Below, in pieces: positions 1-33,830 of a DNA stretch of 33,830 bases. The position numbers and the translations under genes were made by a program. The notes under the pieces were generated by a model that made no database searches, had not been told where the DNA came from, and saw only the letters and a program-made list of their open reading frames with translations. The stretch is taken from IMG/VR virus record IMGVR_UViG_3300010966_000050; one strand, written 5' to 3'. Numbering within the stretch: the first letter of the stretch is position 1; every line of letters begins with the position of its first letter. This DNA comes from a virus.

Positions 1-55
1 AAGAAGAAAAAAAAGTTTATCGTAAAAGAAAATAACGATGCACCAAATTAAAATA
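1..55. repeat. Terminal direct repeat, identical to 33776-33830; consistent with the overlap of a circularly closed assembly
   Basis: Base-by-base comparison shows that aagaagaaaaaaaagtttatcgtaaaagaaaataacgatgcaccaaattaaaata occurs at both ends of the window. The repeat spans the stop codon of the 33574-33810 gene and the ATG of the 38-547 gene. Confidence 0.9.
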
Positions 56-547
56 ATTTCTGAATCGGCGACTGAAATAATCAGCGTTGCAGATGCAAAA
101 AATTATATTCGTATTGATACAACTGCGGATGATACCTTATTGGGGTTGATGATTGTTTCTGCTCGTAAACAAGCTGAAAGTTATATCAGCCGTGATATCA
201 TAGCAAAAAATCGTACCTACTACGTTCCTAAAACAGATGGCGAGATTGATTTGCTATTTGGTCCTATTGACGAGGTTAATACGGTAACGGTAAAAGGTGC
301 TACTGCTGAATACACAACACTAGGTCTTGATGACTTAACGGTTGTGTTAAACGCTGGTCCTGCTGTTAACGTAGAAATCAATTACGATACAACAGGAATG
401 AGTGATGGCCTATTAAAGCAAGTTTTATTGCAAATGGTTTCATCGCTTTACGATAATCGTACAGACTACGTTCAAGGCATTACGGTTAACGAATTGCCTA
501 GCAACTTCCGCAGAATTTTAGACGGCTATAAATACATGTTTATATAA
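38..547 (+). CDS. Head-tail connector (gp6-like, DNA-packaging/QLRG-type adaptor)
   Basis: ATG start. The N-terminal pattern ISVADAKNYIRID..DDTLLGLMIVSARKQAESYISRDI is typical of gp6-like head-tail connector proteins. The gene lies just downstream of the capsid gene. Confidence 0.75.
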   Translation: MHQIKIISESATEIISVADAKNYIRIDTTADDTLLGLMIVSARKQAESYISRDIIAKNRTYYVPKTDGEIDLLFGPIDEVNTVTVKGATAEYTTLGLDDLTVVLNAGPAVNVEINYDTTGMSDGLLKQVLLQMVSSLYDNRTDYVQGITVNELPSNFRRILDGYKYMFI

Positions 548-891
548 TGAACAACGACGCATCAATACTAAAACAACGAGTGATTGTCAAACGATTAGTT
601 AAGACTTCGGATGGCTACGGTGGTACAAGTGTAACAAGCAAGACCACTATCGGCACGTATTGGTGTCGTGTTCAAGAAACATCAGGAAAAATAGATGCTA
701 AAAATGGCATCCGTTTGCACGAGGTTCAGATTGAACTAATTATGCGCAAGCCAACGTCTGATTTAATTCAGACCGAAGACATATTACAAGTTGAAGGTGC
801 TTCTGCTGAATACCGTTTAAACACCTTATTTCAGACCTTTGAAAACTTTTGGGTAAAAGCTACGCTAACTAAAATTGGCAATGAAAACTGA
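547..891 (+). CDS. Head closure / head-tail joining protein (SPP1 gp16-like)
   Basis: TAATG overlap with the upstream gene. The protein is 114 aa. The pattern LKQRVIV.....SDGYGG......TIGTYWCRVQETSGKI is typical of this family. Synteny supports the call. Confidence 0.7.
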   Translation: MNNDASILKQRVIVKRLVKTSDGYGGTSVTSKTTIGTYWCRVQETSGKIDAKNGIRLHEVQIELIMRKPTSDLIQTEDILQVEGASAEYRLNTLFQTFENFWVKATLTKIGNEN

Positions 892-1327
892 AATTAAAAT
901 TGACCCAAAGGCATTAGCTAAACTTCGCCGTACATTAAAAGAATTGGAACAATTAAGCAAGCAAGAATTATCAAATGAACTTGGTGTTACTGCGCTTAAT
1001 ATGGTTGGTAGAATGCAAAGAAGTGTCGTAAAAGATACTGGTAAGTTGGCTCAACAGATTAGAGCACAGCGAATAGGTGTTTATCGTATTGAGGTTGTAG
1101 CTGATACACCTTATGCAGCTTATGTTGAATTTGGAACAGGTAGATTTGTTGACCTTTCAAATTTAAAGCCATTAGGGATACCTAAAACGTATGCTGAACA
1201 ATTTAAAGGTAAGGGATTGCGTAAAGTTAATTTAACGGCTCGTCCTTATTTCTTTACTTCGGCAACGTCTGAATTTAAGGAGTTACAAAAGAGATTAGAA
1301 AATAGAATTAAAAATATAATCAGGTAA
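881..1327 (+). CDS. HK97 gp10-like tail-completion / neck protein
   Basis: The TPYAAYVEFGTG motif is characteristic of the HK97 gp10 family. I prefer the ATG at 881 to the TTG at 875 used by the ORF track. Confidence 0.7.
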   Translation: MKTEIKIDPKALAKLRRTLKELEQLSKQELSNELGVTALNMVGRMQRSVVKDTGKLAQQIRAQRIGVYRIEVVADTPYAAYVEFGTGRFVDLSNLKPLGIPKTYAEQFKGKGLRKVNLTARPYFFTSATSEFKELQKRLENRIKNIIR

Positions 1328-1776
1328 TGTTAACAGCTATACATTTTATTCGCAAGGCGATAATTACACGATTGACTGGCACCGTTTTATTAAATAGCGT
1401 TGCAGTTCCTGTTTATAACCGTGTGCCATCAACAGCCACGTTTCCATATATGAATGTTTATTCTTTGACTTCAAACGAAACTGATTTCAACGCAGATTCA
1501 TTTATTGAAGAAACAAGAACAAGAATCGAAATCGTTACTAGGTTTCAAGGAGATTCGGGTGGTGAGTTGCAAGCAAATCTTGCAATAAGCCAAATTTTAA
1601 ATTTAATCCGCACAAGGTCAGCTGGTTATTTCGACCTTTCAGCAGACGGATTCAATGTTTTTACCTGCGTAAACGAAGGAGTGCAATATTTTCAGGATGA
1701 AGATGCTGACTACACTTATTTTCGTGCTATTTTAGAGGTGTCAAACAAGATACAACAATTAAGCAATGGAGATTAA
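1327..1776 (+). CDS. Tail terminator-like protein (DUF3168-like)
   Basis: TAATG overlap. The protein is 149 aa. The N-terminal pattern IRKAIITRLTG....NSVAVPVYNRVP....FPYM resembles tail-terminator/completion proteins. The position follows the gp10-like gene. Confidence 0.55.
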   Translation: MLTAIHFIRKAIITRLTGTVLLNSVAVPVYNRVPSTATFPYMNVYSLTSNETDFNADSFIEETRTRIEIVTRFQGDSGGELQANLAISQILNLIRTRSAGYFDLSADGFNVFTCVNEGVQYFQDEDADYTYFRAILEVSNKIQQLSNGD

Positions 1777-2038
1777 TGATGCTATATATGGAGCCGGTGG
1801 CGGTGTAATTGGTTCAATTACTACTTGGATTTTAGGTAAGAAAAAAGAAACAGCTGATATAAGCACGATTCAACTAGAAGCAAGTCAAAAGGTAATTGAT
1901 ATGGTTACGACTATGAATGACCGGTTGGAAGCAAAAGTAAACGAACTGAGCAAAAAGGTAGATGAGTTAACCGAAGAAGTGATTCACCTGCGTCAAGAAA
2001 ATAGCAAATTAAAATCCGGTAGAACACCGAAAAGTTAA
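1766..2038 (+). CDS. Putative holin: single N-terminal TMD plus a charged coiled-coil tail
   Basis: Hydrophobic Gly-rich segment YGAGGGVIGSITTWILG followed by KKKE and a heptad-like region. The gene lies immediately upstream of the endolysin and is coupled to it by a TAATG overlap. Confidence 0.4.
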   Translation: MEINDAIYGAGGGVIGSITTWILGKKKETADISTIQLEASQKVIDMVTTMNDRLEAKVNELSKKVDELTEEVIHLRQENSKLKSGRTPKS

Positions 2039-2526
2039 TGAAAGACGGCAAAACCTTAGAAAGGATACAGCTACTTCATCCTCGTTTAAGAGCAGAGGCA
2101 GACAAAATTTATTCTGAAATCGCATTGGCATTAACAGGCCGTGCGATTTGTCGTTTCTCTTATACGCTAAGAACTTTTGCAGAACAAGATGAACTTTATG
2201 CACAGGGCCGTACAAAAGCAGGCAAGAAAGTAACTAATGCAAAAGGTAGTGATTCATATCATAACTACGGACTTGCCGTTGACATTGTTTTAATCAAAGA
2301 TGGTAAAGTTGCACTTTGGGACACTAAATCAGATTTTGATGGTGATAGCAAATCAGATTGGATGGAGTGTGTTGCTATCTTTAAAAAATACGGATGGGAT
2401 TGGGGTGGAGAATGGAAATTTGTGGATGCGCCACATTTTCAAAAATCATTTGGATATACGATTGCAAAATTAAAAGAGTTGAAAACACGCAGTTTTGTTG
2501 ACTCGAAAGGATACGTTCAAATTTAA
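2038..2526 (+). CDS. Endolysin, peptidase M15 (VanY / L-alanyl-D-glutamate peptidase-like)
   Basis: Zinc-binding signature SYHNYGLAVDI (H-x6-D) together with WGGEW..VDAPHFQ (the distal His). Confidence 0.85.
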   Translation: MKDGKTLERIQLLHPRLRAEADKIYSEIALALTGRAICRFSYTLRTFAEQDELYAQGRTKAGKKVTNAKGSDSYHNYGLAVDIVLIKDGKVALWDTKSDFDGDSKSDWMECVAIFKKYGWDWGGEWKFVDAPHFQKSFGYTIAKLKELKTRSFVDSKGYVQI

Positions 2527-2533
2527 CTAACCA

Positions 2534-2974
2534 ATGAAAAAATCAATTTACCTTTTAGGATTGCTCCTAATTGTTGCATCATGCACGACAAGTAAAAAAA
2601 TCACTACATCATCAGATTACGTTCAGCGAGATACGGTCTACAAAGAATTAATCGTTGAAAAAATTCAAGCAGTTACCGACACATTCTTAATTGACAATCC
2701 TTGTGACACTAGTGGCCTATTATCTTCGTTTTACAAGCGAATTTCAGCAAGGCAGGGTGATGTTATCATCGAAGGCAAAAAAGGCAAGCTACGGGCAGAA
2801 ATCAAGTACTATCCGTTCGTTTTATCAGACTCTAAACAATATCAAGTAAGGTATATCACTAAAACGGTTTACAAGGAAAAAGAAACGACTAAAAAAGACA
2901 TTACACCATACATTGTTTTAGTCATCATTATAGCTTTGTTTTTATACATCAGATTGAGCCGTATTTCTTTATAA
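2534..2974 (+). CDS. Unimolecular-spanin-like protein: N-terminal lipoprotein signal plus C-terminal TMD
   Basis: MKKSIYLLGLLLIVASC carries a lipobox (VASC, Cys17). The C-terminal hydrophobic helix is PYIVLVIIIALFLYI, followed by RLSR. The gene lies directly after the endolysin. Confidence 0.55.
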   Translation: MKKSIYLLGLLLIVASCTTSKKITTSSDYVQRDTVYKELIVEKIQAVTDTFLIDNPCDTSGLLSSFYKRISARQGDVIIEGKKGKLRAEIKYYPFVLSDSKQYQVRYITKTVYKEKETTKKDITPYIVLVIIIALFLYIRLSRISL

Positions 2975-3001
2975 ATTGCATAAAATTAAAAGCATCCTAT
3001 T

Positions 3002-6000
3002 ATGGCTACATTAACCGGAAAATTAGTTGCGGAAACATATAAAGCGTTATTAAAATTAATTGATAACGACGTAATTACCGGTTCAGAAAAGCAGATTTCG
3101 GACGGATTAGGAGGTTCAACCGGTGTATTTATTGACACTAATGGCTTTATGCGTGCATCAAAGTTCATTGTAACCGGAGGCAATTCAGGACAATTTTTAA
3201 AAGGTGATGGTTCGTTAGATGGTACAGGATATTTACCGGTTGGAACTACAACATCAGCTATCGCAGAAGGTTCTCGTTTATATTTTACACAAGCTCGTGT
3301 ACTTGAAACGGTATTAACAGGATTTGTTAGCACCGAAGGAACGGTCACGGCAGCCGATAGTATTTTATCAGCCATCAACAAAATTTGGTGGAACATTGAA
3401 AACGGTGGTGGAGGCGGTGGTGGTTATGTGCCATATACAGGTGCAACACAGAATTTAAATTTAGGTACATACGGACTTATTTCAGATTACATTCAATTCA
3501 ATTTGTCACCAACATCAATTCCAACAACAGCTGGAACGATGTCATGGAATGCAGCAGATGGAACGGCTGACCTTAAAATGGGAGGCGCAAACGTTACTTT
3601 GCAAGTGGGCCAAGAGGAGTTGGTACGTGTTGTAAATAAAACAGGTGCCAATTTATTAGAGGCAAATTATCAAGCAGTTAGGATTTCAGGAGCGCAAGGA
3701 AACAGATTAAAAGTGTCATTAGCCAAAGCAGATAATGATGCAAATTCTGCCGATACGATTGGATTGGTGACTGAAACAATAAACAACAATCAGGAAGGAT
3801 TTGTAACAGCGGTTGGATTAGTTAGAAACATTGATACGACAGGTGATTTACAAGGCGAAACGTGGGCAGATGGTGAACCGTTATATTTAAGTGCAACAAC
3901 AGCTGGTGTTATTACAAATATAAAACCACAAGCACCTGAACACGGGGTTCGTTTAGGTTACGTTGTACGTGCGCATCAAACACAGGGCCAAATTTATGTC
4001 AAGGTTGATAATGGGTATGAATTAGATGAATTGCACAATGTACTAATCACCGACCCATTAGATGAGGATGTATTGTTTTACGATGGTGTTGAAGGTCTTT
4101 GGATTAATAAGAATATTTATTCAGCAATCAATGCGACAGATGTAGGTAAGTCATTACTTGGCATTTTAAATGCTGAGGATACCATACCAGTAACGACAAA
4201 GCCAAGAGGCATTCGGATAAATGTTGACAATACGGTCAGCGCATTGGATGTCGGCACACAGGGATTTTTGCCATTTTACGATGAAACAGATTTTTACATT
4301 GATTCACCTGTATTTACAGATGGAACGCAGGTAATTATCGGTGATGATGTAGAGTTTGCCACAGGCAATAAATTATCAGTTGTTGGTAATTTGGCTGTTG
4401 ATGGTGCATACGGATACCATTTAGGAACGTATCAGGTTTTATACCGATATAACGCAACAGGTGAACTAAGATTTGGAACCAATGCAGCGAATGATTTTAC
4501 CACGTTTTTTGCCAATGGTATTGAACGTGCAAGATTAAACGCATCAGGATTTTTAGGTGTTGGGGTTTCAAATCCCGCATCAATGATACACGCAAAGGCC
4601 ACAACGGCATATCCTAAAATCATAATTGACAATGCCAGCGCATCAGGTGGTGGTATGTTTAGTGCATATCAGAATGGCACAGAAACGGCCTTATTCGGAG
4701 TTTCAGGTGCGTGGCTTATAGATAACACATCTGATGTTGCAATCGTGGCTGCACGGGCAGGTCAAGGTATTCAATATTTTACCAACGGCAGCACATCTGA
4801 AAAGATGGGATTAAATGCTGATGGTAATTTATATATTGGTCAAACACCTACGTTTGTCGCAGGCGCAACACAGGCGGTAGTGAGAGGTAAAACGGGTGCT
4901 GCATTCTTAGGTGTTCAGCATTACGATATGTCAATCAAAGGTTCAATCAACACATTCAATAGTGTGTTTCAGGTTGGAACATCGACATTTCATTCAGTTG
5001 CTGTAATCGTTGAAGATACAGAACGTGCAAGGTTTAATTCAGGTGGCCGTTTTTTATTAGGAACAACGACAGATAATACCACGGATATTTTTCAAGCTAA
5101 CGGCTCAATTATTGCCACAGCGATTAAGAAAACAGGCGGTACATCAGCGCAGTTTTTAAAAGCTGATGGTAGTGTGGATTCAACAGCTTACGGCACAGGT
5201 TCAGTTACATCAGTTGCTGCAACGGTTCCAACAGGTTTTGCCATTTCAGGTTCACCAATTACAACATCGGGAACTTTGGCCATTACTTTTGCATCAGGTT
5301 ACTCATTACCAACAACGGTTAAGCAATCCAATTGGGATGATGCGTATTCGTGGGTTGCTGCATTCCCAACACAAACAGGTAATTCAGGTAAATATTTAAC
5401 CACAGATGGTTCATCGTTAAGCTGGGGAACAATCGTTGCAGGTGTCAGTTCATTTAACACAAGAACAGGGGCCATTACATTAGTTAGTACGGATGTAATA
5501 AATGCATTGGGTTACACACCTGTGACTAATGCACGTACAATTACAATCAACGGAACAACACAAGATTTATCAGCCAATATTACGTTTACAACAGGCGGTG
5601 TCACATCGTTTAATACACGTGATGGGGCCGTAACATTAAGCAGTTCGGATGTAACCACAGCATTAGGATTTACACCTGTAACACAAGCACGTTCATTAAG
5701 CATAAACGGGCAGGCTTACGATTTGTCAGCTGATAGAAGTTGGACAATCACACCAAGTTCAGGGATGCGTAACGTAACAAGTTACACAGCAACGGCAGGA
5801 CAGACTACATTTACAATTACAGGTGGTTACACGGTTGGTTTACTTGATGTATTCCTGAATGGTGTGCGTATTCCTGAATCTGATTTTACAGCTACAAATG
5901 GAACTACGGTTGTATTTAATGAAGGTGTCAAGGCAGGTGATATTGTAACGGCTGTACTTTACACAGCAAGTGCAACATCGGGCATTACAGGTGCAGGAAC

Positions 6001-7567
6001 AGGAAATTATTTGGCTAAGTGGTCAGGAACCAGCGCAATTACCAATTCAATTTTATTTGACAATGGTACAAATGTTGGTATTGGTACAACGACACCAAGT
6101 GCTTTATTAGAAGTTAAAAATAGCACAAGTTCAATAATTAAAAATACTGCTGGCACACGTTCTCTTACATTAGAATCATATGCATCAGATTGGAATTATT
6201 TAGTTTCTGTTGGAAATAATTTAGGTTTAAATGTTAATGGAGCATTTTCAATAGTTCTCAATACTAATAGTGGCGAACGAATGAGAATAACGAGTACAGG
6301 AGCAGTAGGTATTGGAACAAGTTCACCAACTTTTGCAGATGGAACAGGATTACATATTAATAATAATTCAGGTTCATCACGTTTAAGATTAACCAATAAT
6401 ACTACGGGGGGAACTGCAACTGATGGTTCTGAATTTACTCTTGCTGGCAGTGATTTGTATGTCATTAATAATGAAAATGCAAATATGTTTTTTTTCACAA
6501 ATGGCAGCGAACGTTTAAGAATTACAGCAACAGGAAATTTAGGAATTAATACAACATCATTTAGTGGTTTTGGTTCAAGATTACAAATGATAATGAGAGG
6601 TGATTCAACATCAGGTGTATCTGTATTTCAAGTTATAAGTTATGATTCAGCATCATCTATGGCTTTATTTTCAGGGGCCAATTCATCTGATGCTCCTGCA
6701 ATTATATATCAAAGGGATTTAAGATTTGGTTCTGCTACTGATAGCGGATTAACAGGATACACAGACCGTATGCGAATTACTGCTGCTGGCAACGTAGGTA
6801 TTGGAACGACATCGCCAACATACAAATTTGAAGTTGCCAATGCAGGGCAAAATTTTATAAGATTTAGCAATACAGCATCAAGCGCAGATGTTGGTATATA
6901 TTTGACAAATACAGCTGTCAATGGTTATTTTGGGATAAACGCATCTGAGGCTTATATTTATACAGCAACAAGCCATCCAATATTATTCTATACTGCAACA
7001 GCAGAACGTATGAGAGTTGGAGTAAATGGTAATGTTTTAATTGGTTCATCAACAGATAGAGGAGGTTATACATTTCAAGTTTCAGGTATTATTGGTGCAT
7101 TTGGAAATGCAGGAAGTTTGTTATTCCAAAACAGAAATGGTACCAATACTTATGAATGGTATGCAGTTAACAGCACAATTTATGTTTATAGTAATTCATC
7201 ATCATCTAATATTTTGCAAATAAATGGTTCAAATGGTGCTTATTCAGCATTATCAGATGTTAATAAAAAGAAAGATTTTGAGCAGTCAAATTTAGGTTTA
7301 AATGAAATTTTACAATTAAAACCTACATTATACCGTTTTAAAACAGATGATAAATTTGCTAAAAAAGAACTTGGATTTATAGCGCAAGAAGTTAGAGAAT
7401 TTTTACCACAGGCATACGTTGAATCTGAGAAATTTATAGGATTAAATTATCAAGCAATTACGGCTGCATCTGTTAAAGCAATTCAGGAATTAGATTACAA
7501 ATTTGAAACGCAAGCCGAAAAAATAGCACGATTAGAAACAAGAGTACAACAATTAGAAGCCAAATAA
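3002..7567 (+). CDS. Tail fibre protein 1 (1521 aa) with a C-terminal S74 intramolecular chaperone domain
   Basis: Gly hinge GGGGGGG. Repeated ER.RI...GNVGIGT..P motifs. FLK.DGS motifs. A tandem 52-aa repeat. The C-terminus carries the S74 pattern SDVNKK..........LKPTLYRFK.......ELGFIAQEV plus a terminal coiled coil. Confidence 0.9.
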   Translation: MATLTGKLVAETYKALLKLIDNDVITGSEKQISDGLGGSTGVFIDTNGFMRASKFIVTGGNSGQFLKGDGSLDGTGYLPVGTTTSAIAEGSRLYFTQARVLETVLTGFVSTEGTVTAADSILSAINKIWWNIENGGGGGGGYVPYTGATQNLNLGTYGLISDYIQFNLSPTSIPTTAGTMSWNAADGTADLKMGGANVTLQVGQEELVRVVNKTGANLLEANYQAVRISGAQGNRLKVSLAKADNDANSADTIGLVTETINNNQEGFVTAVGLVRNIDTTGDLQGETWADGEPLYLSATTAGVITNIKPQAPEHGVRLGYVVRAHQTQGQIYVKVDNGYELDELHNVLITDPLDEDVLFYDGVEGLWINKNIYSAINATDVGKSLLGILNAEDTIPVTTKPRGIRINVDNTVSALDVGTQGFLPFYDETDFYIDSPVFTDGTQVIIGDDVEFATGNKLSVVGNLAVDGAYGYHLGTYQVLYRYNATGELRFGTNAANDFTTFFANGIERARLNASGFLGVGVSNPASMIHAKATTAYPKIIIDNASASGGGMFSAYQNGTETALFGVSGAWLIDNTSDVAIVAARAGQGIQYFTNGSTSEKMGLNADGNLYIGQTPTFVAGATQAVVRGKTGAAFLGVQHYDMSIKGSINTFNSVFQVGTSTFHSVAVIVEDTERARFNSGGRFLLGTTTDNTTDIFQANGSIIATAIKKTGGTSAQFLKADGSVDSTAYGTGSVTSVAATVPTGFAISGSPITTSGTLAITFASGYSLPTTVKQSNWDDAYSWVAAFPTQTGNSGKYLTTDGSSLSWGTIVAGVSSFNTRTGAITLVSTDVINALGYTPVTNARTITINGTTQDLSANITFTTGGVTSFNTRDGAVTLSSSDVTTALGFTPVTQARSLSINGQAYDLSADRSWTITPSSGMRNVTSYTATAGQTTFTITGGYTVGLLDVFLNGVRIPESDFTATNGTTVVFNEGVKAGDIVTAVLYTASATSGITGAGTGNYLAKWSGTSAITNSILFDNGTNVGIGTTTPSALLEVKNSTSSIIKNTAGTRSLTLESYASDWNYLVSVGNNLGLNVNGAFSIVLNTNSGERMRITSTGAVGIGTSSPTFADGTGLHINNNSGSSRLRLTNNTTGGTATDGSEFTLAGSDLYVINNENANMFFFTNGSERLRITATGNLGINTTSFSGFGSRLQMIMRGDSTSGVSVFQVISYDSASSMALFSGANSSDAPAIIYQRDLRFGSATDSGLTGYTDRMRITAAGNVGIGTTSPTYKFEVANAGQNFIRFSNTASSADVGIYLTNTAVNGYFGINASEAYIYTATSHPILFYTATAERMRVGVNGNVLIGSSTDRGGYTFQVSGIIGAFGNAGSLLFQNRNGTNTYEWYAVNSTIYVYSNSSSSNILQINGSNGAYSALSDVNKKKDFEQSNLGLNEILQLKPTLYRFKTDDKFAKKELGFIAQEVREFLPQAYVESEKFIGLNYQAITAASVKAIQELDYKFETQAEKIARLETRVQQLEAK
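5444..5755 (+). repeat. Tandem 156-nt (52-aa) repeat inside fibre 1
   Basis: VSSFNTRTGAITLVSTDVINALGYTPVTNARTITINGTTQDLSANITFTTGG aligns with VTSFNTRDGAVTLSSSDVTTALGFTPVTQARSLSINGQAYDLSADRSWTITPS. The units start at 5444 and 5600. Confidence 0.8.
7253..7564 (+). other. Peptidase_S74-type intramolecular chaperone / autocleavage domain of fibre 1
   Basis: The last 104 aa begin at Ser of SDVNKKK and include the conserved GFIAQE block and a terminal coiled coil. Confidence 0.75.
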
Positions 7568-7568
7568 G

Positions 7569-9503
7569 ATGTCAAAAAATCAAGATTTAGGGGAATTAAT
7601 TAATGGGATTAAGTCATTAGGCACTAATCAGCTAAATGCACCTGCATATACATCAGCCACGGCATTTACAGGCACAATTGCTGGTTATCTTGGATTTGAT
7701 ACAAGCGGAAATATTTTAACATCAGCAGGTGCGAGTCAGTGGATTACAACAGGTTCAAATATTTATTATAATACAGGTAATGTTGGTATTGGAATATCAA
7801 ATCCATCTGCAATTTTAAGTATTCAATCTGCTCAGCCTGATATTTCTGTAACATATACGGATTCAACATCTTACGGGAGATTAATTTTTAAGGAAAATAC
7901 AACAGAAAAAGGTGCATTTCAGTTTGTTGGTTCATCATATAGTGAAATAATAAGAAGAAATGCATTAGAAATTTATAATGTTGTTGCTGGACCTATTATT
8001 ATGTATAATAGTGGTGGATTAGAAAGATTAAGAATTTCAGCATCAGGTAATGTAGGTATTGGAACTAATAATCCATCTGCTAAATTACAAGTTGTTGGAA
8101 TTGCTGCAATAGGTCAATATACAAACGGAACATCAGTAATTGATGCATACGATAGTTTTGCTTTTTACGGTTGCAATACAGCATCAAATGGAATTGCTAT
8201 TGGTCCAAGCGGTACCGTATCAATAGGAAACACCAGCACAGCTTATAAATTAAATATTTCAGGTGATGTAAATATCACTGGAACATATCGTGTAAATGGA
8301 ACACCAATTGGAACAGGAGGCGGTGGGGTTTCAGGTTCAGGTTCCACAAATTATATTTCTAAATGGTCAGGAACAACGGCCCTAACAAATAGCGGTCTTT
8401 ATGAAGATGCTGGTAAATTATCATACGGAACTACATCGCCATTTTATCAATTAGATTGGAAAATTAAAAGTAATGTTCAAATTGGATTTGGATATGGTAC
8501 GGTATATTCTGCTGATGATAGTGCAGGATTAGTCGCACACGGTGGTGGTGGTATTTCTAACACAATTCCTATTGGATTTGCTGCGTCAACTTTCTTATTT
8601 TATATTGGATTTACAGAGGCAATGCGAATTAATACATCAAGAAATTTATTAATTAATACGACAGGTGGAATTTCAGGTGGTGGTGCAGTGCAGGTTGATG
8701 GTGATGTAAACGTAACAGGAACATTCAAAGTAAACGGTGTACAATACAGCACAGGTGGAGGCGGCGGTAATATATCAGGTGCAGGTACGGCAAATTATAT
8801 TCCAAAATTTACAGGTAGCACATCAATTGGTGATTCTGCAATGTGGGATAATAATAATTATAGCATTCACCTTGGAATGACAAGTTTTACGGGAACAGGT
8901 GGTGACCCTGAAAGGTACATTGCTATTTATGGGCCAAATAGTTCAGGTATTATTTTTAAAGGTGACACAAGCGATAGTCAGGCAACATCGTTTATTAAAC
9001 GCACAAATGGCGCGGGTAATTTAACTATGTATGATACCCGTGAAGTTTATTTGCAAGCAAGTTCATCAAATTATTTTAAAATGAACGGCAGCGGAGTAGG
9101 TATTAACGTACAGCCAACAGGAACACCTTATGTTTTTATGTTGCCAAATAATTATTTGCAGGCTGCAATTGCCTTTTCATGGTACACGTATTCCGATGGT
9201 CGTGTGAAAGGTGATATTGAGGAAATAGAATACGGCATTAATGAAGTGATGAAAATGAAGCCTGTTAAATACAAGCATTATTCATCGGTATTTGAAAACA
9301 ATAAATTTAATTTAGGTGATAAATACACCAATGAAATTGGATTTGTGGCACAGGACATGGACAAAATTATCAAAGAAGCGGTAAATCGTGGGAATGATTC
9401 TGAGTTGTGGTCATTAGACAAAAGCAAATTGATTCCTGTACTTGTGAAAGCGGTTCAAGAATTGAAAGCTGAATTAGATGAATTGAAACAAAATAATGCC
9501 TAA
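7569..9503 (+). CDS. Tail fibre protein 2 (644 aa) with a C-terminal S74 intramolecular chaperone domain
   Basis: ERLRISASGNVGIGTNNP motif. Two internal copies of GDVN(I/V)TGT(Y/F)(R/K)VNG....GGGG....NYI.K(W/F).G. The C-terminus reads SDGRVKGDIEEIEYGINEVMKMKPVKYKHY....EIGFVAQDM plus a coiled coil. Confidence 0.9.
   Translation: MSKNQDLGELINGIKSLGTNQLNAPAYTSATAFTGTIAGYLGFDTSGNILTSAGASQWITTGSNIYYNTGNVGIGISNPSAILSIQSAQPDISVTYTDSTSYGRLIFKENTTEKGAFQFVGSSYSEIIRRNALEIYNVVAGPIIMYNSGGLERLRISASGNVGIGTNNPSAKLQVVGIAAIGQYTNGTSVIDAYDSFAFYGCNTASNGIAIGPSGTVSIGNTSTAYKLNISGDVNITGTYRVNGTPIGTGGGGVSGSGSTNYISKWSGTTALTNSGLYEDAGKLSYGTTSPFYQLDWKIKSNVQIGFGYGTVYSADDSAGLVAHGGGGISNTIPIGFAASTFLFYIGFTEAMRINTSRNLLINTTGGISGGGAVQVDGDVNVTGTFKVNGVQYSTGGGGGNISGAGTANYIPKFTGSTSIGDSAMWDNNNYSIHLGMTSFTGTGGDPERYIAIYGPNSSGIIFKGDTSDSQATSFIKRTNGAGNLTMYDTREVYLQASSSNYFKMNGSGVGINVQPTGTPYVFMLPNNYLQAAIAFSWYTYSDGRVKGDIEEIEYGINEVMKMKPVKYKHYSSVFENNKFNLGDKYTNEIGFVAQDMDKIIKEAVNRGNDSELWSLDKSKLIPVLVKAVQELKAELDELKQNNA
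9192..9500 (+). other. Peptidase_S74-type intramolecular chaperone domain of fibre 2
   Basis: The last 103 aa begin at SDGRVKG and show the same block order as the fibre 1 C-terminus. Confidence 0.75.
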
Positions 9504-9532
9504 TTTTGGGTAAACCTAAACATATAAGTAAA

Positions 9533-9934
9533 ATGGAAAAAAGTTATGCAGATTTGTTCCTATTAGTGGCACACCTTAACAACAACGTAAAGGATGCAAA
9601 AACAAAAGGACAAAAGAAATTAGTAAAAATTGCCGAGAAAGTAAAAGCCAAGTTGGATGAATACAACGAAAAGGCTGAGGATTTACGATTGGATAATGCA
9701 TCAGTTGACAAAGATGGCAATCTAATCCTAAACGAAAAGGGTGGATACAATTTCACCAAAGATGGATTGAAAAAATTAAACCAGCAATCAAAGGAATTGA
9801 ACTTATCATCATTCAAGTTTGAGCCGATTATCGTATCTGCTCCCGAAGGATTAGAGGGATTTCATTTCTTAGAGGGTTGGGTGTCAGGAGTTACATTTAC
9901 AAAAATAGATAAAATCGAAGATGTCGAATTATAG
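9533..9934 (+). CDS. Hypothetical Lys-rich protein
   Basis: Open frame. I prefer the ATG at 9533 (MEKSYADL...) to the TTG at 9506 used by the track. No family recognised. Confidence 0.6.
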   Translation: MEKSYADLFLLVAHLNNNVKDAKTKGQKKLVKIAEKVKAKLDEYNEKAEDLRLDNASVDKDGNLILNEKGGYNFTKDGLKKLNQQSKELNLSSFKFEPIIVSAPEGLEGFHFLEGWVSGVTFTKIDKIEDVEL

Positions 9935-10298
9935 AAATGTTGAACCATCTGAAATTACCTACGCATGGGTAATTAGTCAGCTTGATTGCGCACCATCTTA
10001 TGAGGGTATGCAGGATTATGTTGTCACCGTTCATTGGCGGTACACAGCATCGTTTGAAACTTATTTCACCGATATTTACGGTGCGCAAAGTTACAGCGAA
10101 GTTGCTGGCCCTGATTTCATTCCTTACGCAGATTTGACTGAGGATGTTGTCATCGGATGGTTAGAGTCATCATTGGATGTACCACAGATGCAAGCAGGTT
10201 TGGCACAATCAATTGAAAATTTGATTAACCCACCTGTAATTGTTTTACCATTACCTTGGGTAAATCCTGAACCAACGGAGCCGATAGTAAATATTTAA
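9921..10298 (+). CDS. Hypothetical structural-module protein
   Basis: ATG start with a 14-nt overlap on the upstream gene and a TAATG overlap on the downstream gene. No family recognised. Confidence 0.6.
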   Translation: MSNYRNVEPSEITYAWVISQLDCAPSYEGMQDYVVTVHWRYTASFETYFTDIYGAQSYSEVAGPDFIPYADLTEDVVIGWLESSLDVPQMQAGLAQSIENLINPPVIVLPLPWVNPEPTEPIVNI

Positions 10299-10747
10299 TG
10301 GCAGTTATATCCGGAAATCATTTAGTCGTTTACGATAACGATATGGCACTAGGGCATTCTACGTCCTGTGCTATTTCGTTTAATATGAATGTTGCAGAAG
10401 CGACAAGCAAAGCGTCTGAAGGATGGAAAGAAGTTTTAGCCGGAACAAGACAGGCAACCATTAAAGTTGAGGCATTAGTTGATTATTCACAGACCCAAAA
10501 TTATAATGAATGGGTTACACAGATAATCACCCGAAAATATACCAAATGGGTATTTAAAGATGCAACTTCTTTTTATTTAGGAGGCGGTTATGTTTTAAGC
10601 TGTGAACAGGTGGCTGATTTTGAAGACGTGGACAAATATTCAATTGAAATACAAATTGATGGCCGAGTTTACGTTGAACCAAGACTGCCTTGGAATTTAG
10701 TTTTCACTAATTGGGAAAATGTAAATATCAACTGGGAAAATGTGTAA
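10298..10747 (+). CDS. Major-tail-protein paralog A (TP901-1-like tube protein fold)
   Basis: LGHSTSCAISFNMNVAEATSKASEGWKEVLAGTRQATIKVEALVDYS aligns with the equivalent stretch of the next gene. Confidence 0.6.
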   Translation: MAVISGNHLVVYDNDMALGHSTSCAISFNMNVAEATSKASEGWKEVLAGTRQATIKVEALVDYSQTQNYNEWVTQIITRKYTKWVFKDATSFYLGGGYVLSCEQVADFEDVDKYSIEIQIDGRVYVEPRLPWNLVFTNWENVNINWENV

Positions 10748-10757
10748 TGTAATTTCA

Positions 10758-10765
10758 TATATTTG
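10758..10765 (+). promoter_or_regulatory. Bacteroidota-type -7 box TATATTTG (TAnnTTTG)
   Basis: Perfect match to TAnnTTTG in the 49-nt gap before the major tail protein gene, 31 nt upstream of its ATG. Confidence 0.45.
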
Positions 10766-10796
10766 TCAAAAGAAAACGAAATAATTTAATAGCAAT

Positions 10797-11207
10797 ATGG
10801 CAACATCAGGAGTATTTAACGGAACGAACCTTTTATTAAAAGTTGAGGACGTAGTTATCGGACACACAACATCGTGTACATTATCAATCAGCCACGATAT
10901 CGCTGACGCAACAACTAAGGATTCCGAAGGTTGGTCAGAAGGTATTTCAGGCTTGCGTTCAGGTGAAATTTCATTTGACGGCTTAGTTGATTATACTGAT
11001 GCAACAAACGTAATTGATTTGTTCGATATGATTGCAAACCGTACAATCGTTACTTGTAAGTTTGGAACGGTTGCAGCTGGCGATACTGTTCTTTCTGCTG
11101 AGGGATATTTAACTTCATTAGAGCAAACAGGTGAAATGGAAGCGTCTGTAACTTACAGCGGTTCAATCACTTTGACAGGAGCAATCAGCAAAGCAACAAA
11201 CCCGTAA
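10797..11207 (+). CDS. Major tail (tube) protein, TP901-1-like
   Basis: The pattern IGHTTSCTLSISHDIADATTKDSEGWSEGISGLRSGEISFDGLVDY is typical of TP901-1-family major tail proteins. The gene has its own -7 box and a strong terminator. It lies upstream of the chaperone and tape measure genes. Confidence 0.8.
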   Translation: MATSGVFNGTNLLLKVEDVVIGHTTSCTLSISHDIADATTKDSEGWSEGISGLRSGEISFDGLVDYTDATNVIDLFDMIANRTIVTCKFGTVAAGDTVLSAEGYLTSLEQTGEMEASVTYSGSITLTGAISKATNP

Positions 11208-11230
11208 TTTAATTACGTGTGAATATAATG

Positions 11231-11263
11231 ACCCGACATCAATAAAAACGGTGTCGGGTTTTA
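11231..11263 (+). terminator. Intrinsic terminator after the major tail protein gene
   Basis: An 8-bp stem pairs ACCCGACA (11231-11238) with TGTCGGGT (11252-11259), with a 13-nt loop, followed by TTTT. Confidence 0.75.
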
Positions 11264-11287
11264 AACTTTAATCTAACTAATAAAACA

Positions 11288-11680
11288 ATGAACACAAATC
11301 CACAACGTGGGTACTATCAACTTGAAATTGGTGGTAAAACCCGCACGCTTCATTTTTCAATGAATTTTTGGGCAGCTTTCGAACAGGCTACCGGTTTTTC
11401 TATTTCACAGCTAGGTGAGTTATTTGCAAATGGCATCAGCTTGATGACTATTCGTGGTATTATTTATGCCGGACTTGTTGCTTATGACCAAGAAGAAAAT
11501 AACGATATTGACTACACTCTTTACTCGGTAGGAAATTGGATGGAAGATGTTACACCTGAAATGATTGATGGAATTAGCCAAGCTATGATGTCATCTAAAA
11601 TTTTAGGTATGGACTTAAACGCAGGTGTTCGTAGAAACGTTACTAAATCTACAAAAAACCCAAAGCAGAAGACCCAATAA
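11288..11680 (+). CDS. Tail assembly chaperone (gpG analogue)
   Basis: Position between the major tail protein and the tape measure. The protein is 130 aa. A slippery heptamer lies near its 3' end. Confidence 0.8.
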   Translation: MNTNPQRGYYQLEIGGKTRTLHFSMNFWAAFEQATGFSISQLGELFANGISLMTIRGIIYAGLVAYDQEENNDIDYTLYSVGNWMEDVTPEMIDGISQAMMSSKILGMDLNAGVRRNVTKSTKNPKQKTQ

Positions 11681-11997
11681 CGTGGGACACATTGCTTGAT
11701 TTTTACATTGGTCAGGCAGGTATCCCACCCGAGAGATTTTGGCGAAATACATGGAGGGAAAATGCGTTGTTGGGTGAAAGTTGGACAATCAATGTAAACT
11801 TACAATGGGAAATGACTCGCTACATTAGTCATATGGTATTTAATACCAAAGCAACTAAACGTAGTCAAATTATTACACCTGATAAGCTATTTCCGTTGCC
11901 GCAAGATATTATGTTGCGTAAAGGTGAAGCAAAAAGCACACCGGAGCAGCTTAAAGAATTTATGGATAAAATTGCAAAAAGTCAGGCTAAGAAATAG
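11288..11997 (+). CDS. Tail assembly chaperone G-T fusion made by a -1 frameshift at 11653-11659 (about 236 aa)
   Basis: This is the 0 frame through 11659 followed by the -1 frame from 11659 to 11994. I found no stop between the slip site and the track ORF at 11692. Confidence 0.7.
11653..11659 (+). promoter_or_regulatory. Programmed -1 ribosomal frameshift slippery site A_AAA_AAC
   Basis: The zero-frame codons are ACA AAA AAC (T-K-N). The heptamer is correctly phased. The -1 frame is open from 11653 to the TAG at 11995-11997. Confidence 0.75.
11692..11997 (+). CDS. T-frame segment of the tail assembly chaperone, probably expressed only through the frameshift
   Basis: The track ORF begins at a TTG with no independent ATG. 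Its frame is -1 relative to 11288-11680. Confidence 0.6.
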   Translation: MLDFYIGQAGIPPERFWRNTWRENALLGESWTINVNLQWEMTRYISHMVFNTKATKRSQIITPDKLFPLPQDIMLRKGEAKSTPEQLKEFMDKIAKSQAKK

Positions 11998-12023
11998 CTT
12001 GGCTTTTTTCATAACTTTACACT

Positions 12024-14189
12024 ATGGCAGAGAACATACTAAAACTTCTAATAACCGGTGATGCAGCCGATTTAGATAAAGAACTTTCGAGTGTTGACAA
12101 ACGGTTACAAAAACTTGGTGAACAGACTAAACGTCTTGGTGAACGTCTATCATTAAGTTTGACTGCTCCATTAGCAATTGCAGGAACGGCAGCTGTAAAA
12201 CTTGCTTCTGACTTTGACGAGTCAATGAACAAGGTAAATGTTGCCTTTAAAGATTCAGCAAAAGAGGTTGTTGCTTTCTCAAAAACTACGTTAAAATCCT
12301 TTGGTATTGCACAAGGTACTGCATTAGATATGGCAGCTCAGTTTGGCGATATGAGTACGTCAATGGGTTTAAGTACAGGTCAAGCATCAAAATTATCTAC
12401 TGGTTTAGTTGGATTAGCAGGTGATTTAGCATCTTTTAAAAACATGAACATTGAGGAGGTTACGACTGCCTTAAATGGTGTTTTTACAGGTGAAACTGAA
12501 TCATTAAAAAGATTAGGTGTTGTAATGACCGAGGACAACCTGAAAAGGTATGCAATGTCTCAAGGTATTAAAGCTAATATTAAAGACTTAGACGAAAGTC
12601 AAAAAGTGTTATTGCGTTACAATTATGTAATGGCAAAGACAGCAAATGCACACGGAGATTTTGAAAGAACAGGAGGCGGTGCTGCAAACCAAATGCGTCA
12701 ATTTAGTGAATCATTAAAAGAATTAGGAACACAATTCGGGCAAACCGTTTTACCTGCTGTAACTGCCGTTATTAAGGTACTTAATAGCATGCTTGCAAAA
12801 ATTGGTGAATTATCCCCTGCTACAAAAACATTTGTAATGATAGCCGGTGGTATTGCTGCACTTACTGGTCCTTTATTATATTTGGCAGGTTCAGTTATTC
12901 CTAAAATGGTTGTTGCAATGAAATTGCTTAATGCTCAAATGTTAAAATTTGGCACGACTATTGGAAAGGCAGGAATGTTTGGAATACTTACCGGATTGTT
13001 AGGTGTTGCAGCTACGGCAGCTTATGATTATGCCGAAGCAATGACACCAAATGCAAAGTTTGCAGCACAACAAAAAGATGATGCAGATGCTATTCGTGAG
13101 AAAAATAAAGAGATTTATAAAACGATTGAATATTTAAAACAACAAAAACAAAATACTGCAACTACTGCTAAAACAGGACCAAATGCGCAACAAGGAACAT
13201 TTGGTGGTGGTTTTCAAGCACAAATTGACCAACAAGTCAGAGTTTTAAAATATAATCGTCAAAAATTAAAAGAAGCAGAAGCGAAAGCTGCAAAAGATTT
13301 AGCTGGTAGTGGCAACCTTGCTGATTTAAAACCTACTGGACCAAAAGGAAATGGTCAAGCAACAAAAGAGCAATTTGGTTTAGCCGGTGAAATTCAAACA
13401 TTAGCGGATAAAATTGCTGATGCTCGTAAAGAAACACTTGCCTTAAAAAATGAATTTTTAAACCTTAGATGGCCATCATTAGGTGACCCATTAAAGGCAT
13501 TAGATTTTAATGTTGATAAAATTACAGAAAAGATTAAAACACCTTTTCAAATAATGAATCAACAAATTTCTGCAAATGCTAAGGTTCAGCAAGAAGAATT
13601 AACAATGTTACAAGATTCATATAAAACCTATATGGGCAATGCTCAGGTTTTAGCTGATGGTCTTGGTCAGATGTTTTCTAATTTAGGTGCAGGATTAATT
13701 GATTCATTAGGATTAGCAAAAGATGGAATCGAAGGAATTATTGCAGCAATGGCTAAAATGTTGTTACAACTAGGAATTGGATTGCTACAAGAGGCAATTA
13801 TCAATAAAGCAAAACAGGCATTCTTGCGTAAAACAGCAATGACAAATGCAATCGTTGCCGGTTCATCTGCGGCAGCTTCAATGGGTCCAGCAGGTGTAAT
13901 TGCCTTGCCGGGTCTTATCGCCGGTGCTATGGGTACCGTAGGTGCTGCATTAGCAGGTGTTCAGGCTTTTGCAAAAGGTGGTATTGTTAGTGGCCCTACA
14001 ATGGGTTTAGTTGGTGAGTATCCGGGAGCAAAATCAAATCCGGAAGTAATTGCACCGTTAAACAAATTGCAAGGAATGCTAGACCAAGGGAACCAAGGTG
14101 GTATATTAGGTGGTGAATTTAAAGTACGTGGTCAAGACCTTTTATTAGTAATGCAACGTGCAGAAAAAGAACGTAACAGAATAGGATAA
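12024..14189 (+). CDS. Tail tape measure protein (721 aa)
   Basis: Position after the G/G-T pair. The TP901-type core reads VAFSKTTLKSFGIAQGTALDMAAQFGDM. The protein has Ala/Gly-rich hydrophobic segments and long coiled coils. Confidence 0.9.
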   Translation: MAENILKLLITGDAADLDKELSSVDKRLQKLGEQTKRLGERLSLSLTAPLAIAGTAAVKLASDFDESMNKVNVAFKDSAKEVVAFSKTTLKSFGIAQGTALDMAAQFGDMSTSMGLSTGQASKLSTGLVGLAGDLASFKNMNIEEVTTALNGVFTGETESLKRLGVVMTEDNLKRYAMSQGIKANIKDLDESQKVLLRYNYVMAKTANAHGDFERTGGGAANQMRQFSESLKELGTQFGQTVLPAVTAVIKVLNSMLAKIGELSPATKTFVMIAGGIAALTGPLLYLAGSVIPKMVVAMKLLNAQMLKFGTTIGKAGMFGILTGLLGVAATAAYDYAEAMTPNAKFAAQQKDDADAIREKNKEIYKTIEYLKQQKQNTATTAKTGPNAQQGTFGGGFQAQIDQQVRVLKYNRQKLKEAEAKAAKDLAGSGNLADLKPTGPKGNGQATKEQFGLAGEIQTLADKIADARKETLALKNEFLNLRWPSLGDPLKALDFNVDKITEKIKTPFQIMNQQISANAKVQQEELTMLQDSYKTYMGNAQVLADGLGQMFSNLGAGLIDSLGLAKDGIEGIIAAMAKMLLQLGIGLLQEAIINKAKQAFLRKTAMTNAIVAGSSAAASMGPAGVIALPGLIAGAMGTVGAALAGVQAFAKGGIVSGPTMGLVGEYPGAKSNPEVIAPLNKLQGMLDQGNQGGILGGEFKVRGQDLLLVMQRAEKERNRIG

Positions 14190-16123
14190 TGGCATACAAT
14201 ACAAAATATCGTTTAGATTTCTCTGACGTACAAGGTCATAAGCGCAGGGTTGAAATCCTAAAAAAAGATTACGGTGGAGGTGTCTTGCCAATGATTGGTA
14301 CTGACGAGCCTGTTGTAATTGAATGGAAAGCTGACGATGATTTTTATGAGCCACTAATTGGTTCAACTTGCACGTTAAATTTAATGGTAACGGATGACGT
14401 TACCTATGATGAATTTTACCTATATGACGAAAAAGAATATACAGTAAAAGTATTTTATGAATCGTCTGCCGGTGTTTATACTTTGTATTGGAATGGATGG
14501 ATTGCAAACGATATTTATTCAGAAGCAATAACTTCAACACCTTATGCAATTACAATTAACGCAAATGATGGTCTTGGAACCTTAGAAGGAAACAACACTT
14601 GGATTCCTGCCGTTGGTGCTTCAACTCCTTCGTTATGGCAATTTGTTTACAATAATTTAGCGTACATCGGTTTAGACTTTGAGATTTGGATTAGTTGTGA
14701 TATTCGCACTTCGTCTTCTTCTTTATGGTCAAATATTTTTGCAGATATTTTAGTTCGCAAACAAGCAATGTTTCACGATAGCTACATTATACATAATGCA
14801 AAAGATGTTTTACGTTCTATTTTATTAGGATTAAACTGCAAGATTTATCAGTCATATGGACGTTGGATTATTGCAAACGCATCAAGTTATGGTGACCAAA
14901 GAATTATTAGTGGAATACAAGACGGTTCATTATCAGGAGCAGGTATATTGGCTGCAAAACAGGGTTATTTAAACTCGGGTAGTGAAGATATTAAGTTCGA
15001 GATTTATAATGCAGCAGGAGCGAATACAGGTGGTTCTACGGCTAACTATTTGCGTATTGTTCCAAGTTATTTTAAGGCAATCAATAATAACTTATCAAGA
15101 GTTGTTCGAAGACCGGTTAAAAAATATCAAGAGATTGTTGACATTAGCCAAAAGAAATTGGACCTAAATAACAATGCTTCATTTGAATTTGGAACAGAAA
15201 ATTGGATTGTTGATACGGGCACAATTGGTACAATTGGTGTACCTTTTGCCGGATTAACTGCCTTGTCATTTATTGAGCAAACAAATAATTCAGCAACACG
15301 AACATTAAAGTTTCATTCAAATGATTCTGGTGCTTATATGATTCAAGCCGGTAAATATCAATTTATTTTTTCAATCCGTTTAGAAAATCAGGCTACAACA
15401 AATCGTGAATATTGGTATGTCAAATTAGTAGGTCAAACAAGCGGAAATACTTGGTATTGGGACAACGCTAATAAAGGTTGGAATTTAGGCACTACGATAG
15501 TTTGGAATACAACCGAAGTAACTAATCAAGACAAATACCAGTCGTTTAAATACACGATAGAAGGTGTGCCTGAATATGGATTAGCAACAATTGGTATGAG
15601 TATCCCTTATGTAAATCCGGTTGGTTCCCACGTTCAAACACTTATTGACAACGTAGCTATTCGTTATGTTGACGATGAAATTAATCAGTACGAAACAGTT
15701 TATTTTATAAGAGAGCAATCAGGAAGTTTTATCGCTTCGGATGTAATGGAACATGAGGACGTTTTTCAAGCAAATATACCGGATGGCATCTTTTGGGGTA
15801 ACTTTACTAATATTGACACTTACCGTAGAGCGCAGGACACGTCAAATAAAACAATTGAGGAAATCGTTACGCAGCAGAGGCTAAACGACTTCCGTGAATA
15901 TTGTAAAACATACGAGGGTGATTTGTCATCAGCAAGTCAGTATTTGGTCCTAACGATGATGAATAAATTATGGTTTGACTTTAATACAATGTCGGAAACG
16001 GATTCAGCAATTATGGATTCAATGAAATTCAAGGTAAAATCAAATGAATATTCAGTAATTTGCCACATTCCAAATAATTATACGGACGTAGCGAACAATT
16101 ACAGGGTATCGTATCAGGAATAG
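14189..16123 (+). CDS. Distal tail / tail-tip (baseplate hub-like) protein, family not recognised
   Basis: TAATG coupling to the tape measure gene. The protein is 644 aa. It is the last gene of the late operon and is followed by two terminators. Confidence 0.6.
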   Translation: MAYNTKYRLDFSDVQGHKRRVEILKKDYGGGVLPMIGTDEPVVIEWKADDDFYEPLIGSTCTLNLMVTDDVTYDEFYLYDEKEYTVKVFYESSAGVYTLYWNGWIANDIYSEAITSTPYAITINANDGLGTLEGNNTWIPAVGASTPSLWQFVYNNLAYIGLDFEIWISCDIRTSSSSLWSNIFADILVRKQAMFHDSYIIHNAKDVLRSILLGLNCKIYQSYGRWIIANASSYGDQRIISGIQDGSLSGAGILAAKQGYLNSGSEDIKFEIYNAAGANTGGSTANYLRIVPSYFKAINNNLSRVVRRPVKKYQEIVDISQKKLDLNNNASFEFGTENWIVDTGTIGTIGVPFAGLTALSFIEQTNNSATRTLKFHSNDSGAYMIQAGKYQFIFSIRLENQATTNREYWYVKLVGQTSGNTWYWDNANKGWNLGTTIVWNTTEVTNQDKYQSFKYTIEGVPEYGLATIGMSIPYVNPVGSHVQTLIDNVAIRYVDDEINQYETVYFIREQSGSFIASDVMEHEDVFQANIPDGIFWGNFTNIDTYRRAQDTSNKTIEEIVTQQRLNDFREYCKTYEGDLSSASQYLVLTMMNKLWFDFNTMSETDSAIMDSMKFKVKSNEYSVICHIPNNYTDVANNYRVSYQE

Positions 16124-16140
16124 GTTTAGTTGGGTTTTTG

Positions 16141-16175
16141 TAAATGCACCGGTACATTATCGGTGTATTTATTTG
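16141..16175 (+). terminator. Intrinsic terminator 1 after the tail module
   Basis: 16141-16151 pairs with 16161-16171 (core CACCG/CGGTG, one G-U pair), with a 9-nt loop and a T-rich 3' side. Confidence 0.55.
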
Positions 16176-16192
16176 GTTAGGTTACGGTGTGC

Positions 16193-16233
16193 AGATAGGT
16201 CTTTCTCGTTGAGTTGGACCTATTTTGTTTTTG
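16193..16233 (+). terminator. Intrinsic terminator 2 after the tail module
   Basis: ATAGGTC (16195-16201) pairs with GACCTAT (16217-16223), followed by TTTTGTTTTTG. Confidence 0.55.
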
Positions 16234-16261
16234 TTAATGTTCCCTTAATTGACTTAATCAC

Positions 16262-16269
16262 TAAATTTG
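16262..16269 (+). promoter_or_regulatory. Bacteroidota-type -7 box TAAATTTG
   Basis: Perfect TAnnTTTG, with 16 nt between the box and the ATG at 16286. Confidence 0.5.
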
Positions 16270-16285
16270 GCAAACTAATCGATAG

Positions 16286-17290
16286 ATGAGAGAAGAAACG
16301 GAAGAAAAATTTGAAGCAATACGCAATCATTATTATTCGTCACAGCTACCGTTAAAAGCATTTTACAAGGAATTTCATACAACTTACGGTTACAATTTGC
16401 CCAAAGGTCTTAAAGACGCAATGATTCGTAATGGCATCACAATGAAAGCTAGGACGCAGTTTTTAATTGAAAATGACGTACCTAAAAAACCTGTTTTAAA
16501 AGAATTTGATATTTCAGAGTTGACTGATTTTGGAATTAAGCCATCAATCGGTCAGGAATATCTTTCAGACAAGTTGCCGGACGGATTTAAAAAGATTGGC
16601 ATTATGTCTGATATACATTTTCCATTTCACTCAATGGATGCCTTGCTTTGTGCTATTAAATACTTGCGAGAAGAACATATTGATTGCCTTTACCTGAACG
16701 GAGACATTTTTGACTTTTATAGCATTAGCCGTCACGAAAAGGACAAGGATTTAAGGGACTTTCCAAGGGAAGTTGAATTGTGCCGTGATTTCGTTCATAA
16801 ATTGCGTGAAATATTTCCAAACATACCTATTTACTACAAAATGGGTAACCACGAAGACAGATATGCTCGTAGCTTACAAATACAGGCCGAAGAATTTAGC
16901 CAATTACACGACTTACAATTCGACGTTTTCTTTCACCTTGACCGACTCAAATTTAAAATGGTTGAATCTTGGCGTGGATTTGAAATGGGTGACTTACTGG
17001 TATTACACGGACACGAACTATATGGAGGTGGTGGTGTAAACCCAAGTCAGAACTTATTTCAGAAAGTTTTATGCAATACCTTAATTGGACACGTTCATAG
17101 AACGTCAAGCACGACAAGAAAAACAGGTTTTAAAGAATTTATCAGTACATATTCAACGGGTTGCTTAACGGCACTGTCACCTAAATATATGCCATTTAGT
17201 CAACATAATCACGGATTTGCTGTTGTAGAAATAGAAAACGGAAAAAGTAAAGTTCGTAATATTGTTATCAAAGACGGAAAAATAGTGTAA
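16286..17290 (+). CDS. Calcineurin-like metallophosphoesterase with an N-terminal extension of about 100 aa
   Basis: All five motifs occur in order: SDIHFPFH (DxH), LNGDIFDF (GDxxD), MGNHEDR (GNHE), LHGHE and GHVHR. Confidence 0.85.
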   Translation: MREETEEKFEAIRNHYYSSQLPLKAFYKEFHTTYGYNLPKGLKDAMIRNGITMKARTQFLIENDVPKKPVLKEFDISELTDFGIKPSIGQEYLSDKLPDGFKKIGIMSDIHFPFHSMDALLCAIKYLREEHIDCLYLNGDIFDFYSISRHEKDKDLRDFPREVELCRDFVHKLREIFPNIPIYYKMGNHEDRYARSLQIQAEEFSQLHDLQFDVFFHLDRLKFKMVESWRGFEMGDLLVLHGHELYGGGGVNPSQNLFQKVLCNTLIGHVHRTSSTTRKTGFKEFISTYSTGCLTALSPKYMPFSQHNHGFAVVEIENGKSKVRNIVIKDGKIV

Positions 17291-17335
17291 TTTCGTCCTG
17301 AAAAATTGAGAGTAGAAAGTTTTGTTGTTGTGCAC

Positions 17336-17375
17336 AATAGACCGGTGATGATTGTTGCCGGTTTATTTTTTTTGG
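17336..17375 (+). terminator. Intrinsic terminator after the phosphoesterase gene
   Basis: ACCGG (17341-17345) pairs with CCGGT (17358-17362), extended by flanking A-T pairs, followed by TTATTTTTTTT. Confidence 0.65.
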
Positions 17376-17382
17376 ATTATTT

Positions 17383-17435
17383 TTAAAAATAAATTAAAAT
17401 ATATTTTTTTATTCCAAATAAAAGGTAGATATTTG
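17383..17435 (+). promoter_or_regulatory. Early promoter copy 1: 30-bp AT-rich element (17383-17412) plus near-consensus -7 box GATATTTG (17428-17435)
   Basis: The 30-bp element TTAAAAATAAATTAAAATATATTTTTTTAT is identical to 22391-22420. In both copies the G of the TTTG lies 23 nt after the element. Confidence 0.55.
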
Positions 17436-17444
17436 CAATACAAT

Positions 17445-17456
17445 AACAACAAAACA
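17445..17456 (+). promoter_or_regulatory. Leader motif AACAACAAAACA (copy 1 of 6), 8 nt before the ATG at 17465
   Basis: Exact 12-mer shared by six early-gene leaders. Confidence 0.5.
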
Positions 17457-17464
17457 ATATCAAA

Positions 17465-17713
17465 ATGAAAACTTTACAAAACACAAAAACTCACAAAATG
17501 AAAACAACTGAAATTGTTTTCTCAAATATGACTTTTATAGTTGAATTATCATGTCATTATATGGCTGCTTTAAATAATCCCGGATGGTCAACAATAAAAT
17601 ACAGAGCAAGTATAAAAGAAACAGGTAAAGGTATTGGTGGATTTGGAGGAAAAAATCTTATAACAAGACAAATGGAATTAATTAATTCAAGACCTGATTT
17701 ATTTTTAAGCTAA
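17465..17713 (+). CDS. Hypothetical early protein (82 aa)
   Basis: ATG preceded by the leader motif. First gene after early promoter copy 1. Confidence 0.65.
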   Translation: MKTLQNTKTHKMKTTEIVFSNMTFIVELSCHYMAALNNPGWSTIKYRASIKETGKGIGGFGGKNLITRQMELINSRPDLFLS

Positions 17714-17754
17714 ATATAACACCGAGCCAAGGCGGATTCCTTGGCAAATTTTAC

Positions 17755-17766
17755 AACAACAAAACA
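17755..17766 (+). promoter_or_regulatory. Leader motif AACAACAAAACA (copy 2), 8 nt before the ATG at 17775
   Basis: Exact 12-mer. Confidence 0.5.
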
Positions 17767-17774
17767 ATACTATT

Positions 17775-17900
17775 ATGAAAAATTTCCTAAAAGAATTAAA
17801 AGAAGGACATCAGGCAGACCCTACGTTTATTTGGCTTGCAGTACCTACATTCATCTTGTTGGTAGCTATTTATGTAATTTCAATCAACTTAACTGCATAG
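17775..17900 (+). CDS. Small membrane protein (41 aa), absent from the ORF track
   Basis: The sequence is MKNFLKELKEGHQADPTFIWLAVPTFILLVAIYVISINLTA. It has one TMD and an ATG placed 8 nt after the leader motif, exactly as at 17465 and 22472. Confidence 0.5.
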   Translation: MKNFLKELKEGHQADPTFIWLAVPTFILLVAIYVISINLTA

Positions 17901-17902
17901 CC

Positions 17903-18166
17903 ATGAGAATCAACAGAAAAGGAAGCACAACAATTGAGTTGCATAACGAAAAAAATGAAGAAATCGAATACATTGAATTATCAGTTGACTGGGCTTATTA
18001 CTATGATTCAGGAAACTATGATGAGCCGGAAGAATTCGAATTGGATATTACAAATTCAGAAGTTATTTCAAAAAACAGCCATCCGTTAAGAGTTTACGAA
18101 GAAGCACCGGAGTGGGTAGATTGGGATGAAATAACACAGAGAATCATAGAAACAGAAGGATTATGA
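17903..18166 (+). CDS. Hypothetical acidic protein (87 aa): trimmed version of track ORF 17741-18166
   Basis: The ATG at 17903 lies 2 nt after the stop of the 41-aa ORF. The track start at 17741 is a TTG whose extension overlaps that ORF. Confidence 0.55.
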   Translation: MRINRKGSTTIELHNEKNEEIEYIELSVDWAYYYDSGNYDEPEEFELDITNSEVISKNSHPLRVYEEAPEWVDWDEITQRIIETEGL

Positions 18167-18357
18167 AAATAAAAATGGAAAAAGTATATGCCGAAGTGGC
18201 AAAGAATCTAAACGATAGAGGTGTATTGCCTTTCTCGGCTCGGGAGTGGACCGTAGGCAATATTAAAAGAATTCAGTACAATCCAAACCTAAACGAGCCA
18301 ATCGTTAGGGCAGAAATTATTGAAGTAATGAAAAAGCAAAAACAATCAAACCAATAA
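18163..18357 (+). CDS. Hypothetical protein (64 aa), possibly a small DNA-binding protein
   Basis: ATGA overlap with the upstream gene. The stretch LNDRGVLPFSAREWTVGNIKRIQYNP resembles the helix motif seen in the recombinase domain of serine recombinases. This is a weak resemblance. Confidence 0.55.
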   Translation: MKIKMEKVYAEVAKNLNDRGVLPFSAREWTVGNIKRIQYNPNLNEPIVRAEIIEVMKKQKQSNQ

Positions 18358-18361
18358 AATA

Positions 18362-18937
18362 ATGGCACAACAAAACACATTAGCATCTATTCAGGCCAAG
18401 GTCAAAGCACCCAAAGGTCAATTCAATTCTTTCGGCAAGTACAAGTACCGTTCGGCAGAAGACATTCTTGAATCAGTTAAATTAGTCATCAATCCGCTAG
18501 GCTTTTCAATTGTCCTATCAGACACGATAATTAATGTAGGTGATAGATTCTACATTAAAGCTACTGCAACGCTAACAGATGGCAAGGAAACGTACTCAGC
18601 AGATGGTTATGCTCGTGAGGACGAAAGCAAAAAAGGTATGGATGGTTCGCAGGTCACTGGGACGTCATCAAGTTATGCTCGGAAGTATGCGCTTAACGGA
18701 CTTTTTGCTTTGGATGATACAAAAGACGCAGACGCTACAAATACTTATGTTAAGGATTCTCAACCAAAACAAGAATCAGCAACAGAGCCATCGGTTTTAT
18801 CAGCTTGGCAAGTAGCAGTAAAGAAATGTAACACCGGTGCTGAATTAATGGCTTTGTATAGTTCAAACAAGGAATTAATTGATTCAGATATCAATATCAA
18901 GTCATTATTTACAACTCGTAAATTAGAAATCGACTAA
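18362..18937 (+). CDS. erf: ERF-family single-strand annealing protein
   Basis: The blocks APKGQFNSFGKYKYRSAEDILESVK, GDRFYIKATATLTDGKE and KKGMDGSQVTGTSSSYARKYALNGLFALDDTKDADA match the conserved core of the P22 Erf type. Confidence 0.85.
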   Translation: MAQQNTLASIQAKVKAPKGQFNSFGKYKYRSAEDILESVKLVINPLGFSIVLSDTIINVGDRFYIKATATLTDGKETYSADGYAREDESKKGMDGSQVTGTSSSYARKYALNGLFALDDTKDADATNTYVKDSQPKQESATEPSVLSAWQVAVKKCNTGAELMALYSSNKELIDSDINIKSLFTTRKLEID

Positions 18938-19641
18938 TGGAAAGCACTTGGATGGATTCTCGTAAAGGAAAATTTACAGCATCGGCAATGCACAAATTAT
19001 TTACTCAGCCAAAATCGGTGAAAGACCGTGAGGCTGGGTATTTATCTGAAACTGCTAAAAGTTACATTGAAGAAGTAGCAATTGAGGAGTTAACGGGCTA
19101 TCGTAAAGACTTTGGTACATCAGCAACCGAACACGGAAACAAATACGAAGAAGAAGCATTTGAGGTGTTTAAATTGGCAACCGGTTTAAACTTCGATTTT
19201 ACTTCAAAAACGTTTTATCCTTTTGGTGGCAATAGTGGAGCATCACCGGATGGTGTTCTTTATGAAGACCTAAATATTACGGCTGTGGTAGATATTAAAT
19301 GCCCGTATTCACCGTTATCATTCTACGAGCAAAAAGAAATGTTAATGAATTGTGCAGGTAATAAAACACAAGGAGTGCCACCTGCATATTTCTACCAACT
19401 GCAAACACAAATGATGGCTACCGGTGCAAAGATTTCATATTTGGCTCGTTACTTAGCAAATGAAATAGAAGACACTAAAACCGGTGTTATATTGCGTTTT
19501 GACTTACCTGTTTCAGCACGATTATATTGGGCAGAAGTTACAGCAGATGAAGACGTACAGGACGAGATTCTAATGAAGCTACGTCAGGCAGAAATTTACA
19601 AACAACAGATTATTCAAAATTTTTTAAAACAAATCAACTAA
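18937..19641 (+). CDS. YqaJ-type (lambda Exo-like, PD-(D/E)XK) recombination exonuclease
   Basis: Motifs GKFTASAMHKL, GNKYEEEAFEVF, SPDGV, VDIKCPY and YYQLQTQMMATG. The gene has a TAATG overlap with erf. Confidence 0.8.
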   Translation: MESTWMDSRKGKFTASAMHKLFTQPKSVKDREAGYLSETAKSYIEEVAIEELTGYRKDFGTSATEHGNKYEEEAFEVFKLATGLNFDFTSKTFYPFGGNSGASPDGVLYEDLNITAVVDIKCPYSPLSFYEQKEMLMNCAGNKTQGVPPAYFYQLQTQMMATGAKISYLARYLANEIEDTKTGVILRFDLPVSARLYWAEVTADEDVQDEILMKLRQAEIYKQQIIQNFLKQIN

Positions 19642-19644
19642 ATC

Positions 19645-19968
19645 ATGGCAAAATTAATCGCAATCAGAATTGACGTTACCAAACTTGATGAATCACGTTA
19701 TTACAAAGGTGCTAAGGGAACGTATTTGGACATTACAGGAATCCTTAATGAAGACCCTGATAAGAACGGAAACTACGGATTTCATACTCAGCAGGTAACA
19801 AAAGAAGAACGAGAGGCAAAGGTTCAAATGCCTATTCTTGGAAATTTCAAAGTATTAAAAGAAATTAGCAAAGGATACAACGTTGTTCCAACTACGCAAA
19901 TACAAGCACCAGCAAAACCATTCCCTAACGGAATCAACGAGCCTGACGCAGACGATTTACCATTTTAA
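19645..19968 (+). CDS. Putative ssDNA-binding protein (107 aa) with an SSB-type acidic C-terminal tip DADDLPF
   Basis: The C-terminal DDLPF mirrors the DDDIPF tip of bacterial SSB. The gene follows the Erf-exonuclease pair. The N-terminal fold was not recognised. Confidence 0.5.
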   Translation: MAKLIAIRIDVTKLDESRYYKGAKGTYLDITGILNEDPDKNGNYGFHTQQVTKEEREAKVQMPILGNFKVLKEISKGYNVVPTTQIQAPAKPFPNGINEPDADDLPF

Positions 19969-19975
19969 CTTAAAC

Positions 19976-20000
19976 GGGGGAGTAATGTCCCCCATTTTTT
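19976..20000 (+). terminator. Intrinsic terminator closing the recombination operon
   Basis: GGGGGA (19976-19981) pairs with TCCCCC (19988-19993), with a 6-nt loop, followed by ATTTTTT. Confidence 0.8.
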
Positions 20001-20270
20001 ATGAGAAAAGTTATTTCAACATACATTTCAAGACACGGTAACCCTGTCGCAATCTATTCAACATACGGTACCATATTTAGGTCAAAAGACATTGAACTTG
20101 GTGCTACCTATGAGTTGGCTTATAAACTTGGTCGTGGCGATGCATATTTAAAAGCTGAACTTATAATGGTAACTGAAAACAATCGAACCTTATTTTTTAA
20201 AAATCCGGATGACGAAGATAAACTAATCGGAATCCCAACTATGAACATAATTAAATACTACAAAAAATGA
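20001..20270 (+). CDS. Hypothetical protein (89 aa)
   Basis: The ATG directly abuts the terminator T-run. Open frame. Confidence 0.6.
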   Translation: MRKVISTYISRHGNPVAIYSTYGTIFRSKDIELGATYELAYKLGRGDAYLKAELIMVTENNRTLFFKNPDDEDKLIGIPTMNIIKYYKK

Positions 20271-20428
20271 AAACACCTACTGCACACCGTAACCAACAAA
20301 AAAATGAATTAGGCTTTACATTTAACCAAGTGTTTAGCCACATTGGAAGACAATTAATCGCTGATAAACGCAAGCTATCAGGCTCAATGCCTAAACAGCA
20401 CAAGCAATTACAGCACACCAATTCTTAA
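20267..20428 (+). CDS. Hypothetical basic micro-protein (53 aa), absent from the track
   Basis: ATGA overlap with the upstream stop. The sequence starts MKTPTAHRNQQKNELGFTFNQVFSHIGRQLIADKRKL. Confidence 0.4.
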   Translation: MKTPTAHRNQQKNELGFTFNQVFSHIGRQLIADKRKLSGSMPKQHKQLQHTNS

Positions 20429-20438
20429 ATTTCTTGCT

Positions 20439-20552
20439 ATGAGAAAACTATTAATTTCGATATGCGTTTACATTATAGTGATGTTTATTTGGGTCTTTGT
20501 TTTTCCTTTTATTTTAATTTATCGCTTATACACAAAACTTAAATCTTTATGA
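20439..20552 (+). CDS. Small membrane protein (37 aa), absent from the track
   Basis: The sequence is MRKLLISICVYIIVMFIWVFVFPFILIYRLYTKLKSL. It has an ATGA overlap with the 20549 gene. Confidence 0.45.
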   Translation: MRKLLISICVYIIVMFIWVFVFPFILIYRLYTKLKSL

Positions 20553-20827
20553 AAACTTTTCAAGAGTACGACCAAGCTAATCCACACCTGTGGGAACTTT
20601 ATCAAATGATTGCCTTGAATTTAATCAAGCAAGGTTTCCGCAAAATCGGTTCTAAAAGAATTTGCGAAGAAATTAGATGGCACCACAAGGTTTCAACTAA
20701 CGAGCCGTACAAAATCAGTAATAATTACACAGCATACTACGCAAGGAAATTTGCTGAACGATACCCACAGCACGCTGGCATTTTTAATTTTAAAAACTTG
20801 CCTAAAAACTTTTTTATTACGCAATAA
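20549..20827 (+). CDS. Conserved-looking hypothetical phage protein (92 aa)
   Basis: Open frame with an ATG start. The stretch IRWHHKVSTNEPYKISNNYTAYYARKF resembles a recurrent phage protein of unknown function. Confidence 0.65.
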   Translation: MKTFQEYDQANPHLWELYQMIALNLIKQGFRKIGSKRICEEIRWHHKVSTNEPYKISNNYTAYYARKFAERYPQHAGIFNFKNLPKNFFITQ

Positions 20828-20910
20828 AAATAGAAATTTGTTTAACAAAATGAGCGATAGGATGTAGGAGTCGTATGGTTCATTTTTTTCCTTGGTTTCC
20901 TTAAACCAAT

Positions 20911-20947
20911 CCCCGATTGTTCTCCTACGCAGTCGGGGTTTTTTTAT
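20911..20947 (+). terminator. Intrinsic terminator before the replication genes
   Basis: CCCCGA (20911-20916) pairs with TCGGGG (20933-20938), followed by a run of nine T. Confidence 0.7.
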
Positions 20948-20950
20948 TCT

Positions 20951-21691
20951 ATGGCAAAAATTACAATTAAAAATAGGTACGCAACAGTGCCTAATGATTT
21001 GCTTAATTCAGATAAAATTTCACTAAAAGCAAAAGGATTGTATGCGTTTATTCAATCAAAACCTGATACATGGGATTTTAGTGTTGACCGTATCTCAAAA
21101 CAAATCTTTGAAGGCACAACCGTAGTTGCATCAGCTTTACGAGAATTAGAATCGTTTGGATATTTGCGCAGAAAAAGGTTTCAGAATGCTTCCGGATTTT
21201 GGTTAGTTGAGTACGAACTAAACGAGTTTGGCAATCCTGACGTAGAAAATCCTAGACAGGAAAACCTAGTATCAGGAAATCCTAGTCAGGAAAATCCTGT
21301 ATCAGGAAAACCTGCTAATATTAGTAAACAAGATTATAGTAAAAAAGATATTAATAAAACAATTATAGTAAAAAGTAATAGGGATTTGCTTTTTGAAAAA
21401 TGGTTGGCTTATAAGAAAGAGAAAAAACAAACTTATACGCAAACCGGCATTAAGTCATTATATGAAAAATGGGCTAAATTCACAGACGAGGAATTAGCAC
21501 TAATAATTGAACAATCAATATCTAATAATTGGGCAGGATTATTTGAATTGAAAAATAACGTTAAAAATTCAGCACCGATGAAAGGCAAGATTCAATCGGC
21601 TTATGAAAACATTAGTATTGCAGGCAACAACATTATAAAACAAATTGAAGATGGTACCTACGTTAATCCATTCGCCACAGGCAACAAGTAA
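20951..21691 (+). CDS. Replication initiator / replisome organiser with an N-terminal winged-helix domain
   Basis: The N-terminus YATVPNDLLNSDKISLKAKGLYAFIQSK...WDFSVDRISKQI.....VASALRELESFGYLRRKR is typical of phage replication-organiser winged-helix domains. Internal iterons are present. Confidence 0.65.
   Translation: MAKITIKNRYATVPNDLLNSDKISLKAKGLYAFIQSKPDTWDFSVDRISKQIFEGTTVVASALRELESFGYLRRKRFQNASGFWLVEYELNEFGNPDVENPRQENLVSGNPSQENPVSGKPANISKQDYSKKDINKTIIVKSNRDLLFEKWLAYKKEKKQTYTQTGIKSLYEKWAKFTDEELALIIEQSISNNWAGLFELKNNVKNSAPMKGKIQSAYENISIAGNNIIKQIEDGTYVNPFATGNK
21243..21314 (+). repeat. Five iteron-like direct repeats CAGGAAA(A)(T/C)CCT(A)G inside the initiator gene: candidate origin
   Basis: AGAAAATCCTAG at 21244, CAGGAAAACCTAG at 21257, CAGGAAATCCTAG at 21273, CAGGAAAATCCTG at 21287 and CAGGAAAACCTG at 21303. 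The spacing is 13-16 nt. Confidence 0.6.
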
Positions 21692-22394
21692 TTTAAGCAC
21701 AAGTGAGTTGCAAATCTATAACGCAACTAAATCCCCAATTTTAAGGACGATTGAGCCTACTGACAAGACTAAAATAGCAATGGAGGTGTATTTGTTAGCC
21801 AAGGTGAAATTAGGTCTTAATTCGATAAGTTCAGAAGAAGAACACGCAACCGTATCAATATTGCTTGATGACCTTGAAAATTTTAACGGATTAACAAAGG
21901 ATGAAATAATCTTAGCCACTAAGAAAGGTTTGAACGGTGAATATTTAGGACCAAAGGACAATCAGGTATTTTTCAATTCATCAAACTTTGTGCAATGGGT
22001 CAGAAAGTACGATGACAATAAACGTTCTGTTTTAAGCAAGATAAGTAACGCAAAGCAAGAAGACGAGCCAAAGCCAGAACCGGACGAAGCTACAAAGAAA
22101 GCACAGGCAATACAGATAGCAAATATGTATGCTGAACAGCTACACAAATGCAAATCAGTAGGGGAAACATTTAAATGGGCAGGTGGATTAAATTTCTTAT
22201 ATGACTTTGCAAAGAAATACGGGCTACTGGTAATGACCGAGGAGCAAAGGACTAAGTTAATAGACAAATTTAAAGGTCAGCACACTAACGAAGCAGAATT
22301 TGTTGCAGCTTGCAAAACACAGGCATATAAAGATTTTATTATCAGTTTAGTTGACTTTAATGCGAGATTTGACGAAAATGGGAATTATATTTAA
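21651..22394 (+). CDS. Hypothetical replication-module protein; start uncertain (ATG 21651 or ATG 21780; the track uses TTG 21645)
   Basis: Long open frame following the initiator gene. No NTPase motif seen. Confidence 0.6.
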   Translation: MVPTLIHSPQATSNLSTSELQIYNATKSPILRTIEPTDKTKIAMEVYLLAKVKLGLNSISSEEEHATVSILLDDLENFNGLTKDEIILATKKGLNGEYLGPKDNQVFFNSSNFVQWVRKYDDNKRSVLSKISNAKQEDEPKPEPDEATKKAQAIQIANMYAEQLHKCKSVGETFKWAGGLNFLYDFAKKYGLLVMTEEQRTKLIDKFKGQHTNEAEFVAACKTQAYKDFIISLVDFNARFDENGNYI

Positions 22395-22443
22395 AAATAA
22401 ATTAAAATATATTTTTTTATATAAATCAATTTGACTTACTTTG
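22391..22443 (+). promoter_or_regulatory. Early promoter copy 2: 30-bp AT-rich element (22391-22420) plus near-consensus -7 box TTACTTTG (22436-22443)
   Basis: Identical to the 30-mer at 17383-17412, with the same 23-nt distance to the TTTG and the leader motif 8 nt further on. Confidence 0.55.
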
Positions 22444-22451
22444 GTACATCA

Positions 22452-22463
22452 AACAACAAAACA
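22452..22463 (+). promoter_or_regulatory. Leader motif AACAACAAAACA (copy 3), 8 nt before the ATG at 22472
   Basis: Exact 12-mer. Confidence 0.5.
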
Positions 22464-22471
22464 ACAAAAAA

Positions 22472-22645
22472 ATGGAAAATTTTGCAGTAGGATACGCTAA
22501 AAGTTACACAACAGAATACACTTACATTAGTTTTAATTCATTTAAAGAAGCTAAAAATTATGTAGCTACTATGTATTCTAACAAAAAAATATTTAATGTT
22601 CAAACAGACGGCAAAACAACATTTTTAATTACTCCTAATTTTTAA
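22472..22645 (+). CDS. Hypothetical protein (57 aa), absent from the track
   Basis: The sequence starts MENFAVGYAKSYTTEYTYISFNSFKEAKNYVATMYSNKK. The ATG follows the leader motif with the same spacing as at 17465. Confidence 0.5.
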   Translation: MENFAVGYAKSYTTEYTYISFNSFKEAKNYVATMYSNKKIFNVQTDGKTTFLITPNF

Positions 22646-22651
22646 CAATTA

Positions 22652-22663
22652 AACAACAAAACA
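22652..22663 (+). promoter_or_regulatory. Leader motif AACAACAAAACA (copy 4), abutting the ATG at 22664
   Basis: Exact 12-mer. Confidence 0.5.
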
Positions 22664-22879
22664 ATGGAAACTATCGGATATTTTGAGGAATACATTATTA
22701 ATGGCAAATTCATCGGTTGTAAAGTATGCCAAGAGCAAGACCGTGAAATTGGTTACTACGGCAAAAAAGTAATGGTAGCAGAAGAAACTATTATTTTAGA
22801 AGGCAACAAGAAAATCAAGAAAGGTCAAGAATACTACACTCGTTACTATCCAATGAACGGTAGAATCACAAAAAACTAA
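22664..22879 (+). CDS. Hypothetical protein (71 aa)
   Basis: ATG preceded by the leader motif. Confidence 0.65.
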   Translation: METIGYFEEYIINGKFIGCKVCQEQDREIGYYGKKVMVAEETIILEGNKKIKKGQEYYTRYYPMNGRITKN

Positions 22880-22894
22880 TTATCAATTTAACCT

Positions 22895-22906
22895 AACAAC
22901 AAAACA
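22895..22906 (+). promoter_or_regulatory. Leader motif AACAACAAAACA (copy 5), abutting the ATG at 22907
   Basis: It lies within a 28-nt exact repeat (22888-22915 = 23093-23120). Confidence 0.5.
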
Positions 22907-23089
22907 ATGGAAAATTTACAAATTGAAAATGTTCGCAAATTTGCAATAGAAGCTATCAATTCACATCCTCAACACAAGCAAGAAATTAAACAATTATGGG
23001 TATTTATGTTAGATGAAATTGAAAACGGTGAATCAATTTCTAACGAATGTAATTTATGTATTCAATCAATTAGCGATTTATTAATTTAA
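22907..23089 (+). CDS. Hypothetical acidic protein (60 aa)
   Basis: ATG preceded by the leader motif. Confidence 0.65.
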   Translation: MENLQIENVRKFAIEAINSHPQHKQEIKQLWVFMLDEIENGESISNECNLCIQSISDLLI

Positions 23090-23099
23090 TAATTAACCT

Positions 23100-23111
23100 A
23101 ACAACAAAACA
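23100..23111 (+). promoter_or_regulatory. Leader motif AACAACAAAACA (copy 6), abutting the ATG at 23112
   Basis: It lies within the same 28-nt exact repeat. Confidence 0.5.
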
Positions 23112-23411
23112 ATGGAAAATCACTTAAAAATTTACGGATTTACAGACAATTCAATTGCATCATTAGATGCACAAAGTCTATCAAATGTTTTTGCTGCCTA
23201 TGCTGAAAACTGTGCAGGTGACGAAATTATGGAAATCGGTTTTAACAAAAATTCAGGATACGTTTACATTGCATTAGAAAACGGCATACAGATTGCTTCT
23301 TGCTTTGGTCATAGCGTTGTATTTGTTACAACAGATTTTAATGATGGCGAAGAATATTTTTCAGGCACATACGATGGAGCGTTAGACAACTTAGCAAAGC
23401 TGTCGCATTAG
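23112..23411 (+). CDS. Hypothetical strongly acidic protein (99 aa)
   Basis: ATG preceded by the leader motif. Hand count gives 14 D/E against 3 K/R. Confidence 0.65.
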   Translation: MENHLKIYGFTDNSIASLDAQSLSNVFAAYAENCAGDEIMEIGFNKNSGYVYIALENGIQIASCFGHSVVFVTTDFNDGEEYFSGTYDGALDNLAKLSH

Positions 23412-23414
23412 TCT

Positions 23415-23636
23415 ATGCTAGCGATTAAAATAGCTGTTACAGCAATAACTATATGTTTAGCCATTATACTTCTTTACAGTAAAGAACAACAGCAAATTCA
23501 AGAGAATTACCGGCCATTTGTAAAATACACAAACGATGATGCAGATTCTTATCACGAAGATTTTGACTCAAGTTATTTTTACAATGGTTGTTTAGCAAAT
23601 ACATTTAAATCAAATCACAAGTGCAATGGAAACTAA
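23415..23636 (+). CDS. Hypothetical membrane protein (73 aa, N-terminal TMD)
   Basis: The sequence MLAIKIAVTAITICLAIILLY forms a TMD. Confidence 0.6.
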   Translation: MLAIKIAVTAITICLAIILLYSKEQQQIQENYRPFVKYTNDDADSYHEDFDSSYFYNGCLANTFKSNHKCNGN

Positions 23637-23865
23637 ACAAACAGCAGTAGATTTTTTACTGCATGAAATGAGCAAAATTATACAAGTAGTTGCTCCAGAT
23701 TCTTTTAACGCAACTTTATTGAGAATTGCGTATGAAGAAGCCAAATCAATAGAGAAAGAGCAACTTATTGATTTTTATATCGAAGGTTGTAATGACCCAT
23801 ATTATTACCAAGCAAATAAAATGAATGCAGAAACCTATTTTAATAAAAATTTTAAAAACAACTGA
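23626..23865 (+). CDS. Hypothetical protein (79 aa)
   Basis: ATG start with an 11-nt overlap on the upstream gene. Confidence 0.6.
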   Translation: METKQTAVDFLLHEMSKIIQVVAPDSFNATLLRIAYEEAKSIEKEQLIDFYIEGCNDPYYYQANKMNAETYFNKNFKNN

Positions 23866-23866
23866 T

Positions 23867-24046
23867 ATGCTAAAAATTATAATTGAACTGATTATTGGAT
23901 TAGTCGCTATTTTTGCAGGATATGTTGCAATTGACTACATCCAAAAGAAATTAGATTTTGAAGAATTGTACGTCATTATTTTTGTGGCTTTTTTAAGCTG
24001 GCAGGCAATTATCTTAGGTGAGTATTTACTAAAACTTACATATTAA
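23867..24046 (+). CDS. Small membrane protein with two TMDs (59 aa)
   Basis: I prefer the ATG at 23867, 1 nt after the upstream stop, to the ATG at 23825. The sequence starts MLKIIIELIIGLVAIFAGYVAIDY. Confidence 0.55.
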   Translation: MLKIIIELIIGLVAIFAGYVAIDYIQKKLDFEELYVIIFVAFLSWQAIILGEYLLKLTY

Positions 24047-24048
24047 AA

Positions 24049-24456
24049 ATGAAACAAGAAGAACACCGGTTGCAAGTAGCTATCTGCAAATATTTAGATT
24101 ATAACGGATATGATTTTTTTGCTATTCCTAACGGTGGTATGCGAAACATAAAAGTGGCATCTAAATTAAAGCAAGAAGGTGTCAAAGCCGGTGTTGCAGA
24201 CCTGTTTATCCCATTGTCAAATGGAAAGTATCACGGACTGTTTATTGAGGTTAAATACGGAAGAAATGGCCAACAGCCAAGTCAGAAGAAATTTGAAGCA
24301 ATCGTAAAAAGTCACGGGTACGAATATAAAATCGTCAAGTCAATTGATGAACTTGTTGAATTACTAAAAATCTATCGTGCAGAACGTGCTGAAATTAGAA
24401 CGTATTCAGATGGATACAAAGATGGAATGCTAAACGCACAAATAACTAAAATATGA
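24049..24456 (+). CDS. VRR-NUC domain nuclease (PD-(D/E)XK)
   Basis: HRLQVAICKYL....FFAIPNGG.......KLKQEGVKAGVADLFI......GLFIEVKYG matches the VRR-NUC D...E.K core. Confidence 0.8.
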   Translation: MKQEEHRLQVAICKYLDYNGYDFFAIPNGGMRNIKVASKLKQEGVKAGVADLFIPLSNGKYHGLFIEVKYGRNGQQPSQKKFEAIVKSHGYEYKIVKSIDELVELLKIYRAERAEIRTYSDGYKDGMLNAQITKI

Positions 24457-24587
24457 TTTTTAAACAGCAAAAAAATGTATTTGAATTTTTACCGGCTATA
24501 ACTTATTATAGCAATCGAGGTGGCGAATACAAAAAAGGGACACTAACAATTGGCTGGTTAAATCTAGCCGTAATGTTTAATATATGA
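24453..24587 (+). CDS. Micro-ORF (44 aa) with an LPAIT motif, absent from the track
   Basis: ATGA overlaps at both ends. The sequence is MIFKQQKNVFEFLPAITYYSNRGGEYKKGTLTIGWLNLAVMFNI. Confidence 0.4.
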   Translation: MIFKQQKNVFEFLPAITYYSNRGGEYKKGTLTIGWLNLAVMFNI

Positions 24588-24766
24588 CACCTAAACAAAA
24601 AGCAGAAGAATTGTATAGGACATACATTGACTATACTTTTGGCGATTTTAATTGTAAGCAATGTGCATTAATTGCAGTTGATGAAATTATTAATGTAGCT
24701 AGATGGTCACATTATAGTATACACGATTTTTGGTTAGAAGTTAAAAAAGAAATAGAAAAGCTATGA
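24584..24766 (+). CDS. Hypothetical protein (60 aa), MTPK-type paralog 1
   Basis: The pattern is MTPKQKAEEL....CALIAVDEII....FWLEVKKEIEKL. Confidence 0.65.
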   Translation: MTPKQKAEELYRTYIDYTFGDFNCKQCALIAVDEIINVARWSHYSIHDFWLEVKKEIEKL

Positions 24767-24981
24767 CACCGAAAGAAACAGCAATAAGCATAATTAAAGA
24801 CTGCGAATATATTCAGGAGCTTGACTATGCAGTAAAAAATCCAAATTGGAGATTACATGCATTAAATCAGTTAGATGTTTTAGTTTTAAAAATAGCAAAA
24901 TCAAATCCTGAGCAAAACACAACATTACGTGAATTTTGGAAAAACGTTTCAATTGAAATTTTACACTATGACCTACCGTGA
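24763..24981 (+). CDS. Hypothetical protein (72 aa), MTPK-type paralog 2
   Basis: ATGA overlap. The pattern is MTPKETAISI....FWKNVSIEI. Confidence 0.6.
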   Translation: MTPKETAISIIKDCEYIQELDYAVKNPNWRLHALNQLDVLVLKIAKSNPEQNTTLREFWKNVSIEILHYDLP

Positions 24982-25189
24982 ACAAGCCATAAATTGGGCA
25001 AAAGAACAAATTAAAAACAATACCTTAATTGAGCCAATTAAAATTAACAAATGGGAAACCATAGAACACCCAATGTTGTTTCTGGCAACTAATGTTGAAA
25101 GATTGAAACACGCAGCACCAATTGAGCAAAGATTAGCATACCAACGCATCCGTAACCTAAAACAAAAATTAAATGAAGCAGCTAAATGA
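24968..25189 (+). CDS. Hypothetical protein (73 aa)
   Basis: I prefer the ATG at 24968 (MTYREQAINW) to the ATG at 24929, which would overlap the upstream gene by 53 nt. Confidence 0.55.
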   Translation: MTYREQAINWAKEQIKNNTLIEPIKINKWETIEHPMLFLATNVERLKHAAPIEQRLAYQRIRNLKQKLNEAAK

Positions 25190-25523
25190 AGAAGAAAACA
25201 TAATGGTTTATTTAGGCTTGATTTCTGCCCTAATAGACCATATTGAACTTGACCTGTACAAATCTAAGTTTAGGGACAATTACTTGCGTTACAAACTACA
25301 AGACGTTCAGAACGAACTTATAAAAAAAGAAAAGCTAGTTTTCAATAGGGATAACAGCCATTCAGATTCAGTTCAAAAACAATATTGCGATGCCGGAACA
25401 ATTATGCTTCGTTTCTTTTTAGTTGGCTTGCAGATGGGTAATATGACCGAAACACGAGCAATTGGTTTTAACACTCAGCTTGAATTGCTACTGCATTCAT
25501 ACGGAATTAACACCGATGTGTAA
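25173..25523 (+). CDS. Hypothetical protein (116 aa)
   Basis: ATG start and open frame. The alternative start is the ATG at 25203. Confidence 0.6.
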   Translation: MKQLNEEENIMVYLGLISALIDHIELDLYKSKFRDNYLRYKLQDVQNELIKKEKLVFNRDNSHSDSVQKQYCDAGTIMLRFFLVGLQMGNMTETRAIGFNTQLELLLHSYGINTDV

Positions 25524-25542
25524 TTGTAATTAATTTTTTATT

Positions 25543-25550
25543 TACATTTG
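25543..25550 (+). promoter_or_regulatory. Bacteroidota-type -7 box TACATTTG
   Basis: Perfect TAnnTTTG in the 46-nt gap, 19 nt before the ATG at 25570. Confidence 0.45.
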
Positions 25551-25569
25551 TCCAACAAACCTTACCAAA

Positions 25570-25800
25570 ATGAATTACGTTGAACCGCACGAAAATATTG
25601 ATTTGGTCAATCACCCACCACACTATAAATCAAAAAATGGGATAGAATCAATTGAAGTTATTGAATCCTTTGAACTTGGCTTTAACCTTGGCAATGCCGT
25701 TAAATACATTTTACGTTGCAATAAAAAAGGAAACAAGAAACAGGATATTCAGAAAGCAATTTGGTATTTAAAAAGAGAACTAACAAAATTCGAAGGATGA
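25570..25800 (+). CDS. DUF3310-family protein
   Basis: NHPPHYKS......IEVIE......F.LGNAVKYILRC..KG....DI.KA.WYL is the DUF3310 signature. Confidence 0.8.
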   Translation: MNYVEPHENIDLVNHPPHYKSKNGIESIEVIESFELGFNLGNAVKYILRCNKKGNKKQDIQKAIWYLKRELTKFEG

Positions 25801-25925
25801 TTGGAATAGGATTATTAAAAAACAAGGCTGAGGTTTTACCTGCAATTACAATTAAGGTAAACCCTAATTCGTGGTATATATCGTTCAGATGGATAATATT
25901 TGAATTTAGGATTTTCAGCCTATGA
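25797..25925 (+). CDS. Micro-ORF (42 aa) with an LPAIT motif, absent from the track
   Basis: ATGA overlaps at both ends. The sequence is MIGIGLLKNKAEVLPAITIKVNPNSWYISFRWIIFEFRIFSL. Confidence 0.4.
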   Translation: MIGIGLLKNKAEVLPAITIKVNPNSWYISFRWIIFEFRIFSL

Positions 25926-26032
25926 AAACTGACGAAAGATTAATTTATGAAGCTATTTTTATCGGACTGGTAGAAGTAGCTTTTATCATTTATATGACCG
26001 TTAAAATTTTAAAGCAAAAAAATAACCAATGA
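25922..26032 (+). CDS. Small membrane protein (36 aa), absent from the track
   Basis: ATGA overlaps at both ends. The sequence is MKTDERLIYEAIFIGLVEVAFIIYMTVKILKQKNNQ. Confidence 0.4.
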   Translation: MKTDERLIYEAIFIGLVEVAFIIYMTVKILKQKNNQ

Positions 26033-26601
26033 ATGCAGAATTAATAAAGATTGGCGATATAAAGTCAAATCCAAATAATCCGAGAATTATCAAGGATGAC
26101 AAATTTCAGAAGTTAGTAAAGTCAATCAAAGACTTCCCTAAAATGCTTGAACTGCGTCCTATTGTTGTGAACGATGATATGGTTGTTCTTGGTGGTAATA
26201 TGCGATTGAAGGCTTGCAAAGAAGCAGGATTAAAAGAAGTGCCTGTAATTAAAGCATCTGAATTAACTGATGACGAGCAGAAGCAATTTATTATCAAGGA
26301 CAATGTTGGATTTGGAGAGTGGGATTGGGATATGTTAGCAAACGAGTGGGAAGCAGATGAATTGGTTGATTGGGGTTTAGACTTATGGCATAAAGGTTTA
26401 GAAGTAAACGAAATGGATGAAAGTCAAATTGATTTAGACCAAGAATTTGACCCAATTGGTTTATCATCCGGATTGCAACGTGTTGTGTTTATTTTCGATG
26501 GTTCAGAAGAAGCTGAAAGTTGGTTAGGACAACACCCTGAGTTACCACTTAAAAAAATGAATAATGCATGGCAAATCGACCTATCTACCCAATCTATATA
26601 A
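26029..26601 (+). CDS. ParB/Srx N-terminal-domain protein with no methyltransferase domain
   Basis: The ParB N-terminal domain reads IKIGDIKSNPNNPR....F..LVKSI........RPIVVNDDMVVLGGNMRLKACKEAGLKEVPV. It is followed by an acidic Trp-rich linker, GEWDWDMLANEWEADELVDWGLDLW. Confidence 0.8.
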   Translation: MNAELIKIGDIKSNPNNPRIIKDDKFQKLVKSIKDFPKMLELRPIVVNDDMVVLGGNMRLKACKEAGLKEVPVIKASELTDDEQKQFIIKDNVGFGEWDWDMLANEWEADELVDWGLDLWHKGLEVNEMDESQIDLDQEFDPIGLSSGLQRVVFIFDGSEEAESWLGQHPELPLKKMNNAWQIDLSTQSI

Positions 26602-27098
26602 TTTCAAAAGGCAGATACGAGAAAACTTTGTCTGCTGATATTTTTGAGAAAGCTGGATTGAATTACTATGTAGCTGTCGAACCACAGGAATATGACTTGT
26701 ATGTTAAAAAACTTGGGGAAAAAAGAATATTAAAATTGCCATTTTCAAATTTAGGTTTAGGTAGCTATCCGGCTCGTAATTACTGCTGGGAACATGCAAA
26801 AAATTTAGGTCATAAATATCATTGGCTGTTTGATGATAACATTCAATATTTTTCAAAGTGGATTAACGGCAAGCGAAAAAGAATTGACACAATAGGTGAA
26901 GCATTAATGTATGTTGAGCATTTTGTGATTAAAAATAAAGTTACAATTGGAGGTTTTGAGGAACCAAATTTTGTAGTTAAGCCACCAAAGAAAGCATTTA
27001 AAATTAATTGCCACGTTTACTCGGCAATGCTAATTAAAAACGATATTCCATTTAGATGGCGATTAAAATATAATGAAGACGTTGATTTATGTTTATAG
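26568..27098 (+). CDS. GT-A-fold glycosyltransferase-like protein, N-terminal 176 codons, ending at an in-frame TAG
   Basis: Motifs PIYIISKGR (first strand), WLFDDNI (DxD-like) and YNEDVDLCL (ED.DL motif of GT2-like enzymes). The gene overlaps the ParB gene by 34 nt. Confidence 0.65.
   Translation: MANRPIYPIYIISKGRYEKTLSADIFEKAGLNYYVAVEPQEYDLYVKKLGEKRILKLPFSNLGLGSYPARNYCWEHAKNLGHKYHWLFDDNIQYFSKWINGKRKRIDTIGEALMYVEHFVIKNKVTIGGFEEPNFVVKPPKKAFKINCHVYSAMLIKNDIPFRWRLKYNEDVDLCL
27096..27098 (+). other. Single in-frame TAG separating 26568-27095 from the same-frame continuation to 27335
   Basis: 26568 and 27141 are both 0 mod 3. The codons at 27099-27140 (gta ctg cac aac ggt ggt agc aca gca agt tgt ata tat tat) contain no stop. 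Confidence 0.7.
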
Positions 27099-27140
27099 GT
27101 ACTGCACAACGGTGGTAGCACAGCAAGTTGTATATATTAT

Positions 27141-27335
27141 ATGGCTGATAAAGTAAGTACGGCAGCAAAGATGAAAGGTGGAAATCAAACTGAACTTTAT
27201 AAAGGAAACGCACCTGAAAAGAATCTTTTAAAAGCAAAAATGCTTGAAGCTGTTTGGCCACAATATGCAAAAACAGTAATTAGATTTAACAGGCATCATC
27301 ATTTAGTAGATTGGAAAGTGTTTAAAAGGAAATAA
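27141..27335 (+). CDS. 64-aa ORF in frame with the glycosyltransferase-like gene; probably its C-terminal part
   Basis: It shares the frame of 26568-27098. It contains KMKGGNQTELYKGN and RHHHLVDW. I found no independent promoter box or leader motif. Confidence 0.5.
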   Translation: MADKVSTAAKMKGGNQTELYKGNAPEKNLLKAKMLEAVWPQYAKTVIRFNRHHHLVDWKVFKRK

Positions 27336-27368
27336 TTGTTGGTTTTAATAATGCCAATTTTAAATTAT

Positions 27369-27376
27369 TACTTTTG
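27369..27376 (+). promoter_or_regulatory. Bacteroidota-type -7 box TACTTTTG before the packaging genes
   Basis: Perfect TAnnTTTG, 17 nt before the ATG at 27394. Confidence 0.5.
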
Positions 27377-27393
27377 TTACTATCATAAAAATT

Positions 27394-27777
27394 ATGGCAA
27401 AGGCAGATTCAACAATCATAAAAAAACGGGCAATGCTTGTAGCATTAGAGAAATCACTTGGTGTGGTTACTTCTGCATGCGCCTCAGTTGGCATTACTCG
27501 TGTAACCCATTATGAATGGATGAAGAATGATGCTGAATACAAGGAGGCTGTACACGATATTACCGAGATGGCAATTGATTTTGTTGAGAGCAAACTATAC
27601 AAGCAAATTTCAAAGGAAAATACAACAGCCACCATATTCTACCTAAAAACCAAAGCCAAGCACAGGGGATATGTAGAACGTACAGAGATTCAGCACGAAG
27701 GCAATTTAGGTTTAGCATCTAAAATATCTCAGGACGCTAAAAACAAGATTGAGCAAATACTTGAAAATGAGTATTAA
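27394..27777 (+). CDS. terS: Terminase small subunit (HTH type)
   Basis: KKRAMLVALEKSLGVVTSACASVGITRVTHYEWMKNDAEYKEAV is typical of HTH-type small terminases. The gene lies immediately upstream of the large subunit. Confidence 0.75.
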   Translation: MAKADSTIIKKRAMLVALEKSLGVVTSACASVGITRVTHYEWMKNDAEYKEAVHDITEMAIDFVESKLYKQISKENTTATIFYLKTKAKHRGYVERTEIQHEGNLGLASKISQDAKNKIEQILENEY

Positions 27778-29125
27778 TGAAATCATAAAAGAAAAATGCG
27801 AATCCTCACTTTTGTTTTTTACTCGTTATCTTTTTAAAGAAAACACAGGAAACAAATTTGAGGTTGCACCTTTCCACGTTACATTGGCTGAAACACTTGA
27901 AGCTGTGAATCGTGGTGAAATTAAACGGTTAATAATTAACATACCACCAAGATACGGTAAAACTGAGATTGCTGTAAAAATGTTTATAGCTTGGTCCTTA
28001 GCTAAAAATCCATCATCAAAGTTTATTCACCTTTCGTATTCTGATGCACTGGCATTAGACAACTCATCGTTGACTCGTGATTACGTTCAAAGCGACACGT
28101 TTCAAGACTTGTGGCCTGTTCATTTAAAGAAGGACACGCAAGGTCAGAAAAAGTGGTACACCGAGCAAGGTGGTGGTGTTTATGCAACATCATCAGGTGG
28201 TGCAATTACAGGTTTTGGAGCAGGCACAGGTGGGGCAATTATTATAGATGACCCATTAAAACCGGATGATTCAAGTTCAGATATAAAAAGGAACTTTATT
28301 AATAACCGGTACAATACAACTATTCGTTCTCGTGTAAATGACCGAGATGTGCCTATCATTGTTATTATGCAACGTCTGCACGAGGATGATATGACCGGAT
28401 TCTTATTGCAGAACGGTAGCGGAGAGGAATGGACGCATTTAAAGCTATCTGCATTAAACGAAAATAACGAGCCACTATGGCCAAGTAAACATTCATTCGC
28501 TGAATTAGAGCAAATACGTCAAGCAAGCCGATATACTTTTTCAGGGCAGTATATGCAAGAACCTGCACCGCAAGAAGGTGGAGAATGGCGCAAGGATTGG
28601 TTTAAAATTATTGAGCCGGCACACTTACCTGCCGATATTAATTGGGAAATGTACATAGATGGTGCCTACACCGAAAACACTAAGAACGACCCAACTGGTA
28701 TACAGATTTCGGGAAGCTGTGATGGCAACCTGTATATTTTAAAGTCAATTGATAAATACCTTGAAATGCCTGAATTGAAAAATTTTATCAGTAGCTTTAT
28801 TAACGGTGTTGGGGTTGACGTTACTCAAATATTGATTGAGCCAAAAGCATCCGGAAAATCTTTGGCACAATTACTACACCGAGAAACTAGACTAAACATC
28901 AGCGAACTGAATACAAATTTTGTTAGGTATTCTAAAATTGAAAGAGCAAGAGCATCATCACCATTTATTGAAGGTGGTAGAGTTTATTTGGTAAAAGATA
29001 ATTGGAATGAAGCGTATTTACAGCAGGTGAGTACGTTTCCAAATGCAAAGCACGATGAGCATATTGACATAACGTCCTATGCCATCGAACGTAATTTAAT
29101 TCAGCCTGCTTTTTATGTAGTTTAA
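27767..29125 (+). CDS. terL: Terminase large subunit
   Basis: Walker A-like PPRYGKTE and Walker B-like AIIIDDP. The C-terminal RNase-H-like nuclease blocks are MYIDGAYT and KHDEHIDITSYA. I prefer the ATG at 27767 to the TTG at 27749. Confidence 0.9.
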   Translation: MSINEIIKEKCESSLLFFTRYLFKENTGNKFEVAPFHVTLAETLEAVNRGEIKRLIINIPPRYGKTEIAVKMFIAWSLAKNPSSKFIHLSYSDALALDNSSLTRDYVQSDTFQDLWPVHLKKDTQGQKKWYTEQGGGVYATSSGGAITGFGAGTGGAIIIDDPLKPDDSSSDIKRNFINNRYNTTIRSRVNDRDVPIIVIMQRLHEDDMTGFLLQNGSGEEWTHLKLSALNENNEPLWPSKHSFAELEQIRQASRYTFSGQYMQEPAPQEGGEWRKDWFKIIEPAHLPADINWEMYIDGAYTENTKNDPTGIQISGSCDGNLYILKSIDKYLEMPELKNFISSFINGVGVDVTQILIEPKASGKSLAQLLHRETRLNISELNTNFVRYSKIERARASSPFIEGGRVYLVKDNWNEAYLQQVSTFPNAKHDEHIDITSYAIERNLIQPAFYVV

Positions 29126-29130
29126 ATCGC

Positions 29131-29138
29131 TATTTTTG
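29131..29138 (+). promoter_or_regulatory. Bacteroidota-type -7 box TATTTTTG
   Basis: Perfect TAnnTTTG in the 33-nt gap, 20 nt before the ATG at 29159. Confidence 0.4.
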
Positions 29139-29158
29139 ACAAAAAATTAATCTAAATA

Positions 29159-30556
29159 ATGGCTTCATTCATAGATTCGGTACGGCAGGGAGTCGTAAAA
29201 GCATTAAGTCAAACAAATCCGACTTACAATCAATTTCTTTATCAGTGGCTTGGTTCATCCATAGTTTGGAATCCTGAAAACGATGCGACCTACATAAAAG
29301 ATGGCTATCAGCAAAATGCTACTGTTTATTCAATTGTAAACCTTATTGCAAAGGCTGCATCAGTTGTTCCTTTTCAGATTTACGAGGTTAAAAACACAAA
29401 CGAAGCAAAGAAGTACAAAGCGATGACTTCAAGTTTTATGGATGGCAATACTATCCTTAAATCAAACATTATTCGCAAGCAAGCATACGAAGTTGTTGAC
29501 GTACCGGCATTAGAGAAGTTATTAAATAGACCAAACGAGGACCAAAGTTATGCATCGTTCATGACGAACCTAATTGCTTTTGGCAAGCTAACAGGTAACA
29601 GATACATTTGGGGATTAGGTCCAGATAACGGCCCTAACGGTGGCAAAATTACCGAGATGTATGTTTTACCATCTCACCTAATTGAAATCGTTGCAAACGG
29701 ATATACCGAGCCGATAGCAGGCTACAAATTACAATACAACGCAGGTCAGACAATCCCACCGGAGCAAGTTTGTCACATTAAAGATTTTAACCCTGAATAT
29801 GATTCAGCCGGTTCAAACCTTTACGGTCAATCACCGCTTCGTGCAGGATTTAGAGTTTTGACTATGAATAACGATGCTACGATTTCAGGTGTTAAATACC
29901 TGCAAAATCAGACTGCTCGTGGTATGCTTGTAGACAAGTCAGGCTATGAGAATGCAATTCAATCAAAAGCATTAAAAGACCAATTCCGTAAGCAATACCA
30001 AGGCACTAGCAATTCAGGTGATGTTATTATCACTAACAAGGATTTGCAATGGGTAAATTTTGGATTATCGGCAGCAGACGTTGCTTTAATTGAGCAATAC
30101 AATGCTTCGGTAAAAGATATTTGCAACATTTACAATATTCCGGTTCAGTTGCTTAACAACACTGATTCTTCGTCATACAACAATATGAAGGAGGCAAAGA
30201 AGGCAATGTACCAAAATGCTGTTATTCCTGAATTGATTAAAATACGTGACGAGTTAAATCGTTGGTTGGTTCCTCAGTTCGGTGATAATCTTTACCTTGA
30301 TTTTGACTTTACAGTTATTGGTGAGTTGCAAGAAGACGTTGACAAGTTAGTTGGTCAGATGTCACAAGCTTGGTGGTTAACACCTAACGAGAAACGTGAA
30401 GCAATGAACTACGGACGTGATATGGATAATGCTACTATGGACGATTATTACATTCCGGCTAATTTACAGCCATCATCAATTACTATTGATTCAATAGAAT
30501 TACCAAAGTCATTTGATATTGATTTTTCTACGTTCACTCCAAAAACTGAACAATAA
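29159..30556 (+). CDS. Portal protein
   Basis: The protein is 465 aa. It occupies the conserved position between the large terminase and the Mu-F-like minor head protein. Confidence 0.8.
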   Translation: MASFIDSVRQGVVKALSQTNPTYNQFLYQWLGSSIVWNPENDATYIKDGYQQNATVYSIVNLIAKAASVVPFQIYEVKNTNEAKKYKAMTSSFMDGNTILKSNIIRKQAYEVVDVPALEKLLNRPNEDQSYASFMTNLIAFGKLTGNRYIWGLGPDNGPNGGKITEMYVLPSHLIEIVANGYTEPIAGYKLQYNAGQTIPPEQVCHIKDFNPEYDSAGSNLYGQSPLRAGFRVLTMNNDATISGVKYLQNQTARGMLVDKSGYENAIQSKALKDQFRKQYQGTSNSGDVIITNKDLQWVNFGLSAADVALIEQYNASVKDICNIYNIPVQLLNNTDSSSYNNMKEAKKAMYQNAVIPELIKIRDELNRWLVPQFGDNLYLDFDFTVIGELQEDVDKLVGQMSQAWWLTPNEKREAMNYGRDMDNATMDDYYIPANLQPSSITIDSIELPKSFDIDFSTFTPKTEQ

Positions 30557-31551
30557 TGCCATTACCTGTACCTGAACCGGCAGAATCAAGGAATGAATTT
30601 GTTGCTAGGTGTGTAATTGACCCAAATGTACAAGGGGATTTTGACACCGTTGAGCAACGTGTGGCTGTGTGCCAAAGTCTTTATGAGCAGGAAGTACAGG
30701 TAAAATCATACGAGGAAACTTTTGCGCAGGAGTTTGAAAAACGATTAGACAGGTTAGAAGCAAAGCAAGCTAAGAAGTGGCAAAAGTATTATCAGCAAGA
30801 ATACAATAATGCATCTGCAATGTTTATTCGCCAAGGTGGCAAATTAGATTCTAACGATATAAATGGTTTCTTTAAATACGACGACCTTAAAACACTTTAT
30901 GTTGAACTTTACACTGATATGGGTATGGAGTTTGCTTCGTGGTATGCAAAATCGTTTGAGAAGTTTACACCGAAGGGATTTGATATCAGCAACATAAGTG
31001 AGATTTGGAGTCAGGCATTTGCCTTTGTAGGACAAACGGTTGCAGCGCAAAGAGTTTCAGGTGTAAGTGGAACGGCAAAGAAGACATTAATTGCTGTTAC
31101 TCGTAAAATTATGGCTGACCCATTAATGCAGGTACAAAACGAGGCAGTAGTTGCTCGTGCGTTAAAAAAGGATTTTAGCCGTTATTCAACATATCAAGCC
31201 AAGAGATTAGTAAGGACCGAAGCAACCTATGCTGCAAACTACGGTAACTTGCAAGCTGCACAATCAATCTTTGCTGGTCGTGACTTATTAAAAAAATGGG
31301 GAACTGCACAAGACGAAAGAGTTCGGTCTGCACACGCAGCAGCACAAGGTCAGGTTGTTCCTGTTTCAAAGAAATTTAGTGTAGGAGGTGAAATGCTTAA
31401 TTTACCATCAGACCCAAGCGCAAGCGCAGGAAATAGAATAAATTGCCGTTGTTATACTACGTTTATTCCAAAAGCAAACGTAAATACGGTAGGTGGCTTG
31501 ATTAGTGATATTGGATTTGGTATTGCAGTAAACGAGTTGACAAACTTTTAA
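30556..31551 (+). CDS. Minor head (head morphogenesis) protein, SPP1 gp7 / Mu F family
   Basis: The C-terminal signature is RLVRTEATYAANYG....W.T..DERVRSAH....GQVV.......NCRCY. Confidence 0.85.
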   Translation: MPLPVPEPAESRNEFVARCVIDPNVQGDFDTVEQRVAVCQSLYEQEVQVKSYEETFAQEFEKRLDRLEAKQAKKWQKYYQQEYNNASAMFIRQGGKLDSNDINGFFKYDDLKTLYVELYTDMGMEFASWYAKSFEKFTPKGFDISNISEIWSQAFAFVGQTVAAQRVSGVSGTAKKTLIAVTRKIMADPLMQVQNEAVVARALKKDFSRYSTYQAKRLVRTEATYAANYGNLQAAQSIFAGRDLLKKWGTAQDERVRSAHAAAQGQVVPVSKKFSVGGEMLNLPSDPSASAGNRINCRCYTTFIPKANVNTVGGLISDIGFGIAVNELTNF

Positions 31552-31563
31552 AGTTTTTTTTTA

Positions 31564-31597
31564 TTTGTTTTTTCTAATCAGAAAAAGCATAATTTTG
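31564..31597 (+). promoter_or_regulatory. Bacteroidota-type promoter: -33 TTTG (31564-31567), 22-nt spacer, -7 TAATTTTG (31590-31597)
   Basis: Both elements are present with plausible spacing. There are 16 nt between the -7 box and the ATG at 31614. Confidence 0.55.
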
Positions 31598-31613
31598 AAC
31601 AAAATAAATTAGT

Positions 31614-32288
31614 ATGATATTTAAAGGAGCAGGTATTGACCCAAATTTAGTAGATGATGTCGAAGGCATCGTTGAAGGTTACGGTTCAATTTTTGGTAAT
31701 ATTGATTCTGATGGCGATATAATTGTCAAAGGAGCATATACCAAAACATTGACTGAAAATGGTTCAAGAGTTCGCTATGTAAACCAACACCGCATTGACC
31801 AACCTTTGGGCAAGATGGATATGTTGATTGAAGACGAAATCGGTTTGAAATTCAAAGCTAAAGTGCCATTGACTACGTTAGGCAAAGATGTTTTGCTTTT
31901 AATGAAGTCAGGTGTCTTAAATGAAAATTCGGTTGGTATCGTTCCTATTCAAAAGGAATATTCAAACGATGGTGTTCGTTTACTGAAAGAAGTAAAGTTG
32001 TACGAAATTAGTTGCGTTACCTTGGCAGCAAATCCTATGGCATTAATTACTAATGCAAAAGGTGAGATTGACCAAGATTTATTTAGTGCCCGTTTTGATG
32101 CTCTTAATCGTGTTATTAAAAAGGAAAACGTATCTGATGAACTTGGATACGCTATTGAAGCTGAATTGATGAAAATGAAATCATTGTTTATCGAATTAAC
32201 CACTCCGCCGGTAGAAAACACCACGGAGCCGGAAGTAAAGCAAGAGGACATTTCTGAAATTTTCAAATATTTAAAATCTAAAATTTAA
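31614..32288 (+). CDS. Prohead protease, HK97 family (S78)
   Basis: VEGYGSIFGNIDSDGDIIVKGAY....NQH....PLGKM is typical of HK97-type prohead proteases. The gene lies directly upstream of the capsid gene. Confidence 0.85.
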   Translation: MIFKGAGIDPNLVDDVEGIVEGYGSIFGNIDSDGDIIVKGAYTKTLTENGSRVRYVNQHRIDQPLGKMDMLIEDEIGLKFKAKVPLTTLGKDVLLLMKSGVLNENSVGIVPIQKEYSNDGVRLLKEVKLYEISCVTLAANPMALITNAKGEIDQDLFSARFDALNRVIKKENVSDELGYAIEAELMKMKSLFIELTTPPVENTTEPEVKQEDISEIFKYLKSKI

Positions 32289-32294
32289 CAAACA

Positions 32295-33491
32295 ATGTCA
32301 GAGGATATTAAAAAACAATTAGACGATTTAACGTCTGCAATCGATTCAAAAATTGAATTGGCAAAAGGTCAAGCTGCGGATAACGCATATAACAAAGCTG
32401 ACGAAGTATTGAAAGGTGAAATCAAAAACTTAGAAGCTAAGTTTGGTGATATTCACTCACGTTTAGATGCAGCTGAGGTTGCAGCTAAGAAAACTGCATC
32501 AGGTGCTTCTGCTCGTGATTTCAAATCTGCTTTGGTAGAAGGAATCAAAGGTGGCGCATTAGAGGCAATGGCAAAAGGTGAAGCTCGTTCTGCGAAATTT
32601 ATCGTTAAGGCTTCTGATATGACAACTGCTAACAGCTTTACAGGTGAAGTTATTCCTGCACAGCGTGTTCCGGGTATCAAGTATGACCCAACTCGTCCAG
32701 TACACGTTCGTCAATTACTTTCTGTTGGTTCTACTACATCTGACGTTATTCGTTATGTAAAAGAGACAGGATATGACAACGGTGCTTCAACAAAAGCGGA
32801 AGGTGCTACATTAGGTGAATCAGATTTCGATTTGACTGCAACTTCTGTAAACGTTGAGAAAATCGGTACTTATTTCCGTATTTCAGAAGAAATGTTAGCT
32901 GACACTCCTCAGTTGATTTCTTACTTGGCTGCTCGTGCTCCTGAGAAATTATTAACAGTTGAAGATACTCAATTGTTGTCAGGTAACGGAACTGCTCCAA
33001 ACTTGTCAGGTATCATCACTTCTGCTACTGCTTTCGCAGCAGGTGGATTCGCTAGTGCTGTTAACGCAGCTAACCAATTTGACGTATTGACGGTTGCTAT
33101 TAACCAATTGGCTTTGGTTAACTACACACCTGACTACATCATGTTGAACCCAACTGACTTCCACAAGATTCTATTGTTGAAATCTACAACAAACGAATAC
33201 TTGAAGGACCAAGTTTACATGGGTTTACAGCCACAATTCTTAGGAATCCCTGTAATTACAAACACAGCAATTCCAGTAGGTGATTACTTAGTTGGTAACT
33301 TCGCAACAGGTACTCAAATGTGGGTTCGTGAGAACATCAGCCTTGAGTTCTTCCGTGAGGATGGAACTAACGTGCGTGATGGTTTCGTAACAGTTCGTTT
33401 AGTTGAGCGTATCGCTTTATCTACTTATGCTCCATTGGCATTCGTAACAGGTGATTTCGCAACTGATATGGCTGCATTAGAAACTGCATAA
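32295..33491 (+). CDS. Major capsid protein, HK97 fold
   Basis: The protein is 398 aa with an N-terminal coiled-coil delta-like region and a body typical of HK97-family capsid proteins. The position after the protease supports the call. Confidence 0.9.
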   Translation: MSEDIKKQLDDLTSAIDSKIELAKGQAADNAYNKADEVLKGEIKNLEAKFGDIHSRLDAAEVAAKKTASGASARDFKSALVEGIKGGALEAMAKGEARSAKFIVKASDMTTANSFTGEVIPAQRVPGIKYDPTRPVHVRQLLSVGSTTSDVIRYVKETGYDNGASTKAEGATLGESDFDLTATSVNVEKIGTYFRISEEMLADTPQLISYLAARAPEKLLTVEDTQLLSGNGTAPNLSGIITSATAFAAGGFASAVNAANQFDVLTVAINQLALVNYTPDYIMLNPTDFHKILLLKSTTNEYLKDQVYMGLQPQFLGIPVITNTAIPVGDYLVGNFATGTQMWVRENISLEFFREDGTNVRDGFVTVRLVERIALSTYAPLAFVTGDFATDMAALETA

Positions 33492-33513
33492 GTTTAGTTG
33501 GTTTGAATAATAA

Positions 33514-33547
33514 GAGAGCCATGCATCTATTGGGTGGCTTTTCTTTT
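33514..33547 (+). terminator. Probable intrinsic terminator after the capsid gene
   Basis: AGCCA (33517-33521) pairs with TGGCT (33535-33539), extended by wobble pairs, followed by TTTCTTTTT. Confidence 0.45.
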
Positions 33548-33555
33548 TATCTTTG
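33548..33555 (+). promoter_or_regulatory. Bacteroidota-type -7 box TATCTTTG
   Basis: Perfect TAnnTTTG, 18 nt before the ATG at 33574. It contains the TTG at 33553 that the track used as a start. Confidence 0.45.
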
Positions 33556-33573
33556 AAAAAAAATTATAACCAA

Positions 33574-33810
33574 ATGGGAAAATTATTAATGAGCAGAACG
33601 GTATTTGATGGCAAGGTCTATCATAAAGCCGGCAATATTGTTGAGGTGAAACCGGAAGTTGAAAAGTGGTATTTGGAAAAGGGATTTGCTTATAAGTTTG
33701 ATGATAAAATCATTGAGGAATTAGAGGAAATTGAGGAGGTTGAGGTAATGCCTGAGCCGGAAGTGATTGAGACAAAAGAAGAAAAAAAAGTTTATCGTAA
33801 AAGAAAATAA
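33574..33810 (+). CDS. Hypothetical head-module protein with an acidic Glu-rich C-terminus (78 aa)
   Basis: I prefer the ATG at 33574. The sequence is MGKLLMSRTVFDGKVYH....EELEEIEEVEVMPEPEVIETKEEKK. The stop lies inside the terminal repeat and equals positions 33-35. Confidence 0.6.
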   Translation: MGKLLMSRTVFDGKVYHKAGNIVEVKPEVEKWYLEKGFAYKFDDKIIEELEEIEEVEVMPEPEVIETKEEKKVYRKRK

Positions 33811-33830
33811 CGATGCACCAAATTAAAATA
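33776..33830. repeat. Second copy of the 55-bp terminal repeat
   Basis: Exact match to 1-55. It contains a truncated second copy of the head-tail connector gene start (ATG at 33813). Confidence 0.9.

Follow-up and report, generated by a model that had tools for sequence, protein, structure and literature searches.

A widespread candidate DNA-modification cassette of phages, encoding a ParB-like protein and a TAGT-family glycosyltransferase, with an amber codon in the glycosyltransferase gene of one copy

In the 33,830-nt virus sequence IMGVR_UViG_3300010966_000050 from IMG/VR (referred to below, at its full length, as the window), a ParB-like gene overlaps a gene for a GT-A glycosyltransferase of the TAGT family. 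Our sequence comparisons indicate that ParB and TAGT constitute a widespread, uncharacterised two-gene cassette that precedes the DNA-packaging genes. We consider it probable that the locus is a ParB-assisted DNA glycosyltransferase module, whose TAGT gene here carries a point nonsense or variant TAG, rather than a case of recoding or a designed split. The features of the locus, all on the + strand, are as follows.

26029..26601, +, ParB-like gene, 190 aa (ParB_N profile, PHROG families, AF2/Foldseek)
26568..26601, +, ParB/TAGT overlap of 34 nt (from the ORF coordinates; the same overlap is found in loci L001-L006)
26568..27335, +, TAGT-family GT-A glycosyltransferase gene, 255 codons, broken at codon 177 (PF20691, PHROG 842)
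27096..27098, +, in-frame TAG in place of an invariant Gln codon (single C>T transition relative to CAG)
27099..27335, +, the 78 TAGT codons past the TAG; no other part of the enzyme is as conserved or as basic (pI 9.95)
27394-27777, +, terminase small subunit gene (PHROG terminase small subunit)
27749-29125, +, terminase large subunit gene, TerL (TerL homologues; conserved cassette context)

Results

Identification of the glycosyltransferase

The second gene begins at 26568, 34 nt inside the ParB ORF, as the initial annotation had stated, and the overlap suggests translational coupling of ParB and TAGT. The motifs PIYIISKGR, WLFDDNI and YNEDVDLCL, on which a GT-A assignment had been based, are present in this ORF, and the assignment was borne out by Pfam, PHROG and structural comparisons. 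The read-through product matched Pfam PF20691 (TAGT) with 114.5 bits (cut-off 27.5, E 8e-33) over positions 1-205 of the 205-position model, whereas the 176-aa ORF alone scored 97.5 bits and covered model positions 1-178 only. Since the downstream part raises the score and fills the profile, homology continues past the TAG. The product also matched PHROG 842 (E 7e-33). By these profile matches, the gene is a full-length member of PF20691, the family of the TET-associated DNA glycosyltransferases and of the T2/T6 beta-glucosyl-HMC-alpha-glucosyltransferase, by which the sugar on glucosyl-hydroxymethylcytosine is extended; T6-type genes were absent among the TAGT matches at E 1e-5. We obtained 1,662 homologues, which among the matches listed are intact single proteins of ~255 aa (248-274 aa), the outcome anticipated when a homologue alignment was proposed as a check. 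Homologues from Aeromonas, Vibrio and Tenacibaculum phages are 35-37% identical over the full length.

Residues R16, D89-D90-N91 and E170-D171-x-D173 are invariant in the homologue alignments, and the active-site pattern R...DD(D/N)...ED that they form agrees with the one published for GT-A DNA glycosyltransferases of phages (bioRxiv 10.1101/2023.12.21.572611). A PDB sequence search with the TAGT profile revealed no relative with a solved structure. The AF2 model of an intact homologue, P0001, which is 99% identical to the TAGT product, was of moderate confidence (pLDDT 76, pTM 0.78), and its best Foldseek matches were the GT-A enzymes mimivirus R699, ppGalNAc-T2, LARGE1 and heparosan synthase (E 1e-5 to 4e-4, TM ~0.5). 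The TAGT protein is strongly basic (pI 9.6, charge +18), and the C-half of ParB has a charge of -19. A GT-A fold and a DNA-glycosylating function have been described for the TAGT family (PMC13216743, PMC13390438), whose characterised member has DNA as its substrate (PMC13216743); we infer that DNA is the substrate here as well.

The in-frame amber codon

As previously noted, the frame encounters a TAG at 27096-27098 and then remains open through an ATG at 27141 to the TAA at 27333-27335, so that a 64-codon ORF (27141-27335) starting at this ATG is nested in it. This open frame is more than expected by chance, since 78 stop-free codons followed only 109 of 51,331 stops (0.2%) in shuffled copies of the window. 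Gln is present at the aligned position in all 19 of 19 homologues and, at the codon level, in 79 of 80 loci (52 CAA, 27 CAG and 1 TAG); codon 177 is CAA in L001-L003 and CAG in L004-L006, and the closest relatives (96% nt identity) carry CAG. The 78 codons past the TAG show 28 synonymous differences from L001 and 5-6 from L004-L006, with 0 non-synonymous differences in both comparisons. A separate 64-aa gene was seen in no homologue, and the arrangement which the initial annotation had set against its own reading, homologues ending at 27098 with such a gene behind them, was not found; the homologues listed are uninterrupted.

The window's TAG allele was not detected elsewhere by an exact 32-mer, by a degenerate codon-level pattern (IMG/VR and JGI metagenomes) or by an exact-protein look-up, and a TAG at codon 177 was present in none of the ~280 IMG/VR relatives nor in any JGI metagenome contig. 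A second, independent amber allele, TGG>TAG at Trp95, occurs in L020 and L021, two contigs from two samples, whose TAGT gene differs from that of L019 at 1 of 771 nt. Among 246 loci, disruption events amounted to one in TAGT, two or three in ParB and one in TerL; the frameshift in L098 is an isolated disruption of the same kind, and such cases are found in ParB and TerL of metagenomic contigs. Judged from these sequences, an ordinary point change, CAG->TAG at the invariant Gln177, accounts for the nonsense codon; as it reads, the gene lacks its last 79 residues and most likely encodes no active enzyme. The C>T change either arose very recently or is a base-call error or a minor variant in the population.

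Recoding of TAG throughout the genome, or a suppressor tRNA, was ruled out, as the genome contains no tRNA and TAG terminates four ORFs, those finishing at 9934, 11997, 16123 and 23411, in agreement with the earlier statement that the TAG does not reflect genome-wide recoding; reading TAG as sense lengthens only the TAGT gene and one adjacent pair of small genes. It is very improbable that this particular TAG is decoded, through a suppressor tRNA of the host or through programmed read-through, with the 176-aa and 255-aa products serving as a regulatory device. The Gln of the homologues and the intact part past the TAG would fit such a device, and among the natural reassignments of amber, TAG>Gln is the commonest. 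However, besides the missing tRNA and the four other genes that end in TAG, no long gene contains an in-frame TAG, none of the relatives or metagenome contigs searched has the amber at this codon, the amber of L020/L021 replaces Trp and not Gln, and no Rfam element was found. Of the origins that had been proposed for the TAG, a nonsense change or variant thus stands, given one C>T at an invariant Gln codon, whereas regulated readthrough is not supported.

An error of sequencing or assembly, or a minor variant chosen by the assembler, is a less probable but still appreciable explanation, and the population would then really have CAG and an active 255-aa enzyme. Consistent with this, one base separates the window from its closest relatives at this codon, the 78 downstream codons have accumulated no non-synonymous change, the allele is missing from all other collections searched, and similar isolated disruptions affect ParB and TerL in metagenomic contigs. 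On the other hand, substitution errors are rare in consensus assemblies, and L020 and L021 indicate that real nonsense alleles of the TAGT gene circulate. By analogy with T4 alpha-gt and Brig1, the nonsense allele could represent a selected loss of function, by which the phage escapes a host defence that senses glycosylated DNA. For the Brig1 glycosylase, 29 of 29 escapers had point mutations in the transferase gene (PMC13216743), a precedent to which two independent ambers could be added, that of the window and that of L020/L021, in genes that otherwise are nearly identical. The 246-locus control, however, revealed no excess of TAGT disruptions over those of its neighbours, and because ParB and TerL are disrupted about equally often, we demoted a recurrent selected knock-out of TAGT to a minor and unlikely alternative. 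The significance of the TAG is limited to a caution in annotation: the entry for this gene should read disrupted gene or possible pseudogene, and neither two genes nor recoding should be recorded.

The ParB-like protein and its association with TAGT

The ParB domain and the acidic, Trp-rich linker reported for 26029-26601 were confirmed: ParB_N (Pfam) covers residues 4-93 of the ORF (33.4 bits, cut-off 26.3), and the stretch GEWDWDMLANEWEADELVDWGLDLW is present. The N-terminal ParB/CTPase-fold domain of the protein (aa 1-95) is followed by an acidic, Trp-rich linker of two helices (aa 96-120) and, beyond an unstructured stretch, by a conserved C-terminal domain of small size (~aa 135-185, EFDPIG..QRVVFIFDGxEEAESW..KKxNxAWQ), and the protein sequence is conserved over the entire length (n=25 homologues). 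G55-G56-N-M-R59, the GxxR motif of the CTPase-fold domain, is invariant. With the AF2 model, which was of moderate confidence (pLDDT 77), the best Foldseek matches were CTP-bound Myxococcus and Caulobacter ParB (E 1e-6), and CDP-bound ParB was also matched. The two halves are oppositely charged (N-half pI 8.7, C-half pI 4.05). No Pfam match to HTH_ParB was obtained, the model has no helix-turn-helix unit beyond residue 115, the protein scored 25 bits against the whole-protein cut-off of 58.45 for TIGR00180 (ParB/RepB/Spo0J), and family scans of the genome's ORFs revealed no ParA-like ORF.

PHROG searches placed the protein in ParB and ParB-methyltransferase families. The N-terminal 140 residues of phrog_498, which comprises ParB-methyltransferase fusions, align to the ParB domain plus the Trp-rich linker (E 3.5e-30), so that the view of such a linker as typical of these fusions was upheld (see also PMC12704722). 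The linker taken alone was found again in other ParB-like proteins. The C-terminal 60 residues represent a narrow family, as a linker-plus-C-terminal query matched 105 clusters among 1.84 billion representatives.

Of 246 viral contigs representing three TAGT subfamilies, 236 have ParB directly upstream of TAGT (86 of 87 loci in a further count), and the adjacent pairs overlap in 73/85, 72/77 and 40/74 cases in the three subfamilies. The pair is also found in MAG contigs labelled Melioribacter, Anaerolineaceae and Bacteroidota, and it is retained where the flanking genes are mosaic. The pairing of ParB with a glycosyltransferase, initially described for the window genome, is therefore conserved far outside it. 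TerL of one family follows the pair in 207 of 246 loci; this TerL family is very common, hence the terminase link is not special by itself. Some related cassettes contain sugar-tailoring genes (additional glycosyltransferases, a sugar epimerase). In Vibrio phage 1.076.O, the TAGT homologue lies between portal and head-morphogenesis genes, and L261 and L262 have the gene order TET-x-TAGT. In L093, a small ORF upstream of TAGT has a methyltransferase-like NPPW motif, seen by eye (no Pfam match). A 256-aa ORF between two ParB genes in L091 appeared TGT/DpdA-like by eye, which was not confirmed by Pfam or PDB sequence searches. No close cultured-phage relatives were found at the DNA level, and scans for Rfam elements, promoters/terminators and repeats around the locus gave nothing above background.

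The pairing is further backed by a common adaptor domain of ~75 aa. In one subfamily ParB ends in this domain; other phages encode it as a small gene of its own that overlaps TAGT, or carry it as an N-terminal fusion to TAGT. Of 80 loci of the Vibrio/Aeromonas-type clade, 70 have the domain as an independent ORF and 10 have it fused. The adaptor HMM matched 70 of 72 L092-type ParBs at aa 120-200 (best E 3.6e-13) and had no other match <1e-3 among 10,280 ORFs; the reciprocal search matched as well. Window-type ParB C-terminal domains matched the L092-CTD HMM weakly (E 0.003 to ~1), the window's own ParB not being among the reported matches, and hhalign aligned the window-type domain with the adaptor at a probability of 58%. 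ParB of the phi jlb1 type has a different C-terminus. We regard the adaptor domain as a predicted Rosetta-stone link between ParB and TAGT.

Search for enzymes providing an acceptor

Window ORFs of >= ~60 aa, a few small ones excepted, were scanned against Pfam, PHROG and NCBIfam; three structural genes were assigned via synteny with L001 only. None of the three databases identified a dioxygenase or hydroxymethylase among the window ORFs. A tblastn search of the window with the TET of Nonlabens phage P12024L found nothing, and neither did a TET HMM (121 sequences, filters off) applied to six-frame translations of the window and all loci; Tet_JBP (Pfam) picks up the P12024L enzyme and nothing in the window. 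Thus, the statement that the genome encodes no base-hydroxymethylating enzyme held in these searches. TET/JBP, dCMP/dUMP hydroxymethylase and alpha/beta-GT were found neither in the complete genome nor within 7-10 kb in the 246 related loci. The only unassigned ORF of >200 aa, at 21645-22394, is situated just downstream of a replication-initiator-like gene and has no family match.

Comparison with known systems

The window TAGT and the T2/T6 alpha-glucosyltransferase belong to the same Pfam and PHROG family across the whole profile and share the GT-A fold; the window gene, in contrast to the T2/T6-type enzyme, is interrupted. In T-even phages, hydroxymethylcytosine is made before replication and an alpha- or beta-glucosyltransferase gives the acceptor, whereas the window genome has none of these enzymes. 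A further comparison is with the TET/JBP (5mYOX) clusters. P12024L, with the order TET_JBP-TAGT-N6/N4 methylase, has a small marine siphophage backbone with ERF, YqaJ, DUF3310 and VRR-NUC in common with the window genome, and TAGT lies a few genes upstream of the terminase in both, although the two TAGTs are only 28% identical. In these clusters, the Tet_JBP dioxygenase is directly upstream of TAGT and there is no ParB, whereas in the window ParB occupies that position and there is no dioxygenase. TET/JBP-glycosyltransferase hypermodification clusters have reportedly been reconstituted by Burke 2021 and Pyle 2024.

A role for ParB beside DNA-modifying enzymes is no longer without precedent, as ParB-dependent phage thymine dioxygenases were published in 2026 (O'Toole et al., PNAS; PMC13229309). 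From its model, the window ParB appears to have the layout of these 5mYOX-associated ParBs, in which a nucleotide-binding N-domain and a short helical segment are joined through an unstructured linker to a C-terminal domain and an HTH is lacking. The closest structures are Myxococcus and Caulobacter ParB in both cases, a likeness by description, and both adjoin a DNA-modifying enzyme (in the window, a predicted one) with terminase genes near (PMC13229309). The partner differs: it is a dioxygenase in the published systems, whereas the window ParB is partnered by a glycosyltransferase and no 5-methylpyrimidine dioxygenase is present. Moreover, ParB-dependent dioxygenases accompany amino-acid/kinase-type thymidine hypermodification genes, and glycosyltransferases occur mostly with the ParB-independent class (PMC13229309). 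Phages often carry ParB-N6/N4 methyltransferase fusions, for which prophage regions show an enrichment (Kaljevic et al. 2025, PMC12704722). The PHROG 498 fusions have the methyltransferase in one polypeptide with ParB, whereas the window has a separate, overlapping gene that encodes a glycosyltransferase. The earlier suggestion that the methyltransferase may have been replaced by a glycosyltransferase is retained as an analogy only.

The cultured Lactobacillus phage phi jlb1 carries, as in the window cassette, the order ParB-TAGT (jlb1_024 and jlb1_025, 11-nt overlap)-TerS-TerL-portal, in a 38-kb genome without an annotated dioxygenase, hydroxymethylase or methylase. It is a temperate myophage of Firmicutes, and its TAGT and ParB N-domain are 26% and 39% identical, respectively, to those of the window; its ParB differs in the C-terminal region, which is longer by 50 aa.

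Discussion

The principal alternative to DNA as the TAGT substrate is that the enzyme transfers sugar to a virion protein or to an envelope polymer of the host, and that ParB adjoins it for unrelated reasons, for instance packaging or gene regulation. We regard this as a serious alternative of clearly lower probability. It would explain a genome without a source of hydroxymethyl-pyrimidines and the position of the cassette among morphogenesis genes, as in Vibrio phage 1.076.O; the Foldseek matches obtained here are protein and polysaccharide GT-A enzymes, and teichoic-acid and capsid glycosyltransferases are among the structural neighbours of phage GT-A enzymes, for which contigs without a 5mYOX or ThyS neighbour were judged less obviously DNA-related (bioRxiv 10.1101/2023.12.21.572611). 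Against it, the family's characterised member works on DNA (PMC13216743), other TAGTs adjoin a TET/JBP dioxygenase or DNA methylase, and the partner has a ParB/CTPase fold whose phage relatives are typically fused to DNA methyltransferases or activate DNA dioxygenases. The very basic character of TAGT and the adaptor domain, which would tie ParB physically to it, also argue for DNA.

If the locus is a ParB-assisted DNA glycosyltransferase module, as we favour, the cassette would be transcribed together with the packaging genes, and the C-terminal domain of ParB would dock the strongly basic TAGT. The N-terminal NTP-binding domain may engage or open DNA, like ParB of the ParB-dependent thymine dioxygenases, and replicated phage DNA would be glycosylated before or during packaging. 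The extra glycosyltransferases and the sugar epimerase of related cassettes may lengthen or vary the glycan. A bolder version, which we consider rather unlikely, is that ParB and TAGT are self-sufficient and glycosylate phage DNA without a hydroxymethyl-pyrimidine precursor. ParB would then rely on NTP-dependent engagement of DNA and on its docking domain in presenting a canonical base or another DNA position to TAGT.

We know of phage DNA glycosylation only after an enzyme has installed a hydroxymethyl or hydroxyl group on a pyrimidine. The cassette keeps the glycosyltransferase, often with sugar-tailoring genes, and has a ParB-like protein where the dioxygenase would be; across phages of several bacterial phyla, it is conserved beside the packaging genes. 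Should the cassette act on DNA, there is either an acceptor that has escaped recognition or a new reaction made possible by ParB; precursor-free glycosylation, if true, would be a new DNA-modification chemistry, in hundreds of uncultured phages and the cultured phi jlb1. If it does not, a large share of the 'solitary' TAGTs annotated as DNA glucosyltransferases would be misnamed, such TAGTs, of undefined function, having been counted in 288 of 753 phages (PMC13216743). For either outcome, the adaptor domain offers a concrete, testable interaction and phi jlb1 a cultured test system.

Identity of the two genes

The two overlapping genes are laid out in the window as follows:

26029-26601, + strand: ParB-like ORF of 190 aa, with residues 4-93 matching Pfam ParB_N (33.4 bits, cut-off 26.3)
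26568-27335, + strand: glycosyltransferase ORF of 255 codons, beginning 34 nt inside the ParB ORF, with PIYIISKGR, WLFDDNI and YNEDVDLCL present and a TAG at codon 177 (27096-27098)

The ParB domain, the Trp-rich acidic stretch directly after it, the overlap, the GT-A motifs and the in-frame TAG were all found as described in the initial annotation. Past the TAG, the frame stays open via an ATG at 27141 to a TAA at 27333-27335; in shuffled copies of the window, 78 stop-free codons followed only 0.2% of the stops.

The 176-aa ORF ending at the TAG belongs to Pfam PF20691, 'TET-associated glycosyltransferase' (TAGT), and matches profile positions 1-178; conceptual readthrough of the TAG gives a 255-aa product that covers positions 1-205 of 205 (E 8e-33). 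PHROG 842, 'beta-glucosyl-HMC-alpha-glucosyltransferase', gave the same pattern. The TAGT family, for which a GT-A fold is predicted, includes the T2/T6 enzyme that adds the second glucose to glucosyl-hydroxymethylcytosine (PMC13216743; PMC13390438). The best PDB matches of an AF2 model (pLDDT 76) of P0001, an intact homologue 99% identical to the window TAGT, were GT-A enzymes (TM ~0.5), and the invariant residues R16, D89-D90-N91 and E170-D171 fit the R...DDD...ED(Y/F) pattern of phage GT-A DNA glycosyltransferases (bioRxiv 10.1101/2023.12.21.572611). The assignment of the second gene as a GT-A enzyme is thus upheld by the profile and structure matches.

The structures nearest to the N-domain of the window ParB are CTP- and CDP-bound Myxococcus and Caulobacter ParB, Noc and KorB, and the protein scores far below the partition-ParB cut-off and contains no HTH. 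Its predicted layout, in which two short helices and an unstructured stretch separate an N-domain from a small C-domain, is that described for ParBs activating a subclass of phage thymine dioxygenases, which need ParB on double-stranded DNA only (PMC13229309). The ParB and linker region also aligns with the N-terminus of ParB-methyltransferase fusions (phrog_498), in agreement with the initial remark that this combination is found fused to DNA methyltransferases; such fusions are common in phages, and the survey describing them makes no mention of glycosyltransferases (PMC12704722).

The in-frame TAG

Each of the best 120 among 1,662 TAGT homologues is a single protein of 248-274 aa, which rejects a conserved two-gene split and answers in the affirmative whether homologues are single polypeptides of about 250 aa. 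The residue aligned to the TAG is Gln in 19/19 homologues, encoded by CAG in three contigs of 96% DNA identity and by CAA in more distant contigs; across 80 loci the codon is CAA in 52, CAG in 27 and TAG only in the window. The window genome contains no tRNA gene and no long gene with an in-frame TAG, so TAG recoding was rejected as well, and the four other TAG terminators named initially were all correct. No Rfam element was found, and the same allele was not found in IMG/VR, JGI metagenomes or the gene-position index. Taken together, the codon comparison, the lack of a tRNA gene and of other in-frame TAGs, and the absence of the allele elsewhere identify the TAG, at the level of sequence, as a point mutation, a single C>T transition in an invariant codon. 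Downstream of the stop, the window and its close relative L001 differ by 28 synonymous and 0 non-synonymous codons; therefore the interruption is either very young or not real. Among the explanations offered initially, a nonsense mutation or a sequencing or population variant stands, and regulated readthrough is very unlikely. A truncated product would lose 79 residues, which are the most conserved and most basic of the enzyme. The TAG that drew attention to this locus is ordinary.

A second, independent amber, Trp95 TGG>TAG, occurs in window-type TAGTs of two contigs from two samples (L020 10001-10771 and L021 1520-2290); over 771 nt these genes match the intact L019 gene except at the amber base. 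This second amber recalls the Brig1 glycosylase escapers, which are point mutants of the glucosyltransferase (PMC13216743). In a control comparison, ParB and TerL showed rare disruptions comparable to those of TAGT, and we therefore claim no selection for the TAGT ambers. ParB is frameshifted in L098 (6272-7011), where the adjoining TAGT is intact and 100% identical to that of Lactobacillus phage phi jlb1, and carries an insertion or rearrangement in L109 (5238-7017) beside an intact TAGT. Elsewhere in the window, ORF 23112-23411 ends in TAG and ORF 23415-23636 starts one codon on in the same frame; relatives (L004) carry distinct genes of 99 and 73 aa at this place, which suggests that the two ORFs adjoin by chance and are not another interrupted gene.

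Conservation of the ParB-TAGT pair

ParB lies immediately 5' of TAGT in 6/6 close contigs, with the overlap seen in the window, and in 86/87 window-type loci. Two further TAGT subfamilies, phi jlb1-type and L092-type, were sampled from IMG/VR.

Table. ParB adjacency in three TAGT subfamilies
Subfamily; ParB adjacent upstream; overlapping pairs
Window-type; 85/86; 73/85
phi jlb1-type; 77/80; 72/77
L092-type; 74/80; 40/74
All three; 236/246

A large terminase of one family follows the pair in 207 of the 246 loci, and the small terminase and the remaining neighbourhood vary. No TET match was found in any of the 246 loci; TET-bearing marine phages differ in that the terminase is preceded by TET-(151 aa)-TAGT, with no ParB. 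MAG contigs labelled Melioribacter and Anaerolineaceae show the ParB-TAGT arrangement too, and so does phi jlb1, a cultured phage of Lactobacillus gasseri, in the order ParB-TAGT (11-nt overlap)-TerS-TerL, with no dioxygenase, hydroxymethylase or methylase annotated in its 38-kb genome. Its TAGT is 26% and its ParB N-domain 39% identical to those of the window.

Several observations concern the surroundings of the pair. In phi jlb1 (L096), 1.4 kb just 5' of ParB (11351-12745) holds no annotated gene and no long ORF, and contains a tRNA-Glu (12231-12304). Some of the closest relatives have a 106-aa ORF directly upstream of ParB (L005 1346-1666; L097 2142-2462) with weak 5'-nucleotidase and TruD Pfam matches; the window has short ORFs (25922-26032) there instead. 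In a Melioribacter-labelled MAG contig (L091 34-2726) the order is ParB-like, 256-aa ORF, ParB, TAGT. The LDSGAF motif of the 256-aa ORF is reminiscent of TGT/DpdA, a resemblance for which Pfam and PDB sequence searches gave no support.

Related cassettes (L178-L257, e.g. L188 1886-2719 and L240 3909-4556; also L032, L050 and L080, among others) contain sugar-tailoring genes. In 32 loci TAGT is followed directly by an NAD-dependent epimerase/dehydratase, and in 13 loci a DXD glycosyltransferase separates ParB from TAGT. Tandem paralogues of TAGT are present in 19 loci, GT2 in 7, and a GT-B-like gene without a Pfam match, judged by eye from the alignment, in 19. These extra genes suggest that the glycans built differ between cassettes or are longer.

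A module shared by ParB and TAGT

TAGTs of the Vibrio/Aeromonas type, a very abundant clade with 600 or more stretches in IMG/VR, are always accompanied by a module of ~75 aa with the motif EWxGMPEF...IIVRFEtEqDy...KTKSIWHPF and no Pfam family (loci L263-L342; L008 5674-6000; L095 4578-5000). In 70/80 loci it is encoded by a small ORF of its own that overlaps the start of TAGT; in 10/80, among them Aeromonas phage 65, Vibrio phage 1.076.O and Kuja, it forms an N-terminal extension of TAGT. A module HMM, trimmed of TAGT residues before a search of 10,280 ORFs, matched 70/72 L092-type ParBs at residues ~120-200 (E down to 3.6e-13), with no other match below 1e-3; reciprocally, ParB HMM positions 130-212 matched the small ORFs. 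By these profile matches, the C-terminal domain of L092-type ParBs is the same module that is fused elsewhere to the transferase, which provides Rosetta-stone evidence that the C-terminal end of ParB may work with TAGT.

The similarity of window-type ParBs to the module is weak: 77 of them were the top matches, sub-threshold and at the expected position (the window's own ParB was not reported among them), and hhalign gave a probability of 58% (E 1e-4). The C-terminus of phi jlb1-type ParBs is different. The C-half of the window ParB is acidic (pI 4.05, charge -19) and its TAGT is basic (pI 9.6, charge +18). Among 1.84 billion representatives, a linker plus C-terminal domain query matched only 105 clusters; the C-terminal part matched mainly C-termini of ~190-250 aa proteins, and the Trp-rich linker matched further ParB-like proteins.

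Genome context and proposed target

Nucleotides 1-55 of the window are identical to 33776-33830 and L001 aligns across the junction, which makes the window a complete, circularly assembled genome of ~33.8 kb. Its gene layout resembles that of a siphophage, with terminase, portal, MuF, protease, capsid and connector genes; two large fibre proteins, two major-tail paralogues, tape measure and metallophosphoesterase; and ERF, YqaJ, a replication-initiator-like protein, VRR-NUC and DUF3310. The consecutive fibre/spike proteins (3002-7567, 1,521 aa; 7569-9503, 644 aa) each carry a C-terminal Peptidase_S74 intramolecular chaperone domain. The adjacent major-tail paralogues (10298-10747 and 10797-11207, both PHROG 1407) sit after the fibre genes and before the tape measure, which is not the usual order in siphophage tail modules.

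Pfam, PHROG and NCBIfam searches of the window found no TET/JBP dioxygenase, thymidylate-synthase-type hydroxymethylase, DNA methyltransferase or second glycosyltransferase, and neither tblastn with the TET of Nonlabens phage P12024L nor a TET-family HMM with filters off revealed a TET. Within the reach of sequence profiles, the initial statement that the genome encodes no base-hydroxymethylating enzyme stands, and there is no recognisable acceptor-making enzyme.

We consider it quite probable that ParB and TAGT are functional partners. In the working model, the C-terminal region of ParB would dock the transferase and its NTP-binding N-domain would engage DNA, by analogy with the ParB-dependent dioxygenases; glycosylation of the phage DNA would follow, late in infection. 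That DNA is the target is a reading towards which we lean only slightly. The main rival is that the pair acts on a non-DNA target: GT-A contigs without a 5mYOX (TET/JBP-type 5-methylpyrimidine dioxygenase) or ThyS neighbour, ~65% of those mined, have been treated as less obviously DNA-related (bioRxiv 10.1101/2023.12.21.572611), and the function of solitary TAGTs has been called undefined (PMC13216743).

Both protein families, and ParB beside DNA-modification genes, were already known, and solitary TAGT/GT-A genes and co-occurrence with ParB or terminase have been mentioned in passing (PMC13216743; PMC13229309; bioRxiv 10.1101/2023.12.21.572611). In the literature searched we found no description of a conserved ParB>TAGT cassette that lacks any dioxygenase, of its fixed place before the terminase genes, of its expansion by sugar-tailoring genes, or of an adaptor module common to ParB, a stand-alone gene and TAGT fusions.
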